64,000 nt of DNA from Chthoniobacterales bacterium (GTDB lineage Bacteria > Verrucomicrobiota > Verrucomicrobiia > Chthoniobacterales > Chthoniobacteraceae), in NCBI GenBank assembly GCA_038207335.1, contig JBBQZX010000016.1, positions 54,848-118,847 on the forward strand, in the 5' to 3' direction. How positions within the stretch are numbered: position 1 is the first letter of the stretch; each line of letters starts with the position of its first letter. The notes beneath the pieces are model-generated. The model saw nothing but the letters and a program-made list of their open reading frames with translations, did not search any database and was not told the origin of the DNA. Position numbers and translations under genes: made by a program. Shown here one piece after another: positions 1-64,000 of this stretch.

Positions 1-3000
1 CAGGTTGAGCGTCGCGGCGGGATTCGTGAACGTCTGGCTCACCGCGGCGAGCGTGTTGTTTACGCGGACTTTGATCGTGCTTGAGAAAACGACGCCCGGC
101 ACGTTGACCGCGAGCACGCCGGAGATGTCGCCCGCGAGTCCCGCCGGAGTGATGAGGAACGTCGCCGCGCCGCCGGTCACGCTGACCGCGCCCGCGCCAA
201 GATTGAGCGCGACGTTGTCCGCGGTGACGCGGATGCGCTTGGCCCCGGCGACCGTCTTCTGCTCGAACGCGAAGTTGCCGCTCAACGTCTGGCCGAGCAA
301 GCCCACGCTCACGCCCGTCCCGCTGACTTTGAGATACGGACCGGCATCGACTTTCAACGAAACCGGCGCGACGCCAACGAGGAACGTCTCGTCGATCGCG
401 CTGCCGGTATTGTTCAAGACGACGCTGAAAGTGCCGCCGAGCGTGACCGATGGGACGTTGAGTTTGATCGTCGCGGTGAAGGTGCCCGCGAATCCGCCGG
501 GGACCATGCCGACGGTCGGTGTGACGAGGAAGAAGCCGCTGCCGCCGCTGACTTCGAGCACCGGGCTGGCGGCGTCGCCGAGCGCGAGGCGGATGTTCGC
601 GAGGCCGATGCGGACGCGGCTCTCGGTTGTGCCGGCTTTGGTCACGCGCTCGAACGCGAAGTCGCCGCTGAGCGTAATGCCCTGCACGTCGAGTTCGACG
701 CCGGTGCCTTCGATACGGAGATACGGTCCGGCGGGCAGGTCGAGCGCGACCGTGCGGTTTCCGACCGCAAACGTCTCGGTGACTGCTGCGGTCCCGCTGT
801 TGATCGCGAGCGAGAAGTTGCCGCGGAAGCCGAGCCCAAGCGATGGGTCGATCGTCACCGTGCCGCTCACTCGACCCGCGAAACCCGTCGCTTTGACCGC
901 GAAAATCCCCTCACCGTTCGTGAGGCTGATCACCGTTTGCGTGCCGGTCTTGATCGCGACGGTGACGTTGGTCAGCGCGAGGCGTACGACCTTGTTGCCA
1001 GTCAGCGCGGAGCCGGTTTGCTCGAACGCGAAATTGCCGGCGAGCGACTGGCCCGCGATGGCGATAGTGACGTAATCGCCGCTCACGCGCAGGAACGGCC
1101 CGGCGGGCACGTCGAGCGTGATCTTGGTCGCGCCGACAAAGAAGTCGGTCTTCACCGGCGCGGTCGTCGTATTCACCGCGAGCGAGAGCGTGCCGGCGCT
1201 CAGCGTGAAGCCGGGAATGTTCGTCGTGACGGTCGCGGCGAACGAGCCCGCGACGCCCGCCGGAGTCAGCAACAGCGAGCCGCTCCCATTCGTCACGCTC
1301 AGGAAATCGGTCGTCCCGTCACCGAGGCCGATGCTGACGTTCGTCGCCGAGATGCGAAGCGAACCTGCCGCCGCACCGCCGGTCACTTTGTCGAACGTGA
1401 AGTTGCCGTGCAGCTTCTGCCCGACGATTTGCAGGTCGGTGTTCAGCGCCTGGAACGACGTGAGATTTTTCTGCTGGTCGCTGAAGTCGAGCGCGATGCT
1501 GTCGGCGGTGTTCGGAATGGTCAGCGTCTCGTGAATTTCGAGGCCGGTGGTGTTGACGAGCACGGTCGCCTGACTGCTCAGGACGATGCCGCTGAGGCCG
1601 AGCACCTGCACGTTGCCGGTCGCGAAGAAAGCGACGGTGCCGTTCGGGTATTTGATGAGGCCGACGCGCGCTTCGGTGAGCAGCAAACCGGTCGCCGACG
1701 GGTTGATTTCACCATTCGCGAGGCGGCCCGGACCCTGGCCGAGGAAAACCGCGAGGTTCGTCCCGGCGAAGGTCAGTTTGCCGCCGACATTCGCGAACGA
1801 AACGCTGCCCTCGATCGTCACGAAATTGCCGATGTTCAGCGTCAAATCCTCGGCGAAGAACGCAAACAGGTCGCCTTCACCGGCGGTGAACTTCACGGCG
1901 ATCGTGCGGCCGTTGATGTCGATCGTTTCATCGACCGCGCCGCCGCTCTTGTTCACGCGGAAGCCCGCGCGCCCGCCGAGACTCGCGCCGCCTGCGGCGA
2001 TGGCGATGTCGCCGCTGATGATTCCCGCGACGCCCGTCGGCGTGATGACGAACGCGCCGTCGGCGTTCTTGATCCCCTGCCCGCCGAAGCTGACCTCGAC
2101 ATTCGCGAGCGCGATGCGCGTGACTTTTGTGCCGTTGGCCCGCGTGCTCTGGTCGAACGCGAAGTCGCCGTGCAGCAGCACGCCGCCGACGATGAGGTTG
2201 GTATTATAAACCGCGACGCGGACATACGGACCGGCGGGCAGGTCGAGTGAGATCGTCGCGCCTGCGACCGTGAAGCTTTCCTTCACGGCAGCGGTTGTGT
2301 TGTTGACTTGGATCGAAACGTCGCCGGTGAGTTGCACGCCGGGGATGTTGAACGCCGTAGAAACGCTGAGGCTGCCCGCGACTCCGGCCGGAGTGATGAG
2401 GAAGGCACCCGTGCCGTTGGTCAGCGAAACGAAGTCGGTCGTGCCGTCGCCGAGTTTCAGCGAGACGCCGCTGATCGCGATGCGAACGACCTTCGCGCCG
2501 GCGAGCGTCATCGATTGCTGGAGCACGAAATTGCCCGCGAGCGTTTGTCCTGCGACGGTCAGCGCAACGCCCGTGCCGCTGACGCGCAGGAACGGCCCGG
2601 CGGGCAGCTTCAGCGCAACCGTCGCTGCGCCGACCACGAAGCTCTCATCGATCCCGGCGGTCGTATTGTTCAGCTCGGCGGTGAAATTTCCAGCGAATGA
2701 AACGCCCGGCAGATTCACCGCGACGCTGCCGGTGAAGGAGCCCGCGATGCCCGCCGCCGTGACGACGAAGTAAGCCGATGCGCCGCAGACGACGACGAGT
2801 TCGTTGGTCCCGTCGCCGAGCGCGAGCCGCGCATTCGCGATGGCCACGCGCAATTTCGTTTCGCCGCGCGTGTTCGTCGCGCGCTCGATCGCGAAGTCGC
2901 CGGTGATGCTTTGGCCGAGCACATTCACGCCCACGCCCGTGCCCGCGATGCGGACGAACGGACCGGCGGGCAGGACAATCGAGACGCTCGCGCCGCCGAC

Positions 3001-6000
3001 CATCAGTGTCTCGTTGACGGCCGCGTTCGTGTTGTTGATTTGCAGCGAAAGCGCGCCGCTCAGCGTGACGCCCGGAATGCTCGTGAGGATGTTCGCGCTG
3101 AAGCTGCCCGCGATGCCCGTGGTCGTGACGAGCAGGCTGCCGGTGCCGTTCGTGAGGCTGACGAGGTCGGTCGTGCCGTCGCCGAGTTTCAGCGTCACGT
3201 TGTTCGCCCCGAGACGGACGGTGGAACCGAAGCCGACGCGCGTGACTTTCTCGAACGCGAAATCGCCGCCGAGCGTCTGGCCCGCCACCGTCAATTTTGC
3301 ACCGATCGCATCGACGCGAACATACGGCCCGGCGGGCAGGTCGAGCGTCGTGGTCGTGCCGCCGACCATGAACGTCTGCATCACCGCGGCGGTCGTGTTG
3401 TTGACGGCGATGCCGAACGCGCCGGTGAAGCTGACGCCCGGGATGTTCAGGGCCACGTCGGCGTCGAGGCGACCGGCGACCCCGGCGGTGATGACGAGGA
3501 AGCTGCCGCGGCCATTTGTGACGCTGACGAAATCAGTGGTGCCGTCGCCGAGTTTCAGGGTGACGCCGCTCGCCGCGACGCGCGTGATTTTCGTGCCGCC
3601 CGTCTGCGCGATTTGCTCGAGCGCGAAGCTGCCCGAGAGCGTCTGGCCCGCGACGGCGAGCGTGACGTTGTCGGCCTTCACGCTGAGGAACGGCCCGGCG
3701 GGCAGCTTCAGCGCGATCGTGTCCGCGCCGATCGTAAACGTCTTGTCCACCGCGCTCGTCGTGCCATTCACGGCGATCGAGAAGGTTCCGGTGAACTGCA
3801 CGCCCGGAACGTTCAGCGTGACCTGCGCGTTACTCAGCGAACCCGCGGCACCCGTCGAAGTCAGCAGCAGCGCGCCCTCCGCGCCGGTGACGTTGACGAG
3901 GCTCGTCGCGCCGTCGCCGAGGCTCAGGCTCACATTTTTCGCAGCGACGCTGATGACTTGCGCGCCCGCGACCACTTGCTTGTTGAAGGCGAAGTCGCCC
4001 GTGAGCGTCTGGCCGACAACCGACAATTTGAGCTGTGTCGCCTCGAACGTCGTAACGAGCGCGGTCGTGTCGAACTTCACGAGGATGTCGTGCGCGGTGT
4101 TCGGAATCGTCAGCGTCTCGTTCACGATTTGCCCCGCGTTGTTGAAGCGCACGAGGACGTTGCCGCTGACCGTGATTCCGTCGAAACCGACGACCGCAAC
4201 CGTGCCCGTCGCGGCGAGAGCGTAGGTGCCGTTCGGGAATTTAATCAGGCCGATGGTCGCGTTGCTCACGAGCAGTCCGGTCGCGAGCGGATTGACTTCG
4301 CCATTCGAGAGCTTCGACGGACCCTGGCCGAGGAAGATGTTCAGACCTTCGCCCGCGAAGACCGTCCTTCCGCCGATCGTCGAGAAGCTGACATTGCCCT
4401 CGATCGTCACAAAGTTGCCGATGTTCAGCGACAGGTCACCACCGAAGAATTGCGTGAAATTCTGCGTCCCGACTTTCACTTCGGTGTCGCTGAACCGCAC
4501 GTTGATCGTCTTCGCGCCGATCGTGATCGTCTCGTCCACCGCCGCGATCGTCGTGTTGATCCGCACGCCGAAGCTGCCGCCGACGCTGACCGGTCCCGCC
4601 GCGACGCTCGCCTCGCCCGTCAGGATGCCCGCGATGCCCGCAGGTTTCAGGATGAAGGCGCCGGCGCCGTTCTTGATCCCCTGCCCGTCGATCGTCACCG
4701 CGATGTTAGCGAGGCCGATGCGCGTCGTGTTGTTCGGCGCCGTGCCGGTTTGGTCGAAAAGGAAATCGCCGGTGAGATTGAAGCCGCTCGCGCCGCCGAC
4801 GTTCAGCGTCGCACCGAGCACGGTGACGCGCAGGAACGGTCCGACGGGCAGGTCGAGCGTGAGCGTCTGCCCGCCGACCGCGAACGTCTCGTTTACCGCC
4901 GTCGCGCTGGTGTTGAGTTGCAGGCGGGCAGTCTGGAAATTGAGCGCCAGCCCGGCGGCGGCGAGGCCCGGGAAGCTCGCGCTGACCGAGAAATCCGCGG
5001 CGATGCCGGTGCGGTTGATGAGTAGCGAACCCTGTCCGTTCGCGATGTGAACGAATGTGCCGAGATCGAATTGCACGCCGCTGACCGCGACGCGGACGAT
5101 GCGCTCGCCGAGGCCGTTCGTGGTTTGCTCGAACGCGAAATTTGCGATCAGCGCGACGCCCGAGAATTTCAGCGTCAGCGCGTCACCCGTCAGACGCAGG
5201 TAGCGGTTCGCCGGGTTCGTCGTGTCCACCGCGATCGTGAACATTCCGGAAAACTCCACGCCCGGGATATTCGTCGTGACCGCGATGCCCGTGATATTCG
5301 CCACGACGCCCGCGGGTTTCAGCGTGAGCGAGCCACTCGCCACATTCGCCGAAACGAATTCCGACGTCCCGTCACCGAGTCCGAGATGCACGTTCGCGAC
5401 CGTGACATCGACCTGCTGCGTCGCGTTGTTTTTCGTGAAAGTAAAGTCACCGCGAAGCGTCTGGCCCGCGATCGTCAGCGCGACGCCCGTGCCTGAGATG
5501 CGCACGTAGTTTCCACCGTCGAGCGTGAGTGTCGTGGTCGCACCGCCGACCGTGAATTGCTCGCTCACCGGCAAGCCCGTCTGGTTGATTTCCGCGACGA
5601 GTGTCGCACTCAAGGAGGCGCCCGGAAGATTGATCGCCGCCGTGCCGCTGAGCCGTCCCGCGATCGCCGACACGCCCGGAGTGGCCGTCGGCAGGATGAT
5701 GAAATTTCCCTCTCCGCCAGTGACGCTGACGAATGCCGTGGTGCCATCACCGAGCACCACACTGACATTCGTCGCAGCGACCCGCACGATGCGGCTCGCG
5801 CTGCCCGGGGGACCGCGCGTGACCTGCTCCAGCGAGAAATTTCCACTGATGACCTGGCCCGCGACGCTGAGCGAGACGTTGCTCGCGGCGACGCGCAGAT
5901 AAGGCCCGGCGGGAAGTTGCACGCGCACCGTCTGGCCCGCGACGACGATGCTTTCGTCCCCCGCGGCGGCGGTGTTGTTCAGCGAAACGGAGAACGCGCC

Positions 6001-9000
6001 GGTGAACGTGACGCCCGGCACATTCAGGCCGACCGTGCCGCTCAGCGTGCCCGCCGTGCCCGCAGGCGAGAGCACGAAAAAGCCGTGGCCATTCGTGACG
6101 CTGACAAACTCCGTCGTGCCGTCGCCGAGGCTGAGTTTCGCCTCGGTGACCGCGATGCGGACGCGGACTTCACCGGCCGGATTCGTCAAGCGCTCGAGCG
6201 CGAAATTGCCGCTCAAGGTCTGGCCGAGGACGGTCAGCGTCGCGGGCGTGAGCGCGTCGATTTGCGCGACCTCGACGCGGACGAAAGGCCCGGCGGGCAG
6301 CGTCAGCGCGATGGTTTCGGTGCCGACCGTGAAGTTCTCGTTCACCGCGGCGAGCGTGTTGTTCACCTTCACGCTGACTTTCCCGCTGAATGCCAACCCG
6401 CCCGCGACGTTAAGTTGCGCGCTGGCGACGATTTGGCCCGCGACTCCCGCCGGGGTGAAGATGAATGCGCCCGCGAGATTTCCGACGCTCACGAGACCGC
6501 CGCCGATGTCGATGCTGCCGTTCAAAATAGCGAGGCGCGTGACGCGTTCGCCGTTCGACTTCGTGAGCTGCTCGATCGCGAAATCGCCACCGATCGTCTG
6601 GCCTGCGACCGTCAGCGAAACGCCCGTCCCGGCGATGCGCAGATACGGCCCGGTGCCGCCGGGAACATTGAGCACCACGGCCCGCGCACCGATGTTGAAA
6701 GTCTCCTGCACGAGCGCGCCGGTCGTGTTCAGCGCGAGTTGGAACGTCCCGCCGAAGCTGACGCCCGGCACGTTCAGCCGCACGGTGCCGCCGACCGTCC
6801 CGGCGATGCCCACTGTCTCGACGATGAACGCGCCGTCGCCATTCGTGAGGCTCACGAGTTCGTTCGTGCCGTCGCCGAGGCTCAGGTGCGCGTTCGCGAT
6901 GACCACCCGGACGACCGATTTCGCACCCGCGCCGGTCGTCGTGATTTTCTCGAAAGCGAAGTCACCGCCGAGCGACTGACCTGCGACGCGCAGCGTGACG
7001 CCCGTTCCCTCGACCCGCACAAAAGGCCCGCTCGGCAGCGCAAGCGTGATCGTCTTTCCGGCCATGACAAAGGACTCGTTGACCGCGACCGGCGTGTTGT
7101 TGATCGCGAGCGTGAAAGTGCCGCTGAAAGCCGACGCGCCGCCCGGAATCGTGATCGTCAGCGCGCCGGCGATGCGGCCCGCGAGGCCGGCGCTGCTCAC
7201 GACGAAGAACCCTTCGCCTTCCGTGAGCGATGCCACATCCGGGCCGGCCGCGTCGGCTTTTAGATGAAGCTGCACATTCGTTGCGCCGACGCGCAGCAGC
7301 ACGGTGCCGTCGGTCTTCGTGAAGCGCTCTAGCGCGAAATTCGCGACGAGGGTTTGGCCCGAAACGGTAAGCGTGACGTTGTCGCCCGCGAGCCGTAGAT
7401 ACGGCCCTGCGGGCAGCGTGATCGCGCCCGCGACCGGCACGGTGTCAGCCACCGCGGCGGTCGTCGTATTCACCTCGACCGAGAGGCCCGCCGAGAAGCT
7501 GAAGCCGAGCGCAGGATTCACCGCGACGGTCGCCGAGAAGCGGCCCGCGAGCCCGGTCGGCTTCACGATGAAGCCGCCCGTGCCATTCGTAATGCTCACG
7601 AATTCCGTCGTCCCATCGCCTAGCGACAAGCTCGCATTCGACACGTCGATCTTCGTCACTTTCACCCCCGACACGATGCTCTGCGAGAAGCCGAACGTGC
7701 CGCTCAACGCCTGCCCCGCGACCGTCAGAGCGAGGTCGCCGGTGAACGACGCCGTCGGCGCGAGCACCGTGCCGCCGGTGATCGTGATCGTGTCGCTCAA
7801 GCCGTCCGCTTTCGGGAAAGTCACCGTCTTGTCCGCACCCGCGTTGTTGAAGCGCACGGTTGCGCTGCCGGTGAATGTGAACCCGGAGAACCCGATGATT
7901 TCCAGCGTGCCCTCCGCATACACAGCATATGTGTAAGTGCCCGCCGCTCCGAAGCGCTGCACGCCGACGCGCGCATTCGAGAGCAGCACGCCTTGCGCGG
8001 CGGGGTTGCGCGTCGTGCCGTCGAGCATCACCGGACCGCTTCCCATGAAGACGCTCACGCCCGACGCGATCAGCGTGTCCACGCCGGCAGTCTGGGTGAA
8101 TGAAATGCTGTCGCCCTGGATCTCCACGAAGTCGCCGACGCGGATCGTGAGCCCAGCGACGAAGACGCTGAACGTGCTCGTGCCGTCCGGGAATTGGATC
8201 GCAAAAGTGCGGCCGTTCAGCACGATCGTCTCGTCCACTGCGACGCCAGTTTTGTTCACGCGCAGGCCAATGCTGCCACCGACCTCGAGGCTGCCGGTCG
8301 CCACCGCAACATCGCCCGCGAGGAAACCCGCAAAGCCCGTCGGCAGGATTACGAATGCGCCCGAGCCGTTTTTCAGCGACTGCCCGGCGACAGTCACCGT
8401 GACATTGTTGACTGCGACGCGCATCACTTTCGAGCCGTCCGCGCGCGTCGTCTGGTCAAAGAAAAAGTCGCCGGTAAGCACCGCGGCTTCGTTGCCGATC
8501 GTCACGTTTGCGCCGATGATCGCGACGCGGATGAACGGCCCGGCGGGCACTTGCAGCGTCACCTCCGCCACGCCGACTTTGTATGTTTCATCGACCGGCT
8601 GCGCCGCCGTGTTGATCTGAATGCTGACCGCGCCGCCGGTCACGCTGAACACGCCCGGCGCACCGAGCGTCGCGCTCACCGTGAACGACGCCGCGACTCC
8701 CGCGGGCGTCACGAGCAGCGCGCCCGTGCCATTCGTGACGTTCACGAACGTCGTCGCACCGTCCTTGATTTGCAGCGTCAGGTTGGTGATCGCCACGCTC
8801 ACCTGCGTGTGAACCACGCCCAAGACCGTCGCCGTCGTTTTCTGAATCGTGAACTCCGCCGAGAGCGTCTGCCCGAGCACCGTGAGCGTCGCCGGCTGAC
8901 CGACGAGCGTCGCGACTTGCACGTAATTTCCAGCCGGCAACGAGAGCGTCATGCTGACCCCGGCGACGAGGAACGTTTGATTCACGAGCGCGCCGGTCGT

Positions 9001-12000
9001 GTTGAGTTGCAGCCGCAGACCGGCGGAGAAAGTAACGCTCGGAATACTCACCGCGACCGTCCCGCTGACCTCGCCCGCGAGCCCGGATTGCTTGAAGACG
9101 AATGCGCCGCCGCCACTCGTGACGGTCACAAAATCCGTTGTGCCGTCGCCGAGCGCGAGCCCCACGTTGCTCACCGCCACGCTGACCACGCGGTTCGGAA
9201 CCGTGCCCGTTGCCTCGAAGCTGAAATTGCCGCTCAGGCTCTGGCCGAGAATCTTCGCGGTGACATTCGTCCCCTCAACCCGCACGAACGGCCCGACCGG
9301 CAGTGCCAGCGTGCTCGGCGTCCCAGCGATGTCGAAAGTCTCATTCACCGCGGCATTCGTGTTGTTCACCGCGACGCTGAACGCCGCGCTCAATTCGACA
9401 TTCGGGATCGTGATCAACGCCGCACCCGCCACCCGACCCGCGATCCCTGCACTCGTCAGAACGAATGTCCCCTCGCCTTTCGTGACGCTTAGGAACGTGC
9501 TCGAACCGTCGCCGAGCGCGAGGCTCACATTGCGCGCGCCGACCCGCACGATTTTGTCAGTCGGGCTGCGCGTCAGTTGCTCGAACGAGAACGTGCCGCG
9601 CAGCGTTTGGCCCGCGACTTTCAACTGCAAATCGTCGCCCGTGACGCGAAGGAAAGGCCCGGCGGGCAGCACGAGCGTTTGAATGCCGCCGCCGACTTCG
9701 ATGCTTTCGTTCACCGCCGCGAGCGTGTTGTTGATCTCGACCGTGAATGCGCCGCTGAACACGACGTCCGGCACGTTCACCACGACCGTGCCGCCGAACC
9801 GCGCCGAGAGTCCCACCGTGCTCAGCACCGCGAATCCAGAGCCATTCGTGACGTTCACGAAATTCGTTGGAGCCGTGCCACCGAGGCCGAGCGTGATCGC
9901 GCTCAAGGCGACGCGCACGACCTTCGAGCCGTCGGTCGCCGCCGTCTGCTCAATCACGAAATTCCCAGTCAGCGACTGCCCGAGCACGCCGAGCGAAACC
10001 GCGCTCCCCTCGACGCGCAGGAACGGCCCGGAAGGCAGCGTCAGCGTGTTCGTCGCCGCACCGATTTTGAATGTCTGATTCACCGCCGCCGTCGTCGCGT
10101 TCACACGCAGCTTGAAGTTGCCGCCAAACGTCACGTCGGGAATCGCGGTCATCACCGAGACAGTGAGCTCGCCCGCAAAACCCGCGGGCGTGATGAGGAA
10201 ATCGCCGCTGCCCGTCGCGGTCAGAATCGCAGGCGGACCGCCGAGACTCAGCACGACATTCGCCGCCGCGACGCGCACGATCTTCGCCGCGCCGATCGTC
10301 TGCTGCTCGAAAGTGAAGTCGCCACGCAGCGTTTGGCCCCCGACTGCGAGCGCGAGATTCGTGCCGGTGAATTGCACGAACGGCCCGCCATCCACAATAA
10401 ACGTCACGGTGCGCGAACCGACAGCAAAGCTCGCGCTGACCGGCGTTGCGCCGGTATTGATGAGCAAGCTCACGTCGCCGCTGAAGCTCACGCCCGGCAC
10501 TTTCAGCGCAACCGACGCGGTGATGTTTCCGGCGAGCGCAGTGCTATTGATGAGCAGCGCGCCGTGGATATTGGTGACGCTCACGAGGTCGCCGCCGAGT
10601 TGCACCGAACCATTCGTCACCGCGACGCTCACGACTTTCACCGCGCCGCTCGTCGCCTGCTCGAACGCGAAGTCACCCGCGATGCTGACACCCTGAAAAG
10701 TAAGCCGCGCGTTCAACGCCTCGACACGCACATACGGCCCGGCAGGCACCGCGAGGCTCACGACTTTTTCTCCGACCGCGAACGTCTCGCTGACTGCCAC
10801 CGCCGTGCTGTTCACCGCGAGCGCGAAGTCGCCGGAAAAGACTCCACCCGGCGGCGTGATCGTTACCGTGCCGCTCACGCGTCCCGCGAGCCCGGCGGCG
10901 GTGATGACGTAAAATCCGACGCCGTTCCGCACCGTTGCGATCGGCGTTGAACCGGCGGTGAGATCGATGCTCACATCGGTCGCCGCAACGCGCACGAATT
11001 TCTCGCCGCCCGTCGTCGAGAGCGCCTGCTCGAACGCGTAATTGCCGCTGATCGTCTGCCCCGCGATCGTGAGCGTCGCCGGATGCGTCGCATCGGTTTG
11101 CGTCAGCTCGACGCGGCGATACGGACCCGCGGGCACATCGACGGAAACCTGCTCGCTTCCGACCGCGAAGTTCGCTTTCACCGTTGCGGAGGTCGAGTTG
11201 ATCGCCACTGCGAAATGGCCGGTCAGCGTGACGTTTGGAATGTTCGCCGTAACATCCCCGCTGAACCGCCCGGCGACACCCGCGGGCGATAGCAGCAACG
11301 CGCCCGAGCCGTTCGTGACCGAGAGAAAATCGGTCGCGCCGTCGCCGAGGCCGAGCGAGACGTTCGTCGCCGCGATGCGGATGTCGCCCGCCGCGCCGCC
11401 GGTCACTTTGGAAAAGGCGAAGTTGCCTTTCAACGACTGGCCCGCGAACGCGAGCTCACCGTTGAGCACCGAGAAATTCGTGACCGTATCGACGGTCGGG
11501 AATGCCAGCGTGATGCCGGGGTCGTTGTTGTCGCCGGGAATCGCGAGCGTCTCGCCGATGATCGTGCCGGTCGTGTTGACGATCACGGTCGCCCGCCCCG
11601 CGATGGTCACGCCATTGATCCCGAGGAATTGCACGAGCCCGGTCGCGCTCAACGCGTAGCCGCCGCCGACGCGGATGAGGCCGACGCGCGCATTGCTGAC
11701 CAGCACTCCGCTCGCCGTAGGATTCAGTTCGCCGCTCGGGAGACGCGCCGGCCCTTGGCCCAAAAAGACGAGCAAGCCCGCACCCGCAAATGTGCTGCGT
11801 CCGCCGCTTTGCACGAAGTTCACACTGCCCTCGATCGTGACGAAGTTGCCGATGTTCAGCACGAGATTCTCGGCGAAGAACCCAAAGAACGGCGCACCGG
11901 GCGCGCCGGCTTCCAACGGCCCAAAAACGATTGCAATGTCGCGGCCATTCAGCGTGAGGCTTTCGTTGATTGCGGTCGTGAAGGTGTTGATTCGGAAGCC

Positions 12001-15000
12001 CGCGCGTCCGCTCACGGTCGCGCCGCCCGCCGCCACCGCGAGGTCGCCGCTGAGGATTCCCGCGATGCCGCCGGTCTGCACAAGGAACGCGCCCTCGGCA
12101 TTCACGATCCCATTTCCGCTCACCGTGATTGCGCCGTTGGCCACGGCAAACCGCGTGGTCTTGGTCCCGTCCGGTTGCACGCTTTGATCAAAATAGAAGT
12201 CGCCGTTGAGCGCCACGCTGCCGAGTTGCGCGTTGAGACCGATCACCGCGACGCGGACGAACGGCCCGGCGGGCAGGTCGAGCGAAATGCTGCCCGCGCC
12301 AACCGCAATGCTTTCGTTCACCGCCAGCGCGGAGGTGTTCACCTCGACGCGCACATTCGCCGTGATCGGATCGATGCCCGGAATCGTGATCGCCGCGCTC
12401 GCGCTGAGGCTGCCCGCCACGCCCGCGCCACCGATGCGGAACGCGCCAGTCGCGCCGGTGACATCGAGGAAAGTCGTGCCGGGCACGCCGATTTTGAACG
12501 ACGCGCCGTTCAGCGCGATGCGAACGCCGCCCACAGCGAGATCGGTTTCGATCCCGAAATCACCGCTGAAGGATTGTCCGAGAATGTCGACCGTGACGGT
12601 CGGCACCGCCGGGCGGAAGCGGACGAACTGGCCAGCGGGGATATTGAAGGGGATGCTCGCGGGCACACCGGGCAGGCTACCGGAAAGCGTGAGCGTGTCG
12701 GTGATCGCGAGGCCGATCGTGTTAAGTTCGACCTTGAATGCACCGGTGAAGCTGACGTTCGGAATGGCGACCGAGACGCTGCCGCTGAATTCGCCCGCGA
12801 TGCCGCCCGCCGCGACGAGGAAATTCGCGGATGCGCCGTCGAGCCGGATGAGCCCGTCGCCGAGCGAAACGGAGGCGTTGCTCACGCTGACGAGCAGCCG
12901 CGGCGATGCGGCCGTGGTGCGGACGATGGAAAAGTCACCGGTCAAAGTAGCGCCCGGCAACGTCGCCGAGATACCGCTGCCTGTGACGCGCAGGTAGGGA
13001 CCGGCGGGCAGGCTCAACGTGACCACCGACCCGCCGACCACAAAGCTCTCGCTGACCGCCACGGACGAGTCGTTGATCTGAACTTCGAGCGCGCCGCCGA
13101 TCGAAACGCCAGGGATATTTACCGCGACTGAACCAGCGAAACTGCCCGCGAATCCGGTCGAAGTGTCTTCCAGCACGAGCGCACCGCTTGCGCCGCTGAC
13201 CGTGACGATTCCGCCGCCGAGTGAAAGTCCGGCATTCGCGACGACCAACCTCGTGAGCGATCCACCAGCGGCTTTCGCGACGCGCTCGAAAGCGAAATCG
13301 CCGGTGATGCTCTGTCCGGCGACGGTGAGCGCGACGCCCGTCGCCGCAACGCGCACATACGGCCCTGCAGGCAGGTTAAGCGCGATGCTTTCGCCGCCGA
13401 GGACAAATGCCTCGTTCACCGCCGCGCTCGTCGTGTTGATGCTCAAGCCAAACGTGCCGGTGAGCGACGCATCCGGCAGCGTGATCGCCACGTCCGCCGC
13501 GAGCGACGCCGCCACGCCCGCCGCGCGGACGATGATCGAGCCGCGCCCGTTCGTTACATTCACGAACGGCGAACCCGCTGCGCCGAGCTTGAGCGTCACC
13601 GCGATCGCCGCAATGCGCGTGACTGTAGCACCCGCGCTGTCTTTCACCTGCTCGACGAAGAACGTGCCGCCGAGCGCCTGCCCTGCGATGGTCAGCGTCG
13701 CCGGGGCGAGTTCGCCGATTGCCACACGGAAATACGGCCCGGAAGGAAGAGTGAGCGCCGGCGCGACCTCGTTCACCGCGACCGCGGTGGTATTGATTTG
13801 CAGCGCGACCGCCCCGTCGAATGCCACGCCCGGCACTTCCATTTGCGCTCGCACCGACAAGCGCCCAGCGACCCCGGCGTTCGTCAGCAGCAGCGCGCCG
13901 CTGCCTTCCGAGAGTGAAACGAAATTCTTCGTCCCATCGCCGAACGCCAGCGAGACGTTGCTGGCCGTTACCTTCACCGCGTCGCCGGTCCCCAGCGTTC
14001 CTTTTGCAAAAGTAAAATCGCCTTTCAGCGTCTGCCCGCCGATCGAAAGCGCCAGACTCTTCGCCTCGAATTGCGTAAATCCCGCCACCGCCGTCTCCAC
14101 CGCGCCACTGAATTTCACGAGCACTTCGCGCCCCCCGGTGCCGATCGTCAGCACCTCATCCACCGCCGCTCCTGTCGTGTTCACTCGCACCAGCGCCGTT
14201 CCGCTGAGCGTCACTCCGCTGACCCCGACCACCTCGATGGTGCCCGTGGCCATCAGCGCGTAGGTCGCGCCGATCTTGACAAGACCCACCGTGGCATCGC
14301 GCAACAGGATGCCCTGCGCGAGCGGGTTGAGGTCTCCGTTGGGAAGTCGCGGGGGTCCGCGACCGAGGAACAACTCGAGCCCGTCGCCCGCGAAAGTCTG
14401 CTTCGCCCCGGTGCCGCTGAAAGCGATGTTGCCTTGAATCGCAATGAAGTCGCCGATGTTCAGCGTCAGATTCTCCGCATAAAACGAGAACAGGTTCGTC
14501 TCGCCGTCATCGAAACGGATCGTCAGCGTGCGACCGCCGACGGTGATCGTTTCCTCGACCGACAAGCCGCTCTTGTTGATGCGGAAGCCGCCATTCGCGC
14601 TGCCGATTGAGGTGGAAAGCGCGCCGTTCGCAAAGCCCGCGAGGCCACCGGTCGCCGCGCCGCTCGGCGGCAGCAGCACGAATGCACCCTCGCCATTCAC
14701 GATGCTATTCCCCGCCGCCGTGATGCTGAGATCGGCGATCGCGAGCCGCGTGATTTTCGCGCCGCCGGGCCGAGTCGTCTGGTCGAACGCGAAATTTCCG
14801 GTGAGCGTGCTTCCCGCGATCGTGAGCGTTACCGCGGTCAATTCGACGCGCGCAAACGGTCCGCCGGGAAGGACGAGATCGTGCGGCGCGGCGATGCTTT
14901 CGTCCACGGCGGCGGCGCGCGTGTTGATTTGGAGGTGCGCGTTTGCGGTGGAATTGAACGTCCCCCCGGGGATGTTCACCGCTGCCGTGACCGCGAAGTC

Positions 15001-16600
15001 CGCGGCGACGCCAGTCGCATCGACGAGCACGGTGCCGGTTCCGTTCGTCACGTTGACGAACGTGCTGCCGCCGTCCGCGAGCGCGAGAGTGACGCCGCTC
15101 AGCGCGACTCTTACCGTTTTGCTCCCGCCGCTGGTCGTGAATTGCTCGATCGTGAACGCGCCGCCAATCGTCGCATTTTGCACCCCGAGCGTCGCGGTGC
15201 CGGTCAGCCGGGCAAATGGCGTCGCGACCGTCGTGTCGAGCGCGAGGCCAAACGTGCCACCGAAACTCACGCCCGGAAGCGCCGCGTCGAGCACGGCGCC
15301 GGTGACATTTGCAGCGACGCCAGCGGCGCTCAGCGTGAGGGTAGCCGACGGCGCGCGCGCGGTAATGAACGTGCTCGCGCCGTCGCCAAAGCTCAGCGAC
15401 AGCCCGGTAACCGCGATCGAGACGGTGTCTGCGACTTTGGTGAAAGTGAAATCTCCCGCGAGCCGCTGACCCGCCACGACGATGCTCGCATCGTGAGCTG
15501 CAACACGCAGGAACGGACCGGCGGGCACGTCGAGCGTCAGCGTCGAGCCGCCGACTTCAATGCTGTCGCTCACCGGAGTGGCGAGAGTGCTGATTTCCGC
15601 GCTCGCGGTTGCAGCAAGCGAGACACCGGGCAGCGTCGCCGCGACCGTGCCGCTGATACGGCCCGCAAAACCGGCGGTTTCAAAAAGGAAGAAGCCTTCA
15701 CCACCAGTGAGGCTGACGAGGTCGGTGCCGCCGCTAGTCACGAATTTCAAGGTCACCCCGCTGGCTGCGAGCCGCACGACCGACAAGCCGTCCGAGGTGC
15801 GCGAGGTTTTCTCAAAAGCAAAGCTGCCGCTAATCAACTGCGTCGAGCCAGCCGCCGTGATCGTGACATCGCCGGTCGCGGCGAACCGCACATACGGCCC
15901 CGCAGGCACAACCAGCGTCCCGCCGGTCGCAAACGTCTCGGTGATCGCAGCCGCGGTGTTATTTAAGAGCAGGTCGAAAACCGCAGGCGTCACGCCAGGG
16001 CCCGCCGATGGAACGCTCACCGCACCAGACGCGATGCTCACTCCCCCGCTCAACCGACCCGCAATCCCCGCGCTCCGCACGATGAGCGCGCCACTGCCGC
16101 CCGCCATCGTGACGACCGCGGGCGACCCGAGCGTCGCGCCGATTCCAGTCGCGGAGATTTTAACAACCTGCTCGCCGCCGCCAGTCGTCGTGCGCTCGAG
16201 CCGGAAGTTGCCCGTGAGCGTTTGGCCGAGCACCGTGAGCGTCGCGGGATTGCCGATCACCGTGAGATTCGCCCCCGCGATGGCGACGGTGAAGTTGCCC
16301 GCGAACGACGCGCCGGGCACATCGGGTTTCAGGGTGCCCGTCGCGCTGCCGGTCACGCCGGTGTCGGTGATCGCGAGGCTGCCCGCGCCGCCGATGACTT
16401 CCGCGAGAGCCGGAGCGCCGAGCGTGAGGTGGACGTTGCTCGCAGAGACCGCAAGCGCCGGAGCAGTGCCCTGCGTGAAATTGAAATCGCCGCCGACATC
16501 GAAGCCCGCAACGCCGAACACGAGCCCGGCACCCGAAACGCTCGAAGCGCCCGTCGCGAGATTCAGCGCGACCGTCGCCGGGCCGACCGTCACCGCCCGC
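1..16600 (-). repeat. Intragenic degenerate ~365-bp (~120 aa) tandem repeats grouped into super-repeats
   Basis: The PAGP(F/Y) motif recurs near 336, 722, 1094, 2225, 2590, 2957, 3323, 3689, 4835, 5900, 6285, 6644, 7022, 7400, 8533, 8925, 9287, 9652, 10021, 10378, 10732, 11120, 12259, 12626, 12995, 13357, 13732, 14855, 15510 and 15892, with variant copies near 5200 and 5510. Confidence 0.88.
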
Positions 16601-19600
16601 TGCACGGTCGATGCGGACGTGTTCTTCTGGATCACAACCGCCCCCGCGACCGTGGCATTCGGCACTCCCACGAGCGCGGCGCTGCCCGAGGCGCTGAACG
16701 CGTAACTTTGATCCGCCAAAATCACGAGCCCGAACTGCGCGTCGCTCACGCGAATGCCGACGTCGTCCGCTGTCCCCGGCCCGCGTTTGTCGCCGACAAA
16801 CGCCGCGACATTCGACGCGCCGACGAGAACCTCCGCGCCGTTCACCGCGACCACGAAATTGCCAGTGAGGTCCGCAACCGGTGTGGCCAGTGTCAGCGTA
16901 CCGCCGAGCGCAAAGCTTGTGTCCTGCGCGAAGTTCACCGGCACCGTCGCCGCACCGACCGTGAGCGTCTGGTTCACCGCGCCTGAGTTATTCGAGAGGA
17001 GCGAAAGCGTTCCAGTAAAGTTGAGCCCGGTCACGCCGACGATGCTCGCCGTGCCGGACAAGTCGAGCGAGTAGGTACCGTCGGTGAAGAGCACGAGCCC
17101 GAGCTTCCCGGAATCGAGTTTCACGCCTTTGCCCGCGGTCCCGGCGAGCAACGACACGCCGGTCAGCGCGAGATACGCGTAGCCATTCTCGCCACCCGCC
17201 GCCGGAGCGATCCCGAAGGAACCCGTCCCAACTGTCGTGGTGAGCGCAGCGGTCAGAGGCGCACCGCCGGCTAGGCCGTCCACGGTATAAAAGATGAGGC
17301 TGATGACCGTATCGAGGTCCGGTCGGGTCGTCGCGCTGAGTGTCGAGAGCAGTGGGCTCACGCGAGCGTAAATCTCCTGGCCCAAATCCACCGGGCTGAT
17401 GAAACCATATTGAAGCAATTTCAACCCGCCGACGACCGTGCTGAGTTGCAGGTTGGTTGAAATCGAACTCGCGACCGGACGCACGCCGGTGAGTGCCTCG
17501 ATGGTGCGCTGCTGCGCGTAGAGGTTATTAGTAAGGCCGGTGTGATCGACCGAGACACCCGCATCGATATGGCTGATCGCCGTCAGGACAATCTTGCCGC
17601 TCGCCAGACGTGCGGAGTCGCCGATGAACTGCCCAATCGACGACTCTGTCGGCACCGTCCCGTCCCCTTCCGGTCCGCTCGGGTTGCTGCCGGCTTCGGC
17701 GAACCAATGGGTCGTCGATCCCGGCAGGTTCCCGACATATTGACTAAATGGAAGAATCTCATTTTTTCGCCCGAGGTTCGCTTGGAAACCCGTCTCGGCG
17801 ATGACGCGGTTCTCCGTTTCGATCTCGTCACCGTAAATGACGGTGGTCGTTCCAAGCACGCGATCCACGAAAGCGTTCCGGTCGGTGCCGCCATTCAAGT
17901 CTTTAACGAGCGTGTTCTCAAATCCCCCGTTCGCAATCGTGAGCAACTCGAATGTGCCATCATTGTCGAGATCGACAAAGGCATAAGTCGCGAGCAAATC
18001 CTTGAAACTCTCGACATAGCGGCCTATGAACCACGCTTGAGCATTCGCACCTTGCGCATCGAGTTGCGCTTTCGTCGTCGTCGAGCCGTCTGGATTCGTG
18101 ATGGACTTGAGTCCGCTCGCAACGAGCTTATACGCCTCATTGATGGCGCGACCCAAAACGCGGGTGGATGCTTTATCGCTGAAATCATTTTGCAGCAATG
18201 AAAGCGTCCCGGCTGTACCCTGATTCGGCGCTGCGGATTCGACAAAGTTGAAAACCTTCGGTAGCGTCTTGCCCGTCCCATAGGCTGCGCCATAAGCCGC
18301 ACTCTCGATATAAGCACGGGCGATCAGGCCGCCGGTGCTGTGGGTCACGAAATCGACGGCGGGCAGGACCGCCCCGGTCAGCGCGGACCAAGCCGAAGAT
18401 GCTTTGTCCAGCCAATAACCAAGGTAATCGACGCCTGTCTCATAAACGGAGTCAGTGATGCCAGTCACGGTGACGTTGCTCAGATTTCCGTCAATCACGC
18501 CATCCTGCGGGGCGACCGGCAGACGCCAATCCCAGTTAGCAACGAACAAATCAACGCCGGGAGTATAGCCCGCATTGATTAAAGACTGCTCCAAATTTGA
18601 ATAGGTGTTCGTTAGCGGCTCAAGCACCAATTTTTCCGGCGCGAGGCCGCGATTCAGCAGCCACTCCTCCACCCCGGCGGGCGTGTCGTCCGCGAAAAAA
18701 CTGCCCGCAAAACCGGGGATGAAAATGACCGGACGATTAATTGTCGTGGCCGAATGCGCGACGACCGTGAGGGTCAATTTGTGCGTCGCAGGATCATACG
18801 TGGGGCGGAAGTAGAGGCCGTTTCCGATCACCAGTCCGGCGTTATTGTCGAAGCTGCCAGACGCCGTTTCGAACGTCACGATGTCGAATTTCTGGCCGAC
18901 TTGCGGTGAGAATCCGTTGATCAAAGTGACCTGCAAAGTGCCGCCAAATTCAACCGCCCCCGTGACGTTGATTTGGTCGTATCCATTGTCGATCGGCGTG
19001 CCGGGTCCGGGAGTCAATCCGCCGATTTGGATCACCGCCGTGCCCGAGCGAGCGAACGTGAAATTGCCGGTGACGTTTTGGATGCCGGGGGAATTTCCGG
19101 GGCTCACGGTACCGCGATTGACGACGTCGCCGACGATCGTTCCGCTGCCCGAAAGCGTCTCGGAGGCGGCAATCGAAAGCGTGCCTTGCGCGACGATTGG
19201 CGAATCGGTCGTGAGATGAATGTCCGCGCCCGTCGAGGCCGTCGAAGCCGCGTTTGCCGCCGCTTCCTGGACAGTTTGCGGCCGATCATTGGACACGAAG
19301 GAGCCTTCGGTCGAATTGTCTTCCTGTGAGGCAATCGACTGCGAAGGCTGATCTACACTTGATTCCGAGCCATCTACCGGCGGTGCGTTGGCCGCCTTCA
19401 AAGTAGTCGTCAATTGCTCGACGAGCGAATTTGCCGGATTGATCTCGAGAACTCCCGGCGTGACAGAATCGTCGGTCGGAGCGGCGACGGTCGTGACATT
19501 GGGCTGCTGCGTTGCAGGCTGGAGCGACGAAATCTGCTCGCCTGTCGCCGCCGTTTCAGTCGCCGGAGCCGACTCGGTTGCTGGTGAAATTTCAGGTGTC

Positions 19601-19971
19601 GCAGAATCTGAAGCAGATGCTGCAGGTGTCTCGGAATTTGTGCTCGGAACCGGCGTCGTAGAGCTTTCCGGTGGCGCCGCCTGCGCTGCCGCAGGCTCGG
19701 CGTTTTGCGCGGGGGTCGCGGCAGCGTCGCCCGTCATCCCCTCAAAAATATCGCCGATTTGATCGGCCGCGTTGTATGCGACAACGTAGTTTTTTTGGGC
19801 CAGACTCGCAGCCTCTTGCTGCCCCACGGCGACCTCCTCAGAGGCTTGGGAATGGTCCGTTTTCACCGCGCCCGCCGACGCTGAGGCCAAGAGATCAGCC
19901 GACAGCAAAACCCGAGGCTCGAGCGCTTGCAGCTCGAACGGATTCGCAGGGTTGATGTGTTTTAGACGCAC
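1..19971 (-). CDS. Giant LEPRxLL-leader repetitive surface/extracellular protein (>=6657 aa, 3' end beyond window start)
   Basis: Manual translation from GTG at 19971 gives MRLKHINPANPFELQALEPRVLLSADLLA. The same frame still reads as repeat protein at position 1 (...VNNTLAAVSQTFTNPAATLNL). The ORF track lists no terminated minus-strand ORF in this frame, consistent with no internal stop. Recurrent LPAGP(F/Y)LR...GQ.LSG.F.FE...LGDGT..FV repeats. Confidence 0.93.
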   Translation of the reverse strand, partial: MRLKHINPANPFELQALEPRVLLSADLLASASAGAVKTDHSQASEEVAVGQQEAASLAQKNYVVAYNAADQIGDIFEGMTGDAAATPAQNAEPAAAQAAPPESSTTPVPSTNSETPAASASDSATPEISPATESAPATETAATGEQISSLQPATQQPNVTTVAAPTDDSVTPGVLEINPANSLVEQLTTTLKAANAPPVDGSESSVDQPSQSIASQEDNSTEGSFVSNDRPQTVQEAAANAASTASTGADIHLTTDSPIVAQGTLSIAASETLSGSGTIVGDVVNRGTVSPGNSPGIQNVTGNFTFARSGTAVIQIGGLTPGPGTPIDNGYDQINVTGAVEFGGTLQVTLINGFSPQVGQKFDIVTFETASGSFDNNAGLVIGNGLYFRPTYDPATHKLTLTVVAHSATTINRPVIFIPGFAGSFFADDTPAGVEEWLLNRGLAPEKLVLEPLTNTYSNLEQSLINAGYTPGVDLFVANWDWRLPVAPQDGVIDGNLSNVTVTGITDSVYETGVDYLGYWLDKASSAWSALTGAVLPAVDFVTHSTGGLIARAYIESAAYGAAYGTGKTLPKVFNFVESAAPNQGTAGTLSLLQNDFSDKASTRVLGRAINEAYKLVASGLKSITNPDGSTTTKAQLDAQGANAQAWFIGRYVESFKDLLATYAFVDLDNDGTFELLTIANGGFENTLVKDLNGGTDRNAFVDRVLGTTTVIYGDEIETENRVIAETGFQANLGRKNEILPFSQYVGNLPGSTTHWFAEAGSNPSGPEGDGTVPTESSIGQFIGDSARLASGKIVLTAISHIDAGVSVDHTGLTNNLYAQQRTIEALTGVRPVASSISTNLQLSTVVGGLKLLQYGFISPVDLGQEIYARVSPLLSTLSATTRPDLDTVISLIFYTVDGLAGGAPLTAALTTTVGTGSFGIAPAAGGENGYAYLALTGVSLLAGTAGKGVKLDSGKLGLVLFTDGTYSLDLSGTASIVGVTGLNFTGTLSLLSNNSGAVNQTLTVGAATVPVNFAQDTSFALGGTLTLATPVADLTGNFVVAVNGAEVLVGASNVAAFVGDKRGPGTADDVGIRVSDAQFGLVILADQSYAFSASGSAALVGVPNATVAGAVVIQKNTSASTVQRAVTVGPATVALNLATGASSVSGAGLVFGVAGFDVGGDFNFTQGTAPALAVSASNVHLTLGAPALAEVIGGAGSLAITDTGVTGSATGTLKPDVPGASFAGNFTVAIAGANLTVIGNPATLTVLGQTLTGNFRLERTTTGGGEQVVKISATGIGATLGSPAVVTMAGGSGALIVRSAGIAGRLSGGVSIASGAVSVPSAGPGVTPAVFDLLLNNTAAAITETFATGGTLVVPAGPYVRFAATGDVTITAAGSTQLISGSFAFEKTSRTSDGLSVVRLAASGVTLKFVTSGGTDLVSLTGGEGFFLFETAGFAGRISGTVAATLPGVSLAATASAEISTLATPVSDSIEVGGSTLTLDVPAGPFLRVAAHDASIVVAGQRLAGDFTFTKVADTVSIAVTGLSLSFGDGASTFITARAPSATLTLSAAGVAANVTGAVLDAALPGVSFGGTFGLALDTTVATPFARLTGTATLGVQNATIGGAFTIEQFTTSGGSKTVRVALSGVTLALADGGSTFVNVTNGTGTVLVDATGVAADFAVTAAVNIPGGTFNSTANAHLQINTRAAAVDESIAAPHDLVLPGGPFARVELTAVTLTIAGSTLTGNFAFDQTTRPGGAKITRLAIADLSITAAGNSIVNGEGAFVLLPPSGAATGGLAGFANGALSTSIGSANGGFRINKSGLSVEETITVGGRTLTIRFDDGETNLFSFYAENLTLNIGDFIAIQGNIAFSGTGAKQTFAGDGLELFLGRGPPRLPNGDLNPLAQGILLRDATVGLVKIGATYALMATGTIEVVGVSGVTLSGTALVRVNTTGAAVDEVLTIGTGGREVLVKFSGAVETAVAGFTQFEAKSLALSIGGQTLKGDFTFAKGTLGTGDAVKVTASNVSLAFGDGTKNFVSLSEGSGALLLTNAGVAGRLSVRAQMEVPGVAFDGAVALQINTTAVAVNEVAPALTLPSGPYFRVAIGELAPATLTIAGQALGGTFFVEQVKDSAGATVTRIAAIAVTLKLGAAGSPFVNVTNGRGSIIVRAAGVAASLAADVAITLPDASLTGTFGLSINTTSAAVNEAFVLGGESIALNLPAGPYVRVAATGVALTVAGQSITGDFAFERVAKAAGGSLTRLVVANAGLSLGGGIVTVSGASGALVLEDTSTGFAGSFAGSVAVNIPGVSIGGALEVQINDSSVAVSESFVVGGSVVTLSLPAGPYLRVTGSGISATLPGATLTGDFSIVRTTAASPRLLVSVSNASVSLGDGLIRLDGASANFLVAAGGIAGEFSGSVSVAIPNVSFTGAFKVELNTIGLAITDTLTLSGSLPGVPASIPFNIPAGQFVRFRPAVPTVTVDILGQSFSGDFGIETDLAVGGVRIALNGASFKIGVPGTTFLDVTGATGAFRIGGAGVAGSLSASAAITIPGIDPITANVRVEVNTSALAVNESIAVGAGSISLDLPAGPFVRVAVIGLNAQLGSVALNGDFYFDQSVQPDGTKTTRFAVANGAITVSGNGIVNAEGAFLVQTGGIAGILSGDLAVAAGGATVSGRAGFRINTFTTAINESLTLNGRDIAIVFGPLEAGAPGAPFFGFFAENLVLNIGNFVTIEGSVNFVQSGGRSTFAGAGLLVFLGQGPARLPSGELNPTASGVLVSNARVGLIRVGGGYALSATGLVQFLGINGVTIAGRATVIVNTTGTIIGETLAIPGDNNDPGITLAFPTVDTVTNFSVLNGELAFAGQSLKGNFAFSKVTGGAAGDIRIAATNVSLGLGDGATDFLSVTNGSGALLLSPAGVAGRFSGDVTANIPNVTLTGHFAVAINSTSATVKANFAVGSEQVSVDVPAGPYRRVELTQTDATHPATLTIAGQTISGNYAFEQALSTTGGEKFVRVAATDVSIDLTAGSTPIATVRNGVGFYVITAAGLAGRVSGTVTITPPGGVFSGDFALAVNSTAVAVSETFAVGEKVVSLAVPAGPYVRVEALNARLTFQGVSIAGDFAFEQATSGAVKVVSVAVTNGSVQLGGDLVSVTNIHGALLINSTALAGNITASVALKVPGVSFSGDVSLLINTGATPVSASFAVGSRTVTFIVDGGPFVQFTGTNLALAVGGQTLRGDFTFEQQTIGAAKIVRVAAANVVLSLGGPPAILTATGSGDFLITPAGFAGELTVSVMTAIPDVTFGGNFKLRVNATTAAVNQTFKIGAATNTLTLPSGPFLRVEGSAVSLGVLGQSLTGNFVIEQTAATDGSKVVRVALSAITLGLGGTAPTNFVNVTNGSGFAVLSTVGLSARFGGTVVVNVPDVVFSGAFTVEINNTLAAVNESIEVGGGIQTLVLPAGPFLRVTGDDLQLKVAGQTLRGTFSFEQLTRSPTDKIVRVGARNVSLALGDGSSTFLSVTKGEGTFVLTSAGIAGRVAGAALITIPNVELSAAFSVAVNNTNAAVNETFDIAGTPSTLALPVGPFVRVEGTNVTAKILGQSLSGNFSFEATGTVPNRVVSVAVSNVGLALGDGTTDFVTVTSGGGAFVFKQSGLAGEVSGTVAVSIPSVTFSAGLRLQLNTTGALVNQTFLVAGVSMTLSLPAGNYVQVATLVGQPATLTVLGQTLSAEFTIQKTTATVLGVVHTQVSVAITNLTLQIKDGATTFVNVTNGTGALLVTPAGVAASFTVSATLGAPGVFSVTGGAVSIQINTAAQPVDETYKVGVAEVTLQVPAGPFIRVAIIGANVTIGNEAAVLTGDFFFDQTTRADGSKVMRVAVNNVTVTVAGQSLKNGSGAFVILPTGFAGFLAGDVAVATGSLEVGGSIGLRVNKTGVAVDETIVLNGRTFAIQFPDGTSTFSVFVAGLTIRVGDFVEIQGDSISFTQTAGVDTLIASGVSVFMGSGPVMLDGTTRNPAAQGVLLSNARVGVQRFGAAGTYTYAVYAEGTLEIIGFSGFTFTGSATVRFNNAGADKTVTFPKADGLSDTITITGGTVLAPTASFTGDLALTVAGQALSGTFGFSQSIVSGVKVTKIDVSNASLSLGDGTTEFVSITNGTGGFIVKPTGLAGRFSATVAVNPALGFSFSAGLSVEVNTTTAAVADTVPVAGAITLPAGPYLRLAGDNVTLTVSGQTLVANFALERFTKTDGTVLLRVGATNVQLHLKADAAGPDVASLTEGEGFFVVSSAGLAGRIAGALTITIPGGASAFSGTFTLAINNTPVAVNESFVMAGKTITLALPSGPFVRVEGTGVTLRVAGQSLGGDFAFEKITTTGAGAKSVVRVVIANAHLSLGDGTNELVSLTNGDGAFIVETVGIAGTVGGTVRLNVPGVSFGGTFQLALNTTGALVQETFNIGARAVVLNVPGGTGPYLRIAGTGVSLTVAGQTIGGDFAIEQLTKSNGERVTRLAILNGSIDIGGGLVSVGNLAGAFIFTPAGVAGQIVASAQLNVAGGLAFSGKVSVKVNNTLAAVNENFTVGTETIALTLPAGPFVRVEVAQIDALTPATLTVLGQTLSGNFALERLTNPAGEVRVRIAVTEAKLSLGDGTTEFVSVTNGHGFFVLSPAGTAGTLSGTVGLNVPGVTFTGAFSVSLNNTAAAGDESIVVAGQTVRVQLPAGPYLRVAASNVSLSVAGQVISGNFSLEQVTRGPPGSASRIVRVAATNVSVVLGDGTTAFVSVTGGEGNFIILPTATPGVSAIAGRLSGTAAINLPGASLSATLVAEINQTGLPVSEQFTVGGATTTLTLDGGNYVRISGTGVALTIAGQTLRGDFTFTKNNATQQVDVTVANVHLGLGDGTSEFVSANVASGSLTLKPAGVVANITGIAVTTNIPGVEFSGMFTIAVDTTNPANRYLRLTGDALTLKFSGVALIANFAFEQTTNGLGERIVRVAVSGVQFDLGTFVHIANGQGSLLINRTGIAADFSVSASFPGLAAAGLALNFQTARLQLNTSATAVNETFAVGGQTLTLDLPVGPFLRVTVLGATLNVGGASGFNLTGDFLFDQTGTAPNNTTRIGLANIAVTIDGQGIKNGAGAFILKPAGIAGILTGEASVAAGPVSVGGSFGVRINTTIAAVDETITIGAKTINVRFSDTEVKVGTQNFTQFFGGDLSLNIGNFVTIEGNVSFSTIGGRTVFAGEGLNIFLGQGPSKLSNGEVNPLATGLLVSNATIGLIKFPNGTYALAATGTVAVVGFDGITVSGNVLVRFNNAGQIVNETLTIPNTAHDILVKFDTTALVTTFEATQLKLSVVGQTLTGDFAFNKQVVAGAQVISVAAKNVSLSLGDGATSLVNVTGAEGALLLTSTGAAGSLSNAQVTLNVPGVQFTGTFSIAVNGTTSAVDKTFTIGADTIALKLPAGPFLSVKADNVTLAVAGQTLSGSFALEQIAQTGGTKITRVAASGVTLKLGDGTTDFVSVTNGRGSFLVITAGVAGRLDADVALNIPGVSFTGAFGIAVNNTTAAVMQTFMVGGTTTTLDLPAGPYVRVDAIGAKLTVAGQTLGGDFAFEKVTRVGFGSTVRLGANNVTLKLGDGTTDLVSLTNGTGSLLVTTTGIAGSFSANILTSIPGVTLSGALSLQINNTNAAVNETLMVGGASVSIVLPAGPFVRIAGTGVGVNVLGQSITGDFAIERATNTRGETKLRVAIANARLALGDGTNELVVVCGASAYFVVTAAGIAGSFTGSVAVNLPGVSFAGNFTAELNNTTAGIDESFVVGAATVALKLPAGPFLRVSGTGVALTVAGQTLAGNFVLQQSMTLAGAKVVRIAISGVSLKLGDGTTDFVSLTNGTGAFLITPAGVAGSLSVSTAFNIPGVQLTGDVSIQVNNTTAAVKESFTVAGATISLDLPAGPYVRVAVYNTNLIVGGVLLHGDFAFDQSTRANGTKVTRIALANVEVSFGGQGIKNADGAFVITPTGVAGIISGDIAIAAGGASLGGRAGFRVNKSGGAVDETIDINGRTIAVKFTAGEGDLFAFFAEDLTLNIGNFVTIEGSVSFANVGGKLTFAGTNLAVFLGQGPGRLANGEINPSATGLLLTEARVGLIKYPNGTVAFFATGNVQVLGLSGIVLSSQATVLVNTTGLEIHETLTIPNTADSIALDFSDQQKNLTSFQALNTDLQIVGQKLHGNFTFDKVTGGAAAGSLRISATNVSIGLGDGTTDFLSVTNGSGSLLLTPAGVAGSFAATVTTNIPGFTLSAGTLSLAVNTTTAPVKTDFFVGATKITLDVPAGPFLRVSGDYVTIAIAGQSLAGNFAFEQTGSALTGNKVVRLALTNVTVAIKTGTQTVISLTNGEGIFAVKATGFAGRVSGTVTIDPSLGLGFRGNFSLAINSGTAAVTETFAVGNRTVALDLPAGPYLRIEGTGVELDVQGITLSGDFAFERVTKAGTTESRVRIGLANIRLALGDAASPVLEVSGGSGFFLVTPTVGMVPGGFAGTFTATIKLNVPSVTLGGTFSVVLNNTGSAIDETFLVGVAPVSLKVDAGPYLKVSGTGVSVGLLGQTLSGNFAFEQKTVAGAKRIRVTADNVALNLGAGAVSVTGGAATFLITPAGLAGDISGVLAVNVPGVVFSSTIKVRVNNTLAAVSQTFTNPAATLNL
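17480..18740 (-). other. LCAT/PGAP1-like alpha/beta-hydrolase (lipase/acyltransferase) domain inside the giant ORF
   Basis: Motifs in the expected order: RPVIFIPGFAGS, ANWDWR, VDFVTHSTGGLIARAYI (Ser codon 18337-18339), APNQG, EGDGTVP (~17655), VDHTGL (His 17542-17544). Confidence 0.82.
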
Positions 19972-19996
19972 GCTTTTTTGAAGTCTCGGGAACCGG

Positions 19997-20025
19997 ATAA
20001 AAGCGTCGCATCAAGGCTCTGTCAA
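19997..20025 (-). promoter_or_regulatory. Putative sigma70 promoter of the giant gene
   Basis: Minus strand reads TTGACA-N17-TTTTAT, ending 25 nt upstream of the GTG, next to an AT-rich intergenic region. Confidence 0.6.
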
Positions 20026-20475
20026 CCGACTCTCTGAAAATTTTTTGGGAGGTTTGCGGGTTGGACAAAGCATTGAATTTCGAGTCAAGAATGCAGCTAG
20101 ATTGGCTCGAGGTCGGCTGTAGAATTCCGGGAATTGATGTTCATCAAGCGAGAATCTCATTTGCGTATCCAATAATCGATATACTTAGTGCCTTCTTGAT
20201 GCTCATTTTTAACAAACCACGCAATGTTCGATCGCGACCCCTTCGTGATCGAACGCAGTCCAACACGAATAAAGGCACCCGAGGGATTTGCTTGCATATC
20301 GCCTTACCGATAAATCTTTTTCACGATACTGCGCCGCTCTTTTTGTGATTGCATTTAAAGGAAGCTCGGCTCGGTTGAAAAGTGAGGTGGCAATGCGCCC
20401 ATCTCGCAGAGATGGTGCGCTCGTGCTAAACGAAATAGTTTGCCTTTTATATTTCACATTGTAACTCAGTCGCCC

Positions 20476-21306
20476 ATGCACACCAAACACCATCATGCAG
20501 CCCTCTTTTTCGCCACCGCAGCCCTTCTTGCCTCCGGGCTTACCGAGGCCGGGGCGCAGGTCGTCAAGACCATCAACTCCCTACCAGCGCGCATCCTCAA
20601 GCCCGGCCATTACGCTTTAAAAAAGAACCTCGTTCTCACAAAGACCGCCACTGCGGCCATCTCTATTGAGGCCGACGACGTCTCCATCGATCTCGGCGGA
20701 TTCCTCATCACGAATACCCTTCCGGCCGGCACTGATGTCACCGGCATCTACGCCCAGTCGCACGGTGGCCTCGCGGTCTCACACGGCACCGTCCGCGGCT
20801 TCGACACCGGCGTGCGGCTCAATGGCAACCAAGCCGCCGTCACTGGCGTTGCGGTCGAGAACCTCCGTGTGGAAAAGAGCGGCGCCACGGGCATCCAGCT
20901 CCTCGGCCCCATCGGCTCGGCGAAAAACTGCGTCATCACGAACACTGGCACCCCCGCCTCCTACAACGCGATGAGCCTCGTCCTCGACCTCGGCTTCGGC
21001 ACCATCATCGGCAACGACATCATCGGCACCCAAGCCACCCCCGGCCAGCAGGCCGTCGGTATCCAGTGCGGCTTGCAGGCCGGAGTCATTGAAAACAACC
21101 GCGTCCTCAACGATCAGTCCACGCGCGGCACCACCGGCATGTTTCTCGCCTTCTCGGCCAGCTACCTCGTCGAAAACAACCGCGTCACCGGCTTCGCCAC
21201 CGGCATCAACTTCACCAACACCGGCGCGCCCAAGTATCGCAACAACTTCGTCACCGACTGCACCATCCCCTACTCCGGCGGCACCGACTCCGGAAATAAC
21301 AAGTAG
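20476..21306 (+). CDS. Secreted right-handed parallel beta-helix repeat protein
   Basis: Signal peptide (MHTKHHHAALFFATAALLASGLTEAGA-Q), I..PG.Y.L..NL, ADDVSIDLGGF, HGTVRGF and repeated ENNRV/GND motifs. Confidence 0.85.
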   Translation: MHTKHHHAALFFATAALLASGLTEAGAQVVKTINSLPARILKPGHYALKKNLVLTKTATAAISIEADDVSIDLGGFLITNTLPAGTDVTGIYAQSHGGLAVSHGTVRGFDTGVRLNGNQAAVTGVAVENLRVEKSGATGIQLLGPIGSAKNCVITNTGTPASYNAMSLVLDLGFGTIIGNDIIGTQATPGQQAVGIQCGLQAGVIENNRVLNDQSTRGTTGMFLAFSASYLVENNRVTGFATGINFTNTGAPKYRNNFVTDCTIPYSGGTDSGNNK

Positions 21307-21381
21307 GCCGGCGGGTATCCCCCGACGCGATTGCGAGAAACGCCGGTGGGCCATTGACCCGCTTGCAGGCTTTAGGCCTGC

Positions 21382-21549
21382 GACCGCGACTGGCTGCTGC
21401 TGCTTGGAGGACGACCTCGATTTTCACCCTCAGATCGGCTTGCTGGTCGCCTCGTCAGGGGCGCTGCGGGCTGAACGCTGGGTGCTCGCGTCGCGCTTCA
21501 ATCCCTCGCTCCAGCAGGTTCGCGGTGGGGTGAAATGCCCCCCAGGCAC
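21382..21549 (+). pseudogene. Frameshifted internal fragment of the glycosyltransferase-like gene at 26344-26985
   Basis: Aligns by eye with 26575-26740 (shared ggaggacgacctcgattttcaccctcagatcgg). It has a 1-nt insertion before the EDD codons and no start or 3' part. Confidence 0.85.
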
Positions 21550-21609
21550 GGCGTCGTTGAGGCATCCGGCAGAAGCGCGGGTGCGATATTCGCCACCCGC
21601 GGGCTCGAG

Positions 21610-21640
21610 TGGGCAGCGGCTCAGGGAAAGCCGCTGCCCA
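21610..21640. terminator. GC-rich hairpin between convergent genes
   Basis: tgggcagcggct-N7-agccgctgccca is a perfect 12-bp stem about 30 nt past the stop of 21670-22161. No strong U-tract. Confidence 0.55.
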
Positions 21641-21669
21641 GCCACCTTCTTGCTTTCGGGGGATTGTCC

Positions 21670-22161
21670 TTATTTGAGGCTTGCCTCGCGGGCGCGCGTC
21701 CACGCGTTGCGCGCGGCCGGGCGGGCGACTTCCCAATCGAGAGTGCGGTCGGGATCGGCCTCGTAGGCGCGGCGCAGGTCGGCCTCGGCCGTGTCGTAGT
21801 CGGCGGCCTCGGAGTCGTGCAGGGTGTAGCCGGCGCGATAAGCGGGGCGGAAGGCGTCGAAATCGCCGTCCTGCGCGTAGGGCCGGGTGGTGTGATTTTC
21901 GCGCCAGTAGGCGTCCTCAGCGGTGGGGTCGATGGCTTCCGCAGCCGCGTGCCCGCCAGCGGCGCCGACGATGCTGCCGACGACTGCGCCGACTACCGCA
22001 CCGACAGGGCCTCCCACGGCTCCACCAATGGCTGCTCCGGCAGCGCCCGCTCCAGCGGTGCCGAGGCCGGTGCCGAGGGGATGGGAGCCGGGCTCACCGG
22101 TGATCGGGTCGCGGTTGGCGTCGGGGCGGCCGATGTCTTTGGGGTCTTGGTTCGTGTTCAT
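21670..22161 (-). CDS. Glycine-zipper conserved hypothetical protein (general-stress associated type)
   Basis: [19 protein letters not shown], GxxxG glycine zipper, [12 protein letters not shown]-terminal WE.ARPAAR.AW.R. Confidence 0.85.
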
Positions 22162-22242
22162 AGGTTCGATTCCGGGTTTTTTTATTTCAGTTTGTGGAGG
22201 GTGCCGGACGCGGGGCGCGAGGCCCGGCGTCGGCGTGGTTGG

Positions 22243-22728
22243 TTATTCGCTGGCGAGAAGCATCCCCTCGGCGAGGTCTGCGAGCTTCTCCTCGGTCTCA
22301 CTTTCCTCATCCAGAGTCGCCTGGAGGAGCACTGCGGCTTCGGCGTGGCCGAGGTGATCGGCGAGGCTGATGGCGGTGGAGTAGCCCGCCATCTCGTAGT
22401 GCTCGACGCGCCGCGCGGCGCCAATGAGGCCGGCATCGCGGACATCGTCGGCAGCGTCTTCGCTGATGAGTTCGGCGCCTTCTCCGACGAGGCCTTCCAT
22501 GGCGGCGCATTTGTGGCCGCCGAGGGCGAGGCCGAGGTCTTTGCCGATCTGCACGAGACGGGCAAGCTGGCCTTTGGTCTGCTCGAGGTGCTGCTCGAAG
22601 CCCGAGGCGAGCTCCGGGTTGGTGGCGGCTTTCGCCATTTTGGGCAGCGCTTTGATGAGCTGGCTCTCAGCGCTGTGGAGGTCTTTGAGTTCGTGGTGGA
22701 AGAGGTCTGCGATGGTATTGAGTTTCAT
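22243..22728 (-). CDS. yciF: YciE/YciF (DUF892) ferritin-like stress protein
   Basis: ELKDLHSAESQL.KALPKMAKAA, HLEQT, KC.AMEGL..EG, RDAGLI.AA.RVEHYEMAGY, TL.EE..T..KL. Confidence 0.9.
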   Translation of the reverse strand: MKLNTIADLFHHELKDLHSAESQLIKALPKMAKAATNPELASGFEQHLEQTKGQLARLVQIGKDLGLALGGHKCAAMEGLVGEGAELISEDAADDVRDAGLIGAARRVEHYEMAGYSTAISLADHLGHAEAAVLLQATLDEESETEEKLADLAEGMLLASE

Positions 22729-22826
22729 GCCAGACACTTCGCGAGAAACTCGGGCAGCAAGTGTCAGGGGCCGCCCCTAACTGCGGCACGGGCTTCCCGC
22801 CGATGCTCAATCTCCGGCGCGATCTT

Positions 22827-22955
22827 TCACGGCACCACCCGGTGCGCGGGCTGGCTCCAGGGGCCGAAGCCCGCCTTGCCGCCGATCCCCCGGACGCGCA
22901 CCCACACATCCTTCCCGCTCGAACAGCGCATCTGGCACATCTCCTTCCTTTGCAT
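22827..22955 (-). pseudogene. Probable remnant encoding the C-terminal strands of an FN3-like domain
   Basis: Manual translation ...SSGKDVWVRVRGIGGKAGFGPWSQPAHRVVP* resembles FN3 F-G strands. Only 42 codons are open. Confidence 0.5.
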
Positions 22956-23256
22956 GTGACATGCCCCGCTCTCAAGGACGCGCCGGGCACCTTACAGCTT
23001 CCACTGCCCGCGCCACGTTTAGATGCACCAGCGACACGCGCCCCTCTGGCGCGAGATCTGTCCCCGCTCCTCTCTCCAGTGTCGTGGCGAGCGTCCTCTC
23101 GCGCCCCGCCGCGGGGAGCCGATGCAAGGACGCAATCACATTTCCCAACACAACTCCCCAACCCTGCCCAAAGGCGAGCCCGACGAGGCCCGAAAATCTC
23201 GCGCCAGTTCGGCGATTTGGCTTGCCGACGGTGCAGGGAGGTAAAGGCTGCGCGTC

Positions 23257-24813
23257 ATGCTTCCCTCCAGCACTTCCCTCCTCGGCGTCCTACTTTTAGC
23301 CCTCGCGGGCAATGCCGGCGCCGCGCCGACTCCCGACGCGCCCGTCGGATGGCGCGGGGATGGGACGGGACGCTTCCCGGCTGCGAATGGCCCGACGACT
23401 TGGGCGCGAACGGCGGCTGGCGACGGCTACACGACCAAGGGGGTGGTGTGGATGACGCCGCTTCCGAATGGTGGGGTGAGCAGCCCGATCGTGGTGGGCG
23501 ATCGCATTTTCCTGACGTCAGAAATTTACGATCTCGTCTGTCTGGACAAGAAGACGGGGCGGATTCTGTGGATTCGATCCGCGCCGGAGTTCGAGGGGTT
23601 GAGCGCGGAGGAGCGCAAGGCGGAGCCGGCTTATGCGGAAAAGCTGGTGCCGCTGGCCGCGGAGTTGGAGAAGGCGAACTCGGAGGCCGTGACCGCGCTG
23701 AATGCGATACAGCCGACGGCGGCGACCTCCCCCGCGCCGCGCAAGCTGGATTCCGCGCTGGCCCACAAACGCGATCTTGAAAAGCAAATCCAGGAGGCGC
23801 AGGCGGCGATCGACAAGAAGAAGTATGGGCACGACTGGCGGCAGGCGGTCTTCGGCTTCAGCGGGCCGACGCCGACGAGCGACGGGAAGCGAGTGTTCGT
23901 TTTCTACACGACCGGGGTCGTCGCGTGCTACGACCTGGAGGGGCGGCGGCTGTGGATCGCGCGCGGTGGGATGGATATGAGTGAGCATGGGAATTTCGCG
24001 AGTCCGCTGCTGGTGGAAAATAGACTCGTGGTCTGGGCCAATGAGATGCGCGCTTACGATGCGGCGACCGGGAAGCTGTCGTGGACGACGCCGGCCAAGG
24101 CTTTCAACACCTACGGCTCGCTCTTCCGCTTGCAGTCGGGCGGGGAGCTCATCGCGGGCTTTCAGTGGGGATTTTTCACCCGCGTGCGGGATGGGCGGGC
24201 GGTGTGGGATCCCGGCACGTTCGGGGATTCGGTGTCCACGCCCATCGTGGAGGGAGGGACGATTTTCGCCCACACCGGCTACCCGCGCGACAACGACGAG
24301 CACAAGGGCCTGAAGGCTTTCGCGATCCCGGCGAAGGCGGACGATGCGAAGCTCAAGCCTGCTTATGCCTTCAAGACCGACTGGGCCGAGAGTGAACTGC
24401 CGCTCGACAAGAAGAAGTCGCCTTTCGACCGCAGCTACGTCGCCTCGCCGCTGTATGTCGAGGGGCTCATCTATCAGGTCACGCAGGGCGGGGGCCTAGT
24501 CGTGAACGACGCGGCAACCGGCGACCTCGTCTATCGCAAAGTCCTCCCCCTCCAGCCGCGCACGCAGTATTGGAATTGGGCGGGGTGCGCTGCGAGCCCG
24601 ACTTTCGCAGGCGGGCACATCTACCTCATGGATAATCAGGGCCGCACCCTCGTCATCGCGCCGGGCCGGGAGTATCGCGAGATCGCCGTGAACTTCCTCG
24701 CGGAGTCGAAGGACGGCAAAGAGCAGGTCCAAAATCTCGCGTCGCCCTTTTTTGAAGGCGCGCGGATGTATTGGCGGACTCCGGGGTTTCTCTACTGCAT
24801 CGGGGAGCGGTAA
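23257..24813 (+). CDS. Secreted PQQ-like (BamB-type) beta-propeller repeat protein
   Basis: Signal peptide, GWRGDGTGRFP, SSPIVVGDRIF, PTPTSDGKRVF, ASP repeats, C-terminal LYCIG. Confidence 0.88.
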   Translation: MLPSSTSLLGVLLLALAGNAGAAPTPDAPVGWRGDGTGRFPAANGPTTWARTAAGDGYTTKGVVWMTPLPNGGVSSPIVVGDRIFLTSEIYDLVCLDKKTGRILWIRSAPEFEGLSAEERKAEPAYAEKLVPLAAELEKANSEAVTALNAIQPTAATSPAPRKLDSALAHKRDLEKQIQEAQAAIDKKKYGHDWRQAVFGFSGPTPTSDGKRVFVFYTTGVVACYDLEGRRLWIARGGMDMSEHGNFASPLLVENRLVVWANEMRAYDAATGKLSWTTPAKAFNTYGSLFRLQSGGELIAGFQWGFFTRVRDGRAVWDPGTFGDSVSTPIVEGGTIFAHTGYPRDNDEHKGLKAFAIPAKADDAKLKPAYAFKTDWAESELPLDKKKSPFDRSYVASPLYVEGLIYQVTQGGGLVVNDAATGDLVYRKVLPLQPRTQYWNWAGCAASPTFAGGHIYLMDNQGRTLVIAPGREYREIAVNFLAESKDGKEQVQNLASPFFEGARMYWRTPGFLYCIGER

Positions 24814-24814
24814 A

Positions 24815-26071
24815 ATGGGGCGCTTGCTCCGTGCGATCGCGGCGTTTGTGGCTGTGGCAGGCGTCGCGCGGGCGGAGACTCCGGACGCGCCTGCTGCGTT
24901 CGGGTCGGCCGACTTCCGCTGCTCGCTCGCACGGCCTTTTGGCTGGCGTGGGGACGGGACCGGGTGCTTTCCGGGTGCCACGCCTGCGACTGAGTGGTCG
25001 GCGACAAAGAACGTGCGCTGGAGCACCATCGTCGGCAGTGGCTACTCGTCGCCGGTGCTCGCGGAGGGGTGCGTATTCGTCACGGCGGAGCCGGATAAGC
25101 TCATCTGCATCGACCGCTCCGACGGCAAGATCCGCTGGCAGCTTTCCCTCACCCCCGCCGAACTCCCCGACGCGGAGACCCGCCGCGGCATCGCCGACTA
25201 CATCCCCCCCAAGGACGGCTCGGGCCTCGCCGCCGCCACGCCAGTCACCGACGGGCGCAACGTCTATGCGCTCTTTGCCAACGGCCTCCTCGCGGCCGTC
25301 GATCTCCAGGGCCACCGGCAGTGGACCACCGGAATCGTCGCACCTCCCAGCACCGGCTACGGCCGCAGCGCCTCCCCCATCATCGTGGCCGGGAAAATCA
25401 TCGTCCACATGACCCATCTCTTCGCCTTCGATCCCGCCGACGGCCACCAGCTCTGGGTCAACACCGACGCCCAATCCTCCTACGGCACCCCGGCCCCCTG
25501 CCGCGCCGGCGACACCGACCTCATCCTCACCTCCCTTGGCGACCTCGTGCGCGCCTCCGATGGCAAAACCCTCGCCAGCGGCCTCGGCCACACCAGCCAA
25601 TCCAGCCCCATCGCCAGCGACGGCCTCCTCATCTTTGGCGACAGCGACATCACCGCCCTCCGCCTCGACGCCACCTTCAAAGACACGCCCGCCTGGAACG
25701 CCACCGTCCCCGGCGACATCTTCGGCTCCCCCCTCCTCCACGACGGCCTCCTCTTCATCGTCACCGGCGACGGCGCGCTCTCCATCGTCGACGCCACCGG
25801 CACCGGCCCCCTCACCCCCATCGTCGAGTCCCGCGCCCTCCTGCCCGACTCCGCCGGCAGCACCCCCGCCGCCTACGCCAGCCTCACCCTGGCCGGTCGC
25901 CACCTCTTCCTCACCTCGAACGACGGCGACACCGTCGTCCTCGAAGCCACCCGCGAAGCCCGTCTCGTCGCCCGCTCCCGCCTCCCCGCCGGCACCGGCG
26001 CCAGCCCCGTCTTCTCCGGCACCGCCCTATTCCTCCGTGCCGGCGACGCCCTCTGGTGCATCGGAAAATAG
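24815..26071 (+). CDS. Second secreted PQQ-like beta-propeller repeat protein
   Basis: ATG follows the upstream stop after a 1-nt gap. Signal peptide, GWRGDGTGCFP, NVRW, YSSPV, ATPVTDG, ASP repeats, LWCIGK end. Confidence 0.88.
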   Translation: MGRLLRAIAAFVAVAGVARAETPDAPAAFGSADFRCSLARPFGWRGDGTGCFPGATPATEWSATKNVRWSTIVGSGYSSPVLAEGCVFVTAEPDKLICIDRSDGKIRWQLSLTPAELPDAETRRGIADYIPPKDGSGLAAATPVTDGRNVYALFANGLLAAVDLQGHRQWTTGIVAPPSTGYGRSASPIIVAGKIIVHMTHLFAFDPADGHQLWVNTDAQSSYGTPAPCRAGDTDLILTSLGDLVRASDGKTLASGLGHTSQSSPIASDGLLIFGDSDITALRLDATFKDTPAWNATVPGDIFGSPLLHDGLLFIVTGDGALSIVDATGTGPLTPIVESRALLPDSAGSTPAAYASLTLAGRHLFLTSNDGDTVVLEATREARLVARSRLPAGTGASPVFSGTALFLRAGDALWCIGK

Positions 26072-26343
26072 CGCCCATCGCCTCCCTGCTCGGCCCTTTG
26101 GCGAAAAGCCCGACTCGCTGCCAGTGGGGAAGCCAGATTGAAGCTGTCCGGCAAGCAGCGCTGGACGTCTCAGCGCTGCGGACGTCTCCTGTGTCCGCCC
26201 TTCCCTGCGAAAAATCCCACTTGCGGGGCAAATCGCGCGGAATTCAACATTGCACCCGTGAAATCTTGTGCGAATCGTCCCGCCTCCGGGGTTATTCATC
26301 ATCCCGGCTATCTCAATAAAACCACCCCTTCACGGCCCGCTCC

Positions 26344-26985
26344 ATGCCCCACCCTCTCCCATCTGTCCACATGCTCACTTGTCCCCGGCGCGTCGGGGTC
26401 GTGGAGAAAACCTTGGCGCACTGGGCGGGGACCGACTGGCGGACGACGCCAGCGGTGCATTGCGACTGGCAGTCGGAGGTCCGAGAAAGCGCATGGGGGA
26501 CTGCGGCGCGCGGCACGCAGGTCGCGCGGGCCTACGCCGGGATGATGGCGCGCGCGCTCCAGGAGGAGGGGGAAGATCGCGACTGGCTGCTGCTGCTGGA
26601 GGACGACCTCGATTTTCACCCTCAGATCGGCACACTCGTCGCCTCGTGGGAGGCGCTGCGGGATGAACGCTGCGTGCTCGCCTCGCTCTTCAACCCCTCG
26701 CTCCAGGACGATGCGCGGTGGGGCACGATGCCCCGCGCATTTGCTACGCATCCCGACACCTTCCTCAGCGCGCAGGCGATCTTGATCCGGCGCGCCGCGG
26801 CGCACCGGGCGCTGTTGATCTGGGACGATGCGCCCGGCATGCAGGCCCAACGCCTCGCCTGGCTCTTCGGCGGCGAAGGCCCCATCTGGGTCCACCGCCC
26901 CTCGCTGGTGCAGCACGTGGGCGAGGATTCGAGCTGGGGCGCCCGCGTCCAAAGGGCGCACGACTTCGATCCGGTGTTTGCGTAG
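26344..26985 (+). CDS. Putative GT-A fold glycosyltransferase-like protein
   Basis: N-terminal MLTCP.R, WLLLLEDDLDF (acidic motif), C-terminal PSLVQHVG..S. Confidence 0.65.
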   Translation: MPHPLPSVHMLTCPRRVGVVEKTLAHWAGTDWRTTPAVHCDWQSEVRESAWGTAARGTQVARAYAGMMARALQEEGEDRDWLLLLEDDLDFHPQIGTLVASWEALRDERCVLASLFNPSLQDDARWGTMPRAFATHPDTFLSAQAILIRRAAAHRALLIWDDAPGMQAQRLAWLFGGEGPIWVHRPSLVQHVGEDSSWGARVQRAHDFDPVFA

Positions 26986-27044
26986 TAAAAGTCTCGCGCG
27001 ACGGCGCTTCAGCCTTTTGCCAAAGCCGAGCGGCGTCTTTGCTA

Positions 27045-27217
27045 AGCCCAATCCAAACGCGATGTCCCTGCTCGCGATCGAGACGCGGATGCCTTATCGC
27101 GCGGACTTTGATCCCGGAGATGTAGGCAAGACGGTCTATTTCGCCGTGCGCTGGCTCAATACGCGCGGGGAGAAGGGGCCCTCGAGGCAGAGCTACAACG
27201 CGGTGATCCCGTCGTAG
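27045..27217 (+). pseudogene. Truncated C-terminal remnant of an FN3-like hypothetical protein
   Basis: LLAIETRMPYRADFDPGDVGKTVYFAVRWLNTRGEKGPSRQSYNAVIPS* resembles the GK.VY...RW.NTRGEKGPWS protein tail. GPWS appears mutated to GPSR and there is no room for an N-terminal part. Confidence 0.55.
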
Positions 27218-27229
27218 AACGCCGCGCCT

Positions 27230-30200
27230 CTACCTCACCCGCAGCCGCAGGAAGGCGCGGGTGGGGTCGAGGAGGCTGATGGGGACCCGGGCCGTGCGAA
27301 TTTCCACGCCCCCGCCGCTGCTGATGAGGGTGTCGGTGGTGCCGGTCTCATACCAGGTGCCGAGGTCGTTGCTCCACTCGAGCTGGAGGGCGAGATCGGA
27401 GGCGGCGAGGCTGCGCTGGTAGGTGAGGCTGAGGTAGGTGCCGTCGTTGGCGGCCTGCGGACGGGCGGCGATGGCGTCCGGGAGGGTGGGGTCGAGGCCA
27501 AAGGCGCGCTCGATGACATTCGGAAGCCCGTCGCGGTCGGGGTCGGCCAGATCCTGCGCGTTGTTGAGGTTTGCAATGTCGGCGAAATATTTCTGCCTCC
27601 AAGCCTGCCCCGGTGTCGGCACGACGATGGACACGCTGCTGAAGCCGGCCGTGGCGAGGGTGTCGGCAACACCCGAGCTCACTCGGAGGCCGGCCAGCGC
27701 GGTGGTGGGCAGGGGCGTGACGTGGTTGCCGACGACCGTCCATTCGCCGGCACCGGGGGTGCCGGCGGTGGTGGAGTAGGCGGCGGCGAAGGTATTGCCC
27801 ACGCGGACGAGGCGGAGCCAGAATTGCCCGGAGATGGAGACGCTGGCGCCGGTCTGGAGGACGGCGCTGCCGGTGGCGTCGCGCTGACGGAAGCGGAGGG
27901 CCTGCTGGGCGCGGTCGTAGGCGAGCTCGGCAAATGCGGAGTCCGCCGCAGTGCTGCCGCGGAAAGTGATGCCGGTGGTGGCGGAGGCGGTATTGGTGGG
28001 GAAGAAGTCCACGCGGGTGACGAGGATTTGGTCGCCCGTGGCGGTCGAGGAGACGAGCTGGAGCTGGTCCGCCGTCCCGGCGACGCCGCCGCCGGTGACG
28101 GTGAAGGCAGCGCTCGCGGCGTTGTAGCCGGAATAGCCGTCACTGGCAGGGAGGCCGATGTCCGTGGCGGTCCACAGCGCGGGCAAGGGAGCGGCGAGCG
28201 AAGCGGCCTGGGTGGAGGAGAGGGCGTAGTTGAAGATTTTCAAGTCATCGACGGCGCCGGTGAAGAATGCGCCGCCGAAGAGCGTGCTGCCTACGCGGAT
28301 GCCGCCGGGGGCATCGCGCAGGGCGGTGGAGCCGGTGCCGGTGGCCTGGAGTGCGCCGTCCACGAAGAGCTTCATGGCGCCGGTGGCATTGGTGCGGGTG
28401 GCGAGGACGTGGTGCCAGGTGCCGTCGTTGATATTCGTGGCGGACTCGATGGTGGTGCCCGCTCCGGTGTTGCCGGTGCCGAAGGCGACGTGATTTCCCC
28501 CGACGGAGATGCCCCAGTCGTTCGCGACGCCCGGCACGTCGGCATCGACGATGGGCTTCCCGGCATACCACTGGCCCGTGCCGCCGACAGCCGTAGTTTT
28601 CAACCAGAAGGCCACGGTGAAGTCGCTCGTGACGGCCGCCGGGAGCTTGACGAAGCTGCTGGTGCCGTTGAGCTGCACGGCCTGTGCGCCGATTTTCCCG
28701 GTCGTGAAAGTCGCGTCCATCGCGTCCCCGTGGTTGTTGAAACGCGTGACGTCGCGCGCCGTGCCCTCGAAGCCGTAGCCGGCGACCATGGAACTGCCGG
28801 TCTGTGCGAGGCGCGCGATTTCGTCCACGGCGAGGATTTTGTTGTAGAGGCGCGCTTCGTCGAGGGAACCATTGAGGAAGCCGTTCGCGCCCGCGATGCT
28901 CCCGAGGGTGAACGTCGAGGGGGCGGTGCGGGCGGAGGTCGGGCCGGTGCCGGAGGCGCTGAGGAGGCCATCGACGTAGAGGCGCATGGCACCGTTGCCG
29001 GTGTCGAGCGTCGCCGCGACGTGGTGCCACGCGCCGTCGTTGATCGTCGCGGCGGAGGTGATCGTCAGGTCGTTCTGCCCCACCCCGAACGCCGCCTTCC
29101 CCCCAACCATCGCCAGCCCGAAGTCCTTCGCCACCCCCGGCACCTCCGCATCGATGAGGCCCATCCCATTATACCACTGCGGCCCGCCAGCCGTCGCTGT
29201 GGTCTTCACCCAGCACGCGACGGTGAAGTTCCGCTCCACGGTTGCTGGCACACGGATCGACCCATTGCTCCCATTGAAAGTCGCAGCGAGCCCATCCACG
29301 CGGCCCGTGGTGTAAGTCACCCCGCCGCTGGCCGTCCCGTGGAAATTGCGCCCCCCAAAATCGCGCGCATTCCCCTCCATCTTGTAATTCGCCACCAGTC
29401 CGTCGCTGGCCACCCCCGCCGTCACGTCATCGAAAGCCCAGTCCTGATTGAACGCATTCTGGTCGTCGAAATATTGGGCGATGTTCGCGTTATCCCCCAC
29501 CGCGCCCGTCCCGCCGTCCACATCCACCACCATGTTCGTGCTGTTGCGGTTCCCGAGTTTCCAATACGCCGCCCCGCTCGCGCTCGGGAAGATGCGCCAC
29601 TGCTGGTTCGTGCCGCCGGTGTCGTCCCAAGCGATGATATTCCCCGACGGATCGGTCGAAAATCCCGCCACCTCCATCGCCTTGCCACTGGTGAAGTTGG
29701 TGAATTTCCAGTAGCCGCCACTGACATAGGTCGCGAGCCACTTCTGCAAGCTCGAGCCGCTGTTTGGATTCTGTCGAACATTCGAGCCCGCCGTCGTCCC
29801 ATCCGCCTCCAGCAGCTTCTGGCTCAGGCGCGACCGGAGCTGGTACACGTGCCCGCTCTTCACAGGGCAGGGCCACAGCGGCTGGCTGTCGGTCCAATAC
29901 TCATCGAAATTGGAAATCCCGTCCCCATCGGCATCCCCCGCCGCCGGCTGCCCGGCAAAGCCGATCTTCTGCCGCTCCCACTCATCCGAAATCCCATTCC
30001 CATCCCCATCCGTGATCCCCATATCCTGCCGCATCGCCTCGATCAGCCGCCCGATCCGCCGTCGTGCCTGCGGGCTGTCTTCGTTCCCGTAATTGAACCC
30101 ATACGGATAATAATGGACGCCAGATTGCCGGATCTCCGCGCCGGGCCCATCGAAGAGCTTGATATACCGCCGCAGCGCCGGGCCCACCCACACCCCGCCC

Positions 30201-30562
30201 CCGTCGAAATTTCCCGCCCACGACCCATAAGTCCCACTCCCCAGATAATGGGCCGTCTCGTGAATCGCCACCTGCTCACTGATCGAACCGCCAAAGCCCA
30301 GCGTCCCATTATAATCCGATTGCGCCGTCGGAATCCCAGGATGCCACGACACATTGATGTCCACATTGATCTGCGTCGTAGAATTATACACCGCCATCGC
30401 CACATCCATCACAGCGGCGACTTGCGCCCGCTTCCCAGGATTATTCGCCTCGTCGAAAATGTAGCCGATGTGGTAGGTCAGCGCGCTGCTGGTCGCGAGA
30501 AAAGTGAACCAAGCGCAAGCCGCGAGGATCTGTGGGAAGCGACCGGAAGAGCGAAAGGACAT
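27230..30562 (-). CDS. Secreted multidomain protein: HExxH zincin-like domain, ricin-B lectin, two LamG domains, C-terminal Ca-binding/sorting-like domain
   Basis: Signal peptide from ATG 30562, IHETAHYLG, DGDG repeats, QKW/QQW/QDW ricin motifs, two INDG.WHHV LamG motifs, DPDRDGLPNVIERAFGLDP...FLRLRVR terminus. Confidence 0.88.
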   Translation of the reverse strand: MSFRSSGRFPQILAACAWFTFLATSSALTYHIGYIFDEANNPGKRAQVAAVMDVAMAVYNSTTQINVDINVSWHPGIPTAQSDYNGTLGFGGSISEQVAIHETAHYLGSGTYGSWAGNFDGGGVWVGPALRRYIKLFDGPGAEIRQSGVHYYPYGFNYGNEDSPQARRRIGRLIEAMRQDMGITDGDGNGISDEWERQKIGFAGQPAAGDADGDGISNFDEYWTDSQPLWPCPVKSGHVYQLRSRLSQKLLEADGTTAGSNVRQNPNSGSSLQKWLATYVSGGYWKFTNFTSGKAMEVAGFSTDPSGNIIAWDDTGGTNQQWRIFPSASGAAYWKLGNRNSTNMVVDVDGGTGAVGDNANIAQYFDDQNAFNQDWAFDDVTAGVASDGLVANYKMEGNARDFGGRNFHGTASGGVTYTTGRVDGLAATFNGSNGSIRVPATVERNFTVACWVKTTATAGGPQWYNGMGLIDAEVPGVAKDFGLAMVGGKAAFGVGQNDLTITSAATINDGAWHHVAATLDTGNGAMRLYVDGLLSASGTGPTSARTAPSTFTLGSIAGANGFLNGSLDEARLYNKILAVDEIARLAQTGSSMVAGYGFEGTARDVTRFNNHGDAMDATFTTGKIGAQAVQLNGTSSFVKLPAAVTSDFTVAFWLKTTAVGGTGQWYAGKPIVDADVPGVANDWGISVGGNHVAFGTGNTGAGTTIESATNINDGTWHHVLATRTNATGAMKLFVDGALQATGTGSTALRDAPGGIRVGSTLFGGAFFTGAVDDLKIFNYALSSTQAASLAAPLPALWTATDIGLPASDGYSGYNAASAAFTVTGGGVAGTADQLQLVSSTATGDQILVTRVDFFPTNTASATTGITFRGSTAADSAFAELAYDRAQQALRFRQRDATGSAVLQTGASVSISGQFWLRLVRVGNTFAAAYSTTAGTPGAGEWTVVGNHVTPLPTTALAGLRVSSGVADTLATAGFSSVSIVVPTPGQAWRQKYFADIANLNNAQDLADPDRDGLPNVIERAFGLDPTLPDAIAARPQAANDGTYLSLTYQRSLAASDLALQLEWSNDLGTWYETGTTDTLISSGGGVEIRTARVPISLLDPTRAFLRLRVR

Positions 30563-30712
30563 GAGGGAATCTGCGGTGCGAGTGGGGAAACAGCGTCGAA
30601 GGACACCGTGGCGAGACTCTCCCGCAATCGTCCGATTTTGCAAGGAATCCCAAGCAGGCATGAAACAGGAGTGGTTTGCTTTCGACGCCGGATTCGTCCT
30701 TCATCGCTGTCC

Positions 30713-33007
30713 ATGAAATCGTCGATCGGGCTGCTCTTGATGTGCTTTTTCTCCACGATGCCGGTCGCGGAGGCGAAGCCCAGGCTCGCGGAGGAAATCT
30801 CGGCCCACTCGCCGGATGGGGCTTTTGCGATGCGGGTGCTGCGGGACGGCGAGGCGGACCCGGACAGCAGGGACGGTATCCAATCGGTGCAGTTGGTCGC
30901 GATGCCGTCGCGGAAGGTGCTGGCAACGCTCTTCAAGGATGACGAGGAGGCGGGCAGCCCGTCGCTGCTCTGGGCGCCGGATTCCCGACGGTGTGCTTTT
31001 TCGAGCGCGCATCGGCGCTGGACTACGACGCAAGTCTTCGAGCGGGTCGGAAAGGGCTTCCGGGAGGTGGAGCTACCGGAGCTGGGGATGCGGACGGAGT
31101 GGATCGACGGGAAGCCGCGGACTTTCCATGTGCGCAATGAATACATCACGCCCGAGCGGTGGCTGAAGTCCGGGGCGCTGGTGATCGACGACGACGCGAT
31201 CATGCGGGTCTGGGCCCACGGACAGGTGGAGGCGGAGGCGGAGAACCGCCTCCACGAGCTCGTGCTGGAGCCGAGCCGCGATGGGAAGACAACGATCCGC
31301 TCCGTGCAGGAGGCGCGCGGGGCCGCTGGGATCGGTGCGGTGCGCAGCCGGGCGGTGCCGGGGAAGATGCGGGGGCCGGGGGTGGTGCCGGGCCGGCCGG
31401 ATGCGCTGGAGGTGGGCTTTGAGCTGTCGTGCGTCTCGCCGGATGGGAAGATCGCGATCCTGGTGCCGGACTTCGGAGTCGTCGGGCAGGCGGCGCGCAA
31501 TTTTATCGTGACGACCTCGCTGCCTCTCGCACCGCTCGGGATGCTCGACGTGCCGCGCGCGTTCGCAAGCGGACTGCGGGCGGCGTGGAATCCGACCAGC
31601 ACAGCGGCGGTCGTGACCGTGGAGGCGATGACGACCCCGCAGGCGGTGCTGTTGCTGGAGTTCCGCGACGGGCATCTCGTCCGCCAGAGCGATCTGCTCG
31701 CCTCTCTGGTCGCGCTGTTTCGTCCCGACTTCCGAGCCAGCAAGGCCACGCCGTGGCTGGAGACGGAGCGGCGCTCTCCCTTTGCCATCGTGGACGACGA
31801 CTCGTGGAAGTGGCGCTGGGACGGCGACCGCCTGGAGGTCGAATGCCGCGCCTCTTCCCAGCCGGACGGCAATATCTCGGACGGCGCACGCGTCTGGTGG
31901 GCGCAGCTCCACGGCGTCTGGAGCGTGCCCGAGGGACGGTTCATCGAGTCGAAAATCACGCGCACCTATGACAAGGTGATGCCAGACGAGAAGGTGCCCA
32001 AGTGGACGCAATACCCGGACGACGCCGATGCGCCCGCGGAGGAGGAAGCCGTGGACGCCGACGAGGCGAAGGACGCTGCGCTGACGATCCTGCGCGCACT
32101 GGACGCGTCCTTTTCCATCACTTGGAAAACGGAGTTGCACGAGCTGAGCTTTGAGGAGCGGGGGAAAGCGCCCGCGCGTCTGAAGTCGATGAAGCAGCTC
32201 GTCGCCGAGCGCGACAAGACGGACCTCATCGTGGACGACGACGCCCTCGCCACACTGCCGCTGTGCTTTCTCTCACCCGATGGCGAGTGGCTGCTCGTCG
32301 TTTTCCGCGGCATCGGCGACGTGATGCTTTACACGCGTTCTCCCGAGGGCTGGAAAGTCGAGGCGACGGACGAAAGCATCGAGGAGCTGCGGATGAAGGT
32401 GGGGAGGTTTCTGATGGGCGAAGTCGGGTTGGAAGGCGCGGAAGCCACGCCGGAGGTGACCGTCAGCTTCGTCGATTGGAGCACGGACTCGGGCCGCATC
32501 CTGCTCGCGCTGGATGGGAATCTCCAAGTGCCCGAAGGCCACCCACAGGCCGTGGACGGCGGGCTCACCATCCGAGGCTGGCTGTGCTATTACAATTTGC
32601 GCACCGGGAAATTCGAGCTCACCGACCGGCTGGAGGCGCACAACCGCTGGGCGGTCGGTCGCGGCAATGGCCAGCCGGACGATTGGGAAACGCAAGCCCC
32701 TCTGCACGCCGAGCCACTCACCCCCGGCGCACTCCCCTCGCCTGCCGGTACGCGCTTCAACGCCGCCGACCACGCGCTGAATGCCACCTACAAGCTGGCC
32801 CTCGGCCGCCTCCCCGCCCCCGAGCGCGAAGCCTTCCGCGCCCGGCAGCGCGAGTGGTTGGCGCAGCGAGATCTCGCCGCCTCGCTCCACGCCGTCCAGA
32901 ACTGGAGCCCCTTCGCCGAAGCCGCCCGCCAAGAAGGGGCCGCCATCGCCACGGAAGCTCGCGTGGCCGAACTCAAAGCCGCAGGCCCGCTGCATCAGGC
33001 GCCGTAG
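30713..33007 (+). CDS. Secreted protein with three SPDG-initiated modules and a C-terminal LprI (DUF1311)-like domain
   Basis: Signal peptide from ATG 30713 (the longer ORF call is an antisense extension). C-terminal ADHALNATYKLAL..L....RE..RARQREWLAQRD. Confidence 0.8.
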   Translation: MKSSIGLLLMCFFSTMPVAEAKPRLAEEISAHSPDGAFAMRVLRDGEADPDSRDGIQSVQLVAMPSRKVLATLFKDDEEAGSPSLLWAPDSRRCAFSSAHRRWTTTQVFERVGKGFREVELPELGMRTEWIDGKPRTFHVRNEYITPERWLKSGALVIDDDAIMRVWAHGQVEAEAENRLHELVLEPSRDGKTTIRSVQEARGAAGIGAVRSRAVPGKMRGPGVVPGRPDALEVGFELSCVSPDGKIAILVPDFGVVGQAARNFIVTTSLPLAPLGMLDVPRAFASGLRAAWNPTSTAAVVTVEAMTTPQAVLLLEFRDGHLVRQSDLLASLVALFRPDFRASKATPWLETERRSPFAIVDDDSWKWRWDGDRLEVECRASSQPDGNISDGARVWWAQLHGVWSVPEGRFIESKITRTYDKVMPDEKVPKWTQYPDDADAPAEEEAVDADEAKDAALTILRALDASFSITWKTELHELSFEERGKAPARLKSMKQLVAERDKTDLIVDDDALATLPLCFLSPDGEWLLVVFRGIGDVMLYTRSPEGWKVEATDESIEELRMKVGRFLMGEVGLEGAEATPEVTVSFVDWSTDSGRILLALDGNLQVPEGHPQAVDGGLTIRGWLCYYNLRTGKFELTDRLEAHNRWAVGRGNGQPDDWETQAPLHAEPLTPGALPSPAGTRFNAADHALNATYKLALGRLPAPEREAFRARQREWLAQRDLAASLHAVQNWSPFAEAARQEGAAIATEARVAELKAAGPLHQAP

Positions 33008-33084
33008 CCGCTCAATACAGTTGCAGAGCAAAAAGGAGGGTCGCCTGTCGTAGAAGGCGATCGGTTCACCTCGAGCCGGACGGC

Positions 33085-36000
33085 TTAGAAGGAAGGCTCG
33101 ACGAGGTAGGTGCGGGTGCCAGTGCCATTGCCCGTCTCGCTGATGATGATGTCAGGGCGGCCGTCGCCATTCGCGTCGGCGATGTGGAGGTCGTAGGCGC
33201 CGCTTTGCAGGAGGGTGCTGGAGCCGGCGCGCAGGGTGCCATCGGGGCGACCGGCGAAGACCATGAGGATCCCCTGGTCTGAGTCGGGCGTGCGGGTGAC
33301 GACGGCGGCGTCGGCGAGGCCGTCGCCGGTGAGGTCGCCGACGGCGAGGACATTGTCGTTGAAGCCGGGGAAGACGACGGTGGAGGAGGCGGCGAATGCG
33401 CCGGTGGGGTCTTGGCGCATGAGGATGAGCTCGCTCTGGAAATCGCCGCTGGGGAGCAGGCGCAGGCTGAGCAGTGCGACATCGAGGCGACCGTCGCCAT
33501 CGAAGTCGCCTGTGGCAATGCGATCGAAATATTCGACAGGCACGACGTGGACGACCTCGGGGGCGAAGGTGCCGTGGCCGTCGCCGAGCCGGATGGAGAA
33601 GGCGGACATGCCCTGGGGGGCGTCCACGGAGGTGAGGAGGAGGTCCGGGAAGCCGTCGCCATTCATGTCGGCGGTGAGGCCGTTGATGCGATTGGCGGCG
33701 TCGAAATCCATGGGTGTGCCGAAGCCACCCTGGCCATCGCCGAGAGTGACGAAGGTGTGGTCGGCGGTGCCGCCGGAGATGATGTCGAGGAAGGCGTCGT
33801 CGAGCGGGTTGACGTTTGCGAGGGTCAGGCCTCCGCCGAGGCCGGCGCTGGTGCCGATGCTCACTGGCGCATCGAACTCGCCCGGCGCGCTCACATTTGC
33901 CAAAAGCAAGGCGAGGCCGCGCGGGCCGGGGAAGGAGTTCTCAGGGTTGTCTATGAGGATGTCGAGGCGGCCGTCGCCATTGAGGTCGCCGAGCGCAACG
34001 GACTCACCGATGTCGGAGCTGAAGCCGGGGAGCTGGAAGCGGGTGGTCTCGATGAAGGCGCCGGTGTTGTCCCCGCGGCGGATGGAGACGTAGTGCGGGA
34101 AGTAATTCGAGGAGAGGACGACGGCGTCAAGCTTGCCGTCGCCATCGAGGTCGCCGGTGGCGAAGCGGTAGTCGAATTCATTCGGATTGCTCGATGCGGA
34201 GGCGACGGGCGGGAGGGTGAATGCGGGCGCGGGTGGCGGCTTGATCGCTAGGTCGAAGACGTTGCGCGGCACGCTGGTGGTGAGCATGGCGACGCCGGTG
34301 AGGGGGTCGATGGTGTGGATGCGGCTCGAGTTGTTCGGCAGCGGTTGCGCGGCGAAGATCACGTCTTGCCGGGTGATGGCGAGGCCGTAGATCGGAGCGG
34401 CGTTGGTCATGCCGATGACGCGGATGAGTGCGCCGGTCGCGGGGTCGAGTTCGATGAAGCGGTCGGAGTTCACCGAGCCGTCCGCTGTGGTGAAAAGGGT
34501 GCCGTCACGGGTGAAGACGAGGGCGTGGATGGCATACGCGCCCGGCGCTCCGATGCGCGTGGCCGCTCCGGTAAAGGGGTCGATGCGGAGGAGTTGCGCG
34601 GTATTGGCAAAGTCGGGCGCGGGTCCGATCTCGATGCCGTAGAGGCGGTGGTCGGCGGGGTTGTAGGCGAGCGAGGTGCAACGAATGGGCGCGCCGCCGT
34701 CGTTGCCGAAGGAGCCGATGGGCCTGGCAGTCATGGCGAGCGGGTCGTATTCGGAAAGGCCGGTGAGGTTCGCGATGTAGAGCGTGGAGATTTCGTCGAA
34801 GGCGAGGCCGAAGCCGAGGCCGGCATTGGGCCTGCCGAGCAGGCCCTGGTTGCGCCCATCCGCGGGATTGAGCAGCGTGAGGAATGAGCCGGAGCCCGCG
34901 GCGCTGCTGGCGAAAAGGGTGCCGGGCGGGATGGAGGTCGGGACGGATTGGGCCCGGAGGGGATTCGAGCCGAGGAAGACTTCGGCGCTGTCGGTGAAGC
35001 CGTCGCCGTCGGTGTCGGACTTGGTGGGGTCGGTGTTGGCGGCGAGTTCGGCACCGTCGGAGAGGCCGTCGGAATCGCCGTCGGCGAAGAGCGGATCGGA
35101 GCCAAAGGCAAGTTCCTGTCCGTCGCTGAGGCCGTCGCCGTCGGTGTCGGCGAGAGCGGGGTCGGTGCCGAAGTCGGCTTCATCTTCATCGGTGAGACCG
35201 TCGCCGTCGGTATCGATGCCGAGCATCAGCAGGCGCTGGGCAGTGACGGGATTGCCCTGAAGGAGTCCGGGATCGGTGACCGTGTTGAATCCCTGAAAGA
35301 GCACGACGTTCGCTTCGTAGCGTTGAGTGGGTTCGTCGAAGCGCGCAACGACGGTGAGCTCCTTGCCGCCTTCGCCATACACGGTGAAGCGCAGCGGCCC
35401 TTTGTCGAGGGTCCGCTCCGAGCGCAGGTTCACGACCGAGCGCCCGACCACGCGCGGAGCAAAAGCGAGCGGGCTGAAAATCGGTGTGCGAATGACGCGT
35501 GCGCCGCGATAACCCTCGGCATCGGAGGCGGTGCTGTCTTCATAAGACTCCTGGTTCCGCGAATTCACCGCGTCGATGACCGTCACCCCGCCGCGTCCGC
35601 CGTGCCCGCCGCCGATGCGGAGCCGATCCGTCGAGTCGAGAAGGACGCCCTGCGCGGCATTGACCGTGACGAGGCCCGTGCGACCACCACCGCCGCCTCC
35701 ACCCCAAAAGGCATCCACATTTCCCTCGGAATAGACCTCGAAAAACAGCGCACGAACGTGGATCGAGCTCTTGCTCGAGCCGTCGCCGCCATCACCGCCG
35801 CGCGCGTCCACGACCGGGGCGGCGGAATCGAAAGCTCCCGAACCGGTGATCGACCGTGCGGTGGTGAGGAGGACGCCAGCACCCCCGCTACCGCCCGCGC
35901 CCCCGCCCCCGCCGTAGAGATTCATTCCACCGAGGATAAACACCGACACGCTGAGTTCCCCTCCTCCACCGCCTCCTCCGCCGCCGGTCGTGAGGAAAGT

Positions 36001-39000
36001 CGAAAGCGCGGGAGCGCCGAGACCCCGGCGGCCATTGGTCGAGCCGTCGGCGACATTCAGCGCACTTTGCCCCTGCTCGATGAGCTGCCGCACGGCTTCC
36101 GGGCAAGCGACTCCAAGCGTACCAATGCACTCGACGATGGCGGCTACGAGACTGACTGGGTCGAAGCTCGCGTCTTCGCCCGGGGCACCTCCGATGCCGC
36201 GCGCGCTGCGCGTTTGGTTGTCGATGCGGCGCGGGGGTGGAAGCTGGAACGGCTCTGAAACGCCAACCGGGTCGTTACCGTTCTGGCCGTAGCTGGCGGA
36301 AGATGGGACGCCGTCGCCGCCTGCACCTCCGTCCCGGCTGCGTAAGCCGCCAGCCTGCTGAATGGCATTCGCGCCCCGCTCGCCACTCGCGTCGATCGTT
36401 CCGTAGATCCGCGTCTCGCCGAGCACCGTCGCATTGAAAACGCCGGAAAGAATCCGCACGCGCGCATCCCGACCGAGCGTGAGCGTGGACAGGCGCATCG
36501 GCGCGGGTTCGGTCAGGTCGAGGTGCTCGCCCGCAGACACTTCCAGCTCCGGCAGGCCGCGCACGGTGAGTGGGATTTCGGCGAAAAGTGCATCGTCATG
36601 GGCACGCACGAGCCGGACGCGATAGACGCGCGTCTGGCTCTCGCCGAGGTCGCGGATCGCGTCGGTATCGAGCACGAAGCCCGCGCGGTCCCCGGCGGCG
36701 ACGAGCGTGCCGGGGCGCATCCCGCCAGCGAGCGAGCCGTCGGGATTGCGCATCTCCACGCGCAGGTCGCCGGTCAAGTCCGAGCCCGTCAGTCGCAGCG
36801 GTTGCAGCGCGTTTTCCTCGATCTCCGTCGGCTCGATGCTCGTGATGGTGGGCGCGATTCCGGGCGGATTCGCGGCTGCGGCTTCATCCACCGTCGGCGT
36901 GGTAAAGTGCGTGATCGACGCCACTGCGCCATCGCCGGTGGCATTCACCAGCGCCGTGATGCCCTCATCGACAAACGTCCCGTTTGCTTGCAGGAATCGC
37001 AGCCGCAGCGCCGTGCCCGGCAGCCGCGAGACGGTCAGCGGGATCGTCACCGACACGGGTGCTGTGAAAGTCAGCCCATCCGGCCCGAACTGCGCAGCGC
37101 CGAGTGTGCGCCGGCCCGGCCCCGCGTCCGGCAGCTCGGCGGAGCCGAGAGTCCGCGCGGTGATCGTGGCATTCGCCGCGAGCGCGCCCGGCGGGATGGT
37201 GACGCTCGACCGGAAATCCGCGGCGGGCACAGTCGCGCCAAAAGCCGCAAGCACCGGCACCTCTCCGGGCGTGGCGACCGGCGGCAAAACAGCGACCGGC
37301 GTCGCGACCGAGACGACTGCGGGGCTCGCCGTCAGTGCCGCGGTGATTTGCACCGCGCCAGCAGGTGGTATGGCTGGCGCGGTGTAAATCCCCGCGGGCG
37401 AAATCGTCCCGAGCGCGGCGCTTCCGCCCGGCACGCCATTGACGCGCCAGGCCACCGAGCGATCCACCTGCGCAGTCCCGACGCGTGCTGAAAAGGACAC
37501 CGTCCCCCCGACCGAAACCGCGGGCATTTCCTCGGCATCCGGTGCGATGACGACATGCTCGACCACGGTAAAATTCTGCGGCGACACCGCGCGCGAGCCG
37601 TCCGGCTGCGTGGCCGTGAACGCACCCGTGCGCGAGCCGACCGGGACGATCACGCGCGCCTGAAACGCATCGAGCGAGACGATCTCGCACGGAATCTCAC
37701 CCAGTTCGAAGACCGTCTCCGCGCCGGGCGTCGTGGAGAAGCCGAAGCCGGAAAGATCGATCTGATCCCCGGGTGAGCCACTGCCCGGATTCGGCGCATT
37801 GACATAAAAGCGCGACCGCGCGCCGCCGAAGCTGGTGAGCTGCACGGTCGTCGTAGTCGGCGCGCCCGCGTGGCCGTTGCGGTCGAATGGCGTGACCTCG
37901 ATCGTGTAATTGCCGAGCGCGGAATCGCTCCTGAAATCCAGCTTCACCGAGCCCGTGCGAGTGCCCGTCGCGGTCGGCAGAAATTCATCCGCGGGAAACT
38001 CGGATAGCCGCGCCGACCCGCCCGGCTCGGTGAAGCGCACGCGCAACAGCTCCAGATCGTCGTCCGCATCCGCAACCTCGAGCGAAAGCCGGGGCCGCAC
38101 GCGATCCATCACGCGCACCGGGCGATCGTACGATGCCACCTCGGGCGCAAACGCCACCACGCTCGGCGCCACCCCCGTGTTCGCCGGGCCCGTGATATTC
38201 ACCGTGAAAGAGACCGTCTGGCTCGCCACATCCTGCCCGTCGCGGAGAGTCAGCGAAAGCTCCACAGGCCCGAACGGCAGGCTCGCAGAATCGAGCGGGA
38301 GCGTCGCCCGCCCGCTCGCGCCGGAGATGTGTGCGAGCGACGCAGCGAGGTCCTCGGCGCTGCTTCCCAGCGCATCCTGCCGGGTGAACTTCAGCACCGA
38401 GATGTCCCCATCGGCGTCGGCGAAGTCGAACGTCACCACCCCCGCGGTGCCGCGCACGAGCGTCGCCGGCGCAACGAGATTCGAGAGCACCGGCGCCACC
38501 GGCGCCACCGCAGTGCCCGCGAATGTGAACTGCAACGCCGTCGGATCGAACGGCACCCGCCGATCGAATCGAAAGGTGAACGTATCCGTGCTCTGTGCGA
38601 CACCCTTCACGAGCACGTCGCCGAAGCTCACCCCCGCGTCGCTTAGCGTGATCGCGGCTGCATTCGTCGTCACCGTCGCCGCCACATTTTGAAAACGGCG
38701 CGTGCCCGAGTTCTTCACGCGCGCCCGGTATTCGTATTCGTAAAGCGTGCGCGTGATCCGCTCCTCCCGCACCTGCACGATACTGTCGAGCGTCAGCTCC
38801 GGCACGGATGCCTGCGCGAATGCCCCACTCGGCGCGAGGAGTCCGCCGGCCAGCAGCACCGCCAGAAAGCGCCTCCGGCGGCGGAGCGCGAGCAGACCCG
38901 CACCGGCGAGCAGCATCGTCGCGGTCGTCGGCTCTGGGACGGTCATGCCCGTTTGCAGGGTCTGGATAAAATTGCCTCCGGCATCGAACTGATTGACCTC

Positions 39001-39423
39001 AAACGACTGCGCCCTCGGGATCGCGCTCGCCCCCCCCAGCCAGATGAAGCGCACAACAAAGGGATCCGCCAGCCGCGGGAAGTTCTTCAGCGCCAGCGCA
39101 TCGTAGGCGCCGTCCGACGCCAGATTCGCGTCGGGCTGGAAAGTGAGCACGTCCCAGTCGCCATTCACCGGCGGCGCCGGGTCGGAGAGATTGCGATACA
39201 GGCTCGGCGGGAAGAAGACATCGAAGCCGATATTCTCCTGAAAAATGCCGCCCGGATCGCTGACCAGATACCGGTATTCCCAAAGATCGCCGCCCGGCCC
39301 AAAGGAATCGTCGATGTCGCGCGCCTCGTACTGGATGCTGGCGGACTGAGCCCATCCGTGCGGCACCAGCGAAAGCAGCATGGAACAAACAAGGCGAAAC
39401 AAGTGGACCGAGTGCGTTTTCAT
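33085..39423 (-). CDS. Large secreted protein with internal PEP-CTERM, Ig/IPT-like, ZU5-like, Gly-rich, DTDGDG Ca-binding, beta-propeller and FG-GAP repeats
   Basis: Signal peptide ending GWA-Q, VPEPTTATMLLAGAGLLALRRRRR at ~aa 162-185, QFGPDGLTFTAPVSVTIP, DTDGDGL.D..E repeats (~34960-35215), GD(L/F)(D/N)GDG.(L/P)D repeats (~33120-34170). Confidence 0.9.
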   Translation of the reverse strand: MKTHSVHLFRLVCSMLLSLVPHGWAQSASIQYEARDIDDSFGPGGDLWEYRYLVSDPGGIFQENIGFDVFFPPSLYRNLSDPAPPVNGDWDVLTFQPDANLASDGAYDALALKNFPRLADPFVVRFIWLGGASAIPRAQSFEVNQFDAGGNFIQTLQTGMTVPEPTTATMLLAGAGLLALRRRRRFLAVLLAGGLLAPSGAFAQASVPELTLDSIVQVREERITRTLYEYEYRARVKNSGTRRFQNVAATVTTNAAAITLSDAGVSFGDVLVKGVAQSTDTFTFRFDRRVPFDPTALQFTFAGTAVAPVAPVLSNLVAPATLVRGTAGVVTFDFADADGDISVLKFTRQDALGSSAEDLAASLAHISGASGRATLPLDSASLPFGPVELSLTLRDGQDVASQTVSFTVNITGPANTGVAPSVVAFAPEVASYDRPVRVMDRVRPRLSLEVADADDDLELLRVRFTEPGGSARLSEFPADEFLPTATGTRTGSVKLDFRSDSALGNYTIEVTPFDRNGHAGAPTTTTVQLTSFGGARSRFYVNAPNPGSGSPGDQIDLSGFGFSTTPGAETVFELGEIPCEIVSLDAFQARVIVPVGSRTGAFTATQPDGSRAVSPQNFTVVEHVVIAPDAEEMPAVSVGGTVSFSARVGTAQVDRSVAWRVNGVPGGSAALGTISPAGIYTAPAIPPAGAVQITAALTASPAVVSVATPVAVLPPVATPGEVPVLAAFGATVPAADFRSSVTIPPGALAANATITARTLGSAELPDAGPGRRTLGAAQFGPDGLTFTAPVSVTIPLTVSRLPGTALRLRFLQANGTFVDEGITALVNATGDGAVASITHFTTPTVDEAAAANPPGIAPTITSIEPTEIEENALQPLRLTGSDLTGDLRVEMRNPDGSLAGGMRPGTLVAAGDRAGFVLDTDAIRDLGESQTRVYRVRLVRAHDDALFAEIPLTVRGLPELEVSAGEHLDLTEPAPMRLSTLTLGRDARVRILSGVFNATVLGETRIYGTIDASGERGANAIQQAGGLRSRDGGAGGDGVPSSASYGQNGNDPVGVSEPFQLPPPRRIDNQTRSARGIGGAPGEDASFDPVSLVAAIVECIGTLGVACPEAVRQLIEQGQSALNVADGSTNGRRGLGAPALSTFLTTGGGGGGGGGELSVSVFILGGMNLYGGGGGAGGSGGAGVLLTTARSITGSGAFDSAAPVVDARGGDGGDGSSKSSIHVRALFFEVYSEGNVDAFWGGGGGGGRTGLVTVNAAQGVLLDSTDRLRIGGGHGGRGGVTVIDAVNSRNQESYEDSTASDAEGYRGARVIRTPIFSPLAFAPRVVGRSVVNLRSERTLDKGPLRFTVYGEGGKELTVVARFDEPTQRYEANVVLFQGFNTVTDPGLLQGNPVTAQRLLMLGIDTDGDGLTDEDEADFGTDPALADTDGDGLSDGQELAFGSDPLFADGDSDGLSDGAELAANTDPTKSDTDGDGFTDSAEVFLGSNPLRAQSVPTSIPPGTLFASSAAGSGSFLTLLNPADGRNQGLLGRPNAGLGFGLAFDEISTLYIANLTGLSEYDPLAMTARPIGSFGNDGGAPIRCTSLAYNPADHRLYGIEIGPAPDFANTAQLLRIDPFTGAATRIGAPGAYAIHALVFTRDGTLFTTADGSVNSDRFIELDPATGALIRVIGMTNAAPIYGLAITRQDVIFAAQPLPNNSSRIHTIDPLTGVAMLTTSVPRNVFDLAIKPPPAPAFTLPPVASASSNPNEFDYRFATGDLDGDGKLDAVVLSSNYFPHYVSIRRGDNTGAFIETTRFQLPGFSSDIGESVALGDLNGDGRLDILIDNPENSFPGPRGLALLLANVSAPGEFDAPVSIGTSAGLGGGLTLANVNPLDDAFLDIISGGTADHTFVTLGDGQGGFGTPMDFDAANRINGLTADMNGDGFPDLLLTSVDAPQGMSAFSIRLGDGHGTFAPEVVHVVPVEYFDRIATGDFDGDGRLDVALLSLRLLPSGDFQSELILMRQDPTGAFAASSTVVFPGFNDNVLAVGDLTGDGLADAAVVTRTPDSDQGILMVFAGRPDGTLRAGSSTLLQSGAYDLHIADANGDGRPDIIISETGNGTGTRTYLVEPSF

Positions 39424-39605
39424 AAGACTACCAAGGGTAAGCCGCCGGGCCGTAAAGCTGACGGCCTTAGCACCATAGTGACCGCGCTGCCGACCGCCCA
39501 TCAAACTAAAGTCACAAAATAGCGCCGGCTTTTCGTCGGGCGACGCAGGCTTGAACTGCCGCCGACGGGGTTGCTCTTTTTGCAAAAGCTCCACACTCTC
39601 CGCTC

Positions 39606-40769
39606 ATGGCCAAGCCGCTCCGCAAATCGCCCGGCGTCCTCAACCGCGCACTGGAAAAGCCGCTCGTCGCGTTGCAAGCGGCGATCACCGGCGACGCGGT
39701 CATCAAGGCTCTCTTCGCCCTGCTTCAGCGTGCGGTTCCGTGCGATTTCGCCGGCGCTTTTCTCCGGCACGAAGATCACGCCTATGGCTCGGTTCCGTTC
39801 CGTTTCATGGATTCCCGGGGACGCGACTTCGGGCCGCAGCTCGCGGATGGCGTCTTCTTCCGTGAACACCCCGCGATGCCTGTGCTGCTGGCGAATCCCG
39901 GCATCCGCTTCATTAATACCCGCGAGACGCTGCCGCCGGATGAGATCCTCCATGCTTCGCGATTTTACCGGGAAGTGATGCAGGTCATCGGCTTCCGCCA
40001 TGCCATCGGGATGTATTTCTGGGACGACCCGCCTCGGATGCCGGAGGCGGTTCTCTCGGTTAGTCGCGGCGAGGGCCAGCCGGACTTCACCGATGAAGAG
40101 GTCTCGATCCTCGACCGCCTCTACCCACACATCGACGCCGCCCTCCGCCGAATCCGCGCGATCGAAAGGGAACGCGCCGTGCGGAGCGAACTCCACAGCC
40201 TTATCGACCCGGCGCGCGCGGCCTGTCTGCTTCATTGGGACCTCACCGTGGCCGATGCGAATCGCGCCGCGCGCGAGCTGTGTGCCCGGTGGCATCTCGG
40301 CGAGGCCAGCGCCCACCTGAAGACGCCGCGCTTTGTGCTCCCCGAGCCCCTGCGCGAGGCATGCGTGGGCCTGAAAAAACGCTGGCAAGCTTCCCTCCGC
40401 GAAAGTCCCGCGACGGGCACCGCCGAGCGTCTCACCGTGCCGCACCCCGAGTGCCCCGCCCTTTTTGCGAAGGTTACATTGCACGTCCAGCACATCGATC
40501 CGCTGGGCAAGCCGGTCTTCCTCATCGAGTTCGAGCCGCCGAAAAACGACGCCGCCCCGCCGCGCCGATTGAACGGCAAAATGAAACTCGCCGCATTCAC
40601 CCTCGCCGACCGCGAGCTGATCCGGCTCGTGCGGGAAGGACACAGCAACCAGGAAATCGCCACCGCGACCGGCCGCGCGCTCGGAAGCGTAAAGAACGCC
40701 CTGCACGCGATTTTCGAGAAGGTCGGCATTCGCAGCCGAGCCGCGCTCATCGCGAAAGTGGGCGACTGA
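39606..40769 (+). CDS. LuxR-type HTH transcriptional regulator with GAF-like N-terminal sensor
   Basis: C-terminal LVREGHSNQEIATATGRALGSVKNALHAIFEKVGIRSRAAL, R....PDFTDEE..IL..L.PH motif. Divergent from the 33085-39423 gene. Confidence 0.88.
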   Translation: MAKPLRKSPGVLNRALEKPLVALQAAITGDAVIKALFALLQRAVPCDFAGAFLRHEDHAYGSVPFRFMDSRGRDFGPQLADGVFFREHPAMPVLLANPGIRFINTRETLPPDEILHASRFYREVMQVIGFRHAIGMYFWDDPPRMPEAVLSVSRGEGQPDFTDEEVSILDRLYPHIDAALRRIRAIERERAVRSELHSLIDPARAACLLHWDLTVADANRAARELCARWHLGEASAHLKTPRFVLPEPLREACVGLKKRWQASLRESPATGTAERLTVPHPECPALFAKVTLHVQHIDPLGKPVFLIEFEPPKNDAAPPRRLNGKMKLAAFTLADRELIRLVREGHSNQEIATATGRALGSVKNALHAIFEKVGIRSRAALIAKVGD

Positions 40770-41026
40770 TTTAGAAAAGCCCTCGTCTGCGTCCCCCACC
40801 GCTGCCCTGTAGGCACCTTCTTGCCCCATGTCGGCGGCAGTTTGGGTGGCGTCGGCGTCAGTTTGTCCCACGTCGGTCGGCGACATCCTACAAAGTGCCG
40901 CCTACGGCCGACACAATGGAGAAGATGCCGATGAGCGAATGCGGAGGCGACGGCGCGCTTCGCTCCAGCTCGGCTGTGGAGGGCACTGCGCTGTCGGTGC
41001 CGGGGGCGGAGTGGCGGCGGGGCGGC

Positions 41027-43021
41027 TCAAGCGATTTCTTCGCCGGAGAAGGAGAGGGCTTCGCCGAGCCATTGGTCGGCTCCCATGACGGCTTTGCGTT
41101 GCTTGAAGGCGAGGCTTTGCGCGTTTTGCTGGGCGTGCCGGAATGCCATGTGGGCGATCTTTTCCCAGGAGGGAAGATGGTCGGTGACGGCGCGGCGGAG
41201 GATGCGCTGGAGGGTGGGGCGGAGGTGGCGGCGGACGAGTTCGTCCTCGATGCTGACGAATGCCTGGGCGCTGCCGGGGTCGCCCTGCCGGGCGCTGCGG
41301 CCGAAGAGCTGGCGATCGACGCGCTGGGATTCGTGGCGCTCGGTGGCGATGACGTGGAGGCCGCCGGCGGCGGCGATGCCGCGGCTGAGGAAGATGTCGG
41401 TGCCGCGCCCGGCCATGTTCGTGGCGATGGTGATGCGGCCGGCTTCGCCCGCCATGGCGATGACGGCGGATTCTTCTTTGAGGCGGACGGCGTTGAGGAT
41501 GGCGCACTGGAGGGCGCGTTCGGCGAGGAGGACGGCGAGTTTTTCGCTAGCGGCAACGCTGCGGGTGCCGACGAGGAGGGGGCGCCCGGTGGCATGGACG
41601 CGGGCGATTTCGTCGGCGACGGCGTGCCACTTTTGCTCCTCGATGGCGAAGACGCGGTCGGGCCAGTGCTCGCGGAGGCAGGGGCGGTTGGTGGGGATGG
41701 GGATGACGGGGAGGCGATAGACTTGCCAGAATTCGGCGGCGGCTTCGCGCGCGGTGCCGGTCATGCCGGCGAGCTTGTGGAAGCAGCGGAAGAAGCGCTG
41801 GAAACTCAGGCGGGCGATCGTCTCGGAGGGGTCGGAGATTTCGAGGCCTTCCTTGGCTTCGATGGCCTGGTGCATGCCCTCGCGCCAGGTGCGCTGGGGC
41901 ATGGGGCGGCCGGTGAATTCATCGACGATGACGACTTTTCCTTTCTCGATGATGTATTGCTTGTCGCGGTGGAAGAATTCGCGGGCGACGAGGGCCTGGA
42001 TGGCGAGTTCCATGCGGCGTGAGTCGCCGCGCCAGACGCCGGGGAGCGAACCGCTGGTGGCTGCGACTTTCGCTAGGCCAGCCTCGGTGAGTTCGATTTC
42101 CTTGAAGCGGAGATTTGGGCGGTAGTCGATGCCCTCGACGAGGTCGGCGACGATCTTCTGCGCGGCCTGGCCGGCGTCTTTCAAAAGCGGATTTTCGTGG
42201 GTGGCGGAGATGATGAGGGGGGTGACGGCTTCGTCGATGAGGACGCTGTCGGCCTCGTCCACGATGGCGGTGTGGAGGCCGCGCATGACGAGGCCCTCGA
42301 TGGCGGCGGCGCGCGAGCCGAGGAGGCGGGCGACGAGGCGACGGGTGGGATTGTGGAGCGCGCCGACGCGGAGGCGGTCGCGGAGGAAGTCGGCGAGGAG
42401 TTCCTTGCTGGTGGTGTAAGTCACGTCGCAGGCGTATCCCTTTTGCCGGTCCTCCGGCTGCATTGCGCCGGTGACGCAGCCGACGCGGACGCCGCAGTAG
42501 TCGTAGAGTTTGCCAAGGCGCTCGGCGTCGCGCTCGACGAGGTAGTCGTTGACGGTGACGATGTGGCAGGGGCGTTTCGTCCAGCCCGCGAGGACGGCGG
42601 CGAGCCCGGCGGTGAGAGTCTTACCCTCGCCCGTCGCCATCTCCGCGAGGAAGCCGCGATGCAGGGAGAGGACGCCGATGATTTGCACGAGAAAGGGGCG
42701 CATCCCGAGCTCGCGCGCGGAGACTTCGCGAATGCCGGCGAGGGCGCGGATGAGGCAGGCGTCGCTCTCGCGTCCGCCGCGGCGGAAGGTCTCACGGTAT
42801 TCCATGAGGCGGCGGTGGAGGTCGCGGGTCGAGAGGGCGGTAGTCTCGGCGGCGAGGCGCTCGACTTCGAGGGCGTCTTTTTCGAGCTGGGAGAAGATAG
42901 CGCCGCGGCGGTGGTAGGCGCCGATGGCGTCGTTCACGGCGGCGTCGATGCCTTTCAAGGGACGCGCCGGGACGCGGTAGGCGGTGCGCCGGTAGTCGTG
43001 CGTCGGGACGAGCGGGGTCAC
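41027..43021 (-). CDS. Accessory, C-terminally truncated SecA-family ATPase
   Basis: EMATGEGKTL, TVNDYL, IVDEADSVLIDEA, VDEFTGR, HQAIEAKEG, GMTGTA, ATNMAGRGTDI, RQLFGRSARQGDPG. Only 664 aa, ending ~60 aa after SIEDEL. Confidence 0.93.
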   Translation of the reverse strand: MTPLVPTHDYRRTAYRVPARPLKGIDAAVNDAIGAYHRRGAIFSQLEKDALEVERLAAETTALSTRDLHRRLMEYRETFRRGGRESDACLIRALAGIREVSARELGMRPFLVQIIGVLSLHRGFLAEMATGEGKTLTAGLAAVLAGWTKRPCHIVTVNDYLVERDAERLGKLYDYCGVRVGCVTGAMQPEDRQKGYACDVTYTTSKELLADFLRDRLRVGALHNPTRRLVARLLGSRAAAIEGLVMRGLHTAIVDEADSVLIDEAVTPLIISATHENPLLKDAGQAAQKIVADLVEGIDYRPNLRFKEIELTEAGLAKVAATSGSLPGVWRGDSRRMELAIQALVAREFFHRDKQYIIEKGKVVIVDEFTGRPMPQRTWREGMHQAIEAKEGLEISDPSETIARLSFQRFFRCFHKLAGMTGTAREAAAEFWQVYRLPVIPIPTNRPCLREHWPDRVFAIEEQKWHAVADEIARVHATGRPLLVGTRSVAASEKLAVLLAERALQCAILNAVRLKEESAVIAMAGEAGRITIATNMAGRGTDIFLSRGIAAAGGLHVIATERHESQRVDRQLFGRSARQGDPGSAQAFVSIEDELVRRHLRPTLQRILRRAVTDHLPSWEKIAHMAFRHAQQNAQSLAFKQRKAVMGADQWLGEALSFSGEEIA

Positions 43022-45177
43022 AGTTGGTAGCGCTTTTGCAAGAGCTGCCGGAGGTCGCGGACCCAGCGCGTGAGGAGGGGCTCGGACTGGAGATTGAAAC
43101 GGATCTTGCCGGAGCAGCCGTCGAAAAGGGCGGCCTCGTGGTCGGCGGGAAGCTTGCCGATGACTTTAAAATACGGCTCGGCGGATTTGCTGCCGTGCTC
43201 GTCGTCTGCGGCGACCGGGACGTCTCCGCCGCCGCGCTGGCCGAGCGCGGGCGAGGGCAGGACGCGCTGCTCGCCGGGAATCACGCGCCACTCGCCGACA
43301 GGGAGGGCCGTGGCGGTGTCGTCGATGAGCCGCACCTCCGCGCCGGGTCGCTGGCGAATGAAGACGCGGTCGGCATCTTCCTGCAAAACGGTGGCGACGA
43401 ACTCGAACGACGAGGGATCGACGAGCAGGCCGAGATTCGAGCCGCGGCTGAGCCAGCGCCCGAGGTAATCCCCGATGCCCGGCGCGACCCAGACGCCGTC
43501 GTGCCGCGCGCGGATGGTCATCGCGGCGGCGTCGGCCCGCAATTTCGCGAGCCGCTCGGCGACGGCGGCCTGCGATTGGAGCAGCGGCTTGAGGTCGGCG
43601 GTCTCGGATTTCTGCGCTTTCAAAAGGCGCGCCCGCACTTCCTCCGCACGCGCCACGGTCTGCGCGAGGTCGAGTTCGAGTTCGCGATTGCTCATGCGGA
43701 TGAGCGGCTGCCCGGCGCTGACGCGGCTGCCCGGCGGTGTGAGGAGCGCCTCGACGATGCCCGCGGTGTCCGTCGAAATCTCCGTGCGCTGCGTGGCGCG
43801 CACGACTCCCGGCGCGCGGTAGTGGTGCGGAAAAGGGACGATTTGAAAGATCACGAGCAGCACCGCGGCGAGCGCGCCAGTGACCGCGATCGCCCGGCCC
43901 CGCACGCGCGTGAGGCGAGGACTGGAGGCGAGATATTGCACGAATTTGATGGCCGGCACCGTGACCCACGAGATGAGGCAGACCGCCGCCATAATGAGCC
44001 CGATGATGAGAAAGCGATCGGCAATCGCGAGCAGGATGCCGGCAAAAACCGTGACGCGATAAATCGCGCTCGTGATGCCAAAGGTCGCAAAGCCCCACGC
44101 GCCGCCGGTGGTGCGCGCCGGGCTCACGGATTTCTTCACGCCGAAGAGGTAGTGCTCGAAAAGATGCTTGAGCTGCGCGGTGGCGCGCTGGTGCAGGTTG
44201 GGGACTTCGATGAGGTCGGAGAGGATGTAATAGCCGTCGAAGCGGAGCAGCGGGTTGAGGTTGAAGATGAGCGTCGAGACGGAGGCGACGAACATGATGT
44301 TGTGCGCGATACTGTGCGCCGCGCCGGGCCCCGTTTTCGCCCAGACGAATGCCGCAATCGCCGCGACGAAGAGCTCGACGATCATCCCCGCGGAACCCAC
44401 GAGTGCCCGCCGCCACTTGCTTCGGAAGCCCCAGCTCGACGTGGCATCGACGTACGGGATGGGCGTGAAAATCATGAGCATGAGGCCCATCACGTGGACT
44501 TCGCCGCCCCACTTTCTGCAAAAATACGCGTGTCCGAATTCGTGGATGGTCTTCACCAGCGCGAGCGCGAGGTAGAGGAATGGGAGGTTCGCCGGCGCGA
44601 GGACGGTCTGCGCTTCGGCCCACAATCCGCCGACGTTATCGACGACGACTTTCACGCCAAAGCCGACGACGACGAGCCAGATGAGCGCACCGAAAATGGA
44701 GATGAATTTGCCGACAATCGGCAGCGTGCGGACGAGGAAGCGATCGGGATCGAGAAGCGGAAACCGCATGAACATGATGTTCAAAAAGCGGGATCCGATC
44801 TCGCGCTGGCGGCGGCGTTTGAAACGCTCGAAAAGCTGCGCAGCATCGGCGGCGGTGTCGTACTGGAGGAGGTTGGAAAAGTAGAGCTGCGAGAGGAGCT
44901 GGATGACTGCTTCCTGGCCGGGCGCGGTGTCGGGGAAACGTTCGAGGCATTCGCTCCAGACTTCCTCGACGGAGCGCGACGCGCGCAGCCGCGCGACGAA
45001 TTCAAACGCCTCCGGCCGCAGCCGGAAGAACTCGTTGCTGAACGGATTCTCCAGCACGATCCAGCGCTCGCCGCGGAAGTCCTGACGCCGCACGACCACG
45101 CCCGGACGCAGGCAAATACGCTGCTTCGCAACGCGATACCACGACTCGCTAAATGTGGCAGAAGGATCGCCCGGCAT
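43018..45177 (-). CDS. PqqD/RRE-like + M50 (site-2) metalloprotease + HlyD-like membrane-fusion fusion protein
   Basis: IHEFGH and NLNPLLRFDGYYIL M50 motifs in a multi-TM region, lipoyl-like GSRVSAGQPL, coiled coil, IRARHDG. The stop overlaps the secA-like start (GTGA). Confidence 0.9.
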   Translation of the reverse strand: MPGDPSATFSESWYRVAKQRICLRPGVVVRRQDFRGERWIVLENPFSNEFFRLRPEAFEFVARLRASRSVEEVWSECLERFPDTAPGQEAVIQLLSQLYFSNLLQYDTAADAAQLFERFKRRRQREIGSRFLNIMFMRFPLLDPDRFLVRTLPIVGKFISIFGALIWLVVVGFGVKVVVDNVGGLWAEAQTVLAPANLPFLYLALALVKTIHEFGHAYFCRKWGGEVHVMGLMLMIFTPIPYVDATSSWGFRSKWRRALVGSAGMIVELFVAAIAAFVWAKTGPGAAHSIAHNIMFVASVSTLIFNLNPLLRFDGYYILSDLIEVPNLHQRATAQLKHLFEHYLFGVKKSVSPARTTGGAWGFATFGITSAIYRVTVFAGILLAIADRFLIIGLIMAAVCLISWVTVPAIKFVQYLASSPRLTRVRGRAIAVTGALAAVLLVIFQIVPFPHHYRAPGVVRATQRTEISTDTAGIVEALLTPPGSRVSAGQPLIRMSNRELELDLAQTVARAEEVRARLLKAQKSETADLKPLLQSQAAVAERLAKLRADAAAMTIRARHDGVWVAPGIGDYLGRWLSRGSNLGLLVDPSSFEFVATVLQEDADRVFIRQRPGAEVRLIDDTATALPVGEWRVIPGEQRVLPSPALGQRGGGDVPVAADDEHGSKSAEPYFKVIGKLPADHEAALFDGCSGKIRFNLQSEPLLTRWVRDLRQLLQKRYQL

Positions 45178-45180
45178 GAA

Positions 45181-47037
45181 TCACCACCAGAATTTCATCC
45201 GCAGGAAATCGACGGTGCGATGCGTGAAAATCCACCACAGCGTGCGCTTACCGCTCTCGATTTTGCACAGCCCGGTCATGCCCGGACGCCACCACTTTTC
45301 CGCGGACTCCGTTGGCTTCAGCCGCACGACGAAAACGTTGCCGTCCTTCTTCGCGAGCGCCGCGGCTTCGATCGATTGCACGGTTGCCTTGAACGTCGTG
45401 CGTGGCTGCGAGACGAACGCGAACTCCGACTCCGAGCCGACCGCGAGATTCTTGATGTCGCGCTCGTTCACCTCCGCCTCGACGTAGAGTCCCTCAATGC
45501 GCGCGAGCTTGTAGAGCGGCTCGCCTTGTTTCACCGGCGACGAGATGCGTTCGCGCAGGTCGCCCTCCACGATCACGCCATCGAATGGCGCGCGCAGCAC
45601 TGCGTTTTCCAGCCGGTGTATGACGAGGTCGAGCTTCGCTTTCGACTCCTCCATCAGCGCTTGCGAGATGCGCATTTCGGCCAGCAGATTTCCGGCGCGC
45701 GCCTTTTCCATCTCGCGCTCGTATCGCGTGATTTCAGCCGCGGCGGCGGATTGCTCGAGCAGCAAATCCGCGCGGTTGAGCGCCACGATTTCCGCGCCTT
45801 TTGAAAGCGCATCGCCCGGGCGAACCATCACCTTTTCGATGAATCCCTCGAACGGCGCGGTGAGATACGAGACCGCGTCGCTGCGCAAAATAAACGTCCC
45901 CTCGACGCGATAATTCACGCGCCACAGGAATAGCACAGCGAGGAGAATCACGCCGAGGATCGCGAAGACTTTAGGCCACGTGTGTTCCGGCCCGATGAGC
46001 TTCGCAGCTTGCTCGCGGAGCGCCGAAGCCGCGCGCGCACCGACCCAGCGGTCGCGCTTTTTCAGATCGCCAAGTCGCGGCGCGAGCTGATCGCAAAGCA
46101 GCCGGAGCTGCTGCATTTCCACCACCGTGAAAGGTGCCGTCTGCCGCTCGCACGCGAGCACCGCGACGACCTCCGAGTCGATGCGCAGCGGCACCGAGCA
46201 GAGATGCCCGGCGCTCTGTTCCTTCACGAATTTTTCGTGATCCCGCGCCACCACTCCCGCGCCGTCCGGCATCGGCCACAGGATTTCCTCATCCTGATCC
46301 GCGCACTCCTCCATCACCGCTTCGAGCGACTGCGCGGCAGCCATCTGCCGGTCAAACTTCTCCGTGCGGCTGATCGCCTTGAGCCGCACATATCCGCCCT
46401 CGATCCAGCCGACGCTTGCGCGGTCGCACACGAGCCGCGCGGCCACGCCGTTGCACAGCGCGAGCAGCGCGGCGATGAAGCGCTTCTCCGCATTCACCGG
46501 CACCATGAGGTCGAGCACGGTCGCAAATTTCTCCACGTCCGCCTGCGCCTGCCGACTCGCGAGATTTGCCTGATACAGCGCCGGCGTGTCTGCCGCGAGG
46601 CTCAGCCGCACGAGCGCATCCCGCGCCGCAGCCTCGGTGAAATCGAGGAGTTGCGCGACCAGCACGAGTTCGTCCTCGGCGCTCGCGAGCTTCATCCGTA
46701 CGCCGACAGTGAACGCTCCTGTCATCTCGTCGTCCTGCTCGACAAAGCTCCCCTCGCCCAGCCCGCGCTCCGCCGCCTGCTCGATGAACGCCGCGAAATT
46801 CGCCCGCTGCCGCGTCGCCGCGCCTCCCGCATTCCATTCACTGATCTTGATCCAGCGCGGCGTCTGCCCCGGTCGCCCGAGCATCAGCGCCGCGACGTCC
46901 GCGAGCGCAAGATGCGCGCAAGCCGCGAGCAGCCGTGGCCAAAATTCTTTCGCGGTCCCGGGAAATCTTCGCAGCGCCGCCAGCTCATCCGTCGCGCGCT
47001 CGAACCGCTCATCCGTGTCGTTCAGTTCCGATCCCAT
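45181..47037 (-). CDS. GAF-domain HlyD-family membrane-fusion protein
   Basis: CDRASVG, AVMEECADQ, LCSVPL...VVAVLACER (GAF-like), one TM, APFEGFIEKVMVRPGD, LRAPFDG, RPGMTG, LRMKFWW end. Confidence 0.88.
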   Translation of the reverse strand: MGSELNDTDERFERATDELAALRRFPGTAKEFWPRLLAACAHLALADVAALMLGRPGQTPRWIKISEWNAGGAATRQRANFAAFIEQAAERGLGEGSFVEQDDEMTGAFTVGVRMKLASAEDELVLVAQLLDFTEAAARDALVRLSLAADTPALYQANLASRQAQADVEKFATVLDLMVPVNAEKRFIAALLALCNGVAARLVCDRASVGWIEGGYVRLKAISRTEKFDRQMAAAQSLEAVMEECADQDEEILWPMPDGAGVVARDHEKFVKEQSAGHLCSVPLRIDSEVVAVLACERQTAPFTVVEMQQLRLLCDQLAPRLGDLKKRDRWVGARAASALREQAAKLIGPEHTWPKVFAILGVILLAVLFLWRVNYRVEGTFILRSDAVSYLTAPFEGFIEKVMVRPGDALSKGAEIVALNRADLLLEQSAAAAEITRYEREMEKARAGNLLAEMRISQALMEESKAKLDLVIHRLENAVLRAPFDGVIVEGDLRERISSPVKQGEPLYKLARIEGLYVEAEVNERDIKNLAVGSESEFAFVSQPRTTFKATVQSIEAAALAKKDGNVFVVRLKPTESAEKWWRPGMTGLCKIESGKRTLWWIFTHRTVDFLRMKFWW

Positions 47038-47041
47038 CGTT

Positions 47042-47767
47042 TTATTCGAGCGTCATTTTCCCCGCGAGCCCGGCCAGGACATTGCCGTCGGCGTTGTCGA
47101 AAAGCACCTTCACCCGCGCCAGTCCGCTTGCCGAATCCACGACCGGCGCGATCAGCACGAGCTTGCCATTCACGGCGTTCTTCGCGCCCTCGACCTCCAC
47201 CTTCACGCTCTGCCCGAGCTTCAAATCAGACGCCGCCGTCCCCTCGATGTGCCCGATGAAATAGCACCGCTTCGTGTCCACCATTCGCACGATCGGCTTG
47301 TACGGTTCGCAGCTCGCGCCGGGTTGGAGAAAATACTCGACGATCGTGCCATCGAACGGCGCCACGATGCGCCGCCGGCTAAGCTGCTCGTCCGCGATTT
47401 TTTGCTCGGCAGCGGCGACGCGAAACTCCGTCTCTTTCTTGTCCATCTCGTCCTTGCTCACCGATTTCGTCTTTTCAAAAAGCGTCTTCGTCGCCTCGTA
47501 GTCCGCCTTCGCGTGAACCATCACAAACTTCCGCCGTTCCGCCTCCAGCTCCTCCAGCGTGCTGTCGAGTTCGAGGATCACGTCGCCCTTTTTCACCTCC
47601 TCACCCTCCTGAAATTTCTCCGCGTGGATGGTTCCCTGCACCGACGAACTCAGCGTCACATCGAAAAACGGCTCCGTGATTCCCGTCACGACTTTCGCCT
47701 CCGCGGAAAAGGATCGCGTGATCGGGATGAATGCCACGAGCGCGGCGCAAAAAATGGATCGGATCAT
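47042..47767 (-). CDS. RND/HlyD-family periplasmic adaptor subunit
   Basis: Signal peptide, EGEEVKKGDVILEL, IVAPFDG, IAPVVDSASGLARVK..FDN. Confidence 0.88.
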   Translation of the reverse strand: MIRSIFCAALVAFIPITRSFSAEAKVVTGITEPFFDVTLSSSVQGTIHAEKFQEGEEVKKGDVILELDSTLEELEAERRKFVMVHAKADYEATKTLFEKTKSVSKDEMDKKETEFRVAAAEQKIADEQLSRRRIVAPFDGTIVEYFLQPGASCEPYKPIVRMVDTKRCYFIGHIEGTAASDLKLGQSVKVEVEGAKNAVNGKLVLIAPVVDSASGLARVKVLFDNADGNVLAGLAGKMTLE

Positions 47768-47823
47768 AGAAAAAACGGACGGCGAACCTGCCGACCTCGC
47801 AGCACAAATCAACCCCGCCTGCG

Positions 47824-49584
47824 TTAAAATTTGAAGTTGCCGGTGAGCGACACCGACTGGCCGAAATTATCCGCCTGCCACAGCCGCGCTGAGTAATCGA
47901 CCACCAGTCCGAAGTTCGCGGAAATCTGCACGACGACTCCGAGGCCAATCTCCAGCGCATCCGCGCCCGGAGCTTTCGTCTTCGTCGAGGCATTGAAACT
48001 CCCGACGCGGGTGAACCGATTGCCGCTCCCGATCTCGAACGGCGACTGCGTGAGCCCGACACCGACCGTCTCCGACTCGTCGAGAAATTCATGCGTCCAC
48101 GCGGCACGGAATTGCGGCGTGAACTCCACACCGCGGAATTCAAAAGGCCGCGACACCTGCCAGCCGACGCGCGACACGAGCGAGTCGAAATTCTGCCCTC
48201 CAACGCGCACATTCGCCGTGCCGCCGCCCGTCTCCGTGTAACCGTCAAGATCGCCGGTGATGTAGGTCAGCGTCGTGAACGGCCCAGTCACGAACCGCCC
48301 CGCATCCATGTTGTAGCCTAGGTTCAGCTCGATTGTGTGCGTGCGGCTGTCGGGCTTTGCGAGCGCCGTTTTTCCGAAAAGCGTGTCGCGCCGAATCTCA
48401 TGCTGGAACGTCCCGAAACTGTAGAGCGCATCGGCATAAAAACCCCATTTCGAGAACGCGATGTACGTCGTGAACGCCTCGCCCGTGATCTTCAAATCGC
48501 CGATGCCCAGCCCGAGATCGTTGTCACTTTCCACATATGTGAAAGCCGCGCCGAGCGTGAGTTCGGGCGTCACGTGAAATTCCAAGCCCGTCGTCGCCGC
48601 AAAGACATCCGAGCCAAAGCCGCTCGCCGGGAACCGCGACTCCTGATCGTTCGTGCTGTATTCGCCCGTCGTGAAATACTCGAAGCGCGACGCCACCCCA
48701 TGGCGCTCCTCGCGGTCGAGCGAACGCGACCGCACGCGCTGGCGGAAGAGCCGCGCATTCACATCGCGAGTTACATCGCGCACCGTCCCGAACAGTGCCT
48801 CCCGCTGCACCAGCGCCGTCGGCAGCGCGCTCCCGATGGCCGACGCGATCGCCTCGTAGTCGATCCGAAACTGGAGAAACACCGGCGCGAAAGTATTCGC
48901 ATCGACCCCAAGAAAGAGCGGCGACAGCGACTCGGGACTCCAACTCGCGCCGCCGTTTTCGCTGTGCGCCCATGTCGGCGAAAATCCCACTCCCGTGCCA
49001 TTTTCGCTATCCGTGTAGGCCGACGCGAACTGCCCGCTCGTCGCGCGCGTCACCACCCAGTAGGTCGAATCCGCCGCCAGCGGCAAGCCGCCCGGCCGCT
49101 GCCCCGACACCTGCACCCCGCCGACTCCGCTGCCGGCGAAAGGGTTCGCATTCGAGATTTTCACCCCGCCCGGCAGATTGATCGTCATGTTCGTCTGCGT
49201 GCCATTCGCGGTCGCCGTGAAGTTCGTCGTCCCGCCATCGCTGCTACGGAAGGTCACATCGCGCGGAGTGCCGGTGATCGCTCCCGAGGAGTTCAGCATC
49301 CCGACCAGCTTCCCTGGCCTTCCGTGGTCGTCCGTGAAAATCGCGGCCTCCACTGCTCCGTTGATATTGCGCTGCAACCGGAGCGTCACCGCATCCAGCA
49401 GATACCCCTGCCCGTCCGTCTTGAATTGCGATCCGAGCCACCGCGTATTCGTGATGCGCTCCACGCCATCGATCGGTTGCGTGAGATTCGTGCTCAGTGT
49501 CACGGCGCGCGCCGCGATGCCGGAAAGCATGAGCGCCACGCAGCCCGCGAGCGCTGCACATGGCGAAGAAAAAGCTCGCTTCAT
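47824..49584 (-). CDS. Autotransporter beta-barrel protein with small (choice-of-anchor R-like) passenger
   Basis: Signal peptide ending ARA-V, passenger WLGSQFKTD...LDAVTLRL...PG...L...STYWVV, helical linker, amphipathic strands (GAAFTY, YADALYSFG, DGYTETG), terminal FKF. Confidence 0.85.
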   Translation of the reverse strand: MKRAFSSPCAALAGCVALMLSGIAARAVTLSTNLTQPIDGVERITNTRWLGSQFKTDGQGYLLDAVTLRLQRNINGAVEAAIFTDDHGRPGKLVGMLNSSGAITGTPRDVTFRSSDGGTTNFTATANGTQTNMTINLPGGVKISNANPFAGSGVGGVQVSGQRPGGLPLAADSTYWVVTRATSGQFASAYTDSENGTGVGFSPTWAHSENGGASWSPESLSPLFLGVDANTFAPVFLQFRIDYEAIASAIGSALPTALVQREALFGTVRDVTRDVNARLFRQRVRSRSLDREERHGVASRFEYFTTGEYSTNDQESRFPASGFGSDVFAATTGLEFHVTPELTLGAAFTYVESDNDLGLGIGDLKITGEAFTTYIAFSKWGFYADALYSFGTFQHEIRRDTLFGKTALAKPDSRTHTIELNLGYNMDAGRFVTGPFTTLTYITGDLDGYTETGGGTANVRVGGQNFDSLVSRVGWQVSRPFEFRGVEFTPQFRAAWTHEFLDESETVGVGLTQSPFEIGSGNRFTRVGSFNASTKTKAPGADALEIGLGVVVQISANFGLVVDYSARLWQADNFGQSVSLTGNFKF

Positions 49585-49609
49585 GGCGCAGACTTCTGCG
49601 TACGCCGCT

Positions 49610-49685
49610 CGCGCGTGTCGAGCCAATTTCTCCGCTTTCCAAAAACACCAGTCGCCCGCGAAAGGCCGCTGGCACACGAACCGCA
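49610..49685. promoter_or_regulatory. Possible back-to-back sigma54 (-24/-12) promoters
   Basis: Plus strand TGGCACACGAACCGCA (49670-49685) towards the TolC gene and minus strand TGGCTCGACACGCGCG (49625-49610) towards the operon. Both have GG-N10-GC spacing but lack the TT of TTGC. Confidence 0.35.
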
Positions 49686-49795
49686 GCCATCGATATGTTT
49701 CGCGGAAAACACTTGCGGGCGGCGGCATCACGCGGGAGAAACACCGGCCGCCGCGGCAGCAAGTCCAACTTTTCCGAATCTCCAGTTTCCCGCAC

Positions 49796-51496
49796 ATGCG
49801 CCTTGATCGACTCCTCTTCGCCTCCGCATTCTTCATCGCGATCCTCTCGATCCCAGCGATGAGCGCCGCGAAAAGCGACGGCCCACCCGGCCTCAAAGTA
49901 AAGCTCACCATGCGCGAATATCTCCGCATGGTCCTCGAGCGAAACGAGACCATCCAGGCCCAGCTCCTCGGCACCGAATCCAGCCGCGAGCGCGCCGCAG
50001 CCGAAAAGGGCGCCTTCGAGCCCGAGCTCGTCGGCAGCGCCGAGCACACCCGCAACCGCCGTCCCAACACCGTGGAGCAACAGCGCAACCTGGCGGGCGT
50101 CCCCATCCTCGACGAGCACAACAACCTCTACGACCTCGGCATCGAAAACCAGACCCCCATCGGCGGCAAAGTCCGCCTCGGCTACACCCTCAACAACTTC
50201 AACAACAACCTCCGCCCCCTCACCGCCGCCGGAGTCGATCCCTCCACCGCGCCCGGCCGCACCAATGAATGGCAGAGCTTCTTCGGCCTCAGCGTCACCC
50301 AGCCGCTCTTGAAAAATGGCGGTGCCACCGCCGCGCTCGCCAATCTCCGCATCGCCGCCATCACCTCCGAGTCCGCCTTTCAGGAATATCGGCGCCAGCT
50401 CATGGTCACACTCTCGCAGGCCGCATCGGCTTACTGGGGCGTCTATTTTGCCCAGGAGCAGCTCCGCTTCCTCGACGAATCCGTCGCCGTCGCCGACTCC
50501 ATCCTCGCCGACAGCCGCGAGCGCGCTAAGGCCGGCAAAGGGGCCGAGCTCGACGTCCTCGAGGCCGAGGCCGGCCTCGCCCTCCGCCGCACCAAGCGCA
50601 ACGAAGCACTCCAGCACTTCAGCGAAGCCATGGGCCAGCTCCTCACCTTTGCCGGCCAGACCCCGCGCGACACCGGCGTCATCTATCTCGCCGCCGACGA
50701 CCCCGAGCTTCGCACCCCCGTCCCCTCCTATGGCGACAGTTGGGGCAGCGCCATTCGATTCAACCCCGACTACCTCATCCAAAAAAAGAAACTCGACGAA
50801 GCTCTCATCCGCCTCGCCGTCGCCCGCAACCAGCGCCTCCCCGAGCTCAATGCCAAAGGCTCCGTCGGCTACAATGGCCTCGGCGAATCCCCCAGCGAAT
50901 CCGCCAGCGAAGTCGGCAACGGCAGCTTCCCCTCCTGGTCCGTCGGCCTCGAAATGCGCATCCCCCTCGGCGGCGGCATCCGCGGCCGGCACGAATACGC
51001 CGCCATCCTCGCCACCGTCGGCCAGATCGAAATGCAGACCAAAGGCATCGAGACCCAGCTCGCGAATGCCCTCAACACCTCCATCCAGAAAATCAAAACC
51101 ACCCGCGCCACCGCCTCCGACTACCGCACGATGATCAACTTCAACGAAAGCCTCCTCACCACCGAGCGCGACCGCCTCGGCGTCGGCAAAGTCGAAGGCC
51201 GGCGCGTCCTCGAAGTCGAGGCCGGGCTCTTCGAGGTAAAACAAGGCCTCGCCGAAGCCCAAGTCGCCACCCAGCGCGCCGCCCTCGAGCTCGCCCTCGC
51301 CGAAGGCTCCGTCCTCTCCCGCAGCGGCATCGACTTCACCCCCGCCGAGCTCAAAGCCCACACCGCCGAACTCCTCCACGGCGTCCCCCAAAAAGCCACC
51401 TTCCTCGATAACCTCTTCAAAAAGCCCACCCCGCCGGCATCCCACACCCCCGTCAATTTCGCCCCCTCCAAACTTCAGCTCCGCGGCACCCCGTAG
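49796..51496 (+). CDS. TolC-family outer membrane efflux protein
   Basis: Signal peptide, G.FEPEL, LSVTQPLLKNGG, AYWGV..AQEQL, LDVLEAEA, NQRLPELN, WSVGLEMRIPLG. Confidence 0.9.
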   Translation: MRLDRLLFASAFFIAILSIPAMSAAKSDGPPGLKVKLTMREYLRMVLERNETIQAQLLGTESSRERAAAEKGAFEPELVGSAEHTRNRRPNTVEQQRNLAGVPILDEHNNLYDLGIENQTPIGGKVRLGYTLNNFNNNLRPLTAAGVDPSTAPGRTNEWQSFFGLSVTQPLLKNGGATAALANLRIAAITSESAFQEYRRQLMVTLSQAASAYWGVYFAQEQLRFLDESVAVADSILADSRERAKAGKGAELDVLEAEAGLALRRTKRNEALQHFSEAMGQLLTFAGQTPRDTGVIYLAADDPELRTPVPSYGDSWGSAIRFNPDYLIQKKKLDEALIRLAVARNQRLPELNAKGSVGYNGLGESPSESASEVGNGSFPSWSVGLEMRIPLGGGIRGRHEYAAILATVGQIEMQTKGIETQLANALNTSIQKIKTTRATASDYRTMINFNESLLTTERDRLGVGKVEGRRVLEVEAGLFEVKQGLAEAQVATQRAALELALAEGSVLSRSGIDFTPAELKAHTAELLHGVPQKATFLDNLFKKPTPPASHTPVNFAPSKLQLRGTP

Positions 51497-51533
51497 CCAT
51501 CAACGTCCGCATTCCTCGCTCAAATGCCGCGCC

Positions 51534-51672
51534 CTATTTCGCGATCGAAAATGTCGCCCGGAACAGCCCGGACGCGGGTCTTCGTCCCTCACGCTAGCCA
51601 CACCGACCAGGCGCCCCAAAAATCTCCGCCTCCAGTCGCGCACGAGCGGAAACGCGCGCAGCAGTTCGCGAT
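51534..51672 (-). pseudogene. Decayed duplicate of the 3' end of the HTH regulator gene at 61467-62102
   Basis: Aligns with 61467-61608 (cgaaaatgtcgccc..aacagccc, tccctcacg, atctccgc, cacgagcggaaacgcgcgca). Encodes LRAFPLV/RLEAEIF/ASGLFRATFSIAK* with frameshifts. Confidence 0.85.
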
Positions 51673-51761
51673 TTTGCGGAAACGCCGCGAAGCGCTAGTT
51701 CAATCCTCTGCAAATGGTCGCTGATGCAACCACGGTGCTTTGGCTGTGTGCTATCTCGTCT

Positions 51762-52472
51762 TCATGGACTCGGCCATTTTGCACGGACGGTGCGCTCCCA
51801 TTCGTCGGCCATCAATTGGTGGCCGGAGTAAGTCGGATGGACGCCATCCCAGATCCAGTGTTCCGCGGGCGCGACTTTGCAAGCCGCATCGAACACCGGC
51901 TGAAAGCGCACGAGCGCCGCGCCGTATTTGGCAGCGAGCCGCGCGACCACATCCTGCCGCGCCTGCACTCCGGCCCGCCACGTTTCATAGTCTTCCTTCC
52001 GCTTTCCGACCGGCAGCGTGAACGGCTCGCACAGGACGAGTCGCAGCTTGGGGTTGGCAGTCACAGCCTCGGCGAGCAAGGCATCATAGACTTGCTCATA
52101 TTGATCCAGCGGGACGCCGTGCGAGTGGTCGTTGATCCCGATGAGGATGCTGAGCACGTCGGGTTTCAGCTCGATCGTGTCCTTGGCCCAGCGCTTCTGG
52201 AGATCGAGCACCGTGTTGCCCGACACTCCGCGATTCATGATGTCGAGGTTTAGCGCCGCACATGCCGCGCCATATTTCGCGGCGATGATGAAGGCATACC
52301 CGTGACCAAGGATGTGATTCGGATCAGCACTGCGCCCGCGATTGCCATCGGTGATCGAGTCGCCTTGGAAGAGAATGCGCGCGTCCGGTGCGAAGACGGC
52401 GATGGGCTCCGCGGCATGGAGCAAGCCGAAGAATTCGGCGAAAAGGAAAACGGAAAAGAGGATCGATTTCAC
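51762..52472 (-). CDS. Secreted SGNH/GDSL hydrolase (esterase)
   Basis: FQGDSITD, NRGVSGN, ILIGIND, DGVHP. Confidence 0.92.
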   Translation of the reverse strand: MKSILFSVFLFAEFFGLLHAAEPIAVFAPDARILFQGDSITDGNRGRSADPNHILGHGYAFIIAAKYGAACAALNLDIMNRGVSGNTVLDLQKRWAKDTIELKPDVLSILIGINDHSHGVPLDQYEQVYDALLAEAVTANPKLRLVLCEPFTLPVGKRKEDYETWRAGVQARQDVVARLAAKYGAALVRFQPVFDAACKVAPAEHWIWDGVHPTYSGHQLMADEWERTVRAKWPSP

Positions 52473-52478
52473 GGTGCT

Positions 52479-55475
52479 TTATTGGGCCGTTACTTGGACA
52501 GTGGTCGCTGGCGAGATGCCGCCGGCATTTACCGCAGTCACTTGGTAATAGTAGTCGCTGCCGCTGTTGAGACCTTTCACCTTGGCATTCTTATCGGTGT
52601 TGCCTTGGTCGAAGTAAGTCGTTTCCAAGAGTGCGGTCAAAAAGTCCGCCGGCCAGGAAAACGATGGGTTTGGTCTGGATGATCGGTAGATGACATAGCC
52701 CGTGGCTCCAGGCACGGGCGACCAATTCAGCACAATGCCTGTGCCTTCCCGAAACTTCTTCCAGCCACCTGTGAGCGACGCCGGTGCCGTCACGGGGGGC
52801 ACTGGCAATGGGACCGCAGTCACGGCGCTGGATGGACCGCTGCTCCCGGCGGCATTCACCGCTGTCACATGGTAGCTGTAGATTCTCCCGTCAGTCGGCG
52901 AGCTGTCCGTGTAGTTCGTGCCCGTCGTCGCGTCTTCGATCAGCACCGTCCCCAGTGGATACGTGCCGCCGACGCCATCGGTGTGAAGAGTCGTGCGCCA
53001 GACGCTGTAATAGTTCGCCCCCGGTGCAGCGCCCCAACTGAGCGCGACCTTGTGATGCCCGGAGCCGGTGACCTTCATATTCTCCGGCGCGGACGGTGCG
53101 TTCGCAGCAAGTCCCGATTCGGGCTTGGCCCCGGCACTGACAGGCGACTCGGCACTGCGCCCGCCGGGATTCACGGATTTCACCGCGTAAAAATACTGCG
53201 TTCCGTTGACCGCAGTCGGGTCCGCAAACGTCGCCCGGCTCGCACCACTCCCGCACACCTGCGCGACATGTCCGGTCGTAATCGGGGCGAAGCCAGAATC
53301 GCGGCTGGTCGAGCGAAGGATGTCGTAATTCATCGCCCCGGGAACCACGAGCCAGCTTATTAAAACGCGGTTGTTGCCGGCAAAGGCGGTGACGTTTTCT
53401 GGCGCTGGCGGAACGTAACCCGGCAGTTCCAGCCGCAGGTAATCCACCATCAGAAAGGCGTTCATCTTTCTCGTATCCATCGTGATCGTGATGGTGTTCC
53501 TGCCCGCGCGCAGCAGCTCGGCTGGGAACGTGATGCGCTGGTCGCAGAACGGCCCGTGATCGCTGAAATGAATGCTGCTCGTGTCGGAATACGCTGGTGC
53601 GAAACCAACGGGCGGCATCGCATGAGATGCGCCTTCGCCTCCGGCGGTATCCCCAAGATTTGCGCCGTTCACGCTCACGATCACCTTGTCGCCATCATTC
53701 CCGGCGAGTGCGATGTAGAGCGAGGCTAGCGCGCCGATCGCGGGCACCTTCGCCAGATCGAAGGCGATCGTGCCGGTGCAAGGCTGGTAAGTCCCGCTCG
53801 CGTCTGCCATGGCGGGAAGGACATAGTTCCAGTCCTTCGTCCACTGGCTCTTGCCCACGGTGTAAGTCATGCCGTCGGGGAAATCCAAAGGGAACTCCAT
53901 CTGCCCACCCCACACCGGCGTGGGAAAGCCGAGCTTCGGCGGCGTGCCGGGAACCCAGTAGTCCTCGCCGTGACGGAACTCGTCCGACTTTCGATTGGGC
54001 GTTCCCAATTCAAACACCGTCGCGCCCGCGCGAACCGGCGTCCAAATCAGCGTGCCGAGCTGTTTCGTCTCTCCGGCTTTCACCGCGACGGTGAATTCTT
54101 TCGCGGGGAGATTGCACTCAAAGGGTGGGCTGCCACCGGCCAGCTTTTGCGAGAGGAACGTCCCCGACGTGCCAGACCCGAACGCCCACAGCAAGTAGTT
54201 CTCGCCCGCGATGACATGCGGAATGGTGAAGCTTCCGTCCGGCTCCGTTTTCACCCACCACTGATAAGTCTTCGACCATTTTTGAAAATCGTAGAAACCC
54301 TTGTAAGTCTGCGGTTGGCGCTGAAGGCCGACCCATAACCCGCCTGCCGAGGCATTGGGATTGCCACTGTCCCTAATGACAAACTTGCCCTTCACAACGC
54401 CTCGCCCCGCAGCAGGCACGTAATGCTCGTTCTTGAACCACGCATACGGCCACGCCTTTGCCTCCACGTCCGCCTGTTCCTGCGCGTCCTTGAAAAGCAT
54501 TTGCGCCGCCTGTTTGGCGTCTGCGACCGATAGCGGGACGTGATTCAGATACATGAACCAAGGCCCGCAGGTCTTCGTCCAAACCTCGCCATCATCCATG
54601 TATCCATCCGAACCCATGCCCACTTCGCCCGTGAGGATCGAGTTATTGAGTTCGCTGTAAGGATACACCGACACGTCGCGTTTCAGCGGCCCGCCGTTGC
54701 TGAACTCCATCGTCGTCATCATCCAGCGTCCGATATTCAAACCGCCCTGCCCGACGCTGCTCCATCCCCAGGCCCGCAGGTTCGCGTGATCCTGAGCATA
54801 GATGAATTTGTCCTCGTAGCTCCCCGCCCGCGTGCCATCGAGACAGACCGTGATCTCATGCGGTGAGTCCGGCACTTTCACGCCCTTCTTCGTCGGCACG
54901 CCGATGAACCAATTGCGGTTCTCATCCGCGCTCAGCCAGTTGAACACCGGCGCGACGCGCGTAACGACACCCCACGCACCGACCTCAAATCTCTCGTCCT
55001 GCTTGCGGTGGGTCATCGTGGCGGTGGAGTAAAAGCCCGGTGAGCCACGGAGCATGGAAAAATGAATCTCCATCTCGCCATTCTTCTCCGTGGTGCTGAA
55101 CAGCTTCACATCGGCGAGGTCGCCGTCGCTGCGGGCCGGATCGGTCGCGAGCGAATACTCATACACTCCGCTGCCCAGGCTGAACCCTCCGTAGTAGTAT
55201 TGCCCTTTGCCGCTCAGCGTCTCACTCGTCTTCGGGGCGCCGTCGTTGTTGTAGGTGTAAGTTAAGGAGTTCAGCCGCCCGGTCTTCTTCACGATGACTA
55301 TCGAGGCGATTCCGTTGGCCATCGTCACCGTGTCATCGCCATTGTCCGTCACCGTCACATCCGGCCATGCGCCAGGGCCATTCGCAGCGGTCTTGGCGGA
55401 GGCTATTTCGGGACTGAATGAGAGTGCGATACTCAACCAGAGGAGATGGAGCACCTTGAACGCAGATTTGAACAT
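52479..55475 (-). CDS. Polysaccharide lyase family 4 (rhamnogalacturonan lyase-like) with C-terminal FN3 domains
   Basis: Signal peptide from ATG 55475, MLRGSPGFY, WTKTCGPW, WPYAWF, YQWWVKT..DGSFTIPHV..G, GTPNRKS.EF, YTVGKS...DW.Y, DYLRLE, then three FN3 repeats. Confidence 0.87.
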   Translation of the reverse strand: MFKSAFKVLHLLWLSIALSFSPEIASAKTAANGPGAWPDVTVTDNGDDTVTMANGIASIVIVKKTGRLNSLTYTYNNDGAPKTSETLSGKGQYYYGGFSLGSGVYEYSLATDPARSDGDLADVKLFSTTEKNGEMEIHFSMLRGSPGFYSTATMTHRKQDERFEVGAWGVVTRVAPVFNWLSADENRNWFIGVPTKKGVKVPDSPHEITVCLDGTRAGSYEDKFIYAQDHANLRAWGWSSVGQGGLNIGRWMMTTMEFSNGGPLKRDVSVYPYSELNNSILTGEVGMGSDGYMDDGEVWTKTCGPWFMYLNHVPLSVADAKQAAQMLFKDAQEQADVEAKAWPYAWFKNEHYVPAAGRGVVKGKFVIRDSGNPNASAGGLWVGLQRQPQTYKGFYDFQKWSKTYQWWVKTEPDGSFTIPHVIAGENYLLWAFGSGTSGTFLSQKLAGGSPPFECNLPAKEFTVAVKAGETKQLGTLIWTPVRAGATVFELGTPNRKSDEFRHGEDYWVPGTPPKLGFPTPVWGGQMEFPLDFPDGMTYTVGKSQWTKDWNYVLPAMADASGTYQPCTGTIAFDLAKVPAIGALASLYIALAGNDGDKVIVSVNGANLGDTAGGEGASHAMPPVGFAPAYSDTSSIHFSDHGPFCDQRITFPAELLRAGRNTITITMDTRKMNAFLMVDYLRLELPGYVPPAPENVTAFAGNNRVLISWLVVPGAMNYDILRSTSRDSGFAPITTGHVAQVCGSGASRATFADPTAVNGTQYFYAVKSVNPGGRSAESPVSAGAKPESGLAANAPSAPENMKVTGSGHHKVALSWGAAPGANYYSVWRTTLHTDGVGGTYPLGTVLIEDATTGTNYTDSSPTDGRIYSYHVTAVNAAGSSGPSSAVTAVPLPVPPVTAPASLTGGWKKFREGTGIVLNWSPVPGATGYVIYRSSRPNPSFSWPADFLTALLETTYFDQGNTDKNAKVKGLNSGSDYYYQVTAVNAGGISPATTVQVTAQ

Positions 55476-55637
55476 ATAGGTTTTGGTTTCTGCGGCGACA
55501 AAGGCAGGGAGTGTGTGGCCGTCACCTGGGGTGCGGTGGGTCGGTAAAGCAAAGCTCTGTAAGGGGAGGAATCTCATCACCGATTTATACCCCGCTGGCG
55601 GGTGCCCCTCTCTGTCAAAATCTGTTATGATCCTGCC

Positions 55638-56378
55638 ATGACAAAGAGCACCCTCCAACACTCCTTCTTCGAGAAAATGGCCGATCCGCAGAGTTTTCGC
55701 GCCATATTCGAGCATCTGCCAGATGTGTTCTTTTTTGTGAAAGACCGCGAGAGTCGGATGATCGCGGGCAGCCGAAATCTTGTCGAGCGCCTGGGCCTGA
55801 AACGTGAAAGCGATATGATCGGGCGACCCGACGAGGCATTTTTCCAGCCGCGCATCGCACGAGCTTTTCGCGACGATGACGAGCAGGTCTTTCGCACCGG
55901 CAAGCCGCTCACGAACCGCCTGGAGGTCTGGTATGATGAACAGCGCAACCTGGACTGGTTTCTGACCACCAAGGTGCCAGTGCTCGGCAGAAATGGCCCC
56001 ATCATCGGTCTCATGGGCATCACTCGGCGCGACGAAGGACTGGCAAGGCATCAACCGGCACGAGATGTCGCAAGGGTGCTGGGCTTCATTCAAAGCCATT
56101 CCGACCGCATTCTGACGACCGCAGCACTAGCTCGCGCGTGCGGAATGTCGGAGCGCACCTTATACCGGAAGGTGAATCAGGCTCTCGGCGTGACACCCTA
56201 CGAACTGATGTTGCGCATCCGCATTCAGAAAGCCGCCGAGGCGCTCATCAAGACCAATGAAAAAGTCATGGAGATCGCCATCGCTCACGGATTCTGCGAC
56301 CAGAGCACCTTCACTCAGCACTTCCGCAAGCGCACCGGAATGACGCCCAAGGAGTTTCGGTTGAGGCATCAAATGTAG
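55638..56378 (+). CDS. PAS-domain AraC-family transcriptional regulator
   Basis: LPDVFFFVKDRESR...DDEQV..TGKP PAS motif, IAIAHGFCDQSTFTQHFRKRTGMTPKEFR. Divergent from the PL4 gene. Confidence 0.92.
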   Translation: MTKSTLQHSFFEKMADPQSFRAIFEHLPDVFFFVKDRESRMIAGSRNLVERLGLKRESDMIGRPDEAFFQPRIARAFRDDDEQVFRTGKPLTNRLEVWYDEQRNLDWFLTTKVPVLGRNGPIIGLMGITRRDEGLARHQPARDVARVLGFIQSHSDRILTTAALARACGMSERTLYRKVNQALGVTPYELMLRIRIQKAAEALIKTNEKVMEIAIAHGFCDQSTFTQHFRKRTGMTPKEFRLRHQM

Positions 56379-56525
56379 CTACTTCCAGCCGCTTGCCGGA
56401 AAGCGCGCGTCAAAAGGATCTCCGCGGCGCAGCGCGAGCATTCGTACGCGATGCGCGATTGCAACACGAGCACGCGAAATCCGCATCGCGTGTAACTTTG
56501 GAGTCGGCTTTCCTCAGTAAAATGT

Positions 56526-59500
56526 ATGCCCGTTGATCCATCAGCTTCCGCCGGTGCCGCCGAATGTCCGAATTGCGGCGCACCACTGCCCGAGCAGGCT
56601 CCGCAGGGACTTTGCCCGAAATGCTTGTTCGCGAGGCTGGCCGCTCCGACGGAGGACGGCGCGGGCGCGACGGAGCGGAGGCCGCCTCAAACACCGGAGG
56701 AACTGGCGCCGCACTTTCCTCAACTCGAGATTCTCGAATGCCTCGGGCGCGGCGGCATGGGAGTCGTTTACAAGGCGCGGCAGAAATCGCTCAACCGTAT
56801 CGTCGCGTTGAAGCTTCTCGCGCCGGAGCGGGTGGCCGATCCAAAGTTTGCCGAGCGTTTCGCCCATGAGGCGCACGCGCTGGCGGCGCTGAATCATCCG
56901 AACATCGTGACCATTTACGATTTCGGCCAGGCGGGCGGCTTTTACTTTTTGCTCATGGAGTTCGTGGATGGCGTGAATCTCCGGCAGGCGATGAAGGCGG
57001 GGCGTTTCACGCCTGAGCAAGCGCTGGCGATCGTGCCGCCGGTCTGCGAGGCGCTGCAATACGCGCACGAGCACGGCATCGTGCATCGCGACATCAAGCC
57101 GGAGAACCTGCTGCTGGACAAAGTAGGCCGCGTGAAGATCGCGGACTTCGGCATTGCGAAGATGCTCGGTGCGGAATCGCCGAGCGTCGGTCTTTTAGAA
57201 TCACAGCCCGCCGGCACGCCGCAATACATGGCCCCGGAGCAGAAGGCGCGCACCGGCGCGGACCACCGCGCGGATATCTACTCGCTCGGCGTCGTCCTCT
57301 ACGAACTGCTCACCGGCGAACTCCCCGGCACTCGCCTCCAGCCGCCCTCGCGCAAAGTCCAGATCGATGTGCGCCTCGACGAAATCGTCCTCCGCGCGCT
57401 GGAGAATGCGCCGGAATTGCGCTTCCAGACGGCGAATGAGTTTCGGACGCAGGTGGAGACGATTGCCGACGGTGCGGCAGCCATCCCCAGTCCGGCCCAA
57501 TCCGACTACATCACCTCGTGGGGTTTCCGGATCACGACAGGCCCTGCCATCAAAACCGGATACGTCCGATTCTGGGAAAAGCTGTTCGGCAGCGTCAACT
57601 CAGCCGGTGCCATCAATACTCTCAATATTTCCCGTATCGGCTATGTCGGGTTCCTCGCCGTATTTGCGATCCTCCCGGGATGGCGCTCGTTCTGGCCTGC
57701 TTTCGGCTTCCTTGGCATGTTTGGTCTGATCGGCGTTGCCTACCTCAGTGAAGCCGCCGCCCGGCGCGGCGTTGGCCTTTCGGAAACAGGTGGGCTTCCC
57801 GATGCCAAAATTCAACGAGGAGTCTGGAGGAGCCGTGTGGTCTGGCTGATCATCGGTGGTACTTTCCTGCCAATAGCGCTCTTTGCAGTCTCCCTCATCG
57901 TATCGCTCGGGCGAGGTGGTGAAAAAGCTCTGGAGGCAACGACGACTGAGCAGATGCTGATGATTTTTGCGAAGGTGCTAGGGATCGGCTTAGGTCTGAC
58001 GCTCTTGGTTTGGGCACTGCTGCGAGCATTTCGGAGGAAGACGGCCGATGCGGCCAATCCCTGGCCGCGGCATCCCGAAGCGCTGATCGCACATGGGACG
58101 CTCTGGCCGCTCCTCCTGATTGCCGCACCCATCGTCATTTGTGAGTTTGTATCGGCAACTCGCCCACAAAGAGCCCCTATGAGTGCTGCGGAATGGATAA
58201 TATTCGGCTTGGTGGTCATTGTGGTTTTGCAGGGTGCAGTTCGGGTTGCGCGTAACCTGCGGCGGATCATGCGAGAGGCAAACGATCCGTGCGCCCGTCC
58301 GGAGCCGGAACTTCGCACCACGGCGGCCGGCGATTTTCGCCCGCAGGTGGATCGCTTGCGGCCGCTGATGGGTTCGCGGTACGCGCGTGCCTCCGCCATC
58401 GTCATGAGCGTGCTGCTCATCGGGCTTTTGCTCGTGAAGTTCTTCGTACAAGCCAGCTCGCAGTCGGGCGTCACCCGTTTCGACATCACTCCCGTGGAAG
58501 TGCGCAACAACGTCGTGATCGTGGACGTGACAACCGAGGTCGCGCGCGGCAACGCCGAACTGCGCGCCGTACTCGAAGGACGCCACTTGCCCGTCGCGAC
58601 GGATCCGGAATTCGTCCCTGCTTTCACCGGCACCTTCATCACGCCGACCCCGCACGCGGGCAATCAACTGTGGCACATCCTCTCGCCTGGCCGTCAGACA
58701 GTGCGGCTCGGATTCGTGCTGCCGGACGCGAACCTGGCGAAACTGGCCTTCGACAATCTCCGCCCCATCGGCCCGCTGCCCGCCTTGGCAAGCCGCACTT
58801 TCGCGGGGACGCTCTTCGAAGTGCAGCAAAGCGAGGGCGACGATTATCGCGCTTCGCTGCAAGTCGCGCCACCATTCACATCCGCCGATCCGAACTGGGT
58901 CGAAGTCCTCGGCCGCAGTTCGCACAACGAGGACAGCGTGAGCCTGACGTGGGACGTGCTGGCGTCCCGGCGCGGAATGGCATGGCTCTCGCGCGCCAAC
59001 ACTCCCATCACCGTGCTCGAACCCGATCCGAGGACGCAGCTTTTCGGCATCTCCATCGGGATCGAACTCACGAAGGTCGGCGAAGATCGTGTCCTTCTCG
59101 TCCGGCGAATCGTCCGGGGATCCCGAAGCACCATTCAGCGCGAGGAACTCGCCGGCAACTTCCGCGACCTCGCGGACGAACTGCTTCGCACGAAAACCAC
59201 GAGCGCGAAAACCGAGAGCGGCGCGAGCATCGAGCTGTGCCAAATCCAGGGGAAAGCGCTCATCTTGCAGGTGCATAGCGACGCGCCTGCCACGCAGAGC
59301 ACCCGACGACTCGGAGTGTCGTTCCCGCTCGTGGCGATCGTCGCTGTTGCGGTGGTCCTGCTCCTCGCCGCCGGTGGAATTGCATTGATGGTCATGCTCC
59401 TGCGCAAAGGCGGGGCTGCCGGCAGAATTGTGTTGTGGGTTATTGGCGTGATGTTGCTCGTCTTCGGCGTCGGCGTGTTCACTTTCATCAGCATCTGGAG

Positions 59501-60587
59501 ATCGACGGCGCAACAGGAACGCGACACCGCCGAACCCGCTGCGCGGGCGTTGGTGGAGCCTGCGCGGGTGGTTACGCCAGAAGCACCTCCAAGCCCGGCT
59601 GGCCAGCAGATGGGACCGGGCGCCCAAGCCGTCGAACTTGCGCCGCCCATTCCCGAGCACATCGATTTCAAAGTCCTCCGCGTCGAAAATCCGCCGGGCA
59701 CGCGGGACATCCAGATGCACTTCGAGCGCGATGCGAACTACGGCCTCGCCATCGAAGTCTGGCAGGACGTGACGCCCTCGCCGGATGGCAAGGCTCCGAA
59801 GAAAGGCTATCGCACCTGGCAACAGAAAACGTGGGTGGGATTGCACGGCGGACGCGTGCTCGGGTGGACGCTGCCGCAGGAATTCACCGAAGCGGAAGCG
59901 AGCGCGCTGGCGAAGGAAATGGAGGGGAAGTGGAAAGGTTCGCATCCCCTTTCGGAGGGCGCGGTGCCGGAGTTCGCCACGTCGCTGCATCGCGACGGCT
60001 GGAAGTATCATCTAGTCACGCGGGTAGTGCGTGAGCCCGGCTCGCCGCGGCCGCCGCCGCCGGCTCGCGCGCTGTTCACCGCGGAGCAGCGGATTATCTG
60101 GCCCGGCGGCGCACTGGTGCGTTTGACACTCGATCAATCGGCGAACGATGAACCCAAGACGCTGCTGGGCGAGAGTCTTGTCTTTAAGACCGATCCGAAG
60201 CGCGAGACTGGATTCGTGCTCCGCTGGCACGCCTACCCCGCGCAGCAGGGGAAGTTCGGCAATCAATGGATCCTGGATTTGGTGGACCCGGACACCGGCG
60301 TGATTTTTCACCGCATCGAGAACCGATTCGCCGTGCCAGTGATAGTGACATCGCCCGACGTGCAGCCGCTCCCGCACGTCAGCGAGGCCGCGCAACTGGG
60401 CGACTCAAGAACTTGGATTTCGTTCCAGCTCTTGCATGTGGAAGATCGCGCTGTCCCGAGCGCTGCGCTCACCGCTTGGTGGGATGTTTTCGCCGGAATC
60501 GATCTCCCGAGCGACCGGCCCGTTCCTGCTTTTCAGATGGCACCCGCACCCGCGTCATTTCCGATCAATGAAGTGGAGCGCCAATGA
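56526..60587 (+). CDS. Membrane-bound Hanks-type Ser/Thr protein kinase
   Basis: CPNCG...LCPKC N-terminus, LGRGGMGVVY, VALK, HRDIKPENLL, DFGIAK, GTPQYMAPE, multiple TM segments and two large soluble domains. Confidence 0.93.
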   Translation: MPVDPSASAGAAECPNCGAPLPEQAPQGLCPKCLFARLAAPTEDGAGATERRPPQTPEELAPHFPQLEILECLGRGGMGVVYKARQKSLNRIVALKLLAPERVADPKFAERFAHEAHALAALNHPNIVTIYDFGQAGGFYFLLMEFVDGVNLRQAMKAGRFTPEQALAIVPPVCEALQYAHEHGIVHRDIKPENLLLDKVGRVKIADFGIAKMLGAESPSVGLLESQPAGTPQYMAPEQKARTGADHRADIYSLGVVLYELLTGELPGTRLQPPSRKVQIDVRLDEIVLRALENAPELRFQTANEFRTQVETIADGAAAIPSPAQSDYITSWGFRITTGPAIKTGYVRFWEKLFGSVNSAGAINTLNISRIGYVGFLAVFAILPGWRSFWPAFGFLGMFGLIGVAYLSEAAARRGVGLSETGGLPDAKIQRGVWRSRVVWLIIGGTFLPIALFAVSLIVSLGRGGEKALEATTTEQMLMIFAKVLGIGLGLTLLVWALLRAFRRKTADAANPWPRHPEALIAHGTLWPLLLIAAPIVICEFVSATRPQRAPMSAAEWIIFGLVVIVVLQGAVRVARNLRRIMREANDPCARPEPELRTTAAGDFRPQVDRLRPLMGSRYARASAIVMSVLLIGLLLVKFFVQASSQSGVTRFDITPVEVRNNVVIVDVTTEVARGNAELRAVLEGRHLPVATDPEFVPAFTGTFITPTPHAGNQLWHILSPGRQTVRLGFVLPDANLAKLAFDNLRPIGPLPALASRTFAGTLFEVQQSEGDDYRASLQVAPPFTSADPNWVEVLGRSSHNEDSVSLTWDVLASRRGMAWLSRANTPITVLEPDPRTQLFGISIGIELTKVGEDRVLLVRRIVRGSRSTIQREELAGNFRDLADELLRTKTTSAKTESGASIELCQIQGKALILQVHSDAPATQSTRRLGVSFPLVAIVAVAVVLLLAAGGIALMVMLLRKGGAAGRIVLWVIGVMLLVFGVGVFTFISIWRSTAQQERDTAEPAARALVEPARVVTPEAPPSPAGQQMGPGAQAVELAPPIPEHIDFKVLRVENPPGTRDIQMHFERDANYGLAIEVWQDVTPSPDGKAPKKGYRTWQQKTWVGLHGGRVLGWTLPQEFTEAEASALAKEMEGKWKGSHPLSEGAVPEFATSLHRDGWKYHLVTRVVREPGSPRPPPPARALFTAEQRIIWPGGALVRLTLDQSANDEPKTLLGESLVFKTDPKRETGFVLRWHAYPAQQGKFGNQWILDLVDPDTGVIFHRIENRFAVPVIVTSPDVQPLPHVSEAAQLGDSRTWISFQLLHVEDRAVPSAALTAWWDVFAGIDLPSDRPVPAFQMAPAPASFPINEVERQ

Positions 60588-61300
60588 GCGATGGCGATGT
60601 TTTTCTGACCACGCGCTGGACGCAGGTGATTGTCGCACAGGGCGCATCGACACAAGCGGGCACGGCGCTGGCGGATTTGTGCGCGGCCTATTATGCGCCG
60701 GTGCAGAGCTACATCGCGCGGACTTCACACGACCTCGGCGACGCGCGCGATCTCACGCAGGAATTCTTTTCGCGGCTGCTCGCAGGCGACGTCATCGCGG
60801 GCGCGGAGCGAGAGAAGGGCCGCTTCCGTGGCTACCTGCTTGGTGCGGTGAAGCATCACCTCGCCGACACGCGCGACCGGCTCCGCGCGGCCAAGCGCGG
60901 CGCCCGGCATGAACATGTGCCGTTGATTTCGGGCACGGATACCTCTCCCGGCCATGATTACCCTGCCCTGGAATATCAAGCGCCCGATGCCTTCTTTGAT
61001 CGGCAATGGGGCTTCGCTGTTCTCGAACTCGCCCTCGCGGCGCTCGCGGCGGAGCACGAGCGGCAGGGAAAGGCCGAACAGTTTCATCTGCTGAAGCCGT
61101 GGCTCACCGGGGATGCCGCCGACGTTAGCCAGGCCGAATCCGCAGCTAGACTCGGGCTGACCGAGGGAGCGGTAAAGGTCGCCATCCATCGCTTGCGAAA
61201 GCGTTTTCGCGACTTGGTAAAAGCGGAGATCGCCCAGACGGTTTCCTCCGAACAGGAAGCACAGGAGGAACTGCTCTATCTCATCGAGGTCGTGAACTGA
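60584..61300 (+). CDS. ECF sigma factor of the kinase-associated type
   Basis: FLTTRWTQV, DARDLTQEFF, KGRFRGYL, AAKRG, FDRQW, EGAVKVAIHRLRKRFR. ATGA overlap with the kinase stop. Confidence 0.9.
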   Translation: MSDGDVFLTTRWTQVIVAQGASTQAGTALADLCAAYYAPVQSYIARTSHDLGDARDLTQEFFSRLLAGDVIAGAEREKGRFRGYLLGAVKHHLADTRDRLRAAKRGARHEHVPLISGTDTSPGHDYPALEYQAPDAFFDRQWGFAVLELALAALAAEHERQGKAEQFHLLKPWLTGDAADVSQAESAARLGLTEGAVKVAIHRLRKRFRDLVKAEIAQTVSSEQEAQEELLYLIEVVN

Positions 61301-61466
61301 GCGGGAACCCAAGAAGTGAACCTGTCGCTCATCCAAGGCAGAGGTGCATCCAGCCCGCTCGTAGCAGGGCGCGCGTCCAAAAATGAAGACTCCGCGCGCT
61401 TGGTGAGCGCGACGCGCACAACCTCGACTTACTCGTCGTACGCCACCGACGGCTAACGAAATGGAG

Positions 61467-62102
61467 TTAAACCGCGACCGAAAATGTCGCCCTAAACAGC
61501 CCCGACGCTGTCTCCTCATCCCTCACGATCGTCACCCCGAGCACCCGCTTAAACATCTCCGCTTCCAACCGCGCCACGAGCGGAAACGCGCGCAACACAT
61601 CGAGGATCGGCGAGTGGTGCTCCACGATGCGCGCCCCCGGCTCCTCAGCGTGAAACTCCGCCATGCACCCATCCGCATCCCGCAGCTTCGCGAGCGACTC
61701 CATCCGACCCGCGAGCGTCTCGCCGCGCAGCCGCGACACGTAGCCCTCGGCCTTTTTCTGAAACACGACGAGCAACAATTTCTCCGGCGCCGTCGGCCCG
61801 AAAAGCCGCTGCGCCGACTCCAGCAAATCGAGCGTCAGCGCATTGCTTTCCGTCGGGAAAAGATCGTGAGCCCGCGAGGTGAGACGATAGGCGAGATGCG
61901 GCCGGCCCACCCCGTGCGGCGTACGCCACGTATCGAGCAGCCCGCGTTTTTCCAGCTCCACGCAGACGCCTTTCACCCCCATGTAGCTCATCCCCAGCCG
62001 CTCCGCGATCTCCCCGACGCTCAGCCCCTGCGACCGCTTGAGTTCATTGACGACCTTCAGCCTTGCACTGCGGCCAAGCTGCTGGATGAGGCGCTGTTTC
62101 AT
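61467..62102 (-). CDS. Winged-HTH transcriptional regulator (COG2345/SufR-like)
   Basis: N-terminal HTH (LSVGEIAERLGMSYMGVK), GVGRP...YRLT..A..LFP, LRDADGCMAE, EHHSPI. Confidence 0.85.
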   Translation of the reverse strand: MKQRLIQQLGRSARLKVVNELKRSQGLSVGEIAERLGMSYMGVKGVCVELEKRGLLDTWRTPHGVGRPHLAYRLTSRAHDLFPTESNALTLDLLESAQRLFGPTAPEKLLLVVFQKKAEGYVSRLRGETLAGRMESLAKLRDADGCMAEFHAEEPGARIVEHHSPILDVLRAFPLVARLEAEMFKRVLGVTIVRDEETASGLFRATFSVAV

Positions 62103-62225
62103 GGGAAAAGGGATGCGCCCGGCTGCATCCGAGCACCGAACTCCCGCGCGGCGCGTTTGTCACGCCGATCGCGCACATTTTCAAAATCCCGCGGGAGGTG
62201 CCGCCAATCACCAATCGCCAATCAC

Positions 62226-63629
62226 TCAGTCTTCCGCGCGGTCGCCGGCCGGGCACATCTTCACGAGCTTCGGATCGAACTGGCCGAGGACTTCGACCAG
62301 ATCGGTCTGCGCGGCCATGACGGCGTGGATGTCCTTATAGACACCCGGCACTTCATCGAGGCCGGCGGAGAGCAGTTCGACGCCGCGCTCGGCGAGCAGC
62401 TTCTTGGTCGCACTCCAGGTGAAGGACTGCATCGCCTTCGTGCGGCTCATCACGCGGCCTGCGCCGTGCGACGCCGAATTCAGCGACTCGGGCGAACCCT
62501 TGCCGCGCACGACATAGCCCGGTGACGCCATCGAGCCCGGGATGACCCCGAGCACTCCGGCACCCGCGGGCGTCGCGCCCTTGCGATGCACGATTACCTC
62601 GCGCGTTTCGCCGTTCACGACATGCGTTTCTTTCCACGCGAAGTTGTGGTGGTTTTCGATGTCGAGGATCAAGTGCGCGCCGAGCTTCTTGGCGATGTGC
62701 TTGTGGATGAGCGCGTGGTTCGCGGCTGCGTAGTGGCCCATCAGGTTCATCGCGGCCCAGTATTCATGGCCGTCGGCGTCGTCGAGCGAGAGCCACGCAA
62801 GGTGCTTGAGCGCGTTCGGCAGATTCTCGTGACGAGCCATCGCGCGCTTGCTGTAGTAGTCGCACACCTGCGCACCGGTTCCGCGCGAACCCGAGTGCGT
62901 GAGCAGAGCGAGGTATTCGCCCGGCTCAAGGTCGAGCGCACGCGCCTGCTCCGCGTCCACGGTGAACGCGCCGAATTCGACGAAGTGATTTCCCGACCCC
63001 GAAGTGCCGAGCTGCTTCCACGCTTTCTCGTGAAGGCGCTGCGTCACCGGCGAAACGGTCCAGTCTTCGTCCATCACGTCGTGTTCGCGGCGCTCCTTGA
63101 ACTCACAGCCCATGCCAAAGCGCGTCTCGCTCTCGATGAGATTCGCGAGACGGTCGCGCTGACCGGCGAGGGTGTTCGCCTTGCGATCATAGACGGTGAG
63201 CTTCATGCGGCACGCGATGTCCACGCCGACGGCGTAAGGAATCACCGCATTATCCGTCGCGAGCACGCCGCCGATCGGCAGGCCGTAGCCCAAGTGGGCA
63301 TCCGGCATGAGCGCGCCCGCCACCGCAACCGGCAACGCACACGCATTGGCCATCTGCTTCACCGCCTCGGCTTCGAGCCCCTCGCCCCACTGACGCCACG
63401 GCGCGAGTTCCGCGCGCGGCGTGAAAGCCGGGCGATAGATCGCGCGAGCCAGCGGCGCACGCAGTTCATCGGCGAAGAACGCCGGCGGATTGGCCACGAT
63501 GTTGAAAATATCCGCTTCGACCTGCTCGCGATTGAGCCCACCAGCAAACAGGCGGCGCATGTGCTCGTAAGCCAGCTTTACGGCGTCGCCCTGTGGCACG
63601 CCAAGGCGGATGAGGTCTTGGTTGTTCAT
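62226..63629 (-). CDS. rtcB: RtcB-family RNA ligase
   Basis: MPDAHLGYGLPIGGV, GVDIAC, GTSGSGNHFVE, THSGSRG, NHHNFAW, HRKGATPA, PGSM, SHGAGR, DEVPGVYKDI. Start taken at ATG 63629. Confidence 0.95.
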   Translation of the reverse strand: MNNQDLIRLGVPQGDAVKLAYEHMRRLFAGGLNREQVEADIFNIVANPPAFFADELRAPLARAIYRPAFTPRAELAPWRQWGEGLEAEAVKQMANACALPVAVAGALMPDAHLGYGLPIGGVLATDNAVIPYAVGVDIACRMKLTVYDRKANTLAGQRDRLANLIESETRFGMGCEFKERREHDVMDEDWTVSPVTQRLHEKAWKQLGTSGSGNHFVEFGAFTVDAEQARALDLEPGEYLALLTHSGSRGTGAQVCDYYSKRAMARHENLPNALKHLAWLSLDDADGHEYWAAMNLMGHYAAANHALIHKHIAKKLGAHLILDIENHHNFAWKETHVVNGETREVIVHRKGATPAGAGVLGVIPGSMASPGYVVRGKGSPESLNSASHGAGRVMSRTKAMQSFTWSATKKLLAERGVELLSAGLDEVPGVYKDIHAVMAAQTDLVEVLGQFDPKLVKMCPAGDRAED

Positions 63630-63763
63630 GGATGTTTTTCGGTTTGGAAAATTTGGAGCGTAGCGTGCGGACACACTTCGAGTGCGCAGCTGTGTTTGTC
63701 CTTTTTGTCGTAGAAAATTCGAGGTTGGGAGAAAACGCGTGGCCGTCATAACCTGCGCGTCCA

Positions 63764-64000
63764 ATGACCCGAGCCGTGCTCGATACCAACGTGATCCTCG
63801 CTGCACTGCTCTCGCGACGCGGCGCAGCATTCGAGATTCTCGAACGGCTCCGTCGCGGAGAATGGCGACTCGTGCTCAGCAATCACCTGCTGCTCGAATA
63901 CGAGGAAGTCTTGAAACGCAACGCCGCCGAGATCGCGCTCACGCACGACGAAGTGGATCGTTTTCTCAACGCCATCTGTCAGGCCGCCGATTGCTTTCAA
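63764..64000 (+). CDS. PIN-domain putative toxin (partial, runs off window)
   Basis: Manual translation MTRAVLDTNVILAALLSRRGAAFEIL...LVLSNHLLLEYEEVLKR. Absent from the ORF track. Confidence 0.85.
   Translation, partial: MTRAVLDTNVILAALLSRRGAAFEILERLRRGEWRLVLSNHLLLEYEEVLKRNAAEIALTHDEVDRFLNAICQAADCFQ

Follow-up and report, generated by a model that had tools for sequence, protein, structure and literature searches.

The conserved gene cassette in the window (the whole 64,000-nucleotide stretch analysed here), together with its short SecA paralogue, most likely, on balance, trims and exports a giant protein that carries an N-terminal LEPR-XLL leader. Five conserved genes, encoding TolC, a small adaptor, a GAF-adaptor, an RRE-M50-adaptor fusion and the short SecA, would form a dedicated envelope-spanning apparatus for the recognition, trimming and export of LEPR-XLL-leader proteins, represented here by a single RTX-bearing candidate of 24,400 residues. 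A secondary SecA_DEAD locus related to type I secretion has already been published (Kamneva, Poudel and Ward, 2015; PLoS One, PMC4452313). The available portion of that paper lists Verrucomicrobia among the phyla concerned and proposes the SecA protein as the ATPase and the M50 protein as the membrane part, with no experiments behind the proposal; the comparative-genomics report to which the original prediction alluded exists and contains the same idea. Relative to the locus as described in that portion, the window adds the candidate cargo, a divergent TolC and an inserted autotransporter. No experimental work on any member of the gene set was found in the literature.

The original prediction described six genes, and their order, coordinates and gaps are reproduced by profile searches and start-codon reading (Table 1). 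With the starts chosen here, the minus-strand string from the autotransporter to the SecA-like gene shows spacings of 56, 4 and 3 nt followed by a 4-nt overlap. The TolC start was taken as the first ATG with a signal-peptide-like N-terminus.

Table 1. Features of the export locus and its candidate cargo, in window coordinates
Feature	Position	Strand	Details
Short SecA paralogue (SecA-like)	41027-43021	-	664 aa; Pfam SecA_DEAD, PPXD/SecA_PP_bind, P-loop_SecA
M50-HlyD (RRE / site-2-protease / membrane-fusion-protein fusion)	43018-45177	-	719 aa; Peptidase_M50, HlyD
GAF-HlyD	45181-47037	-	618 aa; Pfam GAF + HlyD_D23
Small HlyD (periplasmic adaptor)	47042-47767	-	241 aa from ATG; signal peptide; TIGR01730
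Autotransporter	47824-49584	-	586 aa from ATG; signal peptide; PF03797
TolC/OEP channel	49796-51496	+	566 aa; divergent from minus-strand string; PF02321
Giant, candidate cargo, first 6,657 codons	1-19971	-	ORF continuity and composition
LEPR-XLL leader motif, giant residues 12-33, FELQALEPRVLLSAD	19873-19938	-	NF012209

Domain searches and a structural model also bear out the predicted parts list, including the fusion of an RRE, an M50 protease and an adaptor. GAF-HlyD consists of a cytoplasmic part of about 350 residues containing the GAF domain (27.2 bits), a hydrophobic segment (residues 357-375) and a periplasmic adaptor (HlyD_D23, 65.2 bits). The small HlyD has a cleavable-type signal peptide and scores 125.2 bits against TIGR01730 (RND_mfp), exceeding the cut-off of 94.9. 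The TolC protein matches PF02321 (OEP) at 130.4 bits over two stretches and TIGR01844 at 102.6 bits, the latter under its cut-off. Heading the minus-strand string, the autotransporter combines a choice-of-anchor R domain with a beta-barrel (PF03797, 146.3 bits; NF041539, 72.8 bits); its C-terminal barrel and its own Sec-type signal peptide place it among type Va autotransporters. In a comparison with 80 related loci, this gene recurs in one alone (L003, which resembles the window most closely), and it is probably a lineage-specific insert or bystander outside the export system.

The cassette lacks a conventional pump. The absence of an ABC or RND transporter noted in the original prediction extends beyond the window to the entire contig of 118,847 bp (C16), which holds none of the genome's 67 ABC_tran, 8 ACR_tran and 17 MFS_1 matches. 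Across the 80 related loci no RND gene was detected (0/80), and ABC genes occur in three, never adjoining the cassette; the consistently linked cognate ABC or RND gene that would have spoken against the original prediction was not found in these loci. Of the parts that define a type I secretion system, the membrane-fusion proteins (three HlyD-type) and the TolC-family channel (one OEP) are present, and a dedicated HlyB/PrtD/LssB-type ABC transporter was not detected. The best scores in the genome (an assembly 94.7% complete) were 245.6 against a cut-off of 510 for the PrtD-type profile TIGR01842 and 322.9 against 693 for the LssB-type profile TIGR03375, the two type I ABC profiles that the search covered. 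No adaptor or TolC gene lies within 8 kb of any of the genome's four ABC-B-type exporters.

The related loci span many phyla and groups, including Verrucomicrobiota, Planctomycetota, Proteobacteria, Nitrospira, Spirochaetota, Fibrobacter and others, and the order GAF-HlyD, M50-HlyD, short SecA is kept across phyla far beyond chance. GAF-HlyD directly precedes M50-HlyD in 62 of the 66 loci whose upstream sequence extends for 2 kb or more. Where the downstream sequence reaches 2.2 kb or more, a short SecA directly follows M50-HlyD in 61 of 69 loci, the adjoining SecA being missing in eight. A HlyD-type ORF besides these two is found in 63 of the 80 loci. With the window's TolC as query, TolC was detected in at least 25 of the 80, and the true number is higher, since this search overlooked divergent TolCs. 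The co-occurrence of short SecA and membrane-fusion genes, proposed for profiling at the outset, is confirmed by these counts and by copy number: in 5/5 genomes checked, short-SecA copies equalled cassette copies, and every short SecA adjoined its cassette.

The short SecA comprises the DEAD motor (NBD1 and NBD2; SecA_DEAD, 313.5 bits), the preprotein cross-linking domain and a stub of the scaffold helix; the C-terminal third of SecA is absent. It matches solved SecA chains of 778-844 residues at E 2.5e-138, aligning with their residues 17-603. Its RQGDPG motif is followed by 82 residues, whereas the full-length SecA of this genome continues for 321. A search for the last 236 residues of canonical SecA gave no match in any of the 80 related loci. 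The missing third holds the wing domain and two-helix finger, parts with which SecA docks on SecY and extends into it. The clamp domain and every ATPase motif are kept, among the latter Walker A (MATGEGKT), the VDEAD box and GRGTD. The protein falls under every NCBIfam SecA and SecA2 cut-off, scoring 600.8 bits against 800 for TIGR00963 and 590.8 against 814 for NF009538 (housekeeping SecA), and 470.3 against 930 (TIGR03714), 426.8 against 725 (TIGR04221), 546.7 against 1085 (TIGR04397) and 381.5 against 1100 (NF012136) for the SecA2 profiles. The genome has two SecA_DEAD matches, this one and a second on contig C2; the latter is the separate full-length secA that the original prediction had wanted confirmed (an open frame of 1034 aa, 985 aa from its likely start, with a Cys-rich C-terminal tail). 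A single SecY and no SecY2 were detected in the genome by profile search and, with the low SecA2 scores, place the short SecA outside the accessory Sec system.

Accessory SecA2 proteins deliver cargo to the ordinary SecYEG channel, and mycobacterial SecA2 still works with SecYEG with part of its C-terminal domains missing. The short SecA is a bona fide SecA relative in a genome with SecY, and it could likewise hand the giant to SecYEG, with the M50 fusion acting as leader (signal) peptidase and the adaptors and TolC completing secretion from the periplasm. We consider this two-step route improbable. Sequence inspection and leader alignment reveal no Sec-type hydrophobic core in the N-terminus of the giant, the short SecA has lost the whole C-terminal third, and the one SecY match is unaccompanied by SecY2. 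Moreover, the protease is consistently joined to an adaptor of the TolC-linked type, which speaks for a direct conduit.

In M50-HlyD, an N-terminal cytoplasmic leader-recognition domain (about residues 19-106) is followed by a multi-pass metalloprotease and a periplasmic adaptor (about 448-709), as seen in an AF2 model of mean pLDDT 87.7. The first domain is built of strands 28-34, 37-44 and 49-53 and helices 55-62, 70-80 and 88-100, and in VIA-align it superposes on the lasso B1 RRE 6jx3_B (Z 9.1, 84/85 aligned) and on 5v1u_A (Z 8.6, 83/84 residues). By fold it belongs with the PqqD-like RREs, leader binding being a prediction. The PqqD family PF05402 matches 15 of 49 orthologues, and the window's own protein gave no match to it at E<=0.01. 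The zinc-site motifs of the protease are HEFGH (212-216) and NLNPLLRFDG (306-315), of which H212, E213, N306, N308, P309, L310 and D314 are invariant across the 49 sequences (30-49% identity to the window's protein). These motifs, a Peptidase_M50 match (PF02163, 27.8 bits against a cut-off of 27.2) and an RseP-like fold (9j83_A; Z 9.0 over 164 aligned residues, middling for a helical domain) identify a member of peptidase family M50, the site-2 proteases. The daptide_HExxH profile (NF041824) also matches at E 3.2e-47, yet under its cut-off (161.5 against 300). The adaptor domain resembles MexA, ZneB, MacA and EmrA (VIA-align Z 14-15), and Foldseek searches with the model retrieved MacA and MexA at E about 1e-12. 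To our knowledge, site-2 proteases are not known as protein channels.

The candidate cargo is a single ORF (C16:1619-74818) with one cysteine, whose start lies about 21 kb from the cassette with unrelated genes in between. Pfam searches detected RTX nonapeptide repeats (201.8 bits, seven stretches) and a PKD domain in its last 4,999 residues, and FG-GAP repeats upstream of this region. RTX proteins normally have C-terminal signals and ABC exporters; here RTX repeats do lie near the C-terminus, and the conserved signal found is N-terminal. The usual ABC-dependent export of RTX cargo and the presence of four generic ABC exporters in this genome were counted against the export model. The leader is the genome's sole match to NF012209 (26.8 and 32.1 bits; cut-off 17) and makes the giant a LEPR-XLL domain protein; 0 of 14 control genomes gave a match. 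Glu18 and Arg20 are invariant in an alignment of 16 leaders, and 18 of the 80 related loci contain a long ORF whose N-terminus carries a LExLEPRxLL-type motif.

The leader also tracks the cassette across genomes. Among 301 Verrucomicrobiota genomes, 25 have the SecA-type cassette, and LEPR-8K matches were found in 22 of these; the figure was 0 of 42 for genomes with a SecA-less sister cassette alone and 1 of 234 for those with neither. In 14 of the 22, the LEPR gene shares a contig with the cassette and is no more than 30 kb away. A second sample, 250 scored genomes from the class of a Vreelandella genome, gave 9/14, 1/16 and 1/220, respectively. Cassette genomes without a match thus numbered 3/25 and 5/14, and for the two samples combined LEPR-XLL proteins occur in 31 of 39 cassette genomes versus 3 of 512 others. 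Complex prediction of the leader with M50-HlyD reached an ipSAE of 0.71 in 3/3 runs (best control, 0.00). For reference, 116 of 157 solved complexes attain this value, as do 2 of 215 mismatched pairs. The partner had a pLDDT of 48 or more, the leader itself a low one, and the runs shared at least 49% of contacts. The predicted interface places leader residues 9-28 against RRE residues 41-57 and 84-101 and protease residues 205-216, 233-249 and 305-330. Solved RRE-leader complexes may have contributed to this result. The originally proposed tie to very large proteins holds, by leader co-occurrence in two samples and a docking prediction that passed its controls.

GAF domains are mostly sensory and site-2 proteases mostly signalling, and the cassette might accordingly be no protein exporter but an RseP-like regulated-proteolysis or signalling device with a GAF sensor, or a small-molecule or peptide efflux pump, the neighbouring giants being coincidental or merely regulated by it. 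The available portion of PMC4452313 reports expression in Methylobacterium for the GAF gene alone, which suits such a role. We regard this as very unlikely: the cassette follows a specific N-terminal leader in two phylum- or class-scale samples, that leader is predicted to dock in both the RRE and the active site, and signalling alone hardly explains three adaptors plus TolC.

Sister cassettes bear more directly on the role of SecA. One occurs in this genome too. The sister RRE-M50-adaptor protein has the same architecture, with 29% identity over an alignment that runs from residue 22 to 712. None of 21 sister-cassette loci contains a SecA gene; a single SecA_DEAD match is present in four of five sister-cassette genomes, whereas the fifth has two canonical-length SecA frames (960 and 929 aa), both off the cassette's contig. 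Sister cassettes adjoin proteins that carry a related leader (MYQLEDRILFDGAA or LEALEQRxLLAG) and measure 3,105, 3,400, 4,014 and at least 7,998 residues. A dedicated SecA motor is therefore not a general requirement for such machines. As in these sister cassettes, the RRE-M50-adaptor, the other adaptors and TolC might constitute the whole exporter and leader peptidase in the window, powered by something such as housekeeping SecA, the proton-motive force or extracellular folding. The short SecA would then be an accessory that holds, unfolds or targets LEPR-XLL-type cargo in the cytoplasm, neither translocation motor nor ABC substitute. The loss of the canonical C-terminal region in all 80 loci is consistent with this possibility, which we judge unlikely, if the most serious of the alternatives. 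The intact ATPase motifs and clamp domain, the translational coupling implied by the 4-nt overlap with the M50 gene and the exact copy-number match are easier to reconcile with a stoichiometric component of the machine than with a loosely associated helper.

Under the favoured export model, the cytoplasmic RRE of the M50 fusion is predicted to take up the leader as an added beta-strand. The LEPR/LLSAD segment would thereby reach the zinc site within the membrane and the leader would be cut there. The short SecA may then provide ATP-driven unfolding or feeding of the chain, N-terminus first. By homology to tripartite pumps, the three adaptors, two of them membrane-anchored, would bridge to TolC, and the chain would thus leave without a periplasmic stage. 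Calcium-dependent RTX folding outside may add pull, as knowledge of type I substrates suggests. That the M50 membrane domain and SecA together replace the ABC transporter, and that very large proteins are exported in one step, are inferences of the original prediction.

Several known systems share parts of this design. PCATs, the peptidase-containing ABC transporters of leader-bearing bacteriocins, likewise couple N-terminal leader recognition and cleavage to export; however, their protease is a cytoplasmic C39 cysteine peptidase, whereas the protease here is a zinc enzyme of family M50 that lies in the membrane and carries an RRE domain, the ABC domains are missing here, and the cargo is thousands of times larger. 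RRE proteins such as the lasso-peptide B1 proteins 6jx3 and 5v1u share the N-terminal fold and the predicted leader mode along the third strand and third helix. The protease region is similar to those of the RiPP membrane metalloproteases (daptide_HExxH; YydH/LiaK, NF058609), although the window protein falls under the family cut-offs, has an adaptor fused to it and would act on a giant protein instead of a short peptide. As with accessory SecA2 (the SecA2/SecY2 of Gram-positives and the SecA2 of mycobacteria and Listeria), a second, non-essential-looking SecA is present, presumably for special cargo, but the window's protein is under four SecA2 cut-offs, has no SecY2 partner, is far more severely shortened and sits within an adaptor/TolC operon of a diderm.

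The closest match is the locus of Kamneva et al. (2015; PMC4452313): a second SecA_DEAD protein beside canonical SecA (contigs C16 and C2), M50-like+HlyD, GAF+HlyD and HlyD/biotin-lipoyl proteins and an optional OEP are common to both, and an ABC transporter is found in neither. The available portion of that text does not name the cargo, the LEPR-XLL leader, the RRE domain or the SecA-less sister cassette. Type I systems for RTX proteins and giant adhesins (HlyB-HlyD-TolC, LapB-LapC-LapE; see also the review PMC8277102) share the adaptor and TolC conduit, probably the one-step route, and very large, almost cysteine-free cargo with calcium-binding RTX repeats. They differ in using an ABC transporter with one adaptor, where the window encodes three different adaptors and a SecA-derived ATPase, and in a C-terminal, uncleaved signal, where that of the giant is N-terminal and probably cleaved.

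Six-frame open reading frame (ORF) calling, Pfam and NCBIfam scans, and individual reading of start codons agree with the gene order, positions and spacings originally predicted for the locus: along the minus-strand string, genes are separated by 56, 4 and 3 nt and then overlap by 4 nt. The window forms the final 64 kb of contig C16 (118,847 bp); the genome's 67 ABC_tran, 8 ACR_tran and 17 MFS_1 matches are all located on other contigs. The closest named relatives of the M50-HlyD protein belong to Chthoniobacteraceae and other Verrucomicrobiota. A scan of window 40500-51800 returned no promoter-like sites and 16 terminator-like sites (10.6 expected), none of them intergenic; the sequencing runs listed as containing window 41027-50900 comprise DNA runs from a single sediment study, one of which may be its source, and no RNA run. 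The autotransporter was ruled out as cargo or component, as it carries its own signal peptide and occurs in 1 of 80 related loci (L003, the most similar of the 80).

Genes of the window and features of related loci (L-numbers, loci in other genomes except L122; C-numbers, contigs)
Feature	Position	Strand	Remarks
Giant ORF	window 1-19971; C16:1619-74818	minus	24,400 residues from GTG start; no stop, no N
Long ORF	window 27230-30661	minus	Laminin_G_3 and ricin-type lectin domains; appears genuine
Long ORF	window 27722-33007	plus	overlaps preceding ORF; sole match LprI, distal (residues 1675-1751), so short genuine gene probably near 32.7-33.0 kb
2,169-codon ORF	window 33085-39594	minus	FG-GAP, bacterial TSP3 and DUF6923 repeats; PEP-CTERM match close to N-terminus instead of C-terminus (ORF residues 218-242); start may lie elsewhere, or frame may hold a second gene
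LuxR/GerE-type regulator	window 39606-40769	plus	weak EpsA-like match (39.9 bits, cut-off 170); convergent with SecA-like 3' end; PEP-CTERM match in adjacent ORF
SecA-like protein	window 43021-41027	minus	664 aa; last in transcription order
M50-HlyD	window 45177-43018	minus	719 aa
GAF-HlyD	window 47037-45181	minus	618 aa
Small periplasmic adaptor	window 47767-47042	minus	241 aa, signal peptide
Autotransporter	window 49584-47824	minus	586 aa; first in transcription order
TolC-family gene	window 49796-51496	plus	divergent from autotransporter, ~210 nt between
GDSL lipase	window 51762-52472	minus	past TolC
Polysaccharide-lyase-4-like	window 52479-56099	minus	1,206 aa, fn3 domains
Ser/Thr kinase	window 56526-60587	plus	1,353 aa; stop overlaps sigma factor gene
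ECF-type sigma factor	window 60584-61300	plus
RtcB	window 62226-63830	minus
DUF3467-like ORF	C2:287344-287673		the one such ORF in the genome (tblastn); ~12 kb from canonical secA
SecA-less cassette	C18:85167-92131 (L122:1168-8132)		co-oriented GAF-HlyD (703-aa frame), small HlyD, RRE-M50-HlyD, TolC
Large leader ORF, sister locus	L126:3-4334	minus
Large leader ORF, sister locus	L130:2-3853	minus
Large leader ORF, sister locus	L132:3-4094	minus
Large leader ORF, sister locus	L137:15102-19901	plus
Large leader ORF, sister locus	L124
Large leader ORF, sister locus	L127
DUF3467/SapC examples	L057:6775-7143; L062:4766-5566		17 other loci

The M50-HlyD protein of the cassette (TolC, small HlyD adaptor, GAF-HlyD, M50-HlyD and short SecA) had been called an RRE-M50 protease-MFP fusion, and this call is correct, as judged by three domains in structural alignment and by PqqD and daptide_HExxH matches. 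An AlphaFold2 model (mean pLDDT 87.7) was built on an alignment of 49 full-length relatives with 30-49% identity to the window protein (A1). When the whole 719-residue model was submitted to Foldseek, adaptors alone were returned (MacA, MexA, AcrA; E ~1e-12), covering the C-terminal part; the RRE and protease domains emerged solely in an independent VIA-align wide search. There, residues 19-106 matched 6jx3_B, a lasso-peptide B1 protein with leader (Z 9.1, 84 of 85 aligned), residues 21-107 matched 5v1u_A, TbiB1 with leader (Z 8.6, 83 of 84), residues 196-391 matched 9j83_A, Aquifex RseP (Z 9.0, 164 aligned), and residues 448-709 matched MexA, ZneB, MacA and EmrA (Z 14-15, 213-240 aligned). 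Pfam PqqD matches 15 of the 49 relatives, the window protein not among them, and NCBIfam daptide_HExxH matches the fusion at E 3.2e-47, under the family cut-off. Residues H212 and E213 (HEFGH) and N306, N308, P309, L310 and D314 (NLNPLLRFDG) are invariant in A1 and constitute the site-2-protease zinc site.

The candidate cargo is the giant that fills the start of the window. It contains one cysteine; Pfam places RTX nonapeptide repeats (201.8 bits, seven stretches) and a PKD domain in its last 4,999 residues, with FG-GAP repeats and long stretches without Pfam match further up. Its N-terminus opens with basic residues and lacks a hydrophobic core, and residues 12-33 provide the genome's sole match to LEPR-8K (NF012209), the LEPR-XLL family model; a broader regular expression for LE-x-R leaders found no other convincing protein in the genome. 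Sixteen such N-termini (alignment A2) share FxLExLEPRxLLSADP, with E18 and R20 invariant. A long ORF with the LEPR motif near its start occurs in 18 of the 80 loci (by eye, 17 convincing and L047 doubtful). In L054 (G301:C1:1418719), from the complete genome of Vreelandella aquamarina, a cultured gammaproteobacterium, the cassette lies directly beside a LEPR-XLL ORF with a 20,892-codon frame.

Complex prediction with residues 1-450 of the M50 fusion (A1) and residues 1-60 of the giant (A2) gave an ipSAE of 0.71 in all three runs, against 0.00 for the best control. Of solved complexes, 116 of 157 attain this mark, as do 2 of 215 mismatched pairs; these counts apply only approximately here, since the alignments were ours. 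Contacts agreed between runs to at least 49%, with a partner pLDDT of 48 or more. In the predicted complex, leader residues 9-28 form the confident interface: residues 13-17 lie alongside strand 49-53 and helix 90-101 of the RRE, and those from 17-20 onward contact the protease hairpin 238-249; the interface also includes residues 205, 209, 212-213 and 216 of the HExxH helix and 305-306 and 312-314 of the NPLLRFD motif. This binding mode is the same as in solved RRE-leader complexes, a likeness from which part of the score may stem. The model supports leader binding by the RRE-M50 fusion and predicts placement of the leader at the zinc site.

Co-occurrence of cassette and leader was examined in two genome samples. 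In one draw of 301 Verrucomicrobiota genomes, A1 scores were bimodal, with 25 genomes reaching at least 721 bits (SecA-type cassette) and 42 only 310-470 bits (sister type); this split was set by score before LEPR matches were inspected. NF012209 matched 22 of the 25 SecA-type genomes (absent in G169, G222 and G281), none of the 42 sister-only genomes, and 1 of 234 with neither (G231, the weakest match, E 9.6e-4). For 14 of the 22, cassette and LEPR gene shared a contig and were no more than 30 kb apart, and LEPR-positive genomes spanned 11 family codes. The second sample comprised 250 scored genomes from the class of G301, the Vreelandella genome (G520 unscored), with a threshold of 0.9 bits per aligned position that allows for contig-end fragments. 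Here, LEPR matches were found in 9 of 14 SecA-type genomes, 1 of 16 sister-only genomes (G509) and 1 of 220 others (G394). Both centre genomes were picked as cassette carriers; without them, the SecA-type counts are 21/24 and 8/13. No P value is attached to the co-occurrence because related genomes are not independent.

The cassette is very common: the M50-HlyD family comprises 4,352 clusters (50% identity) at E<=1e-30, and relatives were encoded in at least 563 genomes, one per species, out of 600 candidate stretches. For the 80 best loci, with flanks of up to 10 kb, six-frame ORFs were classified using the window proteins and profiles made from 35 ABC domains and 7 RND pumps of the genome itself. 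Of the 69 loci whose sequence extends 2.2 kb or more past M50-HlyD, 61 have a short SecA as the very next gene (exceptions: L016, L025, L034, L045, L051, L056, L058 and L074); of the 66 that extend 2 kb or more before it, 62 have GAF-HlyD immediately upstream. A further HlyD-type ORF was found in 63 of 80 loci and TolC in 25, the latter a lower bound because divergent TolCs were missed by the query. A consistently linked ABC or RND pump, named beforehand as a finding that would refute the original prediction, was not seen: ABC genes occur in 3 of 80 loci (L022, L069, L075), always at a distance of over 2 kb and never adjacent, and the profile search found RND genes in none. SapC and DUF3467 genes recur near the SecA-type cassette (10/80 and 9/80 loci, respectively); neither is encoded within the window, and a tblastn search of the genome recovered no SapC.

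A search was also made for a canonical type I system, unlinked to the cassette, that could serve the giant. The type I ABC families PrtD and LssB had no genome match at cut-off, and phmmer, with its limited reach, found no adaptor or TolC gene within 8 kb of the four ABC-B-type exporters; as the assembly is 94.7% complete, these searches do not prove the absence of another type I route.

The separate full-length secA expected in this genome is present on contig C2 (985 aa from the likely start, with a Cys-rich C-terminal tail), and SecY gives a single match. The window SecA scores under the cut-off of all NCBIfam SecA and SecA2 models. In solved SecA chains of 778-844 residues, presumably Bacillus subtilis SecA, the stretch aligned with it spans residues 17-603. 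It retains Walker A (MATGEGKT), the VDEAD box, the preprotein cross-linking domain and the NBD2 motifs GRGTD and RQLFGRSARQGDPG. After the RQGDPG motif, 82 residues remain, versus 321 in the canonical protein; in 51 cassette SecAs of other genomes, this tail has a median of 80 residues (range 31-134). The last 236 residues of canonical SecA, a query that recovers the genome's own SecA, matched no ORF in any of the 80 loci. In SecA, the missing portion contains the wing domain, two-helix finger and C-terminal linker, and the window protein is therefore a motor-and-clamp-only SecA. Short-SecA and cassette copies were equal in number in all five genomes checked (two with two copies each), and every short SecA in them adjoins its cassette.

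A second cassette of the same genome, on contig C18, lacks both SecA-like and ABC genes; after it come a 429-aa ORF that has no Pfam match and then YHYH and MbnP/MauG-type genes. Its M50 fusion aligns with that of the window from residue 22 to 712 at 29% identity. Across 21 sister-type loci (C18 and 20 from other genomes), no SecA gene was found within ~9 kb, and ABC genes occurred in five, none directly adjacent (closest ~1.7 kb, L124 and L127). Six of the 21 contain large ORFs that begin directly with MYQLEDRILFDGAA or carry LEALEQRxLLAG, a leader variant related to LEPR-XLL; the four that were extended reach 3,105, 3,400, 4,014 and at least 7,998 residues. These six loci belong to other Verrucomicrobiota and stem from the sample whose 42 sister-only genomes gave no NF012209 match. 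SecA_DEAD gave one match in four of five sister-only genomes; the fifth has two canonical-length frames (960 and 929 aa), both away from the contig that carries the cassette.

These SecA-less cassettes, new here as far as our searches show, place the RRE-M50-adaptor core and its LE-x-R leader as older and broader than the SecA association, with the short SecA added only in the LEPR-XLL branch. The original prediction, in which the M50 membrane domain and the SecA paralogue replace the ABC transporter, is partly supported: no pump is linked, and the simple SecA-for-ABC statement is weakened, while the export reading is not. The main alternative, that export is kept and the short SecA is merely accessory, can be set beside the SecA-less loci on one side and the steady adjacency and retained motor motifs of the short SecA on the other; we consider it unlikely. 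With modest confidence, we favor the reading that the cassette processes the neighboring giant and exports it in a leader-dependent, TolC-linked manner, with the short SecA as ATP-driven feeder. The analysis establishes the gene content, its conservation, the lack of linked pumps, the domain folds, the catalytic motifs and the co-occurrence with the leader, and it predicts leader binding and placement at the zinc site; we infer leader cleavage, ATP-driven translocation, a one-step path and the identity of the inner-membrane conduit.

To our knowledge, how bacteria get 5,000-25,000-residue proteins past two membranes is clear solely in the case of ABC-driven type I systems. More tentatively, the cassette and its sister with the related LEDRxLF leader might represent a distinct class of bacterial secretion system for leader-bearing giants, whose defining core, given the SecA-less lineage, would be the RRE-M50-adaptor protein and not SecA. 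A short N-terminal leader would address the giants and be read by a RiPP-type recognition domain; it would be cut by an intramembrane site-2-type protease fused to a TolC-docking adaptor. Feeding of the chain into a conduit linked to TolC, with the N-terminus leading, would fall to a motor that derives from SecA but no longer has the parts engaging SecY, and the system would include no ABC, RND or MFS component. Should the cassette prove to be an exporter, environmental Verrucomicrobiota, Planctomycetota and Proteobacteria would have a major secretion route that has gone unrecognized; SecA and site-2 proteases would be seen acting beyond textbook settings, and the orphan LEPR-XLL leader would gain a function.

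The core of the original prediction is already in print as a hypothesis: in the excerpts available, Kamneva, Poudel and Ward (2015; PMC4452313) described the same locus, remarked on the missing ABC transporter, and proposed SecA as the ATPase and the M50 protein as a possible membrane pore, stating the role as unknown. Our literature search found no experimental follow-up of that locus; in the partial texts retrieved, the term LEPR-XLL led to unrelated papers only, and the search for an older "planctomycete signal peptide" description to nothing usable. The 2015 paper also lists the cultured Methylobacterium extorquens AM1 as a carrier, which together with Vreelandella aquamarina makes the export hypothesis directly testable. 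In the accessible portions of a 2021 tripartite-pump review, SecA appears only with SecDF, and a SecA/M50 module is absent. SecA_DEAD domains have been linked to giant proteins elsewhere: according to excerpts of a 2023 giant-gene preprint, those of Omnitrophota lie inside the giant itself, an arrangement unlike that of the cassette.
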